A DNA stretch of 64,000 nucleotides. Source: Acaryochloridaceae cyanobacterium VAR_48_metabat_390 (lineage in GTDB: Bacteria > Cyanobacteriota > Cyanobacteriia > Thermosynechococcales > Thermosynechococcaceae). Position numbers and translations under genes: made by a program. The stretch lies in assembly GCA_031422435.1 (NCBI GenBank), contig JANPLU010000014.1:1-64000 (forward strand), given 5' to 3'. The notes beneath the pieces were generated by a model. It saw nothing but the letters and a program-made list of their open reading frames with translations, was not told the DNA's origin and searched no databases. This document shows positions 1-64,000 of this stretch, piece after piece; the first letter of the stretch is position 1, and the number at the start of each line of letters is the position of its first letter.

Positions 1-130
1 TAGGCTCCCCAGCCATCTGTATAGAACTGAATAATACCAAAAGGTTCCAATAAGGGACTTCCAAACAAAAAAGTGCTCCGGTATAACCGTATAAAATCAT
101 AGTCATCCAAGTGCAGCAGGTGATGAGAGA

Positions 131-1353
131 TTGGAACTAACCGAGAGCCTGAAAACATTTCTAAAAGAAACCGCGCAAACCCTAAAAGGTCATGAACGTC
201 GCCGCTTTATGGCAAAGACCATTGAACAGCTTGGTTCAGGGGGACAGCGTTTGGCAGAACGAGAATTGGGATGGAACCGACATGTGATCCGCAAAGGCCA
301 ACGGGAAGTCAACAGTGGCATCATCTGCATCGATGCCTTTAGCAGTAGAGGGAGAAAGGCAACAGAAAGCCGCTTACCTCAACTTTTAGAAGATATTCGA
401 GCCATCGTGGATAGTCAGAGTCAAACTGACCCTCAGTTCAGAACCAATCGCCTTTACACTCGTTTGAGTGCAGCCCAACTGAGGATTGAGCTGATTGCCC
501 AAAAGGGATACAGCGATGAAGAATTGCCAACATCCGAAACCCTTCGCAAACGACTCAATGAGCTAGGATTCTTCCCCAGTAAAGTCGGCAAGACAAGACC
601 CAAAAAAAGATTGCCATGACCGATGCAATCTTCGAGCAACTCGACTTCGAGGTGTAGGAAGCGCAAGAAGACCCTACCGTCTTAACCACTGCCTTGGATG
701 CCAAGGCAGTGGTTAAGATTGGGCCATTTTCGAGAGGCGGTAAAAGCCGAACGGACACCCAAGGCTGTGACCATGATTTTCATCCCAAGGCGACCGTCAC
801 ACCCTACGGTATCTTCCTACCTCAACTCAATGAGGTGTTTCTGTATTTGGCAACCTCCAAAGTCACCAGTGACTTTATGGCAGACACGCTAGATACTTGG
901 TGGAATAGTAATCGTGAGCGATTCGGTCACGTTAAAACCCTGCTCATCAATCAGGATAATGGCCCAGAGAATCATTCGCGTCGCACTCAATTTATGAAGC
1001 GCATGGTTGAGTTTTCCCTTACCCATAAACTCAACCTTCGACTGGCCTATTACCCGCCCTATCACAGTAAATATAACCCCATTGAGCGAGTCTGGGGAGT
1101 CCTGGAAAATCACTGGAATGGGGACATTTTGGATGAAATTGAGACGGTCGTAAAGTTTGCTCAGACGATGACTTGGATGGGGAAACATCCGGTGGTCACG
1201 CTGGTCACAAAGACCTATCAGACTGGTGTAAAGTTAACCCAAAAAGCAATGGCTCATGTTGAAACCCAAATTGAACGGCTCACCCATTCAACGCTCGAAG
1301 GGCTTCCCGATCTCGGAAAGTGGTTTGTAGATATTTCGTATAGCCCAGGGTAA
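131..1353 (+). pseudogene. ISAzo13-family transposase split into 131-619 and 694-1353; probable -1 frameshift plus in-frame stop
   Basis: Motifs SQTDPQFRTNRLYTRL, DNGPENHSRRTQF, YYPPYHSKYNPIER; A7G run at 602-609 links the frames, but TAG at 655-657 lies in the downstream frame. Confidence 0.85.
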
Positions 1354-1383
1354 CGGTGGAGCGCTTTTTTCTTTGGAAGTCCC

Positions 1384-1665
1384 TTAGAACACCACTGGAA
1401 TGGAGACATCCACGATGAAATTGAGACTGTCGTGAAGTTTGCCCAGACGATGCGTTGAATGGGCAAGCATCCCGTGGTCACACTGGTCACACAAATTTAT
1501 CAGACGGGTGTGAAGTTAACCCAAAAAGCGATGGCTCATGTTGAAACCCAAATTCAACGACTCACCTATTCAAAACTCGAAGGGCTTCCTGATCTCGGAA
1601 AGTGGTTTGTGGATATTTTGTATAGTCCAGAGGGGTAGTGGAACGTTTTATTTTTTGGAAGTCCC
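1384..1665 (+). pseudogene. 3' remnant of a diverged sibling ISAzo13 transposase plus right IR
   Basis: Imperfect repeat of ~1102-1383 (CACTGGAATGG..., GTTGAAACCCAAATT, CTCGGAAAGTGGTTTGT) with TGG->TGA nonsense change. Confidence 0.85.
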
Positions 1666-1843
1666 TAACAGGCCGCACATAGCCGCGTACCCAGGTGTAA
1701 ATCGGGCGACGACCGCATCTGGGCAATGACAGGCAGTACTTTTCATAATCTTCGATAGCTCCGAGAACCGGCTACAGTAATGACAGTCTCTAAATACCTG
1801 CTTTCTGTTTTATTCTGAATTTTCAATTCAATTGAATTTTATT

Positions 1844-2995
1844 ATGGTGAAGCCTACTCAACGTCCTCAAAGCCCTAATTTTTCTTCCGGCCCTTGTGCA
1901 AAGAGACCTGGCTGGAATGTCCATGCCTTAAATGATGCACTTCTAGGTCGCTCTCACCGCTCTCGTTTGGGAAGAGAGCGCCTCAAAGAGGTTATCACCC
2001 GCACTAGAACAATTTTGGGAATTCCTGAATCGTATCTGTGTGGCATTGTCCCCGCCTCTGATACGGGTGCCGTTGAGTTGGCGCTGTGGTCACTGCTCGG
2101 AGAACGCGGCGTAGACATGGTGGCCTGGGAAAGTTTTGGCTCTAGCTGGGTCACGGATGTACAGAAACAGCTTAAGCTTAGCGACTGCCGCACCTTTAAG
2201 GCTGACTACGGTATTTTGCCCGATTTCACACAGGTAGACTGCGATCGCGATGTGGTCTTCACCTGGAATGGAACCACTTCCGGCGTGAAGGTTCCCAATG
2301 CGGATTGGATACCCGATGCGCGTCAAGGCTTAACCATTGCCGATGCCACCTCTGCGGTGTTTGCGATGGAAATGCCTTGGTCTAAGCTAGATGTCGTCAC
2401 CTGGTCTTGGCAGAAAGTTATGGGGGGCGAAGCCGCTCACGGCATGCTGGTCTTAAGCCCTCGTGCGGTAGAACGACTCGAGCGCTATATCCCCACCTGG
2501 CCTTTACCTAAAATCTTTCGCATCACGAAGGGTAGCAAGGTAGACAGAGCCATCTTTGAAGGAGACACCATTAATACGCCCTCTATGCTGTGTGTTGAAG
2601 ATGCCTTAGATGGACTCAAGTGGGCAGAATCTATTGGTGGATTACCAGCACTACTGGAGCGATCGCAGTCCAATCTCAAGACCATTGAGGACTGGGCAGA
2701 GCGTACCGATTGGGTCGATTTTTTGGCCGTGGAGCCGATGACGCGATCCAATACATCCGTCTGTCTTAAGGTCGTTGATCCTTGGTTTGGAGCATTAACC
2801 GCGGAGGAACAGGCCAAAGTTATTAAAAAAATGGTGGCGCTGCTAGAGACAGAGCAGGTGGCCTACGATATTGCGTCCTACCGCGATGCCCCCTCAGGTC
2901 TTCGGATCTGGGCGGGCGCAACGGTAGAGAAAACGGATATTGAGGCGCTACTGCCGTGGCTAGACTGGGCTTATGCAGAAACTAAGGGAGCCTAA
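1844..2995 (+). CDS. serC: Phosphoserine aminotransferase (Methanosarcina/alphaproteobacterial type)
   Basis: [30 protein letters not shown] (PLP lysine), NTPSML, YRDAPxGLRIW. Confidence 0.9.
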
Positions 2996-3038
2996 CTCAC
3001 AACTAGCATTTGTTGCGGGCTTGTTTGCATACAAAAAT

Positions 3039-4235
3039 TCAAGCCTTCTTTGTACACAATCTAAAGTACAAAGACTGTAAAAATTCCTTAAGCGGAAAAG
3101 CAATGTAGGTCAGCGGATTTACGGTGACAACGACATTGCGAAAATCTCGTTTGGCGAGTGCGACGGTTGCCCAAGCCACCCATCGGGATGTCATGACGCC
3201 ATAGGGGTTGAGCTGGCTCTTGAAGGGGCCTAGCACCAGCTTGCGAATAATGCAGGGTGCATCTAGTCGCCGGAGGGTGATCAAGTCGCCCAGGGTTCTC
3301 TTCGATAGCTCATACAGCGGACTAAAGGCTGGGTTCACTTCTGCTTCTGAGGTATTGATCCAGAGTTCCTTGATGGCTTTATGAGAAGACTTTGTGACGG
3401 TTTCTAAAAATAGCTCAGCTAACTTCAGCGTGGAGAAGGTATTCACTTCATAGGACTTTTGGATGGCGGCACTGGTGCGATCGCCGTATACGTTCACGCC
3501 ATGGTTCAAAATCAAAATGTCAATGCTGGCGAGTCGCACTTTAAGATCTGTTTCAGCCCCAAGCTGCCAAGCCAAAACCTCAACGCCCTCTCTAACCTGT
3601 ATATTTTGATTTGTACTAATTGCCACAACCTTGGCACCCTGTACAGACAGTTCTTCCATGAGTGCCTGCCCTAGCGATCCAGAAGCGCCCGTAATGCCGA
3701 CGACTTTATTTTTAAGCGAAAGACTGGTGCCCAGAATCTTATCGACTAAAGGAATAGTTGAGCAAAAATAGGCGTTGCCTTGGTCAAAATGATGCCGCCA
3801 ATGATAGGTGCGGTTCACGCTCCACTCGGATGGAATTTCAACCAGGTCGCCAGGTTTATGGGTGAGGTCGGTTTGGAGTAGCAAACCCTGAGAACGGGCG
3901 ATCGCCGGAATCAAAAAGCCCACGGAATACAGACAGCCGAACCAGACTGATAATCCATAGGACTGGAGTAGCCCAGCGGCTACTGCCGTGATGGCAACCA
4001 TTACCAAAGCCTCCGGCACATCGTTGTACCACTGCGCTTTTTGATAGGCTTCTCGACTCGTCATCGTTAGGTCGCGACGATAGGCTTTGTGATGGAGATT
4101 ATGAAACTCCTGTAACGGCTGCCAGTAGTGTCCTGCCAAATGATAGACATCTCGTATTATCTCAGCACCCATCACAGACCCTAACCCCAGAGAACCCTGG
4201 ATCAAGAGTTCACTAGATAGCAGATTGAAATCCAT
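3039..4235 (-). CDS. Bifunctional sterol desaturase / short-chain dehydrogenase
   Basis: His boxes (HNLHH, HWRHH) followed by Rossmann GITGASGSLG and YELSK. Confidence 0.85.
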   Translation of the reverse strand: MDFNLLSSELLIQGSLGLGSVMGAEIIRDVYHLAGHYWQPLQEFHNLHHKAYRRDLTMTSREAYQKAQWYNDVPEALVMVAITAVAAGLLQSYGLSVWFGCLYSVGFLIPAIARSQGLLLQTDLTHKPGDLVEIPSEWSVNRTYHWRHHFDQGNAYFCSTIPLVDKILGTSLSLKNKVVGITGASGSLGQALMEELSVQGAKVVAISTNQNIQVREGVEVLAWQLGAETDLKVRLASIDILILNHGVNVYGDRTSAAIQKSYEVNTFSTLKLAELFLETVTKSSHKAIKELWINTSEAEVNPAFSPLYELSKRTLGDLITLRRLDAPCIIRKLVLGPFKSQLNPYGVMTSRWVAWATVALAKRDFRNVVVTVNPLTYIAFPLKEFLQSLYFRLCTKKA

Positions 4236-4296
4236 CCGGTCTAAAACCGCCTTAACTTAAAATGTCAGCTTTACTTGTGTCAGTTTAACGCGATGT

Positions 4297-6357
4297 CTAA
4301 CCCTGCATTCGTTCGGTGACAAACGTCTTGAGTTTCTGCGTGTCTTTGCCGCGATTATGCCAGCGAGGGCTTTCTACCCCAATGTCCTGATGGTAGTCCC
4401 ACAGCTCATTCTGATAGGCATCAAAAAATTCTTTGACGGCTTGACGGTGGACTCTAAACACTGTTTCTAACACCCCTGCATTAATGGCAAAAGACTCCGA
4501 CGGATACAGACGATTCCAGTCTTTAATGCCGAGAACGATCGCCTCTGCCCGTTGAAATGCTTTGCCTGATTTAGGGCCACGGGTTTTAGAAAGGGGATTT
4601 GTGTTTGTTTGGCTTATTGCCTGTTGGGCAGGAGATAAGGACGGTGGAGGATTCTCTACAGGTGCTGTAAGGGGAGTAATTTCGTTAGGAAGGCGATCTG
4701 GGGTTAAGGGGGCAGAAGCGATGGTGAGATCGGCAATGGATTCAGGGCTGTCTGCTGCATCATCGGTTGGCTCGCTTCCGTTGAGCAGCAGCCGAAAGCG
4801 ATCTAGCTTATCTTGCGCTAGCTTTAACTTCTGCGCGAGTTCTGCGTTCTCCACCTGAAGCTGATTTAAGACTTCTGTATGGTTTCTTTGGGTTTGAGAA
4901 ACCGCCTGATCTCGCTCTAGTCTTAGCGCTAGGTTTTCTCGCTCAAGTCCTTCCACCCGACGGATAAACCAACCTGCATCAGATTCTTTACGAACCGCTT
5001 GAATCTGAGATTCAAACTCTGCCCTCAGACGCTCTAAGGCAGAAAACCACTCAGCACGCAGAGATTGAAGACCATTAGGGTTTACCACTACGGGGGCTAC
5101 TGTTTCTTGAGGTGCTTCTTGAGGTGCTTTTTGGAATACCTTATCGATGGCAGTTTTAGAATCTGTCATCATTGCTGGCGCAGGTTCGACGGACAGGGTG
5201 GTCTCATCTTCTGACACCAGTAACGTGTCTAGTGGGTTGCCTAGGGGCAACTGCTTCACCTTCGCCAACAGCACGCCCTTCTCTCGAATCAGATTCCCGT
5301 TCTCATCGCCTAGGGCAAACCGGAAATAGTGCCCCGTTGCAGGACTATCCATGACGTGCCCGAGAAAGTGCTGCACAAACACATACTCATGCTGGAGAGG
5401 AGGACAAAAAAAGTAAACTGCGATCGCCCCATACAAACTCCGCAGGTTATGCACTGAAACCGATTGCTTCCCTTCTAGGGGCGGCACTACCTGCATTAAG
5501 GCGGACGAACAGATGTTGTTGAGCTTTTGGTTGAACCGATTAAGTTCTTCAGAAAGCGCACTGCCCTTAAGCCGAGCGATCGCTTTGATTTCTGGCAATT
5601 GCCGCAGGCGGTTAATCGCTTCTAACACTTCATTTGCCGGAAAGAGCGTCACGATGTCATAGCCTTCAGACCGAGCGGTTCGGGTCTTGAGCTGACCTTC
5701 AAAGCGCAGCAAGTAGGGATGCGCTGTTAAGGAGAATGTGCCTTTTGCCATGACTTCGGCGAAGCGGCGTCCTGTCAGACCCGCGATCGCCGTTGCTAGC
5801 CACCGTGCTTCATAGATGCCGCTTTTACCCAGAAAGCCCCGCAGTAAGCTTAAGTAGCTCTCGACTGGAACCAGCCGCAGGTTTAGCTGTTTGTCTCGAT
5901 TGGTGAGCTGCGATCGCCTGTCGATGGTCTCATAAACCTCGGATGAATACTTGAGATAGGTCAGCGCCCAATGTTCAAAGCGCTCTTCATAAATGCCTGT
6001 GATGCGCTGCTGATAAAGATAGCGATGGCTATTGGTATCGGTGAGCGGGAGGGTTCCGTCTTCTATGGCGGCGGCGATCGCCTTTCGATAAACCGTTAAA
6101 TACTTTGCAACCGAAGCTGGAGGATACCCCTCCTCCAGCAGCTTAATCTCAGCATTACAGAGAGACTGAATCTCTATTTCTGTATTGACTTCGTGCAGTA
6201 AAGCAATAAACCCCTCCACCAACGCCTCAAGATCTGCTTTAGACAACCGCAGTCGCTTGCCCTGTTGAATGCGATCGCGAAAGTCGTCAATGATGTCGTT
6301 GCGAACCGTTTGTGACATTACGCTCATAATGCTTATTTTGACACCTCCCTGCGTCAA
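4297..6357 (-). CDS. Protelomerase (telomere resolvase)-family tyrosine recombinase with C-terminal coiled coil
   Basis: LTGRRFAEV, FEGQLK, HNLRSLYG, FLGH, TGHYF give an R-K-HxxR-H-Y catalytic set; start may be the ATG at 6327. Confidence 0.8.
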   Translation of the reverse strand: MTQGGVKISIMSVMSQTVRNDIIDDFRDRIQQGKRLRLSKADLEALVEGFIALLHEVNTEIEIQSLCNAEIKLLEEGYPPASVAKYLTVYRKAIAAAIEDGTLPLTDTNSHRYLYQQRITGIYEERFEHWALTYLKYSSEVYETIDRRSQLTNRDKQLNLRLVPVESYLSLLRGFLGKSGIYEARWLATAIAGLTGRRFAEVMAKGTFSLTAHPYLLRFEGQLKTRTARSEGYDIVTLFPANEVLEAINRLRQLPEIKAIARLKGSALSEELNRFNQKLNNICSSALMQVVPPLEGKQSVSVHNLRSLYGAIAVYFFCPPLQHEYVFVQHFLGHVMDSPATGHYFRFALGDENGNLIREKGVLLAKVKQLPLGNPLDTLLVSEDETTLSVEPAPAMMTDSKTAIDKVFQKAPQEAPQETVAPVVVNPNGLQSLRAEWFSALERLRAEFESQIQAVRKESDAGWFIRRVEGLERENLALRLERDQAVSQTQRNHTEVLNQLQVENAELAQKLKLAQDKLDRFRLLLNGSEPTDDAADSPESIADLTIASAPLTPDRLPNEITPLTAPVENPPPSLSPAQQAISQTNTNPLSKTRGPKSGKAFQRAEAIVLGIKDWNRLYPSESFAINAGVLETVFRVHRQAVKEFFDAYQNELWDYHQDIGVESPRWHNRGKDTQKLKTFVTERMQG

Positions 6358-6757
6358 AAGCGCTAATCCACGACATTCTGGCTAAACAAGGACTCTGATT
6401 TTATGACAAGATTATTGCGTTTTGTTAAAAAATGACAATTTCTGACAAGTTAAACGAGATCCGTCCCCGCAAAATTGTATAAAGTGATTCATAAGGGCAG
6501 CAACGGCGGTTCTCATTTATCTGAAACTCCCACTCCTCAAGCCATTGGGGAAATAACATAAAAGTTTAAATTTGTTTTATTCTTCACAGAATTTAACAGT
6601 ACGTTTGGGGAGTAGCGCACTTTAACTTCAGATTTAACCGTTTTCCGCTTTGTTAACGCCTCTCAATCACGCCACTGATTCAGACTGCCAAAACTTTGAC
6701 CGTTAAAGCAGCCTGAGTTGGAGCAGTCATAATCCAAGCTAATAGGAGACTCAAGAC

Positions 6758-7276
6758 ATGCTAGACGCATTTGCAAAGGTTGTAGCCCAAGCCGACGCTC
6801 GGGGTGAGTATATCAACGATTCTCAACTTGATGCTCTTTCCGCAATGGTTGCTGATGGCAGCAAGCGGATTGATACTGTTAACCGCATCACTGGCAACGC
6901 TTCTGCCATTGTTGCCAATGCAGCTCGCTCTTTGTTTGCAGAACAGCCTCAGTTGATTGCTCCTGGTGGAAACGCCTACACCAACCGTCGTATGGCTGCT
7001 TGCCTTCGCGATATGGAAATTATTCTTCGCTATGTGACCTATGCAATTTTCACCGGCGATGCCAGCATTCTAGATGACCGCTGCCTCAATGGCCTGCGCG
7101 AAACCTACCTTGCCCTTGGCGTTCCTGGCAGCTCTACTGCAACGGGCGTTAGCAAGATGAAGGAAGCTGCAATCGCAATTGCAAACGACAAGGCTGGCAT
7201 CACTCAAGGTGACTGCAGCGCACTGATGGCTGAAGTCGCAACCTACTTCGACCGCGCAGCGAGTGCTGTGGGTTAG
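6758..7276 (+). CDS. cpcB: C-phycocyanin beta subunit
   Basis: [32 protein letters not shown]. Confidence 0.98.
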
Positions 7277-7394
7277 TTTTAGCAAACCTTTTCTTTTGCT
7301 AAAGCGCCTTTCTTCGCATTCGTTGATAAGGGTGCGAACTCATGCATAACGAATTAAACCTTTTTTGTATACCCACTCGGGAGATAGCAAATCA

Positions 7395-7883
7395 ATGAAA
7401 ACTCCATTAACCGAAGCCGTTTCCGCAGCTGATTCTCAAGGACGTTTCCTCAGCAGCACTGAACTCCAAGTTGCGTTTGGTCGCTTCCGTCAGGCTGCTC
7501 CTAGCCTTCAGGCTGCTAAGGCTTTGTCTGCTAAGGCTGGTACTTTGGCTGAGGGTGCTGCAAATGCCGTCTACCAAAAATTCCCGTACACCACCAGCAT
7601 GCAGGGTGCAAACTATGCTTCTACCCCAACCGGTAAAGCAAAGTGTGCGCGTGACATCGGCTACTACCTCCGCATGATCACCTACTGCCTAGTTGCAGGT
7701 GGCACAGGTCCTATGGATGACTACCTCGTAGCTGGTTTGGCTGAAATCAACAGCACCTTTGAACTATCCCCTAGCTGGTATGTTGAAGCGCTGAAGTATA
7801 TCAAGGCGAACCACGGTCTTTCCGGCGACTCTGCTACCGAAGCCAATTCCTACATTGACTATGCTATCAATACCCTCAGCTAA
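7395..7883 (+). CDS. cpcA: C-phycocyanin alpha subunit
   Basis: [31 protein letters not shown]. Confidence 0.98.
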
Positions 7884-7935
7884 GTCTTTGACTTAAGCCA
7901 AGGCGCGATTGTTTAGCGTTGTCTTTTGACAAAAG

Positions 7936-7972
7936 AAAGGGTGTCAACTTCTACAAGAGGTTGGCACCCTTT
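7936..7972. terminator. Intrinsic terminator between convergent cpcA and MFS genes
   Basis: AAAGGGTGTCAAC...GTTGGCACCCTTT hairpin. Confidence 0.7.
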
Positions 7973-7976
7973 GCTT

Positions 7977-9182
7977 TTAGCGATTGAACTCAAGCTGGCT
8001 GTTCCGAGTTTTGCTAACCCATAGTACTGCGATCGCACTCACCCACGAAAATAGCCCGACGCTCCACCCTAAAAAGAGGGGAAGTTGGTTTGCATAGGAC
8101 ATATAAACGTTAAACAGCGCCCCTGCAAGGGCAGCGCCACCAAAGTAAAAGCCAATGCCTAAGCCACCCCTAGACAGTGGCACCATCATGAGAGCAAAGG
8201 GGATAGTCGCAACCCCAACCCCACTCATGCCTAAGCCCAATAGCAGCACCGCGACGAAGCGAACCGTTGACAGTGGCACCATTAATGTCCCCAACCCAAG
8301 CCCAAGCAGTCCTAACCCCAGCATCATTGTGGGGATATTGCCCCATCGCTGTGCGGCTCTGCCAATGGGCAACACCGTCACCAACTGTACGGTCAAAAAT
8401 AAAGTCATCAGCACGGGGGTTTGGGCTTGACCAAACACGCCAATTAGCTGCTGCATCAAAATCACGCCGAGGGTTACGGTGCTTCCGGTCAGGGCGATTA
8501 AGCTGAGGTTTGACCTAGACGGGGGCGGGGAGTCGGCGGCGATCACCGATAAATTCGTTTGAGTGGGCTGACTCCAGTTGAGGAGGGTGGCTGAGAGCAG
8601 CAAGATGATTGAGCTAATGCCAAAGGCAGATACAGCACCCATCCCCTGCAAAATTTGTTTAGAGGCAGGTAAGGCTAAAGTTCCGGCAATGGTGCCAACC
8701 AGCGTTAGTACGCTTGCCGCGTAAGGCCAGTCTTGTTGACAGGCAAATTCTCCTAGTCGAGCCAGCATGGGGGAGCGAAACATCGCCATTGCCATCGCCC
8801 AAAGTATAACAGCGCCGACAAAGAGCCACCGCAGAACGCTTTCAGGGTTGCCCAGCAGTATCATAATCGGCAGAAATAGCAGTAGCACCGAGGCCAGCAG
8901 AACGCCAATAGTGACAAAGGGCGCTCGTAAGCCCCATAGGGTCTTTTGACGATCTGACAAGCTGCCAAAGAGTGGCTCAATTAAAACCGCCAAAAACCCC
9001 TCGATGGCCAAAATAATGACCGCTGCATTTTTGGGAAACCCAAACTGCCCAAGCAGGTCAGGAATATACAAACGATACACAATCCAACACAGAACAATAG
9101 CGCCCTGCATAAGTGCCATCGCGAAGACGGGCTGCCAGTAGGTTTTTGGCTTTGCGGCGGAGGAATGCATAGAAAAATACAC
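7977..9182 (-). CDS. MFS transporter
   Basis: About 12 hydrophobic segments; motif A-like FGSLSDR. Confidence 0.8.
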   Translation of the reverse strand: MYFSMHSSAAKPKTYWQPVFAMALMQGAIVLCWIVYRLYIPDLLGQFGFPKNAAVIILAIEGFLAVLIEPLFGSLSDRQKTLWGLRAPFVTIGVLLASVLLLFLPIMILLGNPESVLRWLFVGAVILWAMAMAMFRSPMLARLGEFACQQDWPYAASVLTLVGTIAGTLALPASKQILQGMGAVSAFGISSIILLLSATLLNWSQPTQTNLSVIAADSPPPSRSNLSLIALTGSTVTLGVILMQQLIGVFGQAQTPVLMTLFLTVQLVTVLPIGRAAQRWGNIPTMMLGLGLLGLGLGTLMVPLSTVRFVAVLLLGLGMSGVGVATIPFALMMVPLSRGGLGIGFYFGGAALAGALFNVYMSYANQLPLFLGWSVGLFSWVSAIAVLWVSKTRNSQLEFNR

Positions 9183-9240
9183 CTAAAAAAGAGGGTTGAA
9201 GGTCTCTAATTCCATCCCTTGATCACCCTAAGGTCTGGGG

Positions 9241-10026
9241 CTAGATGGTGCCAGACAAGACCCGAGTACCCGTCGGCGCAATGGCGGCTTCTTTTTGGGC
9301 AACGGTGACAAATAGCCCTGTGGCTTTTGTGCCCGGGGGCGGAACCTGGGGCGGCTGAATCGGGCGAGAAATGCTCCCGTTTGGATTGGTCTGAAATTCA
9401 CCGCAGTAGATGGTTTGCTGGTTATTAAGGTTTAACCACAGCCGATAAACCTGATCGGCTGGTAAGGGCGGTAAGTTTTGAGCTGACACGACAACCTTTT
9501 GCCATTTACCAGGGGTAAAGAGAAGCGTACCACTGGCTTCACTGGCGGTTGGGCTGGTTAAGGAAACCAGTTTGCTGTTGGGGCGCTGCAATAAAGTGGC
9601 GGCGACGTTTGGGGTGGTTTGCTGCTGAGCAAGGCTAAGGTCTTGCCGAAGCCGGAAGTTGTCCCAAACCAACACTGCGGTTACAAGCAGGGCGAACAAT
9701 GCTGTGATTTTACTCCAGTCGATTTTGGGGCGGGATGTTTTTTGAGGTTGACCGAGGGGTAACGCCTCTATTTCATCCAAAACGCTGTCATCTAACACAC
9801 CCAAGGCGGCGAGGGTTTTTGCTCGCAGATGGGCAGGTGGGGTTAACTGGGGTACGTCTAGCGCAAGGCTACCCAGCACCATTTGTAGGTCGCGGACTTC
9901 TTGCTGCACGGCAACGTCGGTCTGCATTATTTGCTCAAAGACGACCAGTTCCTCTGGGTCTAGCTCGTCAAGGACATAGCTAGCGGCGAGGGCTTTGGTT
10001 TCCTCGGTTAGGGTGGAGTGTTTCAT
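9241..10026 (-). CDS. Anti-sigma factor, RskA-like
   Basis: N-terminal YVLDELDPEE, PPAHLR, one TM helix, C-terminal LPPLPADQVYRLW; directly downstream of the ECF sigma. Confidence 0.85.
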   Translation of the reverse strand: MKHSTLTEETKALAASYVLDELDPEELVVFEQIMQTDVAVQQEVRDLQMVLGSLALDVPQLTPPAHLRAKTLAALGVLDDSVLDEIEALPLGQPQKTSRPKIDWSKITALFALLVTAVLVWDNFRLRQDLSLAQQQTTPNVAATLLQRPNSKLVSLTSPTASEASGTLLFTPGKWQKVVVSAQNLPPLPADQVYRLWLNLNNQQTIYCGEFQTNPNGSISRPIQPPQVPPPGTKATGLFVTVAQKEAAIAPTGTRVLSGTI

Positions 10027-10028
10027 TT

Positions 10029-10601
10029 TTAACTATCCTTGTCTTTGCCCAGTTGCCCAGGGGCAATCTGCGTTTTGAGCTGAACCAATGCCTGCCGAAG
10101 ACGGCTTTTGACGACCCCTGAGGTAAGACCTAAAGATTCAGAAATTTGGCTGTGGCTCATGCCCTGATAGTAATTAAGTTCTAAAATCTGACGCTGCAGG
10201 GCGGGGATCTGCTGCATTGCCTGCCCAATCATGGCCTGGGTTTCTCGGGTCGTGGCGGCTTCTAAAGGAGAGGGATCTGTAGACCCTTCGGCGATGGTCT
10301 GCTGCCAGCGAGCCAGAAAACTCTGGGTTGTATTGCGCTGCCGAATTTTGTCGATCGCCCGAGAGCGAGTCAGTACGCCTAAAAAGCTACTTAAGGCTCC
10401 CCGTGTTGGATCAAAGTAGTCTTTTTCCCAAAATGTGACGAAAATGTCTTGGGTTAGGTCTTCGGCTTCTTGGGCGTTTTGCAGCACTCGATAGGCAATG
10501 CTATAGACTAATCCAGCATAACGATCGTAAAGAATGGCGATCGCCCGTTGCTCACCCACTCGCCAACGATGAACAAGTTCAGCATCAGATAAGTCTTTCA
10601 T
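10029..10601 (-). CDS. ECF sigma-70 factor (SigK-like)
   Basis: LYDRY, AEDLTQDIF, RSRAIDKIR, region 4 GVVKSRLR. Confidence 0.92.
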   Translation of the reverse strand: MKDLSDAELVHRWRVGEQRAIAILYDRYAGLVYSIAYRVLQNAQEAEDLTQDIFVTFWEKDYFDPTRGALSSFLGVLTRSRAIDKIRQRNTTQSFLARWQQTIAEGSTDPSPLEAATTRETQAMIGQAMQQIPALQRQILELNYYQGMSHSQISESLGLTSGVVKSRLRQALVQLKTQIAPGQLGKDKDS

Positions 10602-10791
10602 AGATCCTGGGTTGTGCCTAAGTTGCCCACATTTTATCGGGACATCTCACCCCCCAAGCTCTTGTTTGCGAGATTGACATGATTTCAATCTCGCAGTGGT
10701 ACTGAAGCCTCACTGTCATTTTTGGCTAGAGCTTAGTCGTTTTAAGCTGTATAGAATCTAATCTGCAAGAGGTCTAATGTAAGTTTTTCTC

Positions 10792-11181
10792 CTAGAAGTC
10801 AGCCGTGCAGTCTTTAGACCAATTCGATTTAATGATCGTACCGTAGGTCTTAAAACAGCTTCCATCTTTAGCACGCTGCTTAAATATCTGTCTGTTGGGT
10901 TCCCCAAATAAACCCGTTCTCATTTGTCCGGTCACAGTAATGCCAGTGCTGTTGGCAGGGAGCGTAATCGTTTGTTTTTTTGCCCACGACAAGCGCGTTA
11001 ACCGTAGTCGTCTTTTGTTTGCCATTCACCGTATAGGAGACTTGATAGTCAGCAACATATCCACCCTGGTTAAATACTGTTACTTTTGGAGCAGGTGCGG
11101 CAAAAGCCATACTTCCAGATAAGGCCATCATAGGCAATGATGTGAGAGCGAATGCTGAGACTGCAGCATTTTATGAAGCAT
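10792..11181 (-). pseudogene. Secreted protein resembling cholesterol-dependent cytolysin domain 4; two frameshifts
   Basis: RBS GGAGA then ATG 11181; signal peptide and NQGGYVADY in ORF 10880-11137, continuing as QTITLPANS...RTGLFGEP...YGTII in ORF 10792-11025 across a 7-base homopolymer at 10975-10981. Confidence 0.6.
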
Positions 11182-11238
11182 TTTATTTCTCCCATTTTTA
11201 TTGTGATGTGAATGTTTCCATTCATTTGTTCTGTAATT

Positions 11239-11266
11239 AGTACGTGACTGCAAGGGGCTTGGATCA
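11239..11266 (-). promoter_or_regulatory. ECF-type promoter TGATCC-N16-CGTACT
   Basis: Same boxes and spacing as 12211-12238; upstream of the cytolysin-D4-like pseudogene. Confidence 0.65.
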
Positions 11267-11420
11267 ATTTTTCAAAACTTTCTCGAAAAATTATCCTTAA
11301 CCTTCAGCTTTCTATTTCGCGATTGCGGTAACTGCTGGACTGCAATACGCTACAGTCCATCAGGCATCGTTGTGAATTCTGAGTTCAGACAGTACCGAAT
11401 CGCTAAAGGATGTAAAACCT

Positions 11421-12137
11421 TTAGAAGGAACCACAGCTATTCTCTTTATAGCTGGGATTAAAAACGGTACCCTCGATTAAAAAGCACCGTGGTTTGCCTA
11501 CGGCGATCGGCGTATTGATGATGACCGGACTTCCAATTCCAACCATCTCAACTCTAAAAGTAATGCCTATTGCGTCTTTAGGGATGGCAAATCTTTTATT
11601 AAAACCAACGGTCATCGTTCCCGATTCCACTTTTGGAAGCATACCCACACCTGGCTGCGGACGAAAATAGAACAGCGTATATTTCGCAACATATCCTCCT
11701 CCGTGAGTAAGGGATATGAATGAATCTTGTACCGGAGCAGGTGCGGGTATGGGATTGGCAGTCTTTTCTACCCATACCTCTGGCTTCTTGAAGATAAGAC
11801 CATTATTCTGGGTTTGGGTAAGAGAAGAAATAGCGATTTGAGTGCCATACACGTTGGTATTTTGAATGGTGGCACCACTCCAATTGACGCTCCGTAGATC
11901 GGAGTCTATGATTTTGGCATTCGTCAGGTTGGCACCCCTCAGGTTGGCACCGTTGAGATTGGCTTTGCTGAGGTTTATATTTCTGAGGTCTGCGCCGCTG
12001 AGATCGCATTTTTCGCAACTGCCTGTGGTTTTAAGTTTTTGTAGGTCGCTCGGCGAAAAAGCATAACTAGACTGGTTGTTTAGAGATACGAAGCCAAGTC
12101 CCATCAGTAATAATGAAGCAAACAGTTGTTTTTTCAT
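11421..12137 (-). CDS. Secreted pentapeptide-repeat protein with C-terminal cytolysin-domain-4-like module
   Basis: Signal peptide, [11 protein letters not shown] repeats, Pro-rich linker, ISLTHGGGYVAKY...EGTVFNPSY. Confidence 0.75.
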   Translation of the reverse strand: MKKQLFASLLLMGLGFVSLNNQSSYAFSPSDLQKLKTTGSCEKCDLSGADLRNINLSKANLNGANLRGANLTNAKIIDSDLRSVNWSGATIQNTNVYGTQIAISSLTQTQNNGLIFKKPEVWVEKTANPIPAPAPVQDSFISLTHGGGYVAKYTLFYFRPQPGVGMLPKVESGTMTVGFNKRFAIPKDAIGITFRVEMVGIGSPVIINTPIAVGKPRCFLIEGTVFNPSYKENSCGSF

Positions 12138-12210
12138 GATGTTTCTCCTAGCGTTAATGAATGTGGTGATTGATTGCGGGTTGAATGTTTCTTTTCATTC
12201 AGTTGTCATT

Positions 12211-12238
12211 AGTACGCGCTTGCCCACTGCTTAGATCA
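12211..12238 (-). promoter_or_regulatory. ECF-type promoter TGATCT-N16-CGTACT
   Basis: Matches 11239-11266; flanking sequence is also similar. Confidence 0.65.
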
Positions 12239-12386
12239 AAATTTCTCAAGTTTCTCTAAAAAAATTTTGAAATGGTGCCCAAAGACGACATAATAAAAGC
12301 CTGTAGCCTTTGCCACAAAAGGGTTTTAAGGAAATAGACTTTATTTTCTGTTACAACTATTTTTTGAGATTCATTGCGCTAAACCG

Positions 12387-13232
12387 ATGCAGCCCCCCAA
12401 CTCGCTAGAAGACTTAGATCCGTCACCCATCCCACCCCCTTCAGATCAGCCCCTCACCATTGAGCAGGCGATCGCCAATCTCTCCGGCGCTGACTATGGC
12501 GATCGCTATTACGCGGCTTGGTGGCTCGGTCGCTTTCGGGTACGTACAGCCGAGGCGGTGGAGGCGCTGGTTGCTACGCTCTCGGATGAGTCCGATCGCA
12601 CGCCGGAAGGCGGCTACCCTTTACGACGCAATTCGGCACGGGCGTTAGGCAAGTTGGGTGATGCGCGGGCGGTGCCTGCTCTGATGGAGTGCTTGAATTG
12701 CGCTGATTACTATGTGCGGGAGGCGGCGGCACAGTCTTTGGGTGCGTTGGGCGATCGCATGTGCATTCCTAACCTGATCGCGCTGCTCGATGGCGGGGTG
12801 GCGGCGGCGCTGCCGATTCCCAATTGTCCGCATTTAGCGCAGCCCTATGATTCGGCGTTGGAGGCGTTGGGAGCGTTGGAGGCAAGGGACGCGATCGCGT
12901 TGATTCAGCCGTTTCTGACCCATCCGACGGAGTTGGTGCAGTATGCGGCGGCGCGGACGATGTATCAGTTGACGGGGGATGTCGGATATGGCAATCGCCT
13001 GGTTACGGCGTTAGGGGGCGATAAGCTTCAGCTCCGGCGGGCGGCGCTAGCAGATATTGGGGCGATCGGCTATCTCAAAGCGGCTCAGCCCGTGGCGCAA
13101 ACGTTGGCGGAAAATAGCCTAAAGCTGATTTCTCTTAAGGGCATTTTGGAGCGGCAGATAGAAGGGATAAAACCTTTGACGCTTTCTGAGGAAGCGATTC
13201 AGGTAATGGTTCTGATGGATGGGCTGCTTTGA
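12387..13232 (+). CDS. cpcE: Phycocyanin alpha-subunit phycocyanobilin lyase CpcE
   Basis: RYYAAWWLG, GGYPLRRN, AENSLKLISLKG; HEAT repeats. Confidence 0.95.
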   Translation: MQPPNSLEDLDPSPIPPPSDQPLTIEQAIANLSGADYGDRYYAAWWLGRFRVRTAEAVEALVATLSDESDRTPEGGYPLRRNSARALGKLGDARAVPALMECLNCADYYVREAAAQSLGALGDRMCIPNLIALLDGGVAAALPIPNCPHLAQPYDSALEALGALEARDAIALIQPFLTHPTELVQYAAARTMYQLTGDVGYGNRLVTALGGDKLQLRRAALADIGAIGYLKAAQPVAQTLAENSLKLISLKGILERQIEGIKPLTLSEEAIQVMVLMDGLL

Positions 13233-13368
13233 AGTGGGGCAATCTGCTTGAAGGCGACCTGCGGTCAATGAAACGACTCCGGTCACACCCGCGGCAAGAT
13301 TCCTGACTCAAGGCGATAGCATAGGTGCACGTTCACAATCTTCATTCCCTCTGCACGTTCCAATCTCT

Positions 13369-14046
13369 ATGACCCTAAACACAGCTATTCCCATTGAGAC
13401 GCTGCTTCAAGAAATTGAGGCGGCAAGTTCTGCTTCGGCGCTGGCGGATGCGGTGGAGGCACTTGCACAAACGGGTGCACCTGAGGCGACAAGGCCGCTG
13501 ATTGCGGCGCTGGGCTACAACAATCCAGGGGCGGCGGTGGCGGCGGTGGATGGGTTAGTTCGCATTGGGGCGGATGCGGTGGAGCCATTGTTAGGACTGT
13601 TGGATGATTTTAACTATGGCGCCAGAGCCTGGGCGATTCGGGCGTTGGCAGGCATTGGCGACCCGAAGGGGTTGGAGGTTCTGCTGGAGGCGGCAAGCGA
13701 AGATTTTGCCCTTAGTGTGCGCCGCGCAGCGGCGCGTGGGTTGGGGACGATTCGGTGGGATGGTCTATCGGTGGAGCAACAGGTGGAGGGGCAAGGGCAA
13801 TGTTTGACGGTGCTGCTCGGCTGCGCCCAGGATCCAGAGTGGGTGGTGCGCTATGCGGCGATCGCGGGGGTTACATCTCTGAGCTTTGCGATCGCGGCTC
13901 TGGTACAGCCGCACAGGCTGACGCAGGTTTTGGAGCAGTTGGAGGGGCTGCAATCTAATGAGGCTACCTTGGCGGTTAAGGCTCGCATTCTCTGGGCGCA
14001 GCAGCAGGTGCAAGCGCTACTCTCAAAACCAACCCAGGGGTCATAA
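13369..14046 (+). CDS. cpcF: Phycocyanin alpha-subunit lyase CpcF
   Basis: LGYNNPGAAVAAVDGL, NYGARAWAIRAL, DPEWVVRYA. Confidence 0.95.
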   Translation: MTLNTAIPIETLLQEIEAASSASALADAVEALAQTGAPEATRPLIAALGYNNPGAAVAAVDGLVRIGADAVEPLLGLLDDFNYGARAWAIRALAGIGDPKGLEVLLEAASEDFALSVRRAAARGLGTIRWDGLSVEQQVEGQGQCLTVLLGCAQDPEWVVRYAAIAGVTSLSFAIAALVQPHRLTQVLEQLEGLQSNEATLAVKARILWAQQQVQALLSKPTQGS

Positions 14047-14077
14047 TGAAGGGCGCAGCTATTGTTGAGGTTGGGCG

Positions 14078-14473
14078 ATGACGACTGATTTGTACTGTTT
14101 ATTGGCGTTGGCGCTGTGGTCGATTGTGCTTAATCATATTCCGGCGATCGCACGGGTCTCTGCCGCTGAGTCTCCCATTGCCTGGGGATTAGGAAACCGC
14201 GATGCCGTGCCAGAAGTAAAGCCTTGGGTGGGGCGTGCTGATCGCGCTGGGCGAAATCACCATGACAATTTGGCGATGATTGCGGCGGTGATTCTGATTG
14301 CTCAGGTCAGCGGACAGACGGATGAGGTCACGGCGATCGCCACTATTGCGCTATTGGGTTGCCGAGTTGCTCACGGTATCACCTATATGTTGGGAATTCC
14401 AGCTCTGCGCTCGTTGGCCTATGTGGGTTCTATTACGGCGCTCGGAGTCATTGTCTGGCGAATTTTGACCTAG
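14078..14473 (+). CDS. MAPEG family membrane protein
   Basis: GNRD, RADRAxRN motif, hydrophobic helices. Confidence 0.75.
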   Translation: MTTDLYCLLALALWSIVLNHIPAIARVSAAESPIAWGLGNRDAVPEVKPWVGRADRAGRNHHDNLAMIAAVILIAQVSGQTDEVTAIATIALLGCRVAHGITYMLGIPALRSLAYVGSITALGVIVWRILT

Positions 14474-14502
14474 TCGATTAATCCAGAAGACAAGGGGAAT
14501 TG

Positions 14503-16365
14503 CTACAGTTCTAAGACCTGTCGCAAGGATCGCTCAAGGTCTTCGGTCACGGTGCGCTGACCAACTTCGATTTTGGCAATTAGGCTCTGATGAACGTGCA
14601 GGACGTCGGCAAGCTGCGATTGAGTGAGCTGTTTTGCTTTACGGGCACTCCGGATTTCTGACCCGCTCAGGCGGTCAAGGCGGAGGCGGTGCTGGAAACG
14701 GATGGTGCGAGGGGAGGGGAGATTGCCGTTGAGGGCAGCGGCGGCGGATAGCGGCGGCGGAATGAACTGTAGGGGCTGAGCCAGCCATTGTGCAATCCAG
14801 TCGGAGGGTTTACGGCTATGACTATGGATGTTCAGCCAGGCTGGGAAGGGCGCAATGTAAAAGTCGGTGGGCTGAGCTGCTGGGGCTGCTGGAGCTGCGA
14901 TAAGGGGGCCACTCGTCCAGCCCAGGCTTACCAGAGATGCTAAGGCTTGGTACCAAATCTTAAAGAGGGTTGGGGCAATATCGGGGTGGAGTTGAAGGGT
15001 GGCTAGGGCTGGGGTGGGCAGGGCGGAATCTAGGAGGGTATGGACGGTATAGCAGGAGGGTCTTGCTTCGGGCTGCGGTTCGGGGGCGTTGAGGCTCAGC
15101 ACGATGAGCAGGCTGATGAGAAAGGGGTCACGGCAGTGATCCTGCTCGAGGAGCGTTAGGGCAAGATGACCAAAGGATTTCCACCCGCTACGGGCACTCA
15201 GGCCGCCTTTCTCGAATAGATGATGCAGCCACAGGCCAGGTCGCAGAGTAATGGACGGTGCGGCGGGTGGGCTGATGCGGCCTGTGACCCAGTCGAGGTG
15301 GCCTTGGGTTTCACTCAATATCTCCCAGGGATGTCCACTACTGGAAATGGCTTCGATTTGGGCGGCGGCGGTTGGTTCGGTCATCCAAAGGGTGGTGAGG
15401 GTAAGGGTGCCTAGCTGCTGCAATAAGTACGGCAGGTCAGGCGGGGGGGTGGCTAGGGGGGCGGCTGAAGTCTCCCAGGCGAGCTGCTCTAGAATCTCGC
15501 GATGGGTGAGGGTGAGGGGGCGGTGTGGGCGACGCACGGTATGGCCGATGAGGAGGAAGAGCAATTGAGCCATGGGCAGGCCACACTGCTGTTTCACTTG
15601 ACCCATCAGTTCCCAAGGCAGACGATACAGTTCGCTGGGGCGGGTCAGGTAATGTTCTAGGACGATGGGGGGGGCGACAGGCGAGGGGGCTGGGGCGATC
15701 ATGGCCTGGCTAACATCGTCGCTGCTAGGAGGGTCTTCGAGGGCGTTGCAGGGATGTATGGTCAGCGCAGGAAGGGGAATCTCTAAAATAGACTGCGGAG
15801 GAGGAATCTCAAGGAAAAGCGGTTCTAAGGTTTGGGGGTTCTTTAGAATTTGTGCGGTCAAATCCTGACAAATTAGGGTTTCTAATCTCTCTAAGAGGGG
15901 TTCTAGTATACTGGCGGGGGATGAAGACTCAGGGGGGATGGGTGCGTCTGAAGCTGGGTTGATCAGGCGTTGCCACAGTTCTTCACGGTATGGCGATTGG
16001 GCGATGCTTTGGATGACTCCGATGGCGATGGGTATTTCGAGATCCTGCACGGTCCAGGTCAGGAGGTTGACCCACACTTCTTGGCTAATTTTGTCCCACA
16101 GCTGCTGCTGCTCAAAGGCGCGTTTGAGCAGGGCTTCAAGGGTAAGGGTAAGGCGAAGGGAGTCGGTCTGGATCTGGGGACTATACTGCGCTAGGGCAAT
16201 GGCGGCAATTTGGGCGGTGAGGGTGGTGAGCAGGACGGGGGTTTGCGTCAGGCTCTGACACAGGGTTTCTCGATATTGGGATGGAAAGGTTTGCGTTCGC
16301 ACAATTGCCATAAGATGGCCGTTTTTGCTTTGCGCGGACTGCGGGTGGGGGGGTGGATACGCCAT
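14503..16365 (-). CDS. Large protein with C-terminal XRE helix-turn-helix
   Basis: IRSARKAKQLTQSQLADVLHVHQSLIAKIEVG at the C-terminus; N-terminal ~560 aa unassigned and Pro/Leu-rich. Confidence 0.75.
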   Translation of the reverse strand: MAYPPPHPQSAQSKNGHLMAIVRTQTFPSQYRETLCQSLTQTPVLLTTLTAQIAAIALAQYSPQIQTDSLRLTLTLEALLKRAFEQQQLWDKISQEVWVNLLTWTVQDLEIPIAIGVIQSIAQSPYREELWQRLINPASDAPIPPESSSPASILEPLLERLETLICQDLTAQILKNPQTLEPLFLEIPPPQSILEIPLPALTIHPCNALEDPPSSDDVSQAMIAPAPSPVAPPIVLEHYLTRPSELYRLPWELMGQVKQQCGLPMAQLLFLLIGHTVRRPHRPLTLTHREILEQLAWETSAAPLATPPPDLPYLLQQLGTLTLTTLWMTEPTAAAQIEAISSSGHPWEILSETQGHLDWVTGRISPPAAPSITLRPGLWLHHLFEKGGLSARSGWKSFGHLALTLLEQDHCRDPFLISLLIVLSLNAPEPQPEARPSCYTVHTLLDSALPTPALATLQLHPDIAPTLFKIWYQALASLVSLGWTSGPLIAAPAAPAAQPTDFYIAPFPAWLNIHSHSRKPSDWIAQWLAQPLQFIPPPLSAAAALNGNLPSPRTIRFQHRLRLDRLSGSEIRSARKAKQLTQSQLADVLHVHQSLIAKIEVGQRTVTEDLERSLRQVLEL

Positions 16366-16536
16366 GGGGTGGGGTGGCTGTCTGGATCTTTATCTTAGAG
16401 GAAGCGGACGGGGCGGGGTGTAGGCCAGCTATATGCGCTTTTTTTTGATTTCGGGCTATTCTTGTCGCTAGGATTGGGTGGGGGTGAGGTTATCTTTTAG
16501 GTTTTCGGCTGTTTTATGACGGTTAAAGGTTAAGTT

Positions 16537-19089
16537 TTGACGCGAGAGCCTTTCTCTTATGATGATGACTCGGCAGCTCTACGCTTACGTTCCCTTCCTG
16601 GTATTGCGTTTAGCCGATATCTTGATGCGGATCGTTCGGTTTTCTTTTTGTCTGAGGCCTGTCTGGCACTGACGGAGTTTTCTGCGCCAGAGTTAATCGC
16701 GCCGGCAAAGGATAGGGTGGCGTTTAATGATCTTATTGATCCACAGGATTGGGCTGATTTTCTGGAGAGGGTGGCGGTGGCGATACAGACGCGTCAGCCT
16801 TATGCGGTGGAGTACCGCATCAAGACGCGGTCTGGGGAGGTTCGATGGTTTTTGGAGCAGGGGTATGCCGCGGCGGATGGCTCCCTAGAGGGGCTGATAA
16901 CAGATGTTTCGGCGCTGAAGTTGGCGCAGAGCCAGCTTAAACTGGATGCGTTTTATGACAAGCTTACGGGGCTACCCAATCGGTCTTTGTTTTTAGATCG
17001 TCTAGCTCAGGCGGTACGGCGGCTTCAGCGCGATCTCGATTATCAGTTTGCGGTTTTATTTCTCGATTTAGATCGCTTTAAGGTCATTAATGACAGCCTT
17101 GGGCATCGTGCAGGAGATTTGCTTTTGGTGCAGGTGGCGGCACGACTGGGAGCCTGCATTCGTCCAGGCGATACGGTGGCGCGCCTGGGGGGAGATGAGT
17201 TTACGATGCTCATTGATGCGGTGCATGGCCTTGAGGATGTGATGCAGGTTGCCGAACGTATTTTGACAGATATGGCGGCGGCGTTTCAGGTAGATGAGCA
17301 CGAAATTTTTTCGACGACGAGTATTGGTATTGCGCTGAGTTTACCGGCCTATGAGAGCGCTGAGGATCTCATTCGCGATGCGGATATTGCGCTTTATCAG
17401 GCGAAGGCGATGGGGAAGGCTTGCTATGCGCTTTTTCAGCCCGGGATGCATATTCATGCGGTGGCGCGGCTGGAGCTTGAAAATGACCTCCGCCGTGCGA
17501 TCGCCAATCAGGAGTTTTGTTTACTCTATCAGCCGATTATGAGGCTCGATTCGGCTGCGCTGGTGGGGTTTGAGGCGTTTGTCTATTGGCTTCATCCGAC
17601 GCGCGGGCTGCTCGCGCCGGGGGAGTTTCTGGCGGTGGCGCAGGAGGCGGGGCTAATAGTGGCGATTGGGCACTGGGTGTTGGCAACGGCTTGTGCACAG
17701 ATGGCGCTTTGGCATCGACGTTTTCCCTCGGCACAAGGGGTCTTTTTGAGTGTCAATTTATCGAGTTCTGAACTGACGCATTCGGATTTGATTCCGGTTC
17801 TTCAGGCGGTGTTCGGCCGCGCTGGGATGAATCCTAAGCGACTTAGGATTGAGATGACGCAGGAGTTGCTGCTGCACCGGTCTGAGGCGGTGATGGCGCA
17901 GCTTCACGCGCTTAGGGCGATGGGGGTACAGCTCTGTATTGATGATTTTGGCACGGGCTTTTCGTCTCTTAGCGATTTGGACTGTCTACCGGTGGATGGT
18001 CTGAAGGTGGATCTCTCGTTTGTGGCTCGCATTGAGTCGCCTGAAATTTTGGAGATTGTTCGCACGATTTTGATGCTTGCTCAAGGGCTGGCGCTCTATG
18101 GGGTTGCGGAGGGGGTGGAGTCGGTGGCGCAGTGGGCGCAGCTGCGGGCGCTTGGCTGTCAGGTGGGGCAGGGGTTTTTGTTCGCGCCTCCTATGGAGGC
18201 GCTACAGGCGACTCGGTTTTTGGAGCGCCAGTTTGAGGGCGATGATTTTACGGCGCTGTCGATGGCGCTCCCGCGTCTTTTGATTCGGTCGGGGGAGGGG
18301 CTTTATCAGATGTTGCTTCTGGGTCGGTCGGATTGGTCGGTCGGGCGCGCGCCGGACTGCTCTATTTTTTTGCCGGACCGCATGGTGTCGCGCGCTCATG
18401 CGATGATTCTCCAGAGGCCCCGTTCTGATCAGTTTTTTTGGGTTGATCTCGGCAGTCGCAATGGTTCGTTTATTAATTTTCAGCCGGTTAGGGTACCCAC
18501 GCTTTTACAGGATGGGGATCTTATTCGCGTGGGTAATCGGCTGGAGATGCGGTTTATCGCTTCTTCAGCTTCGGCTCAGGTTCCCTCTGAGGAACGAACG
18601 GTGCTGATGCATCAGCCGTCGCTACTCTACGGGCAGCTTTGGCGCGAGGTGTTGATGGCGCTTCAGGTTTCGGTGATCTGGCTGCCAAGTGAGGTCTCTA
18701 TTTTTCACTCGCTTCGACAGATGGAGACGGCTGGGGACAGGCTACCTCACCTACTTTTGGTAGATCTACTGACGGTCAATAATGCCGATTTTGCGTCCTT
18801 TTTTGAGGCGTTGGCGGTTTCTTTTGAGCCGATTCCGGTTCTTCTCACGATGCCGGAGTTGTCTAATGATTTTCCGGTTCTCCGAGAGCGTGCCTGTGCG
18901 GCGGGGGCGGTTGATTTAGTTCCTCTTTTTCGGTTGGTGGGTTCTGATTTTCTGGTCTATCGAGATGCGCTGGCACAGAAGGTGGTGGGGGTGGGGGCAG
19001 CGATGGGGGTGACGATTCTACAGGAGGATGCGATGATGGCGGCGGCGGCGGCGCTTCGGACGGTCCTTCGGAATGAAACACTTTTCTAG
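16537..19089 (+). CDS. PAS-GGDEF-EAL-FHA signalling protein
   Basis: PAS_3-like N-terminus, DLDRFK, RPGD I-site, GGDEF, DDFGTGFSSL, FHA GR...SRAHA...DLGSRNGS; start uncertain (TTG). Confidence 0.88.
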   Translation: MTREPFSYDDDSAALRLRSLPGIAFSRYLDADRSVFFLSEACLALTEFSAPELIAPAKDRVAFNDLIDPQDWADFLERVAVAIQTRQPYAVEYRIKTRSGEVRWFLEQGYAAADGSLEGLITDVSALKLAQSQLKLDAFYDKLTGLPNRSLFLDRLAQAVRRLQRDLDYQFAVLFLDLDRFKVINDSLGHRAGDLLLVQVAARLGACIRPGDTVARLGGDEFTMLIDAVHGLEDVMQVAERILTDMAAAFQVDEHEIFSTTSIGIALSLPAYESAEDLIRDADIALYQAKAMGKACYALFQPGMHIHAVARLELENDLRRAIANQEFCLLYQPIMRLDSAALVGFEAFVYWLHPTRGLLAPGEFLAVAQEAGLIVAIGHWVLATACAQMALWHRRFPSAQGVFLSVNLSSSELTHSDLIPVLQAVFGRAGMNPKRLRIEMTQELLLHRSEAVMAQLHALRAMGVQLCIDDFGTGFSSLSDLDCLPVDGLKVDLSFVARIESPEILEIVRTILMLAQGLALYGVAEGVESVAQWAQLRALGCQVGQGFLFAPPMEALQATRFLERQFEGDDFTALSMALPRLLIRSGEGLYQMLLLGRSDWSVGRAPDCSIFLPDRMVSRAHAMILQRPRSDQFFWVDLGSRNGSFINFQPVRVPTLLQDGDLIRVGNRLEMRFIASSASAQVPSEERTVLMHQPSLLYGQLWREVLMALQVSVIWLPSEVSIFHSLRQMETAGDRLPHLLLVDLLTVNNADFASFFEALAVSFEPIPVLLTMPELSNDFPVLRERACAAGAVDLVPLFRLVGSDFLVYRDALAQKVVGVGAAMGVTILQEDAMMAAAAALRTVLRNETLF

Positions 19090-19091
19090 TT

Positions 19092-19123
19092 AAAAAGCAC
19101 CCCTTGATGAAGGGGTGCTTTTT
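19092..19123. terminator. Bidirectional intrinsic terminator
   Basis: AAAAAGCACCCCTT-GATG-AAGGGGTGCTTTTT between convergent genes. Confidence 0.85.
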
Positions 19124-19138
19124 AGTCGGTTGATGGCT

Positions 19139-19894
19139 CTATTTTTTACGGTATGGAACCATGCGTTCGATGTCGATATTGTACGAAGAGACGTTCTGGG
19201 GCTGGTTTCCGGCTGGTCGGATGCTCTGGGCCATGCCTAAAAATAGGGATGGATCTCCGGTTTTGGCTTTTTTGTCGGGCGCACGGTAGGTTTTGACGAT
19301 GCTTTGCCAGATGATCTGGGGGAAGCCTAGTTTGCTTCTATGATAGCTATCGTAACGCGGCGATTTTAGGTTGAAGGGCGTTTCGCCGATGCTTTGGCTG
19401 GGCAATACCCGACGGCGTTGATACGGGACGATGCTATCTCCGAAGTTTTCTTGGTATTCGTCGCTATTGAGCAGTTCGTCAATAAACCCTTTAATGCCTT
19501 TGGTGGCGACGACAATGGACCACGCAATTTTTTCTCGTTCGCTATACACATCACGACCTAGCAGGCGTTGGACGCTCTGTTCTACGAAGCGATAGTTACT
19601 GTTAAGGTCATAAAAGCTACGTTTATAGGTATCTGACAGCGCTAGACCACGAATGAATTCACGTACGCTTATCTGATTATTACGCAGCTGTGATTCTAAG
19701 AATGGTTCCCGGTCTGATGCAAAGGCATGAAAATACATCTGCCGATAGCACGCTTCTATTAAGTCTCCCATGTCCCCAGGACTTAACAGGTTATCTACAC
19801 TATATATCCGAGGTCCTTCGTCACTGCCGCTCTCATACCCTGATACACGTACGTTCTGGCTTCGAGGTGCATACTCTATTCTTGGAATACTCAC
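19139..19894 (-). CDS. cpcG: Phycobilisome rod-core linker CpcG
   Basis: [32 protein letters not shown]; hydrophilic C-terminus (not CpcL). Confidence 0.93.
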
Positions 19895-20010
19895 AACTGC
19901 TCGCTCCTGATTCCTGCTGATCCTAATTCAAAATTTTACGCATCTAATGCACTTTGCAAAACCACCCTTTACACTCTTTAATGCAAATGCTCAGATCATA
20001 CAAAACAGCC

Positions 20011-20631
20011 TTACCAGCCAAATGCAGAAAGAGGACTGCTAATTTGAATCGTTTTTGCAACTGCAACCGGAGAAGGGCTTTCTTCTGAAGGTTCTTGCTG
20101 GTTGGCAGAGAGGCGAGCTTCTGAACAAAAAGATGCGGTGCTAAACCCACCAAATCGTTTGACGGTGCTGGTTCGTAGGCGAAGTTCTGGGGTTTCAAAC
20201 CAGAAGCGTTCGATGGAACTCATCGTCTCGTACTCGGTGGTGAGGTTGAGTCCACCCTCTGCATCCAGATGATATCGCCCAACGACGGGGACGATTTCTG
20301 CATATCCGCGTTCTCTGAGCAGCCGACCGCACAACGGATTGTCCTGATCGGGCACGATCGCAAAGACTGTTTTCCCTTCATGACCGCCTTCGCTATCGCG
20401 ATCCCATCCCATGGTGCCTTGCCAGGTCACGCGCGACCCACAGACCGCTAACTGCGGATCGACTTCATGAAATCGGCACAGTTCTTGAACATCTGGGTCT
20501 GAGGCGGCGAGGGCAAACACTGAGATTTCGGAGTCTCCTACTTCTGCGCGACGAAACGCGAGGTGATGGGTCGTTCGCTGCGATCGCCATCGTCCTGCAC
20601 TTCTCTCAAAAAAATCAACCACTTCCAACAT
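20011..20631 (-). CDS. cpcS: CpcS/CpeS-type phycobiliprotein lyase
   Basis: GRWRSQRTTHHLAF, RERGYAE, ERFWF, RTSTVKRFGG. Confidence 0.9.
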   Translation of the reverse strand: MLEVVDFFERSAGRWRSQRTTHHLAFRRAEVGDSEISVFALAASDPDVQELCRFHEVDPQLAVCGSRVTWQGTMGWDRDSEGGHEGKTVFAIVPDQDNPLCGRLLRERGYAEIVPVVGRYHLDAEGGLNLTTEYETMSSIERFWFETPELRLRTSTVKRFGGFSTASFCSEARLSANQQEPSEESPSPVAVAKTIQISSPLSAFGW

Positions 20632-20757
20632 GCTGCTACCTAAACCTTTCGCTTAATTCTCAAGCACTTGTACAAACGAGGCGACCTTCAACAGCATAGC
20701 GAAAAAGCACCCGCCAAACCCTGTAGAGTAAAGAAAAACTACCCATGAGCGTTGTAT

Positions 20758-21156
20758 ATGTCACCTTGGCCTGGTTTAGTAACGGTTTTCGCATTAGCGC
20801 TCTACTTTGTACTGACCATTAATGTGGGTCGGGCGAGGGCTAAGTATGGGGTGCCTGTGCCGCAAATGAGCGGCAACCCAGACTTTGAGCGAGTTGTGCG
20901 GGTTCACTACAATACCCTAGAGCAGCTTGTGTTTTTTCTGCCGCTCCTATGGATTTTTTCGCTATACATTGACCCCATTTGGGGTTCGGCAATCGGCGCG
21001 GTTTGGGTCATCGGTCGAGGTTTATATGCTTGGGGATATTACCAAGCCACTGAAAAACGGGGTCTAGGCTTTGCGATCGCCTCTCTAAGCGGCATGATTT
21101 TGCTATTAGGCAGCTTAATTAAGCTAGGTCTACTGGCCTTCAATACGCTGGTCTAA
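20758..21156 (+). CDS. MAPEG family (microsomal GST-like) protein
   Basis: VGRARAKY, FERVVRVHYNTLE, GYY. Confidence 0.9.
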   Translation: MSPWPGLVTVFALALYFVLTINVGRARAKYGVPVPQMSGNPDFERVVRVHYNTLEQLVFFLPLLWIFSLYIDPIWGSAIGAVWVIGRGLYAWGYYQATEKRGLGFAIASLSGMILLLGSLIKLGLLAFNTLV

Positions 21157-22046
21157 GCTGCTGCCACCGAACCAAATACAATCTTTGGAATCAGCAGCCC
21201 CTCAGACAGCATCCCCATCCCTAAAAACTGTGCTGACGTAGTATGAACCCGTATCCATGCTTCAGGGGTATTGGCACTCATTTCCACCGATTGCCCCTGA
21301 CACCAGCGGATAGCAGACAATTCATCAAGGGTGCAGTGGGGCATCTCTTTAAGCGCCACGGTAGGATCGGTCAGCACAAGGGAGCCTTGATTCACCTGTT
21401 CTTCCAGCGTTTCTAAAGAAATGCTGTTTGCCAAGTCAAACCCACAGCTTTGAGTGCGCACAAGCTGCGCTAAGGTACCGCCCACCTGAAGCCTTTTACC
21501 CAAATCACGGGCAATAGAGCGGATGTAGGTTCCAGGGCCACAGGCAATCTGAAGCGTTACCTCTGGATGATCTGGATCTAACGTCTGCCAGTCTAAAATC
21601 TCAATGCCAAAAACCTCTACCGTTCGCGGCTCCGGCTGTATAACTTCGCCTTTACGTGCGAGTTTGTAAAGCCGCTGACCATTGACCTGAATCGCACTAT
21701 AAATCGGCGGAATTTGCTGAAGTGTCCCTTCAAAGGCGCTTAGAGCCTCAGTCACCTCGGCTTGTGTTGTCCGTGCAGCAGGGTGAGCTTGTAACACTTC
21801 GCCTTCTAAATCATCCGTTGTTGTAGTAATGCCGAGGCGAACGGTGGCGCGGTAGGCTTTGGCGGTTGGCAAAAATTGCAGCAGCCGCGTTGCAGAGCCA
21901 ACCGCAATGGGCAACACACCCGTTGCCAAGGGATCTAATGTGCCGCCGTGGCCTACCCGCTTTGTCTTGAGCAGGCGACGGACGCGAGCAACACAATCAT
22001 GAGAAGTCCAGCCCGTCGGCTTATGTAAATTAATAAATCCAAACAC
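21153..22046 (-). CDS. truB: tRNA pseudouridine(55) synthase
   Basis: GHGGTLDPLATGVL, PPIYSA, GTYIRSIARDLG. Confidence 0.96.
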   Translation of the reverse strand: MFGFINLHKPTGWTSHDCVARVRRLLKTKRVGHGGTLDPLATGVLPIAVGSATRLLQFLPTAKAYRATVRLGITTTTDDLEGEVLQAHPAARTTQAEVTEALSAFEGTLQQIPPIYSAIQVNGQRLYKLARKGEVIQPEPRTVEVFGIEILDWQTLDPDHPEVTLQIACGPGTYIRSIARDLGKRLQVGGTLAQLVRTQSCGFDLANSISLETLEEQVNQGSLVLTDPTVALKEMPHCTLDELSAIRWCQGQSVEMSANTPEAWIRVHTTSAQFLGMGMLSEGLLIPKIVFGSVAAA

Positions 22047-22076
22047 GCGCAGCAGAATCCCTTAAGCGTAAACAAA

Positions 22077-23783
22077 CTATTTTTTGACGCCTTCGGGCTT
22101 AACGCCGTCGGGAATCAATCCATTGAAAGGCAAAGACTTGACAATGCTCAAAGGCAGCGGGAAACGGCTTAACGCTTCAGCCCCTGCGGGACTCAAAAAG
22201 ACCTGATTGCTCTGTTGACCTCTCAAGTAAGCCTGCATAAACACCAAGCTCAACACGTTGACGTAAGACCGTGCTAATTCCGGTGATGGGCCTTCTAATC
22301 CTTTGATTTGAGACAGCCCTTCAGCCGCTTGACTCGAGGGGGCAATGGTTGAGAAATGATTGCTGTTTTCAATTAAAACCAAATAGCGCTGGAGCGCTTT
22401 TAGTTGAGAAAACGGCTGGATTTGCTCTGGTAATGCCGGAGCGACAATATCTCGCCCACCCGCGACGATCATGACAGGCACTTTAATCTGAGCTAAGCTA
22501 TCTGCGCCAAAAATACCGCTGGTAATGGGGTTAATGGCGATCGCCGCTTTAATTCGAGCATCTGTCAATGCGTACTGAGCAGGGGGCAGCCGCAGCGCCT
22601 GACACTGAAGCCCCAAAGAAATATTGAGGGTCGTATTAAGCTGTTGCCCGCAGTTTTGCTGCAGTGTTTTGAAACTTAGCGGTGCCCCCGCAACCGCCAG
22701 ACTGGTATAGCCCCCAAAAGACTGACCAATAATGCCCACCTCATCAAAATTAATCTTGCCCTGGAATCGTACATCGGTCTTTGCCAAAGACTGCAAAGAA
22801 TCTAGCAGAAACTGGATATCCAGGGGACGATCTAAAAACTCTAAGGGTGCCGCCACCTCTCGCCCACGCCCCTCCAGCAGCGACTGGAGCTGCTGCTTAC
22901 TGCTGCCCGGATGTTCTGGCACCGCAACAGCAAAACCATAGGAGGCTAAGTGCTGAGCAAGGTAGGCATAAGACTCGCGATCTGAATTTAGCCCGTGGGA
23001 AATAACCACCAAAGGCTGAGGCGAATCGGTAACGGGCAAGTAGACATCAGCGACAAATTGACGCGCCTGAGCGGTGTACTGCAACCTTTTTGGAGTGATG
23101 TCCTCAAGTGTCAGCGCGATCTTGTTCCACTTCAAAGTACCGGGCTGCTTAAGCTGCTCCAGGTTTTTTGAGTCAGAGACAGACAAAGGAGAAGCCTTAG
23201 ACAACGCCTGAATTTGCCGAGTAACCGTATTTCCTTGCTTTAAGAACTGATTGGCGGCACTCACCAGCCCCACAATTTCTTCAACATTGACCACCACATC
23301 ACGGGTAGGGTACTGACGCAAAATGGTCAGCGGCGTTAAGCCCTGAGGATCTGAGGCTGCCAATACGAGGGCAGATCGCAGCGCATAAAAACTGCCCTGA
23401 CCGCTTCCGGTTTGAATGAGCCGACTGACGCGACTTAGCAGAAGCTCTCCTGGCGGTGAGTAAAAAAACTGGCTAATCGCCACCGGAGACAGGTCTACTT
23501 TCTGCTGTAGCCCTTCTCGCAGTTGCGCTAACTGTTCAGGCTTGACTAACCGCGCATAGGAAACCAAATCTTCGGTCAAAACGCCGTCACGGGCATAGGT
23601 TTCAAGGGCGCGTACCGAAATCGAACGCCCTAAAATGGAGTAGTTAAACAAGATGCGCTCCGCTGCGATCGCAGCGCCACCACCACTATCGCCGCTACCG
23701 CCCCCCAATTGCCCCAGAGAGAGAGCCATCACGACGCCCCAGCGAATCCAGCCTCTTCTCGAGTCACTATAAAAAGACAGCAC
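22077..23783 (-). CDS. DUF1400 alpha/beta hydrolase
   Basis: AAERI N-terminus, SHG, EHPGS, GQSFGGYT nucleophile elbow, HFS. Confidence 0.88.
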   Translation of the reverse strand: MLSFYSDSRRGWIRWGVVMALSLGQLGGGSGDSGGGAAIAAERILFNYSILGRSISVRALETYARDGVLTEDLVSYARLVKPEQLAQLREGLQQKVDLSPVAISQFFYSPPGELLLSRVSRLIQTGSGQGSFYALRSALVLAASDPQGLTPLTILRQYPTRDVVVNVEEIVGLVSAANQFLKQGNTVTRQIQALSKASPLSVSDSKNLEQLKQPGTLKWNKIALTLEDITPKRLQYTAQARQFVADVYLPVTDSPQPLVVISHGLNSDRESYAYLAQHLASYGFAVAVPEHPGSSKQQLQSLLEGRGREVAAPLEFLDRPLDIQFLLDSLQSLAKTDVRFQGKINFDEVGIIGQSFGGYTSLAVAGAPLSFKTLQQNCGQQLNTTLNISLGLQCQALRLPPAQYALTDARIKAAIAINPITSGIFGADSLAQIKVPVMIVAGGRDIVAPALPEQIQPFSQLKALQRYLVLIENSNHFSTIAPSSQAAEGLSQIKGLEGPSPELARSYVNVLSLVFMQAYLRGQQSNQVFLSPAGAEALSRFPLPLSIVKSLPFNGLIPDGVKPEGVKK

Positions 23784-23864
23784 ACTTTCTTCTCCATCTG
23801 CGCAGAGCCTGATATATCCTAGTCCCCTATGAGAAATCCAGTTACATCCTGCAAGAATGCTTGA

Positions 23865-25544
23865 TTACCAAAGTGCATTTTTAATGCGGTCTAAGTCTTC
23901 AATCGAAAGAGACGAAACGCCGCGCAGCAGAAGCGGCTGAATACTTTGAGCCTCGATTGAAGCTGGATTTAAAAAGATTGCCGTATTAGGCTGTTGCTTT
24001 ACATAGGTTCTAAAAAATGCAAGCCCTAACGCCCGCATATAGATCCGCGCCACTTCTGGGGTTCTGCCAATAAGCTCTTTGGGCGTGACAAACGCACGCT
24101 CGGCAGGCTGAAGTTCATCAATGGTCGAAAAATGAGTCGCGCCATCTATTAGAATAAGGCGCTTTTCAATATTAGGGAGCCAGGTAAACGGCTCTATCTG
24201 CTCCGCTAACGGCGGCGTGATGCTATCTGAAGTGCCTGAAATTATCATCACGGGTGCCTGAATGCTCTTAAAGCCCTCTACACCAAACACACTGCTGGTG
24301 ACTGGATTAACGGCGATCGCCGCTTTAACTCGAGTGTCCCTAAAGCTGTAGTCTTGTTTGGGCAACTGCTGTGCCTGACACTGAAGCAATAGCGACAGGT
24401 TTAAGCTTTGAGCAAACGACTTATCACAGCCCTTCTGAAGGCTGTCAAAATTGATTTTTGCCCCTACCAAGGCCAGCGCCGTATAGCCCCCAAAGGACTG
24501 TCCCATCACCCCCACCTGATTGATATTAATCCGTCCTTTAAACGGCCCATCCATTTGATTCAGTCGGGTTAGCTCATCGAGCAGGGATGAAACATCCAGA
24601 GGGCGATCAATAAACTCCTGTGGGTTTGACACATCATCGGCCTTGCCATCCAGCAGCGCACTGATCTGGCGTTCAGAACTGCCCGGATGTTCGGGCACCG
24701 CTACCACAAAGCCGTGAGAAGCCAAATGCTCTGCAAAATACTTAAAGGAAGTCCGTCCTGAACCCAAACCATGAGAAATAACGACCACGGGCATGGGCAC
24801 TGCGCGTGCTAGACGAGGCAGGTAAATATCTGCGCTAAACTCACGGGGAGAAGCAGACAGCGGCTGCATACGCTGAGGCCGACTGTCCGTAAGCGTCAGT
24901 GGAATAACATCCCAAGTAAACGAGCCAGACTTTCGTAACGCGACTAAATCTGTTACTCGTGCCGCTTTGGTGGCTTGCGCCGCTAGATCTGAGCGCTGCT
25001 GAACCAGAGCAATGGACGTATTGGTCTGCTGAACCAGTTTCCGAATGGCCTGAAACACGTCCAACCCTTGAGCGATATCGAGCTGAATCCCAGAATCGGG
25101 ATAATTCCGCAGCAAGCTTAAGACCGTTAATCCCTGGGGATCGGTAGAGGCTAAAATCATTGCGGAGCGCAGCGCCTGTAGGCTCGAAACCTGAGATTTC
25201 GCCTTGATGAGGGTGCTGGCGCGCTCCAGCATCTTTTCACCAGTGGGCGTATACAAGAACTGAGAAATCACATCGCTGGACAATTCAATGCGCTTTCTGA
25301 GCGCTTCTCTTAGCTCCTGAAGTTGCGTAGGCTTCAAAAATTTGGAATAGGTTTGCAGCGTGGGCGATAAACGACCTTCTTTGGCATAGGTTTCTAAGTC
25401 TGAAACCTGAAGGGTAATTTCAAGGAATCCATAGCTGGCATAGACCCGCTCCGCTGCATTAGCCGCAGCGGGAAGCAGTAGCCCCAAGGCAAAGCTGCCA
25501 AGAGTAGACCACAAACGCATTCGTCGTTTAGATAATTTCTGCAC
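23865..25544 (-). CDS. DUF1400 alpha/beta hydrolase (tandem paralog)
   Basis: AAERV, SHGLGS, EHPGS, GQSFGGYT, HFS. Confidence 0.88.
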   Translation of the reverse strand: MQKLSKRRMRLWSTLGSFALGLLLPAAANAAERVYASYGFLEITLQVSDLETYAKEGRLSPTLQTYSKFLKPTQLQELREALRKRIELSSDVISQFLYTPTGEKMLERASTLIKAKSQVSSLQALRSAMILASTDPQGLTVLSLLRNYPDSGIQLDIAQGLDVFQAIRKLVQQTNTSIALVQQRSDLAAQATKAARVTDLVALRKSGSFTWDVIPLTLTDSRPQRMQPLSASPREFSADIYLPRLARAVPMPVVVISHGLGSGRTSFKYFAEHLASHGFVVAVPEHPGSSERQISALLDGKADDVSNPQEFIDRPLDVSSLLDELTRLNQMDGPFKGRININQVGVMGQSFGGYTALALVGAKINFDSLQKGCDKSFAQSLNLSLLLQCQAQQLPKQDYSFRDTRVKAAIAVNPVTSSVFGVEGFKSIQAPVMIISGTSDSITPPLAEQIEPFTWLPNIEKRLILIDGATHFSTIDELQPAERAFVTPKELIGRTPEVARIYMRALGLAFFRTYVKQQPNTAIFLNPASIEAQSIQPLLLRGVSSLSIEDLDRIKNALW

Positions 25545-25989
25545 ACGCTTCGCCTAGAGAATTTTGGGTACGTAGATTTGAATTCCTGCTGATAATCTTG
25601 TCAGATTTTAGGAGAGTAGCGATATCCGTAGAGCTTTAGGCTGATTACTCATTCCTCAAGCTTTGATATCTACGGAGAAAGATCAGGTTTGTGAGCAATT
25701 GTGAAGGGTAACAATAATTAATAATGCCATGACTTATTGACAATCATAATTTAATTCCAAGCATTTACAACCTTTAAGGGTGAATTTAGGCGACAATCTG
25801 GATATATGAACGTAAATTAGTAAATATTAGGAGAATGCTCAGAGGTGTTGAGGATCCTGCACTCATCCATGCCCAAGCTATTGGAGCAGATGATCAACCT
25901 CTTGTCTAATGCTGGCAGTGTGATTCAGATCATAAGTCTATCAATGCAGACGTTATAAAGTTGTGAGTTAAAGGTAAACGGTAGCTGCT

Positions 25990-26580
25990 ATGACCATTCA
26001 AGAGTCTAAACAACAGAGGTCGCATCAAACCTTAGCAGAGCTGATTGAATCTCTGGAGCTATCGAATTTACAAAAGCAGTACATGCAGTCACGCTGGCTA
26101 GATCAGCTGTCTTACATGAGTAGGCGTGCGCGCGAAACCCGTAATTGGTATTACCGTCTGCGGATAACCGCCATTGTTGGCAGTGTGGTTGTGCCGATTC
26201 TGCTAGGTGTGCAACAGACCAATTCTAAAGATTTTCTACGTTGGGCAACTATTGGACTCAGCGGAGTTGTGGCAGTGAGTGCGGCGGTAGAGGAGTTTTT
26301 TCATTTTGGCGATCGCTGGCGGCATTTTCGACAGACAGCAGAGGCATTGAAGGCTCAAGGCTGGCAATTTTCACAGTTGGGTGGACTTTATGGCGAATAT
26401 CCATCACATCAGGCTGCATTTCAAAGTTTCACGACTCATGTTGAGACATTGCTTCAGCATGAGAATGAGGTATTTGTTTCGGAAGTGGTGAAGGAGAAGC
26501 CCAAAGAAAATTCTGTACCTGACAGAGACAAGTCCGCACAACATACTTCGTCCCAAAAATCCGATGCCTCAAATCTTTAA
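25990..26580 (+). CDS. DUF4231 / SLATT-family two-TM protein
   Basis: RWLDQ, YYRLR, two TM helices, WRHFRQTAEALK, F..HVE.LLQHEN. Confidence 0.82.
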   Translation: MTIQESKQQRSHQTLAELIESLELSNLQKQYMQSRWLDQLSYMSRRARETRNWYYRLRITAIVGSVVVPILLGVQQTNSKDFLRWATIGLSGVVAVSAAVEEFFHFGDRWRHFRQTAEALKAQGWQFSQLGGLYGEYPSHQAAFQSFTTHVETLLQHENEVFVSEVVKEKPKENSVPDRDKSAQHTSSQKSDASNL

Positions 26581-26624
26581 AGATAAATTTACAACAGCAT
26601 TCTTACTTGAGGAAAATTACATCA

Positions 26625-28103
26625 ATGAAATTCGAGAATGATATTTTCATTAGCTATACTCATGATGACAATTTAACTTTTAACAAAAAAGATACTGGGT
26701 GGATAGACGAATTTTCTCAGTGCTTATTAAAGCGAGTAGCTCAGGTCTCTGGAATAAAGCCAAAGATATGGAAAGACGAAAAACTAAAAGGAAATGATTA
26801 CTTTGATGACACAATCGAAGATGAAATTGCTAAATCAGCCATTTTAATATCTATTTTTTCACCGCGCTATTTGACATCTGAATGGTGCCTTCGAGAACTC
26901 CAAGAATTTTGCAGTAAGTCTGGGGATATCAGGGTTGGTAATAAATCGAGGTTATTTAAGATAATCAAATATCCTTTAGAACATAAGAGTAACTTTCCAT
27001 CGGAGGTTCAAAGACTTTTAGGGTACGAATTCCACACAAAGACTCCTCCTGGCCCTCCAATAGAATTGACACCTTCAATTGAAGAGTATCAGAAAGACTA
27101 TACAAGGATTTTGACTGACTTAGCTGAAAGTATTAAGGAGGTATTAAAATTACTGCGGTCAGATAATAGCCAACTTACATTACCCAATCAATCAACAGGT
27201 AGCACAATTTACTTAGCTAAGACAACATTTGATCTTAAAGAGGAGCGTGACAAAATTCGACGTGAACTTCAGCAGTTTGGTCATACAGTGCTTCCCGATG
27301 AGGATTTGCCAGATTATAGTCCTGCGTTTGAGGAAGCTGTTCAACAAAGTTTAGAGCAGTCTCAGTTATCAGTTCATTTACTAGGGGAGCGGTATGGACT
27401 CGTCTTGAGTCCTTCTGGGCTGTCAATGACGGAATTACAGTACAAGCTTGCTGTTGAGTGTGAGCAAATCAATCCAGATTTTAAGCACTTGACTTGGTTC
27501 CCTACGGATTCTCAAGCAAAAGAAACTCGACAGGAAGAATTCATTTCAGAAGTACAAAACGACTCTGAATATTTACGAACTAGTCTTGAAGAACTTAAGA
27601 CAATTATCCAAGATAAGTTAAAACCCAAAACAGAAACTCAGGAAGCTTCTACGTTGTCTAAAATCTTTTATAATCAGCCAATATACATTTATCTTATTCA
27701 CGATCAAAGTGATAAGGTTGAAGACATTTCCCCTCTCTACAACTATTTCATGGATTTGCCAAACTTTGAAATCAGATTACCTGATTTTTCCGGCAATGAA
27801 GCAGAAATACGTCAGGCTCACATAGAAAATTTAAAAAGCTGTGATGCAGCCATTTTATATTACGGGAAAGGCAACCTTGCTTGGCTTCAGAGCAAGCTTT
27901 CAGGGTTTAGCAAGGTTATGGGCTACGGGCGAGAGCAGCCAATGCTAGCACAGGCTGTTTATATCGCCGAACCCCAAGCGCCTGAGAAAAACCTATTTAG
28001 AACAAAACAGGCGCTTGTGATTAAAGACTTTGATGAGTTTTCTCCAGAGTTACTAAACGATTTTCTGACGCAAATTGAGCAAAACCTAGGAGAGATAAAA
28101 TGA
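26625..28103 (+). CDS. TIR-domain protein with additional DUF4062-like and TIR-like domains
   Basis: DIFISYTHDD, IWKD, SPRYLTSEWCLRELQEF; middle IYLA...DLKEERDKIRRELQQFG; C-terminal IYLIHD...CDAAILYYG. Confidence 0.85.
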   Translation: MKFENDIFISYTHDDNLTFNKKDTGWIDEFSQCLLKRVAQVSGIKPKIWKDEKLKGNDYFDDTIEDEIAKSAILISIFSPRYLTSEWCLRELQEFCSKSGDIRVGNKSRLFKIIKYPLEHKSNFPSEVQRLLGYEFHTKTPPGPPIELTPSIEEYQKDYTRILTDLAESIKEVLKLLRSDNSQLTLPNQSTGSTIYLAKTTFDLKEERDKIRRELQQFGHTVLPDEDLPDYSPAFEEAVQQSLEQSQLSVHLLGERYGLVLSPSGLSMTELQYKLAVECEQINPDFKHLTWFPTDSQAKETRQEEFISEVQNDSEYLRTSLEELKTIIQDKLKPKTETQEASTLSKIFYNQPIYIYLIHDQSDKVEDISPLYNYFMDLPNFEIRLPDFSGNEAEIRQAHIENLKSCDAAILYYGKGNLAWLQSKLSGFSKVMGYGREQPMLAQAVYIAEPQAPEKNLFRTKQALVIKDFDEFSPELLNDFLTQIEQNLGEIK

Positions 28104-31100
28104 CGTTAGCGACAGAAACACGTCTGAATCCCTTCCCTGGACTACGATCTTTTAAGACAAAAGAAGAAAATTTATTTTTTGGGCGCGAAAAACAAGTCAA
28201 TGAGCTGCTACAAAAACTTCGATGTCATCGCTTTCTGGCAGTTGTGGGTACATCAGGAAGTGGTAAGTCTTCTTTGGTGAGAGCTGGTCTTTTACCTGCC
28301 TTGCATAGCGGTTTTATGGTACAGGCTGGCTCTAGTTGGCGTATTGCTGTTTTATGTCCTGGGAATGCGCCCATCTATAATTTGGCTAAGGCTCTTAATA
28401 AACCAGAAATCTTAGCAAATAATGGCGACGAAGAGGACGAAGATACCCGAGCTTTGGTCATTGAAACGACGCTTGAGCGGGGAGCATTGGGCTTAGTGGA
28501 GGTAGTTAGGCAAGCTCGATTGTCTGCATCAGAGAATTTGTTGATTGTGGTGGATCAGTTTGAAGAGCTATTTCGCTTTCAGACAGCCCCTAATCGAGAT
28601 GATGCCGAAGAGAAAGCAAGTGCTGAGGAAGCAAGTGCTTTCGTTAAGTTACTCCTAGAGGCAGTAAAACATCCAGAGATATCTATTTATGTAGTGCTGA
28701 CGATGCGGTCTGAGTTCTTGGGCGACTGCGCTCAGTTTAGAGATTTGCCGGAGACTATCAATGACAGTCAATTCCTAATTCCACGAATGACTCGCGATCA
28801 GCTGCGTTTTGCCATTGAAGGGCCAGTAGCAGTCGGTGGCGCAAAGATTACACCACGATTGGTCAATCGGCTGCTGAATGATATGGGTGAACACCCCGAC
28901 CAATTACCCATTTTGCAACATGCGCTGATGCGAACTTGGGACTACTGGATGGACGCTGAGCCGTTTGACGGACTAATTGACGTTCAGCATTATGAGGCTA
29001 TTGGTGGTGTAACTACGGCATTATCAAGACATGCAGATGAAATTTACGCCGGATTAAGCAATGATGATGAACGAGAAATTGCTGAAACGTTGTTCAAACG
29101 TCTAACCGACAAAGGGCCTTACGGTCGTGAAATCCGTCGCCCTAGCAAACTAAAGGAAATATGCGAAGTAACAAATGCAGCTCAAGAAAAGGTTATTAGA
29201 ATTGTTGATAAATTTCGGGCACCAGGATGCTCATTTTTAATGCCGACGCTCTCTGAAGCATTGACACTAGAAACGACGTTGGATATTTCCCATGAAAGCT
29301 TGATGCGAATTTGGGATCGCTTACAAAACTGGGTAGAGGAAGAACGCCAGTCAGCACAAATTTATCGGCGATTGGCTGAATCTGCGTCTTTATATGAGCA
29401 AGGTAAAACTGGTTTATGTATAAACCCTGAATTAACAATCGCATTAAATTGGCTTAAAGACAACCATCCCAATAAAGCTTGGGCAAAACGGTACAATCAG
29501 CACTTTGATAAAGCAAGTGAATACTTAGAAGCAAGCGGGAAAGCTCATGATACAGAAATCAAAAGACAGGAACAGGATAAAGAAGCAAAACTAAAGCAAA
29601 AAGAAGAAGAGGTTAGAGAGCAGAAACGTATCAATCAGAGACTAAAACTCTATGGTGCTAGTGCGATCACAGGTTTAGTCGCTATTGGATTAGGAATATT
29701 TACATTTTTTCAAGCACGGTCTGCTGTTGAAAGTACGACCAACACGCTTTGGCAATCATCAAATGTGTTGTATGAAACCCGCCCTGAGCGCATTGATTCG
29801 TTAACTTATGCTTTAGGAGCCAAAGAATCCCTAGACTGGGGATTCTTTAATTGGCTACCCTTTAAAGACCTAACAATTAGAGATCAGGTATTAGGGAAAC
29901 TCTTGCAATCAGCGTATATTGTGAGAGAGTTTAATCGACTTGAACGCCATAATGCACCAGTCAACAGCGTTAGCTTTAGCAAAAATGATGAGATCATAGC
30001 CTCAGCTAGCGATGACAGAAATATTATTCTATGGCATAAAGATAATAGTCCGCCCCAAATTTTAGAAGGACATTTTAGTAGAGTTAATAGCGTAAGTTTT
30101 AGACCTGATGGACAAAGAATAGCTTCAGCAAGTGCTGATGGAACCATAAAGATTTGGGATCTAAGCGGGAACACATTACAAAGTCTTTCTAAAGAAAAAC
30201 AAAATAGCTCAGTATCTAGCATTAGTTACAGTATTGACGGGAAAATGTTAGCTTCTGGCAGCGATGATAGTAGCGTAACATTGTGGAAGGATGTTAACGG
30301 AAAATTTAATAAGCCCTTTAAAACGCTTCAACACAAAGATAGAGTTAAAGCCATGAGTTTTAGTCCAAAGGGGAAAAGCTTAGCTTCGGTGGGATGGGAT
30401 GGTGTTATCAAAATCTGGGATCTCAATGGAAATCTCATCAAGTCACGAGATCTCAATATTAGAGCAGACAACCCTAAAGCCACTCCATCAGGAAGAAACA
30501 CACAAAGACAGAGATTAACAAGCGTCAGTTTCAGCCCTGACGGCAAAACTATTGCCGTGGGAAGCTTAGAGAAATTAGTTATGATTTGGGACTTAAAAGA
30601 TAACTCTATCAAAACATTAAATGCCCATACAGATAGAGTAATGAGTGTTAGCTTCAGTCACGATAATAAATATCTTGCGTCATCAAGTGCTGACAACACA
30701 GTTAAAGTATGGAAACTTAAGTCTCAAGCAGTAGATATGAGTCTGACTGTCGAAGGAGTCACCAATGCTCAATTTTCTCCTACGGGGATATTAGCAACAA
30801 CGGAATTAAACAAAAAGATTAGATTATGGAAACTACCAGAGATATTTCCTAATTCTCCTATACATAATCAACTAGCTCCAAAGTCAATTATAACAAGTGA
30901 AGATAATAGTATCATCAGCATGGATTTAAGTCCCAATGGCAAAATAACAGTCAGTGGTGAAGTTGACATTAAAACAAATAGCAGCAAAATTATTTTCCGA
31001 GATTCACAAACTAAGGCTTCGCTTCTTTCATCAAACTTAAAGTGTGGGGCAATAGTAAATGTTCAGTTTTCTTCTAAAAACTCATCCATAGCTGCAATTG

Positions 31101-31903
31101 CCGAAAACTGCCCAGAGACCAGTAGACAGTTTGAATCAGCGAGAAAAAGCTTAATAGAGATCTGGGATTTAAGTCAAAGAAGACTTATTGCTAGTCGAGT
31201 TCTTGAAAATGAAATTAATGATTTTAATTTTAGTGAAGATGGAAAGGAAATCGCAGTTGTTTCCAATAAATCAAGCTCAACTCATTCTAGCCACATAACT
31301 CTTTGGAGCTGGGAGGGTGATAAATCAATCCTGTCTGTCCCAATAAAAGACTTAGAGGTAAGTACCGCTAGTTTTAGACCTCGTCATAAAGAACTAGTAA
31401 TAGGGGGTAAAGATGGAAAGATTTATCTTTCAGACTTTAAAGGTAAAACAAATAAATTACTTGAAGGACATACTGATGGGATTACTAGTCTTCAACTAAG
31501 TTCCGATGGTAAAACTCTGGCATCTGGTAGCTACGATGCAACAATTCGATTGTGGAATTTAGACAATAAAAACCTAAATAGAATTCTTGGAAGTCACAAC
31601 ACTTCTATTACTAATTTAAATTTTGGTCAAAATAAACGATGGCTTGCTTCTTCAAGCTCTGATGGAATGATTAAAATTTGGAGCTTAATAGATCAACAAG
31701 ATCCTTTGCTAGGCACCTTACAAAAAAATAGCAATTCAATCCTTGCCTTAAAGTTTAGTCCTGATCACAAATCCTTAATTACGGCTTCTAACAGTGAGCT
31801 ACTGTCTTGGGCTACTGATCTAAATAAGTTGCAGAAATCGACTTGTCAATGGTTACAAGATTACTTTGAGTCTAGCAAGCATCAGAACACTTGTCGCAGA
31901 TAA
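28100..31903 (+). CDS. nSTAND1 NTPase with TM helix and WD40 repeats
   Basis: NPFPGLRSF, FFGRE, GTSGSGKSSLVRAG, VVDQFEELF, LPILQHAL, SHESL; TM near aa 515-538; more than 10 WD40 repeats; ATGA overlap with the TIR gene. Confidence 0.93.
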   Translation: MTLATETRLNPFPGLRSFKTKEENLFFGREKQVNELLQKLRCHRFLAVVGTSGSGKSSLVRAGLLPALHSGFMVQAGSSWRIAVLCPGNAPIYNLAKALNKPEILANNGDEEDEDTRALVIETTLERGALGLVEVVRQARLSASENLLIVVDQFEELFRFQTAPNRDDAEEKASAEEASAFVKLLLEAVKHPEISIYVVLTMRSEFLGDCAQFRDLPETINDSQFLIPRMTRDQLRFAIEGPVAVGGAKITPRLVNRLLNDMGEHPDQLPILQHALMRTWDYWMDAEPFDGLIDVQHYEAIGGVTTALSRHADEIYAGLSNDDEREIAETLFKRLTDKGPYGREIRRPSKLKEICEVTNAAQEKVIRIVDKFRAPGCSFLMPTLSEALTLETTLDISHESLMRIWDRLQNWVEEERQSAQIYRRLAESASLYEQGKTGLCINPELTIALNWLKDNHPNKAWAKRYNQHFDKASEYLEASGKAHDTEIKRQEQDKEAKLKQKEEEVREQKRINQRLKLYGASAITGLVAIGLGIFTFFQARSAVESTTNTLWQSSNVLYETRPERIDSLTYALGAKESLDWGFFNWLPFKDLTIRDQVLGKLLQSAYIVREFNRLERHNAPVNSVSFSKNDEIIASASDDRNIILWHKDNSPPQILEGHFSRVNSVSFRPDGQRIASASADGTIKIWDLSGNTLQSLSKEKQNSSVSSISYSIDGKMLASGSDDSSVTLWKDVNGKFNKPFKTLQHKDRVKAMSFSPKGKSLASVGWDGVIKIWDLNGNLIKSRDLNIRADNPKATPSGRNTQRQRLTSVSFSPDGKTIAVGSLEKLVMIWDLKDNSIKTLNAHTDRVMSVSFSHDNKYLASSSADNTVKVWKLKSQAVDMSLTVEGVTNAQFSPTGILATTELNKKIRLWKLPEIFPNSPIHNQLAPKSIITSEDNSIISMDLSPNGKITVSGEVDIKTNSSKIIFRDSQTKASLLSSNLKCGAIVNVQFSSKNSSIAAIAENCPETSRQFESARKSLIEIWDLSQRRLIASRVLENEINDFNFSEDGKEIAVVSNKSSSTHSSHITLWSWEGDKSILSVPIKDLEVSTASFRPRHKELVIGGKDGKIYLSDFKGKTNKLLEGHTDGITSLQLSSDGKTLASGSYDATIRLWNLDNKNLNRILGSHNTSITNLNFGQNKRWLASSSSDGMIKIWSLIDQQDPLLGTLQKNSNSILALKFSPDHKSLITASNSELLSWATDLNKLQKSTCQWLQDYFESSKHQNTCRR

Positions 31904-31936
31904 TTATATTAAACAAATAAAATTTATTTAGGAACG

Positions 31937-32260
31937 CTATTTCGGGTTTGCGATATGTGTGGGTTCTGGACTAGGCTCTGGAGAAGAAAACAAGCATTGT
32001 GCACCGTTCGTTTTAGCGCTACTTAAGTTAGCACTATTTATATTTTTAGCCCCACATAAGTTGGCACCCATTAAGTTAGCACCTCTTAAGTCTGCACCTG
32101 ATAGATCTAAACCTCTCAAATCTGCACCACTTAAATCACATTTTTGGCAAGAGCCTGTATCCTTCAACTGTCTTAAGTGTGTTTGATTTCCGGCTATAAC
32201 TGGAAGAAAATTACCGAATGCCATCCAAAAAATAGATGTAAAAAAAACAAAAACTTTCAT
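31937..32260 (-). CDS. Secreted pentapeptide-repeat protein
   Basis: Signal peptide, [11 protein letters not shown] repeats. Confidence 0.85.
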   Translation of the reverse strand: MKVFVFFTSIFWMAFGNFLPVIAGNQTHLRQLKDTGSCQKCDLSGADLRGLDLSGADLRGANLMGANLCGAKNINSANLSSAKTNGAQCLFSSPEPSPEPTHIANPK

Positions 32261-32366
32261 ATAGAGGTTCCTTTCTCAGTGAAATAAAAGCTGGTTTCTG
32301 AAATACTTTCCGATCAAGGCTTTAGCGGAGAGTCAACGTGCTTTACTCTGCTAGGAACCTCTATAT
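32259..32366. repeat. 108-bp MITE-like element with perfect 14-bp terminal inverted repeats
   Basis: ATATAGAGGTTCCT (32259-32272) / AGGAACCTCTATAT (32353-32366). Confidence 0.5.
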
Positions 32367-32399
32367 CTTTATTTTTATGAAGAATTGATATTTTGATTG

Positions 32400-32672
32400 T
32401 TATTGATGGATCGAGCCATCGGGCATAGTAGCACCTTTAAGCTTGGCACCACTGAGATTAGCATTTCTGAGATTGGCACGACTGAGATTGGCACCTTCAA
32501 GATTTGCACCACTGAGATTAGTGCCACTGAGATCAGCGCCACTAAGATCACATCCTGGACAAGAATTAGTATCTATCAAGCGTCTCAACTGCTCAGGATT
32601 ATAAGCCTGTACTGAGTTCGACAAAAAAACAGTACTTGACAAGATTACACAGGCTAATGGGTTAAGCTTCAT
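32400..32672 (-). CDS. Secreted pentapeptide-repeat protein
   Basis: Signal peptide, [11 protein letters not shown] repeats, ATMPDG end. Confidence 0.88.
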
Positions 32673-32920
32673 GTCTCAAAACACCCTCATGATTATAAGC
32701 AATCTCTAGAAACCCAGAAACATGCTCTCAGAACTGTATAGAGGTAAAATTTTTCGTTGCGCTCTTATCTTATATATTAGAGTTTTTCATTCCATACCGA
32801 CCTTCCTTGTAAAGAAATTTTAATCTTTTTCAGAGCAACTTTTCATCTTTTAGACAGCAGAGACTATAAAAGATTGCTGTCTTTAGAATGGATACTAATA
32901 TTCTTTTTTGAATGAAAAAG

Positions 32921-34951
32921 CTAGATTGCAAACCGATAGTTATCAGCAGACAGTAGCTGCCAGCCATTTTCTGCACCCAGATCTAACACCGTCTGATGAT
33001 AGTCTACGAGGCTAGGGCGATGCCCCACGCTGATGTAAGTCATGTCTAGGCTTTGCAGTAGCTCATACAGTCGCCGCTCGTTGGTCACATCTAAGGCGCT
33101 GGTGGCTTCATCTAGAATGACGTATTTGGGCTGACTCAACAAAATACGGGCAAAAGCAAGGCGCTGCTGCTCCCCTTGAGACAGCACGGCAGCCCAGTCT
33201 TTCTCGGCGGTAAGTCCTCCCATGCGATCACCCAAGTCTTCCAGATTCACAACCGTCAGCGCCTGTTGAATTTCTTCATCGGTAATGTTTTGGCGCAGGT
33301 TGGGGTAAATAAGCTGTTCGCGTAGGGTGCCCAGCAGCATATAGGGCGTTTGCGGCAAAAACAGCACCTCTTGATAGTCTGGGGCTTCCACGGTGCCGGA
33401 ACCATTGCGCCATAAACCTGCGATCGCCCTGAGCAATGAGCTTTTGCCGCAGCCGCTGGTGCCCACCACTAGCAAAGAATGGGGCGACTCTAGCTCAAAA
33501 GAAAGGTTTTGAAACAGAGTTTGTTCTGCATTGGGGGTGCGTAGCGTTAGGTCGCTAATTTTAAACCGCGTAGAGAGATGATTGACGATGCCGCCGCTGG
33601 TACTGCCACCCTCCGCTGGCTGATTAAAGCGCTCAAACAGCATTCCCAAACGCTCAATACTCGCCGCAAATGAAGAAATATCATTAATGCGATTTGTAAT
33701 GAGCGAGAGCGCGCTAAACACCATTGTGAAAGCAAAAATGCTTTGCCCAATCGTCCCAAAATCGACCTGTTTTGAGAAATATAAAGGCGCAACAATAAAA
33801 TAAGGAATAAGCCTAGAAAAATAGTTGTAGGCTCTTTGAAAAGTGCCCAGAAAAGCAGCCCAGATAATCAGAAAATCTGCATTTTGAATCGCTCGACGCA
33901 AGCGACTCACAACCTGATTACTTTCTAAAGACTCTCCTCGATAAAATGCGATAGATTCTGCATTATCTCGAACATGCACCATCCCATAGCGGAAATCGCC
34001 TTCAAGACGAAGCTGCCTAAAATTAAGCTCAATGAGCTTAGTCCCAATAATCACGGCGATCGCAGTCCCAATCGCTACATAGCCGATTAGCCCAAACGTC
34101 AGCTCACGAGAAATACTGAGAAGAATGCCAGTAAACGCAACGAGATCTAACAGCGAGGTCAAAACATCTAAGATGAGGTCTAAAACGATAGTCGTAAAAG
34201 ATCTAATATCTTCGGTAATTCGCTGATCTGGATTATCTATATTTGTATTGGCGGCATTAGAATCTAGCTCATAGTAAGTTCTATCTTTGAAATAACCATT
34301 CAAGAACTTATTCGTCAGCCATTCTCTCCAGAAAAGCGCCAGCTTGCCACGTACATAGACATAGCCCACCAAAATTGGAATGGCAACCACTAAAACAACG
34401 CCATAAACCGTTATATACTCCCAGAAGATTTTGGGATCTCTTGTATTAAGGGCATTGTCAATAAATCTAAAAACATAGCTAATCAGAACATTCAGGCTGC
34501 TTACAATAAAAGCAAGAAAAAGCAGAAATCCTAAAATGAGCCACTGTTGCTCCATCCCCTTCAGTTTTTTTCGATAGGCATAAAAAATGCCCCCGCTGAC
34601 GAACAACAGTACCAAAAACACGTAGGTAGCCGGAAAGCGCAGTAGGCTCTGAAAAATTTCTGAGGCGTTTTTGCCAAGACCCGATAAGAATTGCAGATAA
34701 ATGATCTGCTCCACCAGTCCCGCAAAAAACTTAGGGTTAAACTGGAAGCCGATTAAGGCCAACCCCACCACAAAGAAAAAGGTAAAGGCCACCACAAAAA
34801 CAAGCTGAGTAGCAATCAGAAAGAAAAATTGCCGCGAACTGTTGACTTCCGGCGGATAGAAGTAAGGTTGAGCCACTTCTACAAATCGTGCCCACAGCTT
34901 CCGGTCAAACCGAAACTTAAGCGGGGCGGCTGACGGGTCTACTGCACTCAT
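32921..34951 (-). CDS. ABC transporter fused permease/ATPase (ABCD / SbmA-BacA-like)
   Basis: DNPDQRI, NAESIAFY, GTSGCGKS, LSQGEQQR, LDEATSALD. Confidence 0.92.
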   Translation of the reverse strand: MSAVDPSAAPLKFRFDRKLWARFVEVAQPYFYPPEVNSSRQFFFLIATQLVFVVAFTFFFVVGLALIGFQFNPKFFAGLVEQIIYLQFLSGLGKNASEIFQSLLRFPATYVFLVLLFVSGGIFYAYRKKLKGMEQQWLILGFLLFLAFIVSSLNVLISYVFRFIDNALNTRDPKIFWEYITVYGVVLVVAIPILVGYVYVRGKLALFWREWLTNKFLNGYFKDRTYYELDSNAANTNIDNPDQRITEDIRSFTTIVLDLILDVLTSLLDLVAFTGILLSISRELTFGLIGYVAIGTAIAVIIGTKLIELNFRQLRLEGDFRYGMVHVRDNAESIAFYRGESLESNQVVSRLRRAIQNADFLIIWAAFLGTFQRAYNYFSRLIPYFIVAPLYFSKQVDFGTIGQSIFAFTMVFSALSLITNRINDISSFAASIERLGMLFERFNQPAEGGSTSGGIVNHLSTRFKISDLTLRTPNAEQTLFQNLSFELESPHSLLVVGTSGCGKSSLLRAIAGLWRNGSGTVEAPDYQEVLFLPQTPYMLLGTLREQLIYPNLRQNITDEEIQQALTVVNLEDLGDRMGGLTAEKDWAAVLSQGEQQRLAFARILLSQPKYVILDEATSALDVTNERRLYELLQSLDMTYISVGHRPSLVDYHQTVLDLGAENGWQLLSADNYRFAI

Positions 34952-35127
34952 GGCACCTCAGGGATAAGAAAATGAATCTTTAAGAGCATAGAACAATACT
35001 GGACAGGCACAACACTACTTTGTTCCAGCCCCACAGAGCCACAAGGTATTGATTGAGACAGAAATCTCAAGGTTCACCGGATAGCAGCAAGCCTAACGTA
35101 TACAGACTAGGCTAGAACCAGAAATCT

Positions 35128-36813
35128 TTAGTCAATCGAAACCCCTCGAATGGTCGTGGGGCGGCGTTGACCTACCAGAGGCGCTTGGGCTGCCACGCGC
35201 TCCCGCTGGCGATAAATCAGAAAATGCTCTTGCCATAGAGCTGGCGCATTTAGCGTTTCGCCGCCGTGGTCGGTTAGGCGCTGTCGCACCTGACACAGCA
35301 CAGGGGTATTCACACACAGCCCAGAGATAATGACCTGGCCTTTGGTCAGAGCAGGTAGCTCCTTTAGTAAATCGCGTCCCGCCGCTTCTACGCCGTACTT
35401 TAGGCTTTCTTGGTCAACGGGGTTAACAATCCGCATGACAAACTGGCTCATGCACTGAGACAGCACATCAGAGTCTAGCTTGCCAGGGCGCTGGGTAATT
35501 AACCCAACCCCTAACCCAAACTTGCGCCCTTCGCTCAAAATCGTGCGGATGACGGCCTTACAGCGCGAAGGCTCGTGGGCAGGGGCAAAGCGATGGGCTT
35601 CTTCTAGCAGCACAAAGACGGGGTAAGGCAGATAGTTTTCGTCGTCTGGGTTGAGCTTTTCCTTGACGGTGTTCATTCTGGCCTGGTTGGTTTGCCGCAG
35701 CAGCGCTGCGCAAATCACCTGCTGTTCATCTTGGCTAATCTCGTTCATTTGCAGCACTGTGACCTGACCTGGCTCAAACAGATCTCTCGGACCCAAGTGT
35801 TCAAAGGCATGGAAATATTCCGACAGCTCCAGTTTGCTCAGCTTCCAATCTAAGGCATCCGCAGAAGAACCCTGCTTTTCGTTGCCGTTGTCATCCTGCA
35901 CAATATCCGATTGAAACACTGCATGGCGCAGGTCATTGATATCCCAGCGATCGCCCTTCTTAGACTTGCGCATGAGGTTAAAGGCTTTGTTGAGAATCGA
36001 CTGCTGCCGCTCACTCATTTCCGGCAGTAGCGCCATCACGTCCCCGTAGTCGAGCGACGAGTAGCGAATGCGAATGTCATTAGGATGCAGAATCTTCACC
36101 TGAGGCTCATAGCCATCCTCGCCGCGAAACGCCGGATTATTGCGCAGTCCTTCTAAGGTGCCGTACTCTCCGTGAGGGTCAAAGATCATCACCGCTGCCC
36201 GATTTTGGGGGCGCATGAGTTCTTCAATCAAAACCCCTGCGGTGTAAGACTTCCCAGAACCCGTCCCAGCCAAAATAGCCATGTGGGTACTCACCAGCTC
36301 TTTAACATCCAGAGAAATAGGTACAGCTTTCCCTTCCCTTAGCAGCAAATGCCCCACATGGGCAGAACCCACCGCACCTACAGGCTTTTTGTTCAAAATT
36401 CCGGTTAAAGAGACATCATCTGCCAGAAACACCTTTGCACCTGGCTCTGGCGGACGGCGGGGGTTCATAAATCCAAGGCTGGGGTGGAAGTAGCCAATCA
36501 CCTCCACTGCCACCTCATAGATTTCAGGGCTGGGGTACTTAAACCCAATCAGCGCGGCGATGGTGCTAGGGTCTACTTCGCTATCGGCAAAGATGCGGTC
36601 AGGCAGGTGGTCAACCAGGTGGCAACCCGAAATTTTGCCCAGAATATTGAGGGTGTCTCCTTCAGCATTCTCGACGCGGTAGTAAACAAACTCGCCAATT
36701 TTGATGTGGTCAGTCTGGGCTGTAATAAAGACGTACTGGTTGCCGCTTTCCCCTGGCCCTTTGACCGTGCCGATAATGTGCATTGTGTCTTTAGGCAGAC
36801 GGGTATGCGCCAT
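35128..36813 (-). CDS. HerA/FtsK-family ATPase (DUF87)
   Basis: HAS-barrel-like N-terminus, AGTGSGKSY, FDPHGEY, EEAHRF, EGRKFG, TQRP. Confidence 0.9.
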   Translation of the reverse strand: MAHTRLPKDTMHIIGTVKGPGESGNQYVFITAQTDHIKIGEFVYYRVENAEGDTLNILGKISGCHLVDHLPDRIFADSEVDPSTIAALIGFKYPSPEIYEVAVEVIGYFHPSLGFMNPRRPPEPGAKVFLADDVSLTGILNKKPVGAVGSAHVGHLLLREGKAVPISLDVKELVSTHMAILAGTGSGKSYTAGVLIEELMRPQNRAAVMIFDPHGEYGTLEGLRNNPAFRGEDGYEPQVKILHPNDIRIRYSSLDYGDVMALLPEMSERQQSILNKAFNLMRKSKKGDRWDINDLRHAVFQSDIVQDDNGNEKQGSSADALDWKLSKLELSEYFHAFEHLGPRDLFEPGQVTVLQMNEISQDEQQVICAALLRQTNQARMNTVKEKLNPDDENYLPYPVFVLLEEAHRFAPAHEPSRCKAVIRTILSEGRKFGLGVGLITQRPGKLDSDVLSQCMSQFVMRIVNPVDQESLKYGVEAAGRDLLKELPALTKGQVIISGLCVNTPVLCQVRQRLTDHGGETLNAPALWQEHFLIYRQRERVAAQAPLVGQRRPTTIRGVSID

Positions 36814-36879
36814 GAATTCTCCTGTTGGGGTGCGATGATGCGTTGGAGTTTAGCACTCAGTTTTGATCTGCAAAATGCC

Positions 36880-37722
36880 TTAGGCTTTGCCGTCTTGCTC
36901 AAGGCAGTGTTTTAGAAATGTCTCATAGCACTTGGCATACTCTGGGTTACGCTGTTTCGCCTTGCCAATCGCGGCGATCGCCGCTGGTAATTCACCCATC
37001 CGAAAGTGAACATAGCCCAAGCCATAGTAGCTCTTAGCATGCTGATCGTTAAGGGCAATGGCACGCTGGAACGCGGCGATCGCGCGTACATAGTCCTGCT
37101 GATGAATCAGCGATAGCCCCATACCGTAATAAGCAAAGACATCTCTCGGGTCAAGGCGCGCCGCCTTCTGAAACGCCGCAACGGCACTTATAAAGTCTTG
37201 GCTCCGGTAAAATACGGCACCTAGGTTACAGAAGAGCGTTGACTGAGTAGGGCGCATCTCAATTGCCTGTCTTAGCAATGCTGCCGCCTCTGAATACTGA
37301 GCAAGATAATACTGCGCGACACTCAACCCATTCAGCGCCTCAATAGATTTTTTTTCTCTTTGCAGTACGCGCTTAAAATTATCTGCCGCCCCTTCAAAGT
37401 TTTTCTGCTTCAGCTTAATAAGACCGCGCTGAAGCCAAACTTGAGTCCAAGATTGATCAGAGTCGGACTGGACATAGGTGGTCGTTGAGGACAGCGGCAT
37501 TTTTAGGGTGGACGCAGGCTGAATAGCTGTGAAGTCCTCAAGATCTTCTGTCATTGGGTGAACCAGATCATCGCCCTCAGACGGTCGCTTATTGTCGAGG
37601 TGGTTTGCTAAAGCTAAGCCTTCTTTGAATAAGTGGGCTGTATTAACCAAAGCATCAGGGTTTTGGCTTTGCATGACTAGGTATTGTGAGGAGGGTTTAA
37701 CGTCTTGTGCTAGATTTTCCAT
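36880..37722 (-). CDS. Tetratricopeptide repeat protein
   Basis: About five TPR-like units (NLGAVF, AYYGMG, SYYGLG). Confidence 0.85.
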   Translation of the reverse strand: MENLAQDVKPSSQYLVMQSQNPDALVNTAHLFKEGLALANHLDNKRPSEGDDLVHPMTEDLEDFTAIQPASTLKMPLSSTTTYVQSDSDQSWTQVWLQRGLIKLKQKNFEGAADNFKRVLQREKKSIEALNGLSVAQYYLAQYSEAAALLRQAIEMRPTQSTLFCNLGAVFYRSQDFISAVAAFQKAARLDPRDVFAYYGMGLSLIHQQDYVRAIAAFQRAIALNDQHAKSYYGLGYVHFRMGELPAAIAAIGKAKQRNPEYAKCYETFLKHCLEQDGKA

Positions 37723-37740
37723 CTTATTGCTGCTGCTGCT

Positions 37741-38427
37741 CTACCCTGTGTGTGCCTTTAATTCATTTAAGCGATGCTGCGCCCGATGGATTTGTTGATC
37801 CAACGCATGAGCCATCTCCGCTAAGAGATCTCTCCCCATGTGCTGCCCTCTCTTTGCTTTTATTTGTAGCTGAAAAAGATCCGTTTTTTCTAGTTTCTGA
37901 ATTTTTTTCTCGATACTGGCTAGCCGCTGCTCACTCTGCACAATCTGACGGATGGTGCGAATAAGTTCGGCATTGAGATCTTCGCCTTGCACAGACTCAG
38001 GATCATTAGACCAGTCCAGAAACAGCGTCTTCAGTCGTTCAAGATCGCCACATTCATAAGCTCGATTCGCCTCTGCCATCAGCAGTTCTCGCTTTGCACG
38101 AGCTTCTGGTTCAGTGGCGAGGTCAGGGTGAATGGCCTTAGCAAGCTGACGATAGACTTGCTTTAGCTCACTAGAAGGCTGAAAGGTCTGAGCTGAGGCA
38201 AAACAGGCCATATATTCTTCAATCTGGGCTTCAATGCGCTGAAGCTCCTGCTGCCGCATACCAATCACCTGTAGATAAAGCCGTTCAAAGGCATGAAGTT
38301 CAGCTTGAAACGTCGCTAACTCCAGCTCACGCTCTGCTAAACGGGTTTCAAGATCCGCAAGTTCAGTGCGCCTATTCTGGAGTTCCTTTTCTTCTGGACT
38401 GGGTTCTCGAATTAAGCCGCCTGTCAT
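37741..38427 (-). CDS. Coiled-coil protein with internal J domain
   Basis: LKQVYRQLAKAIHPD...EANRAYE flanked by heptad repeats. Confidence 0.8.
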   Translation of the reverse strand: MTGGLIREPSPEEKELQNRRTELADLETRLAERELELATFQAELHAFERLYLQVIGMRQQELQRIEAQIEEYMACFASAQTFQPSSELKQVYRQLAKAIHPDLATEPEARAKRELLMAEANRAYECGDLERLKTLFLDWSNDPESVQGEDLNAELIRTIRQIVQSEQRLASIEKKIQKLEKTDLFQLQIKAKRGQHMGRDLLAEMAHALDQQIHRAQHRLNELKAHTG

Positions 38428-38436
38428 TATGCAATC

Positions 38437-39381
38437 TTAAAGGGTTGAGATATTAGGCTGAGTGGGTTTCATTAGATCTTTGACCAGCTTATCAAGCGCC
38501 GTCTGCATTAAGCTACGAACCTTTTCATAACAGTCATTCACATAGTCTTCATCTTTTGCTGCGTCGGGTCCATAGCGCTCAAACACGATAGGAGGGCAAA
38601 CCCGCGTATGAATGGCAGCGGGAAATGGAATATGGGGCAATGGACCAACAGCAATTCCCCAAGGCATTCCTAAATAGATAGGACAGACTTCTGGGTCAAT
38701 GCCAAGGAGCCAAGGAAGGCCAAACTGTTGCCGAACGGCCTGCACCTGAGGGTAAATATCTGTGAGCACGATTAGGGTTTCGTGGGCACCGCAAGAGATA
38801 GCGGGCACGATGGGCACTTCTTCTCGAAGGGCCAGCTTAATAAACCCTTGGCGACCGTTAAAGTGAATATCATGACGCAGCGGATACGGGCGAAAGACAT
38901 CCTGAATGCCGCCGGGATAGACCAAAACGCTGGCTCCAGACCGCAGTGCGGCGATCGCCATCCTTGGATGCGCCTGGAGCGCGCCGCACTGCACCGCCAT
39001 CCGCGCCAGTATAGGCATCACCTGCCAAACCTTAGGATGCATTAGGCCATACATAGGCCGCTCTGTCCCAAACCGCCAAAACCAGTCCGTCATCATCATG
39101 AACATATCAGGAGCCGCCATACCGCCATTGTGAGAACCGACATAGAGCGCCTTTTCAGTTCTAGAGACGTGTTCCCAGCCATCTGTCGTGACGCGAAAGT
39201 AATAGTGGTATAGCCATTCCCACCAGGGCATAAACTGCTCAATCACGCAAAGGTCACGGTCTGCTAAAGACCAGCCGTTCAAGGTATCTGCTGGGGCTTG
39301 CTCAGCCTTGACGTACAGCTCAGAAACCTTACTCAAGGCTGGAAGAATGGAGAGAAAATGAGGCCGCATGGGTTCAATCAA
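38437..39381 (-). CDS. Lysophospholipid/diacylglycerol acyltransferase family protein
   Basis: VGSHNGG, VYPGG, GFIKLAL, VPIVP. Confidence 0.85.
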   Translation of the reverse strand: MIEPMRPHFLSILPALSKVSELYVKAEQAPADTLNGWSLADRDLCVIEQFMPWWEWLYHYYFRVTTDGWEHVSRTEKALYVGSHNGGMAAPDMFMMMTDWFWRFGTERPMYGLMHPKVWQVMPILARMAVQCGALQAHPRMAIAALRSGASVLVYPGGIQDVFRPYPLRHDIHFNGRQGFIKLALREEVPIVPAISCGAHETLIVLTDIYPQVQAVRQQFGLPWLLGIDPEVCPIYLGMPWGIAVGPLPHIPFPAAIHTRVCPPIVFERYGPDAAKDEDYVNDCYEKVRSLMQTALDKLVKDLMKPTQPNISTL

Positions 39382-39447
39382 CGAGGGATAAGGCGCCGCG
39401 CAGGACTAAAGAGTCTCGCAATATTACCATGTCAGGCTCTCTCTGCC

Positions 39448-40734
39448 TTAGCCCAAAAGACATGATAAGACCCAACGAACAGCCAAAACAATGAAGGGTA
39501 CCGCCACCATTGCCCGTGCTTCATTGATGTGGCTGATCTGGGTACAGCCGATGTACAGAATTAGAATGCTGTAGCAGCCTGCAATGACCCAAAGAGCCGA
39601 GAAAATGCCGCTTTCTAGGGGTGTCGTAAAGCTGCTCAAAAGCATGGGTATGGCAATCGGCAAGCTTGCGACACCAGACAAAAAAAGGTCGCCAGAATAG
39701 GAGCCACGCCCTCCAGCCGCTACCCCTCGAGCCAGGGTGAGTGCGATCGCCCCACTCAGATAAGCCGTCACTCCGGTCAGTGTGCTGGGGAGCAATAAAA
39801 ATGAACCCGTCTTTGTCATCCAGGTGCTAAATATCCAGCATCCCACTGCGACAAAGCCGTAGAGTAGACCCGCCCAACCTGCCTGACTCGGCGTCAAACG
39901 GGCAAAGGCTGGCAGCAGGTTTCCGCCAGGGTTTATTACTACGCTCGGGAGATTGCTGAAGGCTAATTTTAAAAACTGCACTACCGCTGTTTGAGGGAAG
40001 CGTATCGCAGTTGCAGGCTGTCGAAATCCCTTCAGCAGCTGCTCTATCTGCTGAACTTGAGTCCAATTTTGCTGGGCGCGGAATAGCTCAATGGCTTTTT
40101 GCAGGTCTTGGTAGGCCAGTACCGTCTCCTTTAGCTCAAGCCTTGCTTGGGCGCGACGATAGTAGGCTTGAGCAAACGTTGCGTCTAGGGCGATCGCCTT
40201 GGTGTATGCCTCAACAGCCCCCTGGGGATAGCCTAGCCGCAATCGGGCTTGCCCTTGATAAATATAAGCCTGGGCTGCCTTCGGATCTCTTTGAAGAATT
40301 TGATAGCAGTCTTCTAGTACGGCTTTATCATCCTTCAGGACATCATGGGCTTTAGCGCGGCCTAGGTAAGCTTCTGTTCCCCCTGGGAAAATGGCGATCG
40401 CCTGGGTAAAGTCTACAATTGCGCCTTTATAGTCTTGCTGAGACAGCTTATGAAGAGCCTGTCGATATCGCGCTGGATAGAACGAAGGCTCGACGGGTGG
40501 TCGATCTGAAGATGATTCGTTTAAGCGCGTGTCGTACTGCGATCGCCGCTCCGCATCGCCCAAAACTTCATAGGCTTCAGAAATTTGCTTAAACCGCGCT
40601 GCTGCCTCAGCATCATTGGGATGCAGGTCTGGATGAACCTGTCGCGCTAATCTGCGAAACGCTTTCTTGATTTCGGCAGAAGAGGACTGGTTTGAGACAC
40701 CCAAGATTTGATAGTAGCTGAGAGATTTGGGCAT
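39448..40734 (-). CDS. DnaJ-domain TPR protein with C-terminal membrane (Yip1-like) region
   Basis: YYQILGV...HPD, TPR repeats, about five TM helices. Confidence 0.85.
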   Translation of the reverse strand: MPKSLSYYQILGVSNQSSSAEIKKAFRRLARQVHPDLHPNDAEAAARFKQISEAYEVLGDAERRSQYDTRLNESSSDRPPVEPSFYPARYRQALHKLSQQDYKGAIVDFTQAIAIFPGGTEAYLGRAKAHDVLKDDKAVLEDCYQILQRDPKAAQAYIYQGQARLRLGYPQGAVEAYTKAIALDATFAQAYYRRAQARLELKETVLAYQDLQKAIELFRAQQNWTQVQQIEQLLKGFRQPATAIRFPQTAVVQFLKLAFSNLPSVVINPGGNLLPAFARLTPSQAGWAGLLYGFVAVGCWIFSTWMTKTGSFLLLPSTLTGVTAYLSGAIALTLARGVAAGGRGSYSGDLFLSGVASLPIAIPMLLSSFTTPLESGIFSALWVIAGCYSILILYIGCTQISHINEARAMVAVPFIVLAVRWVLSCLLG

Positions 40735-40745
40735 AAACTCAGACC

Positions 40746-41240
40746 TCAGGCGGGAGCATTCCACGCCCCAGACTTGCCACCGGACTTGTGCAGCAGGTGA
40801 ATAGACTCAATGGTAATGCCTTTATCTAATGCTTTCGCCATATCGTACAGCGTGAGGGCTGCAATAGAGACTGCTGTAAGGGCTTCCATTTCTACACCTG
40901 TCTCAGCCTTCGTTCGCACCCGTGCCTGAATGACATACCCTGGCAGGCTAGGTTCTGGCGTGATAAAAACTTTTACGCTCGTTAACGGCAGCGGGTGGCA
41001 CAGCGGAATTAACGCTGAAGTTTGCTTGGCAGCCATAATTCCAGCAAGACGGGCGGTACCCAGCACGTCCCCTTTAGGCGCATTCCCCTGCTCAATCGCC
41101 TGGAATGTCTCTAGACCCATACGGACTTTGCCCTGGGCGATCGCCTCCCTCAAGGTTAACGCCTTGTCTGAAACATCTACCATATTGGCCTGACCTGAGG
41201 CATCCAGGTGAGACAGTGCCGAAGGGATATTTTTTTTCAT
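40746..41240 (-). CDS. moaC: Cyclic pyranopterin monophosphate synthase
   Basis: [27 protein letters not shown]. Confidence 0.97.
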
Positions 41241-41386
41241 AGTTTACGAGGAGGAGAAGTCCGATCGCTCCCTATCGCCCATCATAACGGCGGTTGAGGT
41301 ATTTATTGATGAAGGAGTTAGCGCTTTAAGTTTAGAGACTCATCCATGAACCCGTATTATGAGGTGAGAAATCACAAAGCTTTGGT

Positions 41387-42493
41387 ATGTCTGATTTGCA
41401 AACTCCCATCGGCGTTGCGTTAGTGGGCACTGGATTTGGCCAAAAGGTTCATCTCCCTGCCCTAAAGGACTGTCCTCACACTCAGGTGGCGGCGGTCTAT
41501 CATCGAGATTACGCCAAGGCCGAGGCGATCGCCCAAGCCCACCATATCCCCCACGCTGCCGATAATTTAGAAACGTTGTTAGCCTTACCAGAAGTTCAGG
41601 GCGTTTGCATTTCTACTCCGCCCTTTTTACATGCAGAGATGGCGCAGCAAGCGCTAAGGGCAGGCAAACACGTCTTTTTAGAAAAGCCTACGGCAATGAC
41701 CGTCGCCGAAGCCAAAGCACTTTACCAACAGTCCCTACAGCAGGGTTTACAAATCACTCTCAACTTTGAGTTTCGCTTTATCCCCGCCTGGATGGCCTTA
41801 AAGGCTCAACTCGAAAACTTCTATGTCGGCAAACCGCGCCTGATCAAAATTGATTGGGTCGTGCCCGGTCGTGCGGATCCGTCTCGTCCTTGGAGTTGGC
41901 ACGCCAGCGCTGAAGCAGGGGGAGGTTCTCTAGGTGCCTTGGGTTCCCATACCTTTGACTACATCTCCTGGCTATTTGGCCCCGTTAAGCAGCTCTGCGG
42001 ACGGCTGATTACCTCCATTGGCTATCGACCTGACCCCATCAGCGGTATGCCTAAGGTAGCAGATGCGGATGATACCTGCCTCATCCTACTAGAGCTGACA
42101 GACGGCACTCCTGTGCAGGTTAGCATTAGCGCCACAGCCTATAATGGGCGCGGTCACTGGGTAGAGGTTTACGGCGATCGCGGTACCCTTATTCTCGGCA
42201 GCGATCATCCCACGGACTACGTGCATGGATTCACCCTGCGAGGCGCTCCAGCTGGTGAACCGTTTGCAGCACTGCCCATCCCCCCACAGTACGAGTTTGC
42301 CAAAACCCATCCTGATGGACGCATCGCTCCTGTCACCCGTGCCATAAATCACTGGGTTGAATGTATTCAAACCAAACAGTCCTGCGCTCCTTCTATCCGT
42401 GAAGGGGTGTACTCGCAACTATTGATGGACTTAACCCACGAGTCTCACGCAACGGGCTGCTGGGTTGATGTCCCTGACCTCACGGTGACCTGA
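41387..42493 (+). CDS. Gfo/Idh/MocA oxidoreductase
   Basis: VGTGFG, EKP motif, GSHTFD. Confidence 0.88.
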   Translation: MSDLQTPIGVALVGTGFGQKVHLPALKDCPHTQVAAVYHRDYAKAEAIAQAHHIPHAADNLETLLALPEVQGVCISTPPFLHAEMAQQALRAGKHVFLEKPTAMTVAEAKALYQQSLQQGLQITLNFEFRFIPAWMALKAQLENFYVGKPRLIKIDWVVPGRADPSRPWSWHASAEAGGGSLGALGSHTFDYISWLFGPVKQLCGRLITSIGYRPDPISGMPKVADADDTCLILLELTDGTPVQVSISATAYNGRGHWVEVYGDRGTLILGSDHPTDYVHGFTLRGAPAGEPFAALPIPPQYEFAKTHPDGRIAPVTRAINHWVECIQTKQSCAPSIREGVYSQLLMDLTHESHATGCWVDVPDLTVT

Positions 42494-42576
42494 TTAAAAA
42501 GCGAATTATCGAAACCAGCCCGCAATAAATTCGCCCCCACGAAATTCTCTCCACCGCTGAAGTTTTATATTCACCA

Positions 42577-43938
42577 TTAAGCTGCTAACTGCTCAGCACT
42601 CATCCAGGCGGAGAGACTGGCTAACGCGCGATCGCGGTAAGCCCCATAGCGCTCTGGCTTATTGCGGATCCGCTGTTCAAACTCGGGCATGATGCCAAAA
42701 TTGGGCGGCATGGGCTGAAAGTGCTTGGGCGAAGCCGTACTAATAAAATCAAACAGCGCACCCCCCATCGTGACAGGCGGCAGCGTAATGGGCACAAGCC
42801 CACGGGCAATTCGTGCGGCATTGGTTCCTGCTAGCCAGCCGCCAGCCACCGCCGCCGTATAGCCTTCCGTGCCAATGATTTGACCCGCCGCGAGCAGCGT
42901 GGGTCGATGCTTAAACTGAAGCGTGGTTTCTAAAAGCTGGGGGGCATTGAGAAACGTATTGCGATGCATCACGCCCATTCGCACAAATTCCGTCTGCTCT
43001 AAACCTGGAATCATTTGAAAGACAAGCTTTTGCTCGCCCCAGCGCAGATTAGTCTGGAAGCCTACCATATTCCAAAGCTGTCCTGCGCGATCTTCTTGGC
43101 GGAGCTGCACCACCGCGTAGGGACGCTTTTCGCGGTTGGCAGGGTCTTTGAAATCTCCATGCCGTGCATCAAAAATGCCCACAGGCTTAAGGGGACCATA
43201 GCGAAGGGTGTCTTCCCCGCGACGCGCCATTTCTTCAATGGGGAGGCACCCCTCAAAAAACTTAGCGGTTTCTAACTCAAAGTCTTTGAGTTCAGCTTGT
43301 TCGGCTTGGCAGAGGGCAGTCCAAAAGTCTAGGTACTGCGCTTTATCCATCGGGCAATTGAGGTAAGCGGCTTCGCCTCGGTCATAGCGAGAGGCCAAAA
43401 ATGCCACGTCTCGATTTATGGAGTCTCCCACCACAATGGGGCTGGCAGCATCGAAAAAGCTGAGATACGCCGTGCCTGTAAATCGGTTTAGGTCTTCTGA
43501 TAGCGCAGGGCTAGTGAGGGGTCCTGTGGCTAACACCACAACCCCATCGGTTGGAATGCTGGCAACCTCATCTCGGCGCAGCTCAATCAGCGGATGCTGG
43601 GCTAAGGTTTGCGTCAGATTTTCGCTAAAGATCGCGCGATCAACTGCCAGTGCGCCCCCCGCAGAAACCGCGTGTTCATCTGCCTTTGCAATCACCACCG
43701 AACCCAACTGCCGCAGTTCGTGATGGAGCAGACCAGAGGCGCGATCGCTCGACATGGCTCCAAAAGAATTACTGCACACCAGCTCCGCCAAATGCTCGGT
43801 ATGGTGAGCGGGGCTGGTGCGAGTAGGCCGCATCTCGTGCAGCACCACGTGCAAACCTGCCTGGGCAATCTGCCAAGCGGCTTCGGTTCCTGCCAGTCCC
43901 CCCCCAATCACCTGAATGGGCTGCTGTGTATCTACCAT
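42577..43938 (-). CDS. trmFO: Methylenetetrahydrofolate-tRNA(uracil-54) methyltransferase
   Basis: [32 protein letters not shown]. Confidence 0.96.
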
Positions 43939-44009
43939 GCCTCAAAAATCAACCTTAAGTCCTGACGTACCTTTCTAGAATACAAGAGGTGGAGGGATTG
44001 AGGCTGTCG

Positions 44010-45617
44010 CTACTGCCCCAGCCCCAACGGTCGGGCTGCTGCTGCCTCAATTAAATTGGGCTTACACACGCGCCGAGCATTGGCAAGCTGTGGTTCTTGC
44101 CACGAGAAGTCGAAATGGCTGATGGCACTCACTTGGGGCACAGCCTGATGAATGGCATTCATCTGCATTTCTAAAGAAGGGCGATTGTAGGCTGGAAACG
44201 ACCAAGCCCCCGCAATCACGGGGTTTACTCTGGTGCCAGCGGGTGCCTGACTCACCACCCGCTGCACCTGATCCACAATGCAGCTTGTGCCCCCACAGAG
44301 TCCATAGGACATGGAGTGCCATTCAATGGCGGGCGAAAACTGATCCCAAGGCTGCATACGGGAGTCAAAACCTTGCCCAATGCGCCGATTCCCATCGGGA
44401 AAAAAGACTGCTCCTGCGACGGCTCCTTGGCGATTGGACTGCGATACGGCAGCATTGAGAAAATCTGAAATACCCTGATAGGCATGAGCCACACTGAGAA
44501 GCCACAAATCTTGCTGAAGGCGCGGTAAGCGAATCGCAGCAGGCGGCAAAGGTTTCCCTGGTGGAATCGTAGGGACATTACGTCCTTGCCAGAGTGGCTC
44601 TTTCTCGGTGGGGTAGCTACGATCTAGCGCCGCTAAATCACCCACAGAGACGTTTCCCTGGGATAAGTATTTTTGGATGATAACTTGACCCTTTGTATTG
44701 GTTGCCCTGGAGATTAGGGTTTGCTGGGCAGCACCGCTAAAAATCCACAGGTCTGACAACTTATTGGCAACGGAGGCTGCCCCTGTCTGGCGAGGATAGC
44801 GAATGTAGTCAAATAGTGCACCGTCAGGCCGCCGTTGAAGAATAGACTGGAGCATATAGTCAAAGTCTTGACGTGCTTGCTGATTGTAGGGATCAACAAA
44901 AACTTTATCAATATCGCCTTTGCTAATGTCAATTTCGGTATTGGTGGTGTCTACCACATTGAGACTTGTCTTGCCCAAGCCATTACGCGCTAGGGCACTC
45001 GCTCGATCTGCGCGATTGCCATAGGAATAGCCATAGTTAAGGCTAAATAGCCAAGCGTATGCCTTTAGCCCCCGCGTGCGCGCCTTTTGAATGGCTTCTG
45101 CTAGCAGATCGCGACGGGCAAGCTCAGGGCTACGAACCACAGAAGGCCAGACGGTTCGATTCTCTGCGGCTGGTAGCAGTACCTGTCCGTTGTAGAAAAC
45201 CTCTAAATAAACTTGGTTGTAGCCTCGGCTGACCATGCGGTCTAAGACGCTTTCAAGCACTCCGGGCTGAAGATCGCATTCGTAAAGGCGTAGCCAAACG
45301 GCCTGGGTTTTGAGCCAGCTTTGGGCACGACACTGCTGCAATGCCTGAGCATCAGATGCAACTAGATTTTGATACTGCTGTTGGGCGCTGCGATCGCCCA
45401 TCACGGCCTGCTGCCGCAGCGCATTTTTTTGCGCCACAGATTGGGGAGATGATTGGCAAAACGGTAATGTCTGCTGTGCCTGAGCGCGTAATGGTGAACC
45501 GATCACGCCCGCTGCTTCTGCCACCCAAGCTGACAGTAACGAGACTATCAACAGCGCCGATCTTTTCTGTTTAGGGCGAATTTGCGGCAGCAAGGCAATT
45601 TTTTTCATGAAAACCAT
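44010..45617 (-). CDS. Glycoside hydrolase-like (GHL10/DUF187) exported protein
   Basis: GYNQVYLEVF, DGALFDYIRYP, signal-like N-terminus. Confidence 0.75.
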   Translation of the reverse strand: MVFMKKIALLPQIRPKQKRSALLIVSLLSAWVAEAAGVIGSPLRAQAQQTLPFCQSSPQSVAQKNALRQQAVMGDRSAQQQYQNLVASDAQALQQCRAQSWLKTQAVWLRLYECDLQPGVLESVLDRMVSRGYNQVYLEVFYNGQVLLPAAENRTVWPSVVRSPELARRDLLAEAIQKARTRGLKAYAWLFSLNYGYSYGNRADRASALARNGLGKTSLNVVDTTNTEIDISKGDIDKVFVDPYNQQARQDFDYMLQSILQRRPDGALFDYIRYPRQTGAASVANKLSDLWIFSGAAQQTLISRATNTKGQVIIQKYLSQGNVSVGDLAALDRSYPTEKEPLWQGRNVPTIPPGKPLPPAAIRLPRLQQDLWLLSVAHAYQGISDFLNAAVSQSNRQGAVAGAVFFPDGNRRIGQGFDSRMQPWDQFSPAIEWHSMSYGLCGGTSCIVDQVQRVVSQAPAGTRVNPVIAGAWSFPAYNRPSLEMQMNAIHQAVPQVSAISHFDFSWQEPQLANARRVCKPNLIEAAAARPLGLGQ

Positions 45618-45728
45618 TAAAATCTGACATCAAACACAGCTTCATTGTCTGACTATCAGTGTAGTGTCTAGGTTTCCGAAAAGTTTAGGATTGTCTATTG
45701 CTGGAGCCGATACACCCTATAGACACCG

Positions 45729-46691
45729 TTATGGGATCGGGATTGTTTGCAGAAGACGCTCAATAATGCGATGGGTAGGCTGACCGCCAGAGGGAATCAT
45801 GCGATGGCTTAGCACATGGGTTGCTAAGCGCTTTACATCGTCAGGCAAAACGTAATCTCGATGCTCTAGAAACGCAAGGGCTTGGGCTGCGCGCTGGAGC
45901 GTTACTGTACCGCGTGGGCTAACGCCAAGGCGAATGTCTGGGTCTTCGCGGGTCGCCCGTACAAGGTTAAGCATGTACTGCTGGAGCGATCGCTCTACCC
46001 GAACCTCAAGGCATTTCTCTTGAATCTGCCGCACCTGCTCAAGGGAAATACAGGGTTTAAGAGACTCTAGCCGAAGTCCCGTCTGAGAGCGCTGAAGCAT
46101 CTCAAGTTCTTCATTGGCAGTGGGATACCCCAAACTGAGGGCAAGGGCAAATCGATCTAGCTGCGCTTCGGGTAGGGGAAAGGTACCGTGGGACTCAATG
46201 GGGTTTTGAGTTGCAATTACAAAAAAGGGTTCGCCAACGCGATGGGAAACGCCATCAACTGTCACCTGCGCTTCTTCCATCACTTCTAGCAGCGCCGACT
46301 GGGTGCGTGGCGTGGCGCGGTTAATTTCGTCCGCGAGCAGCACATTAGCAAATATAGGGCCTGCTAAGAACTCAAATTTACCCTCATGGGCATTCCAGAT
46401 ATTAGTGCCTGTCAAGTCACTGGGCAGTAGATCGGGGGTACATTGAATACGCTGAAATTTACCCTCAATCGAACGAGCCAAGGCTTTCGCCAGCAGCGTT
46501 TTGCCAACCCCTGGCACATCCTCTAGCAAAACGTGGCTGCCGGAGAACAGCGCCACTAGAACAAGCTGGATTGCATCCTGTTTGCCCACCACTACGGTGC
46601 CAAGATTTGTGATGAGCTGTTCGACAGGGGTTTTTAGGCGTTGCGTTTCAATGGGTTGCGTTTTATTGGGTTGCGCGATCGCAGGAACCAT
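45729..46691 (-). CDS. MoxR family AAA+ ATPase
   Basis: EDVPGVGKT, DEINRA, ATQNP, LPEAQLDRF, SPR. Confidence 0.95.
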   Translation of the reverse strand: MVPAIAQPNKTQPIETQRLKTPVEQLITNLGTVVVGKQDAIQLVLVALFSGSHVLLEDVPGVGKTLLAKALARSIEGKFQRIQCTPDLLPSDLTGTNIWNAHEGKFEFLAGPIFANVLLADEINRATPRTQSALLEVMEEAQVTVDGVSHRVGEPFFVIATQNPIESHGTFPLPEAQLDRFALALSLGYPTANEELEMLQRSQTGLRLESLKPCISLEQVRQIQEKCLEVRVERSLQQYMLNLVRATREDPDIRLGVSPRGTVTLQRAAQALAFLEHRDYVLPDDVKRLATHVLSHRMIPSGGQPTHRIIERLLQTIPIP

Positions 46692-46775
46692 ACATCACAC
46701 CTACTACGGATCAAAGGGTTTACAAAAGGGTTAGATCTAGCGTCCTGTGACTGGACACTAACTGTTGCTGGCGCG

Positions 46776-47771
46776 CTAATTGACAGGGCTAATCCACTGA
46801 CGAGCATTGGCGCAATCGAGCTGAATTTGTACCTTGAGGGCATCTAGAGACTCGAACTTTTGCTCGGGACGCAGGAATTGCTCTAGGTGTACCGTTATAG
46901 TGTGCCCATAGAGATCCCCTGACCAATCGAGGAGATGAATTTCAATCGTTTGGGTGGCTCCATCCACGGTCGGTCGCAAACCAATATTCATCACGCCCAA
47001 TTGAGCTTGGGCAAAAGCAGAACTTTCTACCTGCACTTGATAAACCCCACGATGGGGAATAAATTTTTCTGCCGACACGTCAAGGTTAGCGGTTGGAAAG
47101 CCTAGGGTTCGTCCCAACTGCTTCCCGTGAATCACTGTTCCTGTAAGAGTATAGGCTCTGCCTAAAAGCTGCTTTGCCCGCACCACATCTCCGGCCTCTA
47201 AAGCCTGTCGTATCGAAGAGCTGCTGATACGGTCACAATCCATGACGGCAGGTTCCACAATCATGACGGGGATATTGTAGTGGGCGGCGATCGCCCTCAA
47301 GTCTTCTGCGGTACCCGCGCGGTTGCGACCGAAGCAAAAGTTAAACCCAACGCTAATCTTTTGTGCTTTAAGCTGCTGGACTAAAATCCGCTCTACAAAT
47401 TCTTCAGGCGTGAGATTGGCTAAATCTTGGTCAAAGGGCAAAAGCACCAACTGCTCAACCCCAAGGGCTTCTAAAAGCGCAACTTTCTCTGGCAATAGCG
47501 TCAGTAAAGGCTTAGGCTGACCGCTAAAGAAAACGTGGGGATGCGGCGTAAACGAAACAACGGTGGTGTAGCAGTGACCGATGGATGCAAGGGTTGCAGT
47601 GCTGCTTTGCTTTTCTTCACGATCTGCATCAATCTCTAGAACAGCGCCCTGGGCATGGCTCTCAGCTAATGCCTGAATGACGGTGCAGTGCCCCAAATGC
47701 ACACCATCAAAGTTGCCTAACGCGACCTGCGTTGGCTGCAAACTCGTTTCTGTAGAGGAAGTTACCCACAC
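46776..47771 (-). CDS. ribF: Bifunctional riboflavin kinase/FAD synthetase
   Basis: GNFDGVHLGH, ISSSSIR, GRTLGFPTAN, NIGLRPT. Confidence 0.96.
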   Translation of the reverse strand: MWVTSSTETSLQPTQVALGNFDGVHLGHCTVIQALAESHAQGAVLEIDADREEKQSSTATLASIGHCYTTVVSFTPHPHVFFSGQPKPLLTLLPEKVALLEALGVEQLVLLPFDQDLANLTPEEFVERILVQQLKAQKISVGFNFCFGRNRAGTAEDLRAIAAHYNIPVMIVEPAVMDCDRISSSSIRQALEAGDVVRAKQLLGRAYTLTGTVIHGKQLGRTLGFPTANLDVSAEKFIPHRGVYQVQVESSAFAQAQLGVMNIGLRPTVDGATQTIEIHLLDWSGDLYGHTITVHLEQFLRPEQKFESLDALKVQIQLDCANARQWISPVN

Positions 47772-47839
47772 GGTTTACATTTTGACATAATTTAAGGCAA
47801 CGTCTGACGGGACACAGCGATCTAAATGGCTAGACGTTG

Positions 47840-48646
47840 CTACTCTATTGACGAATAGGGCGTAAGCCAAGCCTGAATCTGCTCCATTCTACGGTAGTAG
47901 GTCAGGTTGTACTGAAGCGGCGTGACAGAGATGAATCCTTGGGCGATCGCCTGTACGTCCGTCAGCAGACCCTCATCTTGAGGATAAATCACAGGGGCAT
48001 CTGCATCTTCAAGGACTTCCCCCGCCAGCCAGTAATAGGTTTTACCGCGCGGGTCTGAGCGTTTTTCAAACAGGTCATGATAGCGTCGCAGACCTTGGCG
48101 TGTGGTTTTGACACCATTTATATCGGCAGCAGGCAGCGCTGGGATGTTGACATTGAGCAGCATTGGCTCTGGGAGCGGCTGGGCGGCAAGCTGCTGCACT
48201 AGGTTCACCGCATAATCTGCCGCTGGCTGAAAATTAGGATGGGTGAAGCTGGTAAGGCTCAGAGCAATGGAGGGGATATCGGCGATCGCCCCTTCCATTG
48301 CAGCCGAGACGGTTCCAGAGTAAAGAACATCGGTGCCCAGGTTAGACCCTTGGTTAATGCCCGATAGCAGCAGATCCGGTAGGCTGTCCAACAGAGCATC
48401 TAGCGCTAACTTGATACAATCGGCAGGCAGTCCCGAACAAGCCCAGACTTTAACGGCGGGGTGGAACAGGCCGTCCACTGGCTCTGCTCGTAAAGGCCGA
48501 TGCATGGTGAGGCCGTGACCCGTTGCGGAGCGCTCTCGATCTGGGCATACCACCGTAACTTCATGCCCAGCCGCCGCAAGCGCGTTGGCAAGGGCACGAA
48601 TACCAGGGGCAGATACGCCATCGTCGTTGCCAACGAGTAGTTTCAT
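47840..48646 (-). CDS. surE: 5'/3'-nucleotidase SurE
   Basis: [25 protein letters not shown]. Confidence 0.96.
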
Positions 48647-48806
48647 AAAGCTAAGGGAAGGGCAAACAACAGGGCGTTAGGGAGATGCTCTAGCGTGCTT
48701 AAAATTAAACAAAGCTAATGCCTTAGCCTAGTCCATCCTATCCTAAGTCCCCTATTTTTCTGCTGATTCTATTGACCATCCTCCCCCTCACGTTGCGCGG
48801 ACTGCT

Positions 48807-50798
48807 ATGGCTGCTGATGTTTTACTCATTGTCGATATGGTCACGGTGCTGGGTACCGCAGCGGCGGCGGGCTACCTTGCCAGTCGCCTAGGGCAACCCG
48901 TCTTGATGGGGTACTTGCTAGCGGGGCTAGTGGTAGGGCCATCGGGGCTAAAGCTGATCCCTTCTCCCGAAGAAATTGAGGTGCTGGCGAAGATTGGGGT
49001 GGCGCTGCTGCTGTTTGCTTTGGGCGTTGAATTCTCGATCAAAGATTTACTGAAGGTTCGTCGCATCGCGCTGGGGGGCGGAACGCTCCAGATTTTACTC
49101 ACCATTCTGTTGGCGGGAGGGTTGGCCTATGGCATTGGCGCAGTGGAAACCATCCCCGCCGCAATTTACTTAGGGGCGGCGCTTTCGCTGTCTTCGACGG
49201 CGCTGGTGCTCAAAAGCCTGATGGAGCGCAATGAAGTGCAGACCGCTCATGGGCAGGTGATGCTGGGCATTTTAATTGTGCAGGATATTGGTCTAGGGTT
49301 CATGTTGGCGGTACTGCCTGCGTTAACAGAGCCTGCAGGAACCTTGGCACAAAGTCTGCTGCTGGCGCTGGGCAAAGCGGCGCTGTTTTTTGCAGGGGCG
49401 GCGATCGCAGGCATCTATGTCGTCCCGCCGTTGATGAAGCGAATTGCCCGTACAGGTTCTCAAGAGCTATTTGTGTTGAGCGTAGTAGCGCTGTGCTTAG
49501 GTGTGGCGCTGTTGACCAATGTGCTGGGTCTGGGCATTGAGATGGGAGCCTTTGTGGCGGGGCTAATGATTTCTCAGGTGGAGTATTCTGACCAGGCGCT
49601 CCACAGCATTTTGCCCCTGCGAGACGTGTTTGCCACGCTGTTTTTTGCTTCGATTGGGATGCTAATTGACCCGCTGTTTTTACTCAGCAACGGCGGCACT
49701 TTAGTGGCATTAGTGACTGTGGTGATGTTGGGGAAAGCCATCATTATTACGCCCGTGGTAGCGCTGTTTGGCTACCCGCTTAAAACCGCGCTGACGGTTG
49801 GCCTTGGCATTAACCAAATCGGAGAATTTTCTTTTGTGCTGTCGGGGGTTGCCAGTAAACTAGGGCTATTTTCACCCAAGCTGTACGGCCTCACAGTAGG
49901 CACCACTGCTATTACGCTGCTGCTCACGCCGTTTTTGCTTAAGCTCACGCCCTATCTATTTCAGCGGCTAGAGTCTGTCCCTAAGCTGGGGCGATGGCTA
50001 CGGGCGGGGCAGTACCCTAAGGCATCTTTTATCCCAGAGCATCTGACCAATCACTGCATTGTGGCGGGTTACGGGCGCGTAGGAGAAACCTTGGTGCGAT
50101 TGCTGCGATCGCGGGGCTATCAAATTCTAGTCATCGACAATGATGAAGCCACGCTGCAAATTCTCCGAGAGCGCAAAATCCCCTATGTTTATGGGGATGC
50201 CTCTAGTGAACTGGTGCTGCAAAAGGCAAAGCTGAACCATGCCCAGGCTTTGGCGATCGCCCTCACTGACCCGATGGCAACCCGTCTTGCCCTTAAGCGC
50301 GCCGCCAGTCTTGCCCCAGACCTCGACATCACCGTCCGCGCCCATGCCAATCAGGAGATTGACACGCTCTACCAATTGGGCGCAAAAGAAGTGGTGCAGC
50401 CAGAATTTGAGGCGGCATTAGAGATGGGTGCCCATGTGTTGCTGAACCTAGGCGGTGAGGTTTCAGGGATACTCCAGAGCATTCAAAGCTACCGCGCCGA
50501 TCGCTACCGCGATATTTTGCCCGATCGCTTTGACAACCTTGCATCTATAAATTTTGGAGAGGCCATTCAGGGACTAGACGGCAACTGGCATACGCTTGCC
50601 GATGGGTCGATGCTCGTGGGGCAAACCCTTGCCCAAGCCAATATTCGTCAGCTTACAGGCGCGACGGTTATGGCGATTCGGCGAGGACGGCAGCTCTTGC
50701 GCTACCCTGACCCGCAAACGGTGCTGACGGTGGGCGATCGCCTTTTGGTGGTAGGCGATATCCGTGAGCAGAATGCTTTTGAGCGGCTACTTGAATAA
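48807..50798 (+). CDS. CPA2 cation:proton antiporter with TrkA-N and TrkA-C domains
   Basis: LSSTA, QD motif, GEF, GYGRVG, C-terminal GDRLLVVG. Confidence 0.92.
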   Translation: MAADVLLIVDMVTVLGTAAAAGYLASRLGQPVLMGYLLAGLVVGPSGLKLIPSPEEIEVLAKIGVALLLFALGVEFSIKDLLKVRRIALGGGTLQILLTILLAGGLAYGIGAVETIPAAIYLGAALSLSSTALVLKSLMERNEVQTAHGQVMLGILIVQDIGLGFMLAVLPALTEPAGTLAQSLLLALGKAALFFAGAAIAGIYVVPPLMKRIARTGSQELFVLSVVALCLGVALLTNVLGLGIEMGAFVAGLMISQVEYSDQALHSILPLRDVFATLFFASIGMLIDPLFLLSNGGTLVALVTVVMLGKAIIITPVVALFGYPLKTALTVGLGINQIGEFSFVLSGVASKLGLFSPKLYGLTVGTTAITLLLTPFLLKLTPYLFQRLESVPKLGRWLRAGQYPKASFIPEHLTNHCIVAGYGRVGETLVRLLRSRGYQILVIDNDEATLQILRERKIPYVYGDASSELVLQKAKLNHAQALAIALTDPMATRLALKRAASLAPDLDITVRAHANQEIDTLYQLGAKEVVQPEFEAALEMGAHVLLNLGGEVSGILQSIQSYRADRYRDILPDRFDNLASINFGEAIQGLDGNWHTLADGSMLVGQTLAQANIRQLTGATVMAIRRGRQLLRYPDPQTVLTVGDRLLVVGDIREQNAFERLLE

Positions 50799-50877
50799 CA
50801 CGCTTCCTGGGAGGGGCAGAAGCGTAATTTTTATCTTGGCATCGGCATCCTTTAATTATTAAACAAGAGGTTTAATC

Positions 50878-51165
50878 ATGGCTATTCCAGTACTTACAAG
50901 CACAGAACTAGACGCTCAACTTAGGCTTCTAGCGGGTTGGTCTATTGAAGACGGAAAGCTTCATAAAGAGTTTCAGTTCAAAGACTTTATTACTGCCTTT
51001 GGATTTATGGCAAGCATGGCGCTGGTGTCCGAAGGAGAGGGGCATCATCCAGAATGGCTCAATATTTATCGCAAAGTAACGGTAGATCTAACCACCCATG
51101 ACGCAGGGGGCATTACCCTCAAAGATATTAGCTGGGCTAAAGCTGCCAATGCGCTGGTGCCCTAA
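50878..51165 (+). CDS. Pterin-4-alpha-carbinolamine dehydratase
   Basis: HHPEW, LTTHDAGGIT. Confidence 0.93.
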   Translation: MAIPVLTSTELDAQLRLLAGWSIEDGKLHKEFQFKDFITAFGFMASMALVSEGEGHHPEWLNIYRKVTVDLTTHDAGGITLKDISWAKAANALVP

Positions 51166-51381
51166 CGTCCAAACAGCGCTCTTCAACATCAGCCACCGCT
51201 GCCTCCCAAAATGATAGAGCGCACTACAGCATGATGATCCGCATCACACCTTTTCCGCCAAGGATGTGACATTCTGTAGCAGGATTAAAAAATATCGTTT
51301 CTTTTCCGGTAACAACGAAATACCGATAACTACGAAACAATTAAAAATAGAGATGTATTTTGCCACGTGCATGAGGTCAGT

Positions 51382-51972
51382 ATGAAGTTCCGAAACATTG
51401 CCTTTGTCTCTACCCTTTCAATGGCTGTGGTCGCGGTATTAGTGGGTGAAATCGCCCAGGCTGCCCCTACCCAAAACAGCAACGCTAAGTTTATCTGCGG
51501 AACGAGCCAAGGGGTACCTGCCACCGTTGCGCTGACGTCTCGAGGCTACGTCCCTGTCGTACGGTGGTCTACCAACTACTTTGGTCGCTCAGGCTATTCT
51601 GCACAGGCTCGTTGCAAAATGGTGTCTGCTAAATTTCAGCAGTATTATCAAAACGGAATGCTGAACTATCTCACACCGTCTTACCAAAATCGTCAGCCTG
51701 TGATCTGCGTTGCCGCATCTAAAGGAGGCCCTTGTGCGGGAGTGTTGTTTACCCTTAAGCCTACGGCTAACCCGATGACAACGCTAAAACAGCTTATGCG
51801 GGTTCGAACTCAAGCCTCAGGCGCAGTTCTAAACGAAAGCACTGCAAGTCCAATCCCAGTGAGCGCCTCAGATGAACGCTATCTAGATATGCAGGAATTT
51901 CTCCAGACAGCGGCAGTAGAGCCAGTCTCTGCTGGGCAAAACATCACATCACCTACAAAGGGGCTGTGGTAA
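51382..51972 (+). CDS. COP23-domain exported protein
   Basis: Signal peptide, FICG, PATVA, RCxxVSxKFQ, PVIC, LFTLKP. Confidence 0.82.
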   Translation: MKFRNIAFVSTLSMAVVAVLVGEIAQAAPTQNSNAKFICGTSQGVPATVALTSRGYVPVVRWSTNYFGRSGYSAQARCKMVSAKFQQYYQNGMLNYLTPSYQNRQPVICVAASKGGPCAGVLFTLKPTANPMTTLKQLMRVRTQASGAVLNESTASPIPVSASDERYLDMQEFLQTAAVEPVSAGQNITSPTKGLW

Positions 51973-52209
51973 CTGACTCAGTGCCTTGCCTAATAGGCTT
52001 CTGCAATGTTTAGCGCTCTAGTGAAGATGGGGGATGATTCGGATTACCCTAACCGGAGCGCATCAATCTTTGTAGTTTTCTATACTATATTTAAGTAAAG
52101 CTAAGATTTGATCAATTGAAGCAAAAGGCTACTTTAGAAAACCTAGCTTCTAAACATCAATCTAATCGGTTTTGCTAGATACAGCGTTAAAACGAGGCAT
52201 AAAGACCCT

Positions 52210-53982
52210 GTGATTGAGTCTTCACTCGGTGCTGAAACATCCCGCAGCAGCACTGTTTTTAAACGGTACGACCCCAAGGCGATCGCCCGATATTACCTTT
52301 GGCGTCCTTGGAAGGTTGTGTGGCGATCGCTCCGAGTTGCGTTCATGTTTGGGTGGTTTATTTGGGGCATCCAGCTCGATAAATCGGTGGGTCAAACAGA
52401 GCAAAATATGCCCCTGCGCGCCATGCAGCTGCGTAAGCTCCTAACGAACCTAGGGCCTACATTTATTAAGATTGGGCAGGCGCTTTCAACCCGACCAGAT
52501 CTGGTTCGGCAAGACTATTTAGAGCAGCTCACACTGCTTCAGGATCAGCTTCCTGCCTTTGAAACCCAAGAAGCATTTGCCATTATCGAGCGTGAATTGC
52601 AGTGCATTGTTGAAGATGCATTCCAAGAAATTTCTCCAACGCCAGTGGCCGCCGCCAGTTTAGGTCAAGTATATAAAGGTCGGCTCTATAGCGGTCAAAC
52701 AGTTGCGATTAAGGTGCAGCGACCTCACCTAGAAAAAAAGCTGACCCTTGATCTTTTCATCATTCGCAATGCTGTAAAAGTCATCGGACGTTGGCTACCC
52801 ATCAACCTCAGCCACGACCTCACCATGATTGTGGATGAATTTGGCGTAAAGCTTTTTGAAGAAATTGATTACCACAATGAAGGGCTAAATGCAGAGCGGT
52901 TTGCCCGCAATTTCCAAAATTCGACCGACGTTAAGGTTCCGGCGATCTACTGGAAGTACAGCAGCAAAAAGGTATTAACCCTAGAGTGGATTGACGGGTT
53001 TAAGCTGTCTGCCACCCAGTGCATTTTAAACGCAAACCTTGAGCCAGACAACCTGATTCGGATTGGAGTTGAGTCAGGGCTACGGCAGCTTTTGGAGTTT
53101 GGGTTTTTTCACGCCGATCCTCATCCCGGCAATTTATTTGTCATGCCCGATGGTCGCATGGCCTACATTGACTTTGGCATGATGGATCAGCTCACTCAAG
53201 AGACCAAAGAAGCGCTGGTAGACGCACTGGTTCACCTGATCAATAAAGATTATGCACGCTTGGCGCAAGACTTTATTCATCTTGGTTTTCTAACGCCAGA
53301 CATCGACGTTACGCCCATTATCCCAGCACTAGAGTGCGTCTTTGCCGATCTGGTTGGCTCCAGCGTTGGTGAATTCAACTTTAAGACTGCCACAGATCGG
53401 TTTTCCGACCTGATGTTCCAGTATCCGTTTCGGATTCCGGCAAAGTTTGCCCTTATCATTCGTTCGCTGGTAACCCAAGAAGGAGTGGCGCTTTGTCTTA
53501 ACCCAGACTTCAAAATTGTTGAGATTAGCTACCCGTATATTGCCAAACGCCTGCTGACCGAAGAATCTCCTGCTTTTCGCCGTCGTCTGATTGAAGTGCT
53601 GTTCAAGGATGGCAAGTTTCAGTGGGAGCGCCTCGAAAACATGATTGAGATCGCCCGTTCTGACCAGTCCTTTGACTTGGTGCCCACCGCACAAATGGGT
53701 TTGCAATACCTATTTTCCGAAGAAAGTCAGTTTCTGCGGCGGCAAATTATTCTGGCGCTCACAGAAGATGATCGGCTCCACACCGCAGAAGTACAGCGAC
53801 TCTGGGCGCTCATCCAGCCCGATCTGCACCCCAGCAAACTGGTCAATGCCGCCTTTGGTGCACTGGCAGATTTCTCAGGAGAGCTAGTCGCCAACCTAAC
53901 GCCTTGGGCTGTGCCTTCCTCCACTGCAGCAAAACCACTAGAACCTCGTGAGCCACAACTCACGGGCCGCAAGCGAGGCTAA
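52210..53982 (+). CDS. ABC1/AarF/UbiB family kinase
   Basis: LGPTFIKIGQ, AAASLGQV, VAIKVQRP, HADPHPGN, DFGMM. Confidence 0.95.
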   Translation: MIESSLGAETSRSSTVFKRYDPKAIARYYLWRPWKVVWRSLRVAFMFGWFIWGIQLDKSVGQTEQNMPLRAMQLRKLLTNLGPTFIKIGQALSTRPDLVRQDYLEQLTLLQDQLPAFETQEAFAIIERELQCIVEDAFQEISPTPVAAASLGQVYKGRLYSGQTVAIKVQRPHLEKKLTLDLFIIRNAVKVIGRWLPINLSHDLTMIVDEFGVKLFEEIDYHNEGLNAERFARNFQNSTDVKVPAIYWKYSSKKVLTLEWIDGFKLSATQCILNANLEPDNLIRIGVESGLRQLLEFGFFHADPHPGNLFVMPDGRMAYIDFGMMDQLTQETKEALVDALVHLINKDYARLAQDFIHLGFLTPDIDVTPIIPALECVFADLVGSSVGEFNFKTATDRFSDLMFQYPFRIPAKFALIIRSLVTQEGVALCLNPDFKIVEISYPYIAKRLLTEESPAFRRRLIEVLFKDGKFQWERLENMIEIARSDQSFDLVPTAQMGLQYLFSEESQFLRRQIILALTEDDRLHTAEVQRLWALIQPDLHPSKLVNAAFGALADFSGELVANLTPWAVPSSTAAKPLEPREPQLTGRKRG

Positions 53983-54062
53983 CCCATCGCTTGTAACGTT
54001 TCATGAAGTGGTAGGATGCAGGAATACTTAAATTCAAGTGCTTCGAGGGAACGCTCCATCTT

Positions 54063-54428
54063 ATGTATTACGATCCCCCCTACTTTTTACTCATTGCAGG
54101 CTTATTTGCGGGCCTTACCTGTGGTCGTGCCTTTGAAGTCACGCTAAGACAGGCTGTCAAAACATGGTCCGAAACCCGTTCCACCCGAATCTTGCAGCAG
54201 CTCCAAGGGTTTTCATTATCTGTCCCGTTCTTGGGCATTTGTGGGGGGATTTGCGTCTTTTTGGCTTCTGGACTTAATATTTTTGGCCTGCCGCTTCAGT
54301 TTAGCTACATCACTTCTAGTGTGCTGACCGTTATGACAGGCGTACTCGTCTGGTCTCAGCTGCGTAACCTGCTCCTGCTGCTCCAGTCAGGTGGGTCACG
54401 CGCCATTGACCTAGACGCACTGGAGTAG
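54063..54428 (+). CDS. Conserved cyanobacterial membrane protein
   Basis: PPYFLL start, three hydrophobic segments, GGSRAIDLD end. Confidence 0.7.
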   Translation: MYYDPPYFLLIAGLFAGLTCGRAFEVTLRQAVKTWSETRSTRILQQLQGFSLSVPFLGICGGICVFLASGLNIFGLPLQFSYITSSVLTVMTGVLVWSQLRNLLLLLQSGGSRAIDLDALE

Positions 54429-54610
54429 AAATCTTAGCAATTAAAATCGTGGCTACAAAACGATGTCTGCCTAAAGCTACAAGCTGCTACGCAAGCACGA
54501 GCTTAGGAAGGGTGTAAAGGTGTGGATTTGGTCTGCTTTTGCAGACTTTGCTCCTGTAGCCCCGAATTGATTAGGAGGGTTTCAAGGATTCATGCAAGAG
54601 GTTTATGCTG

Positions 54611-54958
54611 TTAATCCCAGCCTTCGATCTGATTTACTGAAGTAGAACTCTGAATCTCACCACTTAAAAGCTCCCTAAGCTGCATTCTTGGAATGTAAGG
54701 CCATCCGCCTTCGGCCTCTATTTCTCGAAGCATGGCGTATAGCTCATGGCGATGAATCGGAAGTGCAGACTGAAAGTGAAGCTCTCGAACCTCCTGGTGC
54801 AGATTCTCTAAAAAGCGTAGGATTTTGAGCAAGGATACGGGGTCTGTTTGAGATCGATCTACAAGCTGATGCAGATGAGCTGTGATCGCACGAAAGTCTT
54901 CTTGAAATAGATGATCTTCTTCTTCAGGCATCTGCACTAAAATTTCTTCAAAACACAA
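54611..54958 (-). CDS. Conserved cyanobacterial hypothetical protein
   Basis: LRFLENLH, GGWPYIPRMQL; start uncertain. Confidence 0.65.
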   Translation of the reverse strand: MCFEEILVQMPEEEDHLFQEDFRAITAHLHQLVDRSQTDPVSLLKILRFLENLHQEVRELHFQSALPIHRHELYAMLREIEAEGGWPYIPRMQLRELLSGEIQSSTSVNQIEGWD

Positions 54959-54978
54959 TCAAGCATAGCTTAAACCCT

Positions 54979-55686
54979 GTGGCAACAACCTGTTTAATCA
55001 GCGGCACCGATACGGGTGTGGGCAAAACCATCGTCACGTCTGCGCTGGCAGCGTACCTCAGTACTTTTTATCCTCAGCAGAAAGTCGCTATTTTTAAGCC
55101 CATTCAGTCTGGGGTGGGTGATCGCGAGCATTACGCCAAGCAGTTTAACCTGTCTCAAACGCTAGCGCAAATCACGCCGCTCTATTTTGATGCACCTTTA
55201 GCACCCCCTCTAGCCGCTGCTGCTGAGGGCAAAACCATTGACCTGGGGTTAGCTTGGCAAACCTTTCAAACCCTTCAGCAAAGCCATGACTGGGTGTTGG
55301 TAGAGGGTGTCGGCGGCCTAGGTTCCCCTATCACCGCTGAGCTGACTGTCGCAGATTTAGCCTATGACTGGAAATTGCCGACGATTTTAGTAGTTCCGGT
55401 TCGATTGGGTGCGATTGGACAGGCGATCGCTCAGGTCGCCCTTGCCAAGCAGTCTCGCGTTAACATTCGGGGCTTGATTTTAAGCTGTCCCGAGCCATGC
55501 TCAACGCAAGACATTGAGAATTGGGCATCTATTGATCTACTAGAATCATTCACCCGCTGCCCCGTGCTGGGGATTTTGCCTTACCAAAACGATTGTTCGC
55601 TACAGAACCTTAGCCTAGCTGCCGCAAAGTGGGATATTGAAACACTGCTTCCCCATGCTGCCGCTCATCGACTCAAAACAGGCTGA
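54979..55686 (+). CDS. bioD: Dethiobiotin synthase
   Basis: GTDTGVGKT, KPIQSG, VEGVGGL. Confidence 0.93.
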   Translation: MATTCLISGTDTGVGKTIVTSALAAYLSTFYPQQKVAIFKPIQSGVGDREHYAKQFNLSQTLAQITPLYFDAPLAPPLAAAAEGKTIDLGLAWQTFQTLQQSHDWVLVEGVGGLGSPITAELTVADLAYDWKLPTILVVPVRLGAIGQAIAQVALAKQSRVNIRGLILSCPEPCSTQDIENWASIDLLESFTRCPVLGILPYQNDCSLQNLSLAAAKWDIETLLPHAAAHRLKTG

Positions 55687-56258
55687 AACAGTCTCTGAAT
55701 ATAAAGCTTCAGCATTAGGTAAAGCGGGATTTGATAATATTCCAAGCTAAACCACGCCACAATAGAGCTGTGAGATAAAAACGTCAGCCCAGTCCACAGC
55801 AACGGAAATGATGTGCCGCCGCCATCTGGGTTGGGCAACGGCGGAAAAGTATGGTTAGCAAGCCAAACCAGTGCTGTGGGCACCAGCACAAACGCAAGGC
55901 TAAACCCCCAAAGCAGCAGCAGCGACTCATCCGTAACCACGCTTCGAGCCGAAACCCAGCGATCGCCCGTCCATCGCCATTGAAGTGGCTGAGCTGTATC
56001 TTCAAGTCGCAGGTATTGGTGGGGCATATTTATCGTAAAGATATGACGACAAAACCCACAGGAAAAAGCGTCTACCAAAAACAGCCCCTCGATTTGACCA
56101 TAACGACAAACCGGACAGGGATAGCGATGGTCAAAATCTAACGACTGCTTCACAATCGGCAAGTCGGGTTGCTCTGACGCTTTAGCATTAGTCATAGACC
56201 TTCGCCATAAATTGGAGTCCATAGCGTTTGAACGCTTGCTGTACCTTTGGGTCAGCAA
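55665..56258 (-). CDS. Hypothetical membrane protein with CxxC zinc-ribbon-like N-terminus
   Basis: CPVCR...CGFCRH followed by two TM segments; start uncertain. Confidence 0.65.
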   Translation of the reverse strand: MLTQRYSKRSNAMDSNLWRRSMTNAKASEQPDLPIVKQSLDFDHRYPCPVCRYGQIEGLFLVDAFSCGFCRHIFTINMPHQYLRLEDTAQPLQWRWTGDRWVSARSVVTDESLLLLWGFSLAFVLVPTALVWLANHTFPPLPNPDGGGTSFPLLWTGLTFLSHSSIVAWFSLEYYQIPLYLMLKLYIQRLFQPVLSR

Positions 56259-56480
56259 TAAAAACGGTAGAAGGAGCAGCAGCAGCTCTATCAGCAGCTT
56301 AACAAGCTTTTCTTCTACCGTGCCTCCATCATTCTGAGATTGAAGACCTTCGCAATAAACTTTGTTTAAGTTCTGTTTTTATGAGGGTTGTTTTAAAAAA
56401 CGCCTGAGGCAGATGACTTTGATGGAAGACTTGAAGAACCCAGAGAATAGGGCTTTTAGCTAAACTTGACGGAAGATAAC

Positions 56481-56702
56481 CTACAGCGCAAGCTCAGAAT
56501 CGTTGCTAGAGTCACTAATGGTTAAGGTTTTTAGCTCCGTCAGCAGCGCTTCGACCTGCGCTCTTAAGTGCAGAAACTCTTCTTGGTGACTGGCTTGGTA
56601 CTGTTGCTGAATGGTTCGCACTGTGCGCTCATCTACGATCTGACCTTCAGAAGAAGCCAGAGTTGCGTCACTGGGCATTTTAATAGGGTTAATAACAGGC
56701 AT
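56481..56702 (-). CDS. Small hypothetical protein
   Basis: ATG-initiated 73-aa ORF with YQ..HQ..FL.L..QVE.LL amphipathic helix; fills the intergenic gap. Confidence 0.5.
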   Translation of the reverse strand: MPVINPIKMPSDATLASSEGQIVDERTVRTIQQQYQASHQEEFLHLRAQVEALLTELKTLTISDSSNDSELAL

Positions 56703-56936
56703 TTTGATTAGTTATTTATACTTATTTGCATGCACAAAAAAGCATTGTAGCGCCAACCTGTCCTCATGATCGCAACCTATGTGACAAATTACAAAGGGAC
56801 TGTTGCCGATGCTGCCCTTTTAGGCAGGGTTCCCTTTAGTCTAGCCCCGCGCCGCCGCTACCCTATGGGTTTTCGTTTGGGTAGAGTCTAAGCAGGGTAC
56901 ACTGAAGGGAATAATCCATTCAATTTTGCATAGACT

Positions 56937-58028
56937 GTGACTTCCAGCCTACGTTCAACCGCCGCTCCAGTTCAGTATTGGCCGGGACTGATTGAAGCTT
57001 ATCGACGTTACCTGCCCGTTTCTGACAGTACGCCCATTGTCACACTCCATGAAGGCAACACGCCGCTGATTCCGGCTCCGGCGATCGCCAGCCGTATTGG
57101 TCGTGAGGTCAAGGTCTACCTTAAATATGACGGACTCAACCCGACGGGCAGCTTTAAAGACCGAGGCATGACCCTCGCCGTCACCAAAGCCAAAGAAGAA
57201 GGTTCCAAAGCCGTTATTTGCGCCAGCACAGGCAACACCTCTGCCGCCGCTGCTGCCTATGCCCTTCGGGGTGGGCTTAAAGCCTTTGTTATTATTCCAG
57301 ATGGCTATGTGGCGCAGGGTAAGCTCGCTCAGGCTTTACTCTACGGCGCTGAAGTGATTTCCATTCAGGGCAACTTTGACAGTGCCCTCAGAATTGTGCG
57401 GGAAATGGCGGAAACCCATCCTGTTACGCTGGTTAATTCTGTCAATCCCTATCGACTAGAAGGCCAAAAGACAGCCGCATTTGAAGTGGTAGACGCGCTG
57501 GGTGATGCCCCCGACTGGCTGTGCATCCCTGTGGGCAATGCAGGCAACATTACCGCGTATTGGATGGGTTTTTGTCAGTATCACCAAGAGCAACGATGCC
57601 AGCGGCTCCCCCACATGATGGGTTTCCAGGCGGCAGGTTCGGCTCCTATGGTTTTGGGACATCCTGTTGAGCATCCCGACACCTTGGCAACTGCCATTCG
57701 TATCGGCAACCCTGCCAATCAAGAAAAGGCGATCGCCGTTCAGCACGCCAGCCAAGGTGCCTTTAATGCCGTCACGGATGACGAAATTCTAGATGCCTAC
57801 AGAATTCTGGCCGCAGAAGAAGGTATCTTTTGTGAGCCTGCCAGCGCGGCCTCTGTAGCGGGGCTGCTAAAGCTCAAAGATCGGGTACCCGCTGGCGGAA
57901 CCGTTGTTTGCGTCTTGACGGGCAATGGTCTAAAAGATCCTGACATAGCACTGAGTCAGAAATCAGAGCGGTATTACCGAGGTGTCACCCCAACCTTAGA
58001 CTCTGTTGCCGCCGCCATGGGGTTTTGA
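56937..58028 (+). CDS. thrC: Threonine synthase
   Basis: [38 protein letters not shown]. Confidence 0.96.
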
Positions 58029-58153
58029 GCGTTGCGTTTGCCGCAAGAAGCAAATTCTACCAAAGGAACTTGAGCGATTAAAATCTCAGAAATTCAGGAG
58101 TGCCTTCACTCTGTGAATTCAGATATTGCCAATCACTCACCTTCCTAAAAATA

Positions 58154-58189
58154 ATATTTTCTGGAGAATCATGATTCTCCAGAAAATAT
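58154..58189. repeat. Perfect 36-bp palindrome
   Basis: ATATTTTCTGGAGAATCATGATTCTCCAGAAAATAT equals its own reverse complement. Confidence 0.97.
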
Positions 58190-58282
58190 GGGTCTTTTTG
58201 CTAAGACTATCCCAAATTATCAATCTGTGTTTATAATACTAACTGGGCTATCGATCCCCCCGTATAGCTCGGTCAAGTCCTC

Positions 58283-58378
58283 GAAACGGCAACTTGTCTT
58301 GAAAAAGCAAGGCGCAAATTAGTAGACCTAATCCTTTGCCGTTAGGCATTGAGGCAAGGACGCTACTAATACCGAAAG
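58283..58378 (+). ncRNA. c-di-GMP-I (GEMM)-like riboswitch aptamer
   Basis: GGCAA-stem-GAAA tetraloop-stem-GCGCAAA-TTAGTAG-CCTAA receptor-hairpin-CTACTAA-TACCGAA follows the GEMM layout; TATAAT at 58232-58237 upstream. Confidence 0.65.
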
Positions 58379-58551
58379 GACTTTCTTTCAGAACTTGACC
58401 CGATGGCTGAAAGTATTGGTGCTGCTACGCTCTCTACAAACTTCGCTGAATCTTAATAGATTCAATGCTGCACCTCAAAATAAGCCAACCTCAACATATT
58501 TTGATGGGTGACCTAAGCGTTACTCTATTTATCCATACATATATTTCTTGG

Positions 58552-59478
58552 CTATAGTAAAGCCGTTTCTTGAAGTACACGCTTTCCTTCAGTCTGTAGA
58601 TATTTAAAAAATGTCTGAGCAACCACCGATAGATGTTTTCCCTTAGGGTGAACAATATGCCAATGCCTTGGAATCGGAAACCCTTCAACATTTAAGATTG
58701 CAATTTGTCCTGTCTGGCCTTCTAATGCCATACAGTGCCGCGATAGCACTGAAATACCCAGACCGCCAGCCACCGCCTGTTTAATAGCTTCATTGCTGCC
58801 TAGTTCTAAGCGAACCCGAATACTGATATTGTGCGCGTCAAAAAGCTGCTCCACAGCCTGTCGTGTCCCAGATCCTGGCTCTCGCATAATGAAAGATTCG
58901 TTATTCAGACGCTCTAACGGAATATCCCCCGTTCCCGCAAGGGGATGATGACGTGACGCAATGACCACAAGCGGGTTCTCTAAAAATGGCTGGCTGAAGA
59001 CATCCATCATTTCAGGAACCTGACTGGGGATATAAAGATCATCCAGGTTTTCTTTGAGGCGCTCTAAGATGTTCTCGTGATTGGTTACAATGAGCGCCAC
59101 GTCTATGCCAGGGTACTGCCGACAAAAAGGCCCCAACAGCCTGGGGATGACATATTTAGCCGTGGTAACAACGGAGAGCCTAAGTTGCCCTTGTTGAAGT
59201 CCCTGAAGGTCTGAGACGGTCATGTCAAACTGGTCTAGCCGCTCAAAAATATCTTGACAGGTGCTCAATAGCGCTCGACCTGCTTCTGTGAGGTAGAGGC
59301 GCTTGCCTACCTGCTCAAACAGCGGTAGCCCTACTGCTTTAGTCAACTGCTTCATCTGGATAGAAACGGTTGGCTGGGTTAAAAACAGCTCTTCTGCCGC
59401 TCTTGTAAAGCTTCCCCGCCGTGCGGTCACTTCAAAGACCTTGAGCTGGTGAAAGGTCACTTGTTTCACTACAACCAT
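58552..59478 (-). CDS. LysR regulator of the CbbR subfamily (CmpR/NdhR-like)
   Basis: TFHQLKVF...SFTRAAEELFLTQPTVS, VVTTAKY, REPGSGTR, LGSNEAIKQ. Confidence 0.93.
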   Translation of the reverse strand: MVVVKQVTFHQLKVFEVTARRGSFTRAAEELFLTQPTVSIQMKQLTKAVGLPLFEQVGKRLYLTEAGRALLSTCQDIFERLDQFDMTVSDLQGLQQGQLRLSVVTTAKYVIPRLLGPFCRQYPGIDVALIVTNHENILERLKENLDDLYIPSQVPEMMDVFSQPFLENPLVVIASRHHPLAGTGDIPLERLNNESFIMREPGSGTRQAVEQLFDAHNISIRVRLELGSNEAIKQAVAGGLGISVLSRHCMALEGQTGQIAILNVEGFPIPRHWHIVHPKGKHLSVVAQTFFKYLQTEGKRVLQETALL

Positions 59479-59501
59479 TCCTGACTGCGGATATCTATTG
59501 A

Positions 59502-59635
59502 TAGATCTCTTACATCAATCCTCGCCCCCTCATCCCAACCCTTCTCCCATCAGGGGAGAAGGGCTAATTTCGGCTCCCCTCTCCCCTTGTGGGAGAGGGG
59601 CTGGGGGTGAGGGTCAAAGTTAGGCAAGAGGTCTA
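59502..59635. repeat. Palindromic MITE-like element
   Basis: Ends TAGATCTCTTAC / GCAAGAGGTCTA; internal hairpins CCCTTCTCCC..GGGGAGAAGGG and CCCCTCTCCC..GGGAGAGGGG; outer CCCTCATCCC / GGGGTGAGGG. Confidence 0.65.
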
Positions 59636-59694
59636 TTGATAAAAATCTAGCACGGCAAGAATAAGCGCTAGCTTTTATCTATGGAAATTTGGGG

Positions 59695-61071
59695 CTATGG
59701 AGCTTGAGTAGGTGCATGAGATGCCGCTCCGACATGGACGGTCTTAACCCAGTTGAATCGCTTGGCACGAATAGACATCCGAGCCGTAACGCTCGCAACC
59801 ACCACCAGCCAGTGAGACATATACACCGTTCCGAGGATAGACCCAAACGTGATTTGAGCAAGGTTAAGGGGCTGATTCTGGACTTTGCCAATGCGATTGA
59901 GCGCGGCAAACATGCCTACTAAAGAAAGGCTTGTGGTTAAGAGTGAGAGCGGCAGCAAGACGGGCGGCTGACCATACCAAGCCGCGAGCAGTGTATCTGG
60001 AATGACGGCGGTTGGTAAAATGTACTGGATCAGCCAAAAAATGACGAGATCTAGGGTTTTACGAAAACCCATGCGGTTGTTGAGGATGAGCGGCCAGTAG
60101 TCTAAATAGCGCTGATAGCCACCTTCTGCCCAGCGATTGCGCTGGTGCCATAGGCCAAGGGTGCGCGTAACCCCTTCTTCTTGGACAAAAGGCGAGACGA
60201 CGGAGGCGATGTTCCAACCGTCTAGGTGAAGCCGAAATGTGAGGTCTAGGTCGTCTGTAATGGTGTCTTCGTTCCAGCCACCACAGCGCTCTAGGGCCGT
60301 GCGACGCACAAATTGCCCATTGCCCCGCAGTTCCCCAATGCCGCCGAAAGCGTTTCTGCGCTCATGCAGAAAGGAATCGAACATCATCTCGATGCTTTGG
60401 CCTTTGGTCCAAAAGTTGACCTCAGCGTTGGCGATCGCCTTGCGCACCTGCACCGCGCCCACCTCGACTGGCTCAAAGTAAGGCAGTACCGCCCGCAGCA
60501 GATTGTCTGCAACCTGCGCGTCCGCATCAAAAACGCCAATAAAATCACCCTTTAGCAGCGGCAGAACCTGATTGAGCGCACCTGACTTGCCCCCCTTGGC
60601 CTCTGCACCCCGCCGCAGCCAGTGAAAATTTGGGTAGCGCTGGGGTAACTCAGCCAGCAGCAGGGGAGTGCGATCGCCGCTGTTGTCATCTACTACCCAT
60701 AGCTCGTAGCGCGACGCTGGGTAGTCAAGGGCACAGAGCTTTTCAACCAAGGATGTAATAACGGCTTCTTCATCTTTAGCCGCCACTACCAAAGAAATAA
60801 ACGGATACGATTCCGGTGGGGAATCTAAGGAAACAGGGTCTGGAATCGAGACTGGACGAGTGCCAAGCAGCCTCAGGAGATGAACGCCCATTAAAGTTGT
60901 GAGGCCAATGGGAACCCAGAACCCTCTAACACTCAGATGAAGCGCAAAGACGCTTGCCCACACCGCCACTAGTAGCAAAGCCGCCTTACGCCGCCGACCT
61001 TCACTTTTCGGATAATCCTGAAGCCAATCAGGGTCACTCGGCCACACACCTTCTTCAGAAACCTTCAGCAC
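59695..61071 (-). CDS. mgdA: GT2 glycosyltransferase, monoglucosyldiacylglycerol synthase-like
   Basis: GRRRKAA N-terminus, GGKSGALN, FDAD, TDDLD, QRNRWAEGG. Confidence 0.8.
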   Translation of the reverse strand: MLKVSEEGVWPSDPDWLQDYPKSEGRRRKAALLLVAVWASVFALHLSVRGFWVPIGLTTLMGVHLLRLLGTRPVSIPDPVSLDSPPESYPFISLVVAAKDEEAVITSLVEKLCALDYPASRYELWVVDDNSGDRTPLLLAELPQRYPNFHWLRRGAEAKGGKSGALNQVLPLLKGDFIGVFDADAQVADNLLRAVLPYFEPVEVGAVQVRKAIANAEVNFWTKGQSIEMMFDSFLHERRNAFGGIGELRGNGQFVRRTALERCGGWNEDTITDDLDLTFRLHLDGWNIASVVSPFVQEEGVTRTLGLWHQRNRWAEGGYQRYLDYWPLILNNRMGFRKTLDLVIFWLIQYILPTAVIPDTLLAAWYGQPPVLLPLSLLTTSLSLVGMFAALNRIGKVQNQPLNLAQITFGSILGTVYMSHWLVVVASVTARMSIRAKRFNWVKTVHVGAASHAPTQAP

Positions 61072-61472
61072 GAAATAAACCTCTGCCCTTCAGAAATAAT
61101 GCTTTGGCAAGCCGTCACGCTTAGCATTGACGGGATTGACGGTCAGTCTGCACCCATTCACTTAATGACTCCCCCTACAACGTTTTATACCCAAGCCAGT
61201 CGCAAGAATGACAGGATTAGAAAGATTAAGGGAAAAATTTAAACAGCAGGTGAGTCTCTTAATCGTTCGAGTCGTTTTGGGAGGCAAAATGGGTTCAATG
61301 GTCATAGGGATGGCGCAAAAGCGTCAGCAATAAAGCCTGAGCTTGCCCTTGTAACACCATACCCTAGATGAGCTAACGCCTAAATGAATTGCTCCACAAC
61401 CAGACCTTGACTGCTACCCTAGCGGGAAACCCAGAGACTCTCAAGCAAACGTTATTTTATAGGAATCATAGA

Positions 61473-61853
61473 ATGGGTCAGCATCTAAGTACACTTCAAC
61501 CTGCTCCAAGCCGAGATGTGTCGATGTATCTTCCCTATTATCAGGGAAACCGAAGAGATACGTTAGCGATCGCCATGTCGCTCTATCAGTTTGGGAACTT
61601 CGAGGGAGAGCGCACCATCGAGGGGGGCACAAGTATTCCATTCTTAGCAACGTGGAGTGTCCTTCCGCTCCCCGCAGACTTGACCCGATGTCGCCTTCAG
61701 TTTAGTGGCGATGCAGATTTAAGCTATGAGGTAACATTGACAAACTTTGAGTTTGTTGGTTTTTTGATTGATGTACTCACAGAATACAAACGCTCTAAAG
61801 TCGCAGATTTCTCAAAGTCATTTTATCGAAAGCTTCTGAAGCTAGAAGATTAA
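61473..61853 (+). CDS. ebsA: Type IV pilus/secretion protein EbsA
   Basis: YLPYYQG, EGERTIEGG, LPADLTRCRLQF, DFSKSFYRKLL. Confidence 0.85.
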   Translation: MGQHLSTLQPAPSRDVSMYLPYYQGNRRDTLAIAMSLYQFGNFEGERTIEGGTSIPFLATWSVLPLPADLTRCRLQFSGDADLSYEVTLTNFEFVGFLIDVLTEYKRSKVADFSKSFYRKLLKLED

Positions 61854-62012
61854 TCCATCAAGGCTTGACCTCAGCAGAATGTGAGACAATTAGCCTATAT
61901 GAGAACTAATAAAGTTTTCATCTGGGCAGAGAGGAGACTAGCCTCATGGAATTGAGCTAAAGCTGCTACACTGCACCGTTAAGTGTTTTTTAGCGACGAA
62001 AGGAGTGAGGGT

Positions 62013-63104
62013 GTGCCGCATTTGGCAAAGCATTTGCTGATTGGTTCGCTTGCAGCACACAGTGGAAAATCCGCTGCTGTTTTGGGGCTGAGTCCGCAAA
62101 TTTTGGATCGGGGCATTGGTTTTGCCTATGGCAAACCTTTGAGCATGAATTTAGATCCGGCTGCCGCTGCTTCACTGCCCAGCGTCGATTTAGACGTGCA
62201 GTTTATCGTATCAGCGCTCAACTTGACGCAGCAGCAAATCGTACCTTCTTTTGTGACGGTGAATGGGGCTGATGTTCAAAAACAGCTCCAGACAGGTCAT
62301 AGGGCATCATCTCCAGGACTAAATTACGGTTTAGAGAAAGACTATAACCTTGTGCTGTTTGAAGGTCCCAGCAATTTGGCGGAAGGACAGCTCTTTGGAT
62401 TTTCACTTTTGCAGCAGGCTGAGCAGCTAGAGGCTACGGTTTTACTGATGGCACGATGTCAGTCTCTGGCGGTGGTCGATGAGCTGCTGCTGGCTCAAAC
62501 ACATTTGGGCGATCGCCTCGGTGGGGTCATTCTCAATGACGTACCCGAAAAGCTGTCAAAGTCTGTGATTGACTTTATTGTGCCGTTTCTGGAGCAGCAC
62601 AACATTCCGGTCTTTGGGCAAATCCCTAGCCATCCTTTGCTGCGCAGCATTAGCGTGCGAGAAATGGTGAAGCAGCTTAACGCAGAGGTGCTGTGCTGTG
62701 GCGATCGCCTCAACCTAATGGTAGAGCAGCTCAGCATCGGAGCTATGAACGTGAATTCTGCCCTACGGTACTTCAACCGCGCCAATAATATGGCGGTGGT
62801 GACAGGGGGCGATCGCACCGATATTCAGCTTGCGGCGCTAGAGTCTTCGACGAACTGCCTCATTTTGACAGGCCACTTTTCGCCCAACGCTATTGTGCTA
62901 AATCGCGCAGAAGACCTAGAGGTTCCGGTGCTGTCGGTGGACTTAGATACCCTGACCACCGTAGAGCTAGTGGATAAAGCCTTTAGCTCAGCACGCTTTA
63001 GCGAAACTATTAAGGTGGACTGCATTCAAAAGCTGTTTAAGCAGCACGTTGATATTGATCGCTTGCTCAATCAGCTCGAAATCAATCCCGCCCTGCGACT
63101 GTGA
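62013..63104 (+). CDS. Phosphotransacetylase N-terminal (BioD-like + DRTGG) family protein
   Basis: HSGKS, IGAMNV, VTGGDRTDIQLAALE; lacks the Pta catalytic domain. Confidence 0.88.
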   Translation: MPHLAKHLLIGSLAAHSGKSAAVLGLSPQILDRGIGFAYGKPLSMNLDPAAAASLPSVDLDVQFIVSALNLTQQQIVPSFVTVNGADVQKQLQTGHRASSPGLNYGLEKDYNLVLFEGPSNLAEGQLFGFSLLQQAEQLEATVLLMARCQSLAVVDELLLAQTHLGDRLGGVILNDVPEKLSKSVIDFIVPFLEQHNIPVFGQIPSHPLLRSISVREMVKQLNAEVLCCGDRLNLMVEQLSIGAMNVNSALRYFNRANNMAVVTGGDRTDIQLAALESSTNCLILTGHFSPNAIVLNRAEDLEVPVLSVDLDTLTTVELVDKAFSSARFSETIKVDCIQKLFKQHVDIDRLLNQLEINPALRL

Positions 63105-63355
63105 AGAAGCCAAAGTACCCCTTTTTGATGGGTTCTAAGTGGACAGCCAAAGAGTCTACCTTTGGGTGGCGACACTTCGAGGTGGTCAGCCGTAAAAATC
63201 AAGGGGGCATGGTCTTTGCAGAGCTAGTGTCTTCGTGCGACCCATCCGTGAGCTTTTGGGTCAATGCCAAAACGCTTTGCGATCGTCAGCTTTGGCATCC
63301 GGGCTGGAAATCTTTGGCAGAGCAGGGTCGCCCACCCCGCGACACAAAAGTGTAA
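63101..63355 (+). CDS. TIGR02450-like Trp-rich protein
   Basis: GSKWTA, GWRHF, W.PGW. Confidence 0.8.
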   Translation: MKKPKYPFLMGSKWTAKESTFGWRHFEVVSRKNQGGMVFAELVSSCDPSVSFWVNAKTLCDRQLWHPGWKSLAEQGRPPRDTKV

Positions 63356-63399
63356 ATTTATGTAAACATTAAGTGTACGGTTTTGTAGCGGGGGAAATT

Positions 63400-63951
63400 A
63401 TGGCTCGTTTGCAGCGACTGTTACGCTCTGGTTTAGTGTTGGCAGTGCTTTGCTTAACGCTTTTTCTGTCAGCAGTTCCGGCTTGGGCGATGGGGGGGCA
63501 GATGCTGCCGCTCAATGAACCAGCTCCAGCGTTTACGCTGCCCACCAACGATGGGAAGGGACAGCTTTCTCTGTCTGACCTTCGCGGAAAATGGGTGGTG
63601 CTGTACTTTTACCCCAAAGACTTTACTCCTGGCTGCACGCTAGAAGCCCAGCGATTTCAACGAGATTTAGCGAAATATCAGGCCAAAAATACGCTTGTTG
63701 TGGGGGTGAGTGCCGACTCTGTGAATACCCATGCTGAGTTTTGCAGCGCTGAAGGGCTTAAGTTTCCGCTGCTGGCGGATGAAGATGGCTCGGTAAGTAA
63801 AGCCTATGGATCTTGGATGGGCTATTTGTCTATGCGCCACACGTTTATTATTGACCCTGACGGCGTACTGCGAGAGCGAATGGTAAAGGTTGCGCCTGCG
63901 GTTCATAGTACAGAGGTTTTAGGGCGGCTTGCTGAATTACAGAGCATTTAG
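63400..63951 (+). CDS. Peroxiredoxin Q/BCP family with N-terminal targeting peptide
   Basis: LYFYPKDFTPGCT, GVSAD, FPLLAD. Confidence 0.93.
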   Translation: MARLQRLLRSGLVLAVLCLTLFLSAVPAWAMGGQMLPLNEPAPAFTLPTNDGKGQLSLSDLRGKWVVLYFYPKDFTPGCTLEAQRFQRDLAKYQAKNTLVVGVSADSVNTHAEFCSAEGLKFPLLADEDGSVSKAYGSWMGYLSMRHTFIIDPDGVLRERMVKVAPAVHSTEVLGRLAELQSI

Positions 63952-64000
63952 CGTAGATCAAGCCCCAATGATAAGATGGAGCCATCCCAGTAGGCTGGGG

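Follow-up and report, generated by a model that had tools for sequence, protein, structure and literature searches.

Several described systems resemble the locus reported here in part. Type VII Thoeris pairs a TIR protein, ThsB, with a SLATT effector, ThsH, through a canonical cADPR signal, and occurs in Cyanobacteriota among other phyla; Thoeris consists of two genes and the TIR protein is itself the infection sensor, according to the available text of the preprint (bioRxiv 10.64898/2025.12.03.692087). In the TIR-ParA/FxsC "apoptosis" systems (FxsC/FxsT, with receptor-like and STAND subtypes), an upstream active TIR is followed by one or more inactive TIR domains, the effector gene is at times N-terminally fused to a caspase-type domain, and the downstream NTPase may carry nSTAND1 or take the form of a type-II single-TM protein whose sensor is extracellular (bioRxiv 10.64898/2026.10.19.760177, in the text available). 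The nSTAND1-centred conflict systems (Kaur, Iyer, Burroughs, Aravind; eLife 2021, PMC8195603) share the NTPase clade PF20703 with our locus and combine it with varied sensors, such as WD40 and FGE-sulfatase, and with TIR, caspase and kinase effectors; in the sections available, the published proteins bear N-terminal EADs or effectors. DUF4062/NIR NADases (Swarozyc KpSwz, PsAvs2, Vulcan, Vesta, Evangelion and TEP1) are also associated with STAND/NLR-like ATPases (bioRxiv 10.64898/2026.05.01.722283, 10.64898/2026.09.04.749371, 10.64898/2026.06.25.731849), and SLOG(LSDAT)-SLATT two-gene systems were predicted by Burroughs et al. 2015, as cited in PMC7159879. A sequence-only reading of the DNA had matched the locus to no named system. 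That view is too strict in the light of these sources, since TIR plus SLATT is type VII Thoeris and active and inactive TIRs beside an NTPase receptor are the TIR-ParA/FxsC theme; the parts and themes are already named, and the exact combination was not found described in the available text of the literature compared.

The locus lies in a 64,000-nucleotide stretch of the genome of Acaryochloridaceae cyanobacterium VAR_48_metabat_390 (the window), where three co-oriented genes encode a SLATT protein, a three-domain protein that we term TIR3, and an nSTAND1-WD40 protein (Table 1). Their tight linkage, claimed in the sequence-only reading, agrees with the ORF coordinates: a 44-bp gap is followed by an ATGA overlap, which direct reading of the sequence places at 28100-28103. 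The longest ORF of the second gene begins with TTG at 26607; the ATG at 26625 (MKFENDIFISY) agrees with homologue N-termini and yields the 44-bp gap. GC content is 0.36-0.43 over the three genes versus about 0.48-0.55 in the flanks, so the trio looks like an island of accessory character in this genome. The presumed promoter region contains no ORF of at least 80 aa, and a promoter scan of it did no better than shuffles (17 found versus 15.5 expected). Flanking genes are mainly housekeeping, and no known defence gene directly adjoins the trio, a HerA-like ATPase 3 kb away being the exception. PADLOC, which the sequence-only reading had suggested as a check, found no system-level match in the window and no match to an Avs model; its ThsB match was marginal (1.7e-4).

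Table 1. Coordinates of the three genes and their parts, in positions of the window.
Feature	Position	Strand	Detail
Presumed promoter region 5' of the SLATT gene	25545..25989	+	445 bp, non-coding
SLATT/DUF4231	25990..26580	+	196 aa ORF
TIR + DUF4062 + third alpha/beta domain protein (TIR3)	26625-28103	+	ORF
TIR3 domain 1, TIR with intact catalytic Glu (E91)	26625..27164	+	codon 26895-26897
TIR3 domain 2, DUF4062/NIR with Gln272 at the catalytic Glu site	27186..27644	+	codon 27438-27440
TIR3 domain 3, weakly DUF4062-like alpha/beta	27666..28103	+	about residues 350-492
Effector-less nSTAND1-WD40	28100-31903	+	1267 aa ORF
nSTAND1 NTPase and charged juxtamembrane helix region, predicted cytoplasmic part	28100..29653	+	residues 11-435 nSTAND1
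Walker A of STAND (GTSGSGKSS)	28247-28273	+	
Single predicted transmembrane helix, residues about 519-537	29654..29710	+	Kyte-Doolittle 1.86
C-terminal WD40 beta-propeller region, ~700 aa, predicted outside the cytoplasm	29777..31903	+	Pfam and topology inference

We propose that SLATT, TIR3 and the membrane nSTAND1 protein together are a candidate outside-in envelope alarm, a reading to which we give a probability of roughly 0.45. If it is true, a signal from outside would be converted into NAD-derived signalling or cell suicide. The STAND protein would be a type-II single-pass inner-membrane protein with a cytoplasmic NTPase and periplasmic WD40 propellers, whose NTPase modules would oligomerise upon an extracytoplasmic cue, perhaps a phage attacking the envelope or some other disturbance of it; in other phyla, the cue may pass via an adjoining TonB-dependent outer-membrane receptor. 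The oligomer would recruit and cluster TIR3, whose two inactive TIR-like domains could act as docking or multimerisation modules, and the clustered N-terminal TIR would cleave NAD+, causing depletion and/or yielding an ADP-ribose-derived messenger, for instance cADPR. In this cyanobacterium the messenger might open the co-encoded SLATT pore, which would depolarise the membrane and leave the attacked cell arrested in growth or dead. Such a step, in which a SLATT pore is switched on by what the TIR makes, is the logic expected from type VII Thoeris, where, as described in the available text, a TIR gene likewise adjoins a gene for a small SLATT membrane protein. Unlike Thoeris, TIR3 has two additional inactive TIR-like domains and always accompanies a membrane STAND receptor. 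The circuit put forward from sequence alone, from sensor through TIR signal to membrane effector, is compatible with our results in outline, but the trio as the conserved unit, a cytoplasmic Avs-like STAND and three enzyme domains do not fit them.

The conserved unit is the TIR3-nSTAND1 pair. An nSTAND1 homologue sits beside TIR3 in 75 of 80 loci from many phyla (73 downstream, 2 upstream), and the other five loci stop at a contig edge. In most loci the two genes overlap by 4 bp at start and stop or lie less than 30 bp apart, and pairwise distances of TIR3 and STAND are correlated (r = 0.87 over 45 loci, a value reached in 0 of 999 permutations). The gene leading the operon here is a DUF4231/SLATT gene, as had been claimed (Pfam DUF4231 6e-27, 94.5 bits; NCBIfam SLATT_1 2.3e-31, 108.5 bits, cut-off 41), whose product has a single hydrophobic segment (57-75) above the Kyte-Doolittle threshold. 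It is a lineage-specific add-on to the pair. SLATT accompanies the pair in three other cyanobacterial loci (L002, L003 and L083) and, in a looser arrangement, in four loci outside the cyanobacteria; it adjoins the pair in the window, L002, L003, L007, L023 and L039 and lies within 2.5 kb in L056. It was not found in most loci and is 5' of the pair in just 5 of those scanned, so the pair does not need SLATT.

These counts leave room for a two-gene unit in which the N-terminal TIR depletes NAD+ and SLATT is an independent neighbour, unresponsive to the TIR product and perhaps the survivor of a SLOG-SLATT pair. Many TIR defence proteins do deplete NAD+ (bioRxiv 10.64898/2025.12.03.692087, available text), and when close SLATT homologues are followed into other cyanobacterial loci, TIR3 is nearby in 1 of 29 and missing within 1.5 kb in 28; the usual 5' partner of these genes is instead SLOG/LSDAT_prok (10 of 27 ORFs scanned). 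The window's SLATT belongs to this same DUF4231 subfamily, yet its neighbour is TIR3, downstream rather than upstream, and tblastn found no LSDAT/SLOG remnant in the window (promoter region included), L002, L003 or L083. Against independence, too, stand the shared orientation, the short gap to TIR3 and the fresh recruitment of SLATT in other phyla, at four loci (L007, L023, L039, L056). SLATT orthologues (e-70 to e-72) moreover lie 5' of TIR3 in L002 and L003 and about 1 kb from it in genome G242 (L083), while the TIR3 proteins there are just ~47% identical to the window's; an orthologous SLATT in the same position at this divergence indicates that the arrangement has persisted. We regard the two-gene unit as unlikely, while a serious contender.

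TIR3 itself combines domains of different standing. Domain 1 matches Pfam TIR_2 (residues 7-96, 2e-13) and TIR (6e-10), and the proposed Foldseek check recovered the TIRs of RUN1, RPP1, SARM1 and SPARTA. The WCxxE motif already noticed in the sequence is present (W87, C88, E91), with WCLRE-L aligning to WCLDE-L of RUN1 and E91 to the WCxxE glutamate there; S85, W87, C88 and E91 are shared by all 82 family members, a set in which Glu-less relatives would be under-sampled, as the 80 loci were retrieved by patterns that include an S-x-WC motif. The same domain resembles the TIR-ParA/FxsC systems in matching NCBIfam FxsC_Nterm (2e-11), although its 44 bits lie far under the cut-off of 130. Two further TIR/DUF4062-like domains had been suggested, and the first of these stands: domain 2 matches Pfam DUF4062 above cut-off (residues 195-276, 1.5e-14) and aligns to the KpSwz chain 10wc_A. 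Unlike the DUF4062/NIR NADases, in which the S-x-T-x-x-E glutamate at S+5 is found in 15 of 15 canonical sequences, the TIR3 family has Gln at this site (Q272) in 81 of 82. When NIR/DUF4062 carries an E>Q mutation, both NADase activity and defence are lost (bioRxiv 10.64898/2026.09.04.749371, available text). Since the catalytic glutamate is replaced by an invariant Gln, the domain is predicted not to be an NADase, and TIR3 would not hold three enzyme domains; to judge from sequence, the catalytic glutamate is kept solely by the N-terminal TIR. Domain 3 is plausibly, not firmly, "TIR/DUF4062-like", because its resemblance to domain 2 in hhalign is weak (E 2.8e-4, probability 41%); a comparison with domain 1 found nothing, Pfam gave no match and the Atlas leads are 0.82-0.87 only. 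The AF2 model (pLDDT about 90) has five strands (353-359, 381-384, 408-413, 442-447, 464-467) alternating with five helices. A DUF4062 domain with Gln plus a diverged copy sets the inactive part of TIR3 apart from that of TIR-ParA/FxsC.

The neighbours of the pair vary by clade, with 2TM-TrkA_N, TPR-S proteins or a TonB-dependent receptor in place of SLATT. In 26 of 80 loci the STAND gene is followed, on its own strand, by a TonB-dependent receptor gene (Plug + barrel); a 2TM + TrkA_N protein is encoded directly 5' of the pair in 10 Bacteroidota loci; in Bacteroidota and Acidobacteriota the pair forms part of fixed envelope operons. TPR-S proteins (L007, L030, L056) and ADP-ribosylglycohydrolase (L052, L059) are also found nearby. 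The recurrence of SLATT and other nucleotide-signal-linked genes beside the pair is compatible with a signalling role for the TIR. Such an arrangement could also be non-immune: a built-in trans-envelope signalling route from outer-membrane receptor through periplasmic propeller to STAND switch, serving envelope physiology, in which the TIR-like parts would act as a scaffold or make a second messenger. For an immune sensor, the cytoplasmic modules show unusual conservation (44-65% identity across phyla in the N-terminal half of STAND), and, like the fixed envelope operons and the scarcity of adjoining defence genes, this fits housekeeping signalling as well as it does defence. The invariant TIR glutamate speaks against such a route, as does the sporadic occurrence of TIR3 in cyanobacteria (3 of 401 sampled genomes, its own included, and 0 of 4 from the same family) with its island-like GC. 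Relatives in which a CHAT protease, a Ser/Thr kinase or an AAA-TPR module is fused N-terminally to TIR3 resemble the effector swapping of conflict systems, and bring to mind the caspase-type fusions of TIR-ParA/FxsC; SLATT and TPR-S are themselves effectors of abortive-infection systems. On balance, we think purely physiological signalling improbable.

The proposed envelope alarm would draw its direction from the STAND protein. As the sequence-only reading had it, this protein lacks an N-terminal effector: it begins 9 residues before NPFPGL, with Pfam nSTAND1 (PF20703) at 11-435 (2e-103 to 2.7e-104) and neither a ParA nor an effector domain found by Pfam. In nearly all of the 65 partners, no more than about 20 residues separate the start from NPFPGLRPF or a one-residue variant (one is unplaced). 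In A5 the residues of Walker A and hhhhDQFEE show no variation; Walker A and B are invariant. Whereas published nSTAND1 proteins carry the N-terminal domains mentioned above, here the effector has its own gene and shares no EAD, and a TM helix stands between NTPase and sensor; STAND plus TM helix plus periplasmic WD40 goes unmentioned in the available text on TIR-ParA/FxsC. In a hydropathy scan, 60 of 65 partners have this helix right after the NTPase; the others are three cut by contig ends, L007 and L044. Lysine and arginine in the 15-aa flanks average 6.3 N-terminally versus 2.6 C-terminally; the N flank is the richer one in 57 of 59 partners, the C flank in 0 of 59. From this positive-inside bias around a conserved helix, the WD40/CHASE2/FGE part is predicted to lie outside the cytoplasm, a topology based on the scan and charge counts. 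In the window, this part matches Pfam WD40 (5e-86, 8 stretches) and several propeller families (residues 609-1250), and 37 of the 46 post-TM regions listed are WD40-type; the list also holds one FGE-sulfatase, one TPR, a TPR with murein endopeptidase M74 (L062) and a CHASE2 (L031).

A classical cytoplasmic Avs-like sensor split in two genes, with WD40 binding a phage protein inside and the helix a tether or buried, is highly improbable: STAND plus WD40 is an Apaf-1/Avs-like layout and eukaryotic PF00400 repeats are typically cytoplasmic (general knowledge; PMC13581612, available text), but the conserved helix with its strong charge bias, the extracytoplasmic character of the CHASE2 and murein endopeptidase replacements, the frequent outer-membrane receptor neighbours and the PADLOC result on Avs models all weigh against it. 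In L031, the CHASE2 domain is followed by four more TM segments, a layout like that of known extracytoplasmic CHASE2 sensors.

The three genes follow one another tightly on one strand (table below), and the 44-bp gap and ATGA overlap that a sequence-only reading had described between them are borne out by the ORFs and the sequence itself. The ATG at 26625, which agrees with the N-termini of homologues, leaves the 44-bp gap after the SLATT gene, and TIR3, a protein of about 500 residues comprising a TIR domain, a DUF4062 domain and a third alpha/beta domain, runs into the STAND gene through the overlap at 28100-28103. What that reading had not foreseen is that the trio itself is not the conserved unit: the TIR3-nSTAND1 pair is constant, whereas SLATT is a lineage-specific addition.

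Coordinates of the trio and neighboring genes in the window
Feature	Position	Strand	Basis
DUF1400 + alpha/beta-hydrolase paralogue 1	22077-23783	-	
DUF1400 + alpha/beta-hydrolase paralogue 2	23865-25544	-	
SLATT gene	25990-26580	+	ORF; Pfam DUF4231 6e-27, NCBIfam SLATT_1 2.3e-31
TIR3 gene	26607/26625-28103	+	ORF; TIR_2 residues 7-96, DUF4062 residues 195-276
STAND gene	28100-31903	+	ORF; nSTAND1 residues 11-435, then WD40 repeats
Pentapeptide-repeat ORF 1	31937-32260	-	
Pentapeptide-repeat ORF 2	32400-32672	-	
HerA-type ATPase	35128-36813	-	Pfam DUF87 2.8e-50, PADLOC HerA 7e-45
TPR protein	36880-37722	-	

Among 7999 candidates scored, at least 605 proteins match TIR3 with E ≤ 1e-3, the best 120 of them at 38-66% identity over 67-100% of the query. 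Members are full-length proteins of about 500 residues, and those listed are spread over cyanobacteria, Acidobacteriota, Verrucomicrobiota, Poribacteria and further groups. When one genome per species was scanned, at least 526 stretches encoding a TIR3 relative turned up, and we took the best 80 (L001-L080, including 11 Bacteroidota loci); because the retrieval patterns include the DIFISY and S-x-WC motifs, relatives without those motifs are under-sampled. Of the 80 loci, 75 have an nSTAND1 homologue beside TIR3. It follows TIR3 in 73 of them and precedes it by about 1 kb in two (L004, L024); in the remaining five (L001, L041, L042, L048, L060) the contig edge is reached before any partner could appear. 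The core is therefore a two-gene module. The TIR3 stop and STAND start mostly overlap by 4 bp or lie less than 30 bp apart (exceptions: L006, L008 and L075), and pairwise distances of TIR3 and of the N-terminal half of the STAND protein correlate at r = 0.87 (45 loci, 990 pairs; 0/999 permutations reach this value). This correlation partly reflects shared descent, yet, as judged from the sequences, it shows that both genes travel together.

Variations on the pair were also encountered. For instance, a Verrucomicrobia single-cell contig (L057, 1705-12013) carries two adjacent TIR3-STAND pairs in divergent orientation, and at L049 (1357-10835) a second, very divergent TIR-like and STAND pair comes straight after the first. 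TIR3 also occurs fused to other domains: to CHAT (PF12770) in six of the best 120 relatives listed (P0018, P0020, P0029, P0033, P0048 and P0054; about 690-760 residues, with CHAT shown to be N-terminal in P0018), and to a Ser/Thr kinase in P0123-P0126 (920-926 residues; kinase shown N-terminal in P0123). In P0121 (969 residues) an AAA-TPR module precedes TIR3; it was considered as a direct fused form of the pair and ruled out, its ATPase not being an nSTAND1 relative by BLASTP.

The first domain of TIR3 has the hallmarks of an active TIR. It scores 51.3 bits against 28 for TIR_2 and 39.7 against 21.3 for TIR, and Foldseek places it with the TIR domains of RUN1, RPP1, SARM1, SPARTA and MyD88 (E of 1e-5 to 6e-4 for RUN1, SARM1 and SPARTA). 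The conserved WCxxE glutamate proposed earlier is present as E91 in all 82 TIR3 sequences compared (the window and 81 from the loci), as are S85, W87 and C88. E91 aligns with the glutamate of WCLDEL in RUN1 chain 6o0w_A, which, by count of the chain numbering, we take to be the published catalytic E100. An AF2 model (mean pLDDT 83.3, pTM 0.44) resolves three alpha/beta domains, spanning roughly residues 5-180, 194-332 and 353-491.

Two further TIR/DUF4062-like domains had been suggested, a description that fits domain 2 (54.4 bits against 24.7 for DUF4062) and fits domain 3 only as a weak resemblance. DUF4062 is described in the available text of three preprints as a TIR-like NADase with an essential glutamate (bioRxiv 10.64898/2026.05.01.722283, 10.64898/2026.09.04.749371, 10.64898/2026.06.25.731849), the mutants given there being KpSwz E97A, PsAvs2 E108Q, Vulcan E98Q, VstA E103Q and TEP1 E1008Q. 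In the TIR3 family this position is occupied by glutamine in 81 of 82 sequences, with a gap in the remaining one. The solved KpSwz chain, an E97A construct, aligns with TIR3 residues 195-277 and sets its alanine opposite Gln272; a register check on 15 canonical DUF4062 sequences from genomes of the cyanobacterial phylum found glutamate at S+5 of S-x-T-x-x-E in every one, and the nearby E270 is present in just 32 of 82 TIR3 sequences. A search of the PDB with a domain 2 profile did not recover the KpSwz match, and a short TEP1 fragment used as query gave only chance-level matches. Given the glutamine at the catalytic position, domain 2 is predicted to be catalytically dead, at odds with the number of active enzyme domains first supposed. 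Domain 3 matches no Pfam family and does not resemble domain 1 by hhalign; its fold is judged from AF2 secondary structure, a weak hhalign match to domain 2 (E 2.8e-4, probability 41%, 97 columns) and Atlas neighbors labelled DUF4062 or TIR (scores 0.82-0.87), which serve as leads only. TIR3 is predicted to combine one live domain, the first, in which the catalytic glutamate is kept, with two dead ones. A pseudo-NADase DUF4062 with an invariant Glu-to-Gln exchange would show how, in nature, an immune enzyme domain can be turned to a non-catalytic role.

The partner protein brings a well-preserved NTPase and, more surprisingly, a membrane anchor. The nSTAND1 profile (PF20703) matches at 347-350 bits against a cut-off of 27.1, Walker A (GTSGSGKSS) and Walker B (VVDQFEE) are intact, and G50, G53, G55, K56, S57, D152 and E155 are invariant across 26 STAND sequences. 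That the protein lacks an N-terminal effector is confirmed both by domain search and by the position of the NPFPGLRPF pattern, which is matched in 59 of 65 partners, with a one-residue variant visible in five of the other six; in all 64 partners carrying either form, it lies within about 20 residues of the start codon. Right behind the NTPase, a hydropathy scan finds a single strong hydrophobic segment (residues 519-537 in the window); an equivalent is present in 60 of 65 partners, and the exceptions are three proteins truncated by contig ends and two short ones (L007, L044). Where 120 residues or more follow the helix (59 partners), the 15-residue flanks hold on average 6.3 K+R before the helix and 2.6 after it, and the N-side is the richer in 57 partners, the C-side in none. 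Since the NTPase requires cytoplasmic NTP, the predicted arrangement from this charge bias is type II, N-in and C-out, which would place the repeats outside the cytoplasm.

The domains beyond the helix, tallied for 46 of the 59 partners, agree with such a placement. WD40-type propellers account for 37 and no family was assigned in five; among the rest, L026 has an FGE-sulfatase, L053 a TPR, L062 a TPR and an M74 murein endopeptidase, and L031 a CHASE2 domain with four additional hydrophobic segments behind it, the arrangement of known extracytoplasmic CHASE2 sensors. The helix, overlooked in the sequence-only reading, recasts the intracellular Avs-like sensor as a receptor spanning the envelope, and the earlier placing of the sensor does not stand.

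How might these parts work together? We favor, at slightly less than even odds (about 45%), an outside-in alarm in which the periplasmic propeller of the membrane STAND protein would form the sensing end, sensing would lead to NTP-dependent clustering of TIR3, clustered TIR3 would cleave NAD+ or produce a cADPR-type signal, and that NAD+-derived signal would open a SLATT pore. Architecture and residue conservation are what the sequences show; the steps that go further are inferred. The earlier idea of a circuit from sensor to TIR to membrane effector thus survives in part; its conserved unit, the location of its sensor and its count of active domains do not.

The last step of the alarm depends on SLATT, which proves to be an occasional companion. 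The window protein scores 94.5 bits against 24.7 for DUF4231 and 108.5 against 41 for SLATT_1; of the two transmembrane helices expected for such a protein, segment 57-75 alone passes the hydropathy threshold, and a less hydrophobic stretch comes after it at about 85-103. At two Nostocales loci (L002, L003) SLATT lies directly upstream of the pair on the same strand (e-70 to e-72). Elsewhere it is divergent, alongside a TPR-S protein (L007); duplicated, about 1 kb upstream and just downstream (L023); the C-terminal part of a 514-residue protein directly upstream (L039); or 2.5 kb downstream (L056). By a rough estimate, SLATT would be expected near the pair by chance in far fewer than 1 of 80 loci. 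Close homologues of the window SLATT occur in 31 of 401 sampled cyanobacterial genomes and TIR3 in only 3 of the 401, the window's own counted in both. Among 29 SLATT loci in other genomes, TIR3 is nearby only in the closest (L083 in genome G242, 59% identity), about 1 kb off. These SLATT genes are usually preceded directly by an LSDAT_prok SLOG gene (10 of 27 ORFs scanned), replaced by TPR-S proteins at two cyanobacterial loci; no LSDAT remnant was found in the window, L002, L003 or L083. The TIR3 tree (FastTree, midpoint root) places the window in a clade of cyanobacteria that contains both SLATT-bearing loci (L002, L003) and loci lacking SLATT (L010, L006). From this census the trio is a lineage-specific elaboration of the pair. 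A module that depletes NAD+ independently of SLATT would share the invariant TIR glutamate with the alarm and leave the SLATT genes beside the pair without a part; we consider it somewhat unlikely. Three cyanobacterial loci hold SLATT/DUF4231 fused to a C-terminal Peptidase_C39_2 and/or class-I chitinase (Glyco_hydro_19) domain (L102, 1-2085; L110, 1486-3531; L109, 643-2058), joining a membrane SLATT to predicted cell-wall or peptide-processing enzymes.

Other neighbors of the pair differ by lineage. Directly upstream at ten Bacteroidota loci is a protein of about 650 residues with two N-terminal hydrophobic helices, a TrkA_N domain and a weak RyR match. A K+ channel was considered and rejected; a GYG-type filter was not visible in five sequences, so the name used here, 2TM-TrkA_N, describes no more than its helices and domain. 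TPR-S proteins occur near the pair at L007, L030 and L056, and an ADP-ribosylglycohydrolase at L052 and L059. In 26 of 80 loci, from Acidobacteriota, Bacteroidota and one Deferribacteres MAG, the next gene downstream of STAND is a co-oriented TonB-dependent receptor gene (Plug and barrel). At three Bacteroidota loci an AAA gene (PF00004) comes before the 2TM-TrkA_N gene (L058, 4572-5951; L073, 4427-5833; L077, 4565-5917), giving an operon of at least five genes: AAA, 2TM-TrkA_N, TIR3, TM-STAND and TonB-dependent receptor. The types of gene recruited beside the pair suggest a small molecule of the ADP-ribose type. A non-immune envelope signaling device would share the membrane receptor and these neighbors with the alarm; it is an unlikely explanation in our view, and if correct would show STAND and TIR parts serving ordinary envelope signaling.

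Among described systems, two come close. Type VII Thoeris consists of a TIR and a SLATT protein (ThsH) that communicate through canonical cADPR, and in type VIII the effector has a TPR sensor domain, according to a preprint (bioRxiv 10.64898/2025.12.03.692087). The window resembles type VII in that its TIR gene adjoins a SLATT gene on the same strand, but its family is not a self-sufficient two-gene system, being paired with nSTAND1, and the PADLOC ThsB1 match to TIR3 has an E of only 1.7e-4. In TIR-ParA (FxsC/FxsT), an active TIR with an inactive TIR domain is encoded upstream of a ParA, which is fused either to STAND modules, nSTAND1 included, or to a receptor of type II with a single TM helix and extracellular sensors (bioRxiv 10.64898/2026.10.19.760177). 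The predicted active-plus-inactive layout is present in TIR3, its NCBIfam FxsC_Nterm score of 44.1 bits (2.1e-11) lies below the cut-off of 130, and the STAND protein has no ParA domain: residues 1-560 match nSTAND1, AAA_16, nSTAND6 and nSTAND3 only. The window system thus shares features with both and fails one defining feature of each. More distantly, in the portions available, Kaur et al. (2021) introduced the name nSTAND1 for STAND proteins that carry EADs or effectors at the N-terminus and have sensors of the FGE type (PMC8195603), and Kaur et al. (2020) reported SLATT genes adjoining TIR and PNPase effectors in GTPase-centered systems (PMC7159879). A cytoplasmic Avs-like sensor is very improbable: PADLOC Avs models are unmatched, the N-terminal effector is absent, and a TM helix parts NTPase from repeats. 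No CD-NTase (SMODS) domain, the mark of CBASS, is present in the three genes or 11 flanking ORFs scanned. The earlier impression that no named system fits holds for the exact combination, with no system-level PADLOC match to the trio, and gives way where features are shared with type VII Thoeris and TIR-ParA. In the literature searched, which covered passages of main text, we found no description of a TIR-DUF4062(Gln)-third-domain protein with a TM-nSTAND1 receptor, nor of the exact pair or the SLATT, TIR and STAND trio.

To our knowledge, known bacterial STAND/NLR-like defense proteins sense phage proteins within their host. A family this widespread, if it joins an extracytoplasmic sensor to a TIR output, would add a mode of detection at the envelope, and would offer a testable bacterial analogue of receptor-to-TIR signaling. 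On a broader reading, which we regard as doubtful though worth stating, the family could use NLR parts to carry out, in bacteria, the logic of Toll-like receptors: a membrane-spanning STAND ATPase would detect attack in the periplasm with its beta-propellers and switch on a cytoplasmic TIR enzyme, which would act through a cADPR-type messenger on a SLATT pore or another membrane effector, with other phyla wired to a TonB-dependent outer-membrane receptor. If true, at least 526 species-level genomes would encode immune surveillance of the envelope before, or independent of, entry of an invader's genome. In the window this would come in a compact form of three genes, for which a SLATT pore, loss of NAD+ or a cADPR-type molecule is a plausible read-out.

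The genomic setting is distinctive. GC is 0.36-0.43 over the trio vs about 0.48-0.55 in its surroundings, and the SLATT and TIR genes are each single-copy in the host genome (3.70 Mb, 136 contigs). The cyanobacterial nature of the window shows in a HIP1 motif, GCGATCGC, within the SLATT gene and in a CpeS bilin-lyase gene near the trio. Among sequencing runs, the stretch is listed in two DNA metagenome runs from a single study and in no RNA run. Flanking genes have counterparts at 42-48% identity in four same-family genomes, where synteny is absent; the 64-kb window contains no tRNA, and promoter and terminator scans performed at chance level. Directly upstream of the trio are two tandem DUF1400 and alpha/beta-hydrolase paralogues, of a family with 2-4 copies per genome in the four same-family genomes searched. 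The two small pentapeptide-repeat ORFs right behind the STAND gene sit in a still-low-GC stretch (0.435 at 32-34 kb) and may belong to the same acquired segment. Three kilobases from the trio is a HerA-type ATPase, which may serve in defense or in housekeeping; the gene next to it on its strand encodes a TPR protein, with no SIR2 or DUF4297 partner in that place. Finally, over about 8 kb (positions ~12000-20000), GC skew is strongly positive (+0.16 to +0.27), GC is raised (0.52-0.57) and AT skew is negative (to -0.25).
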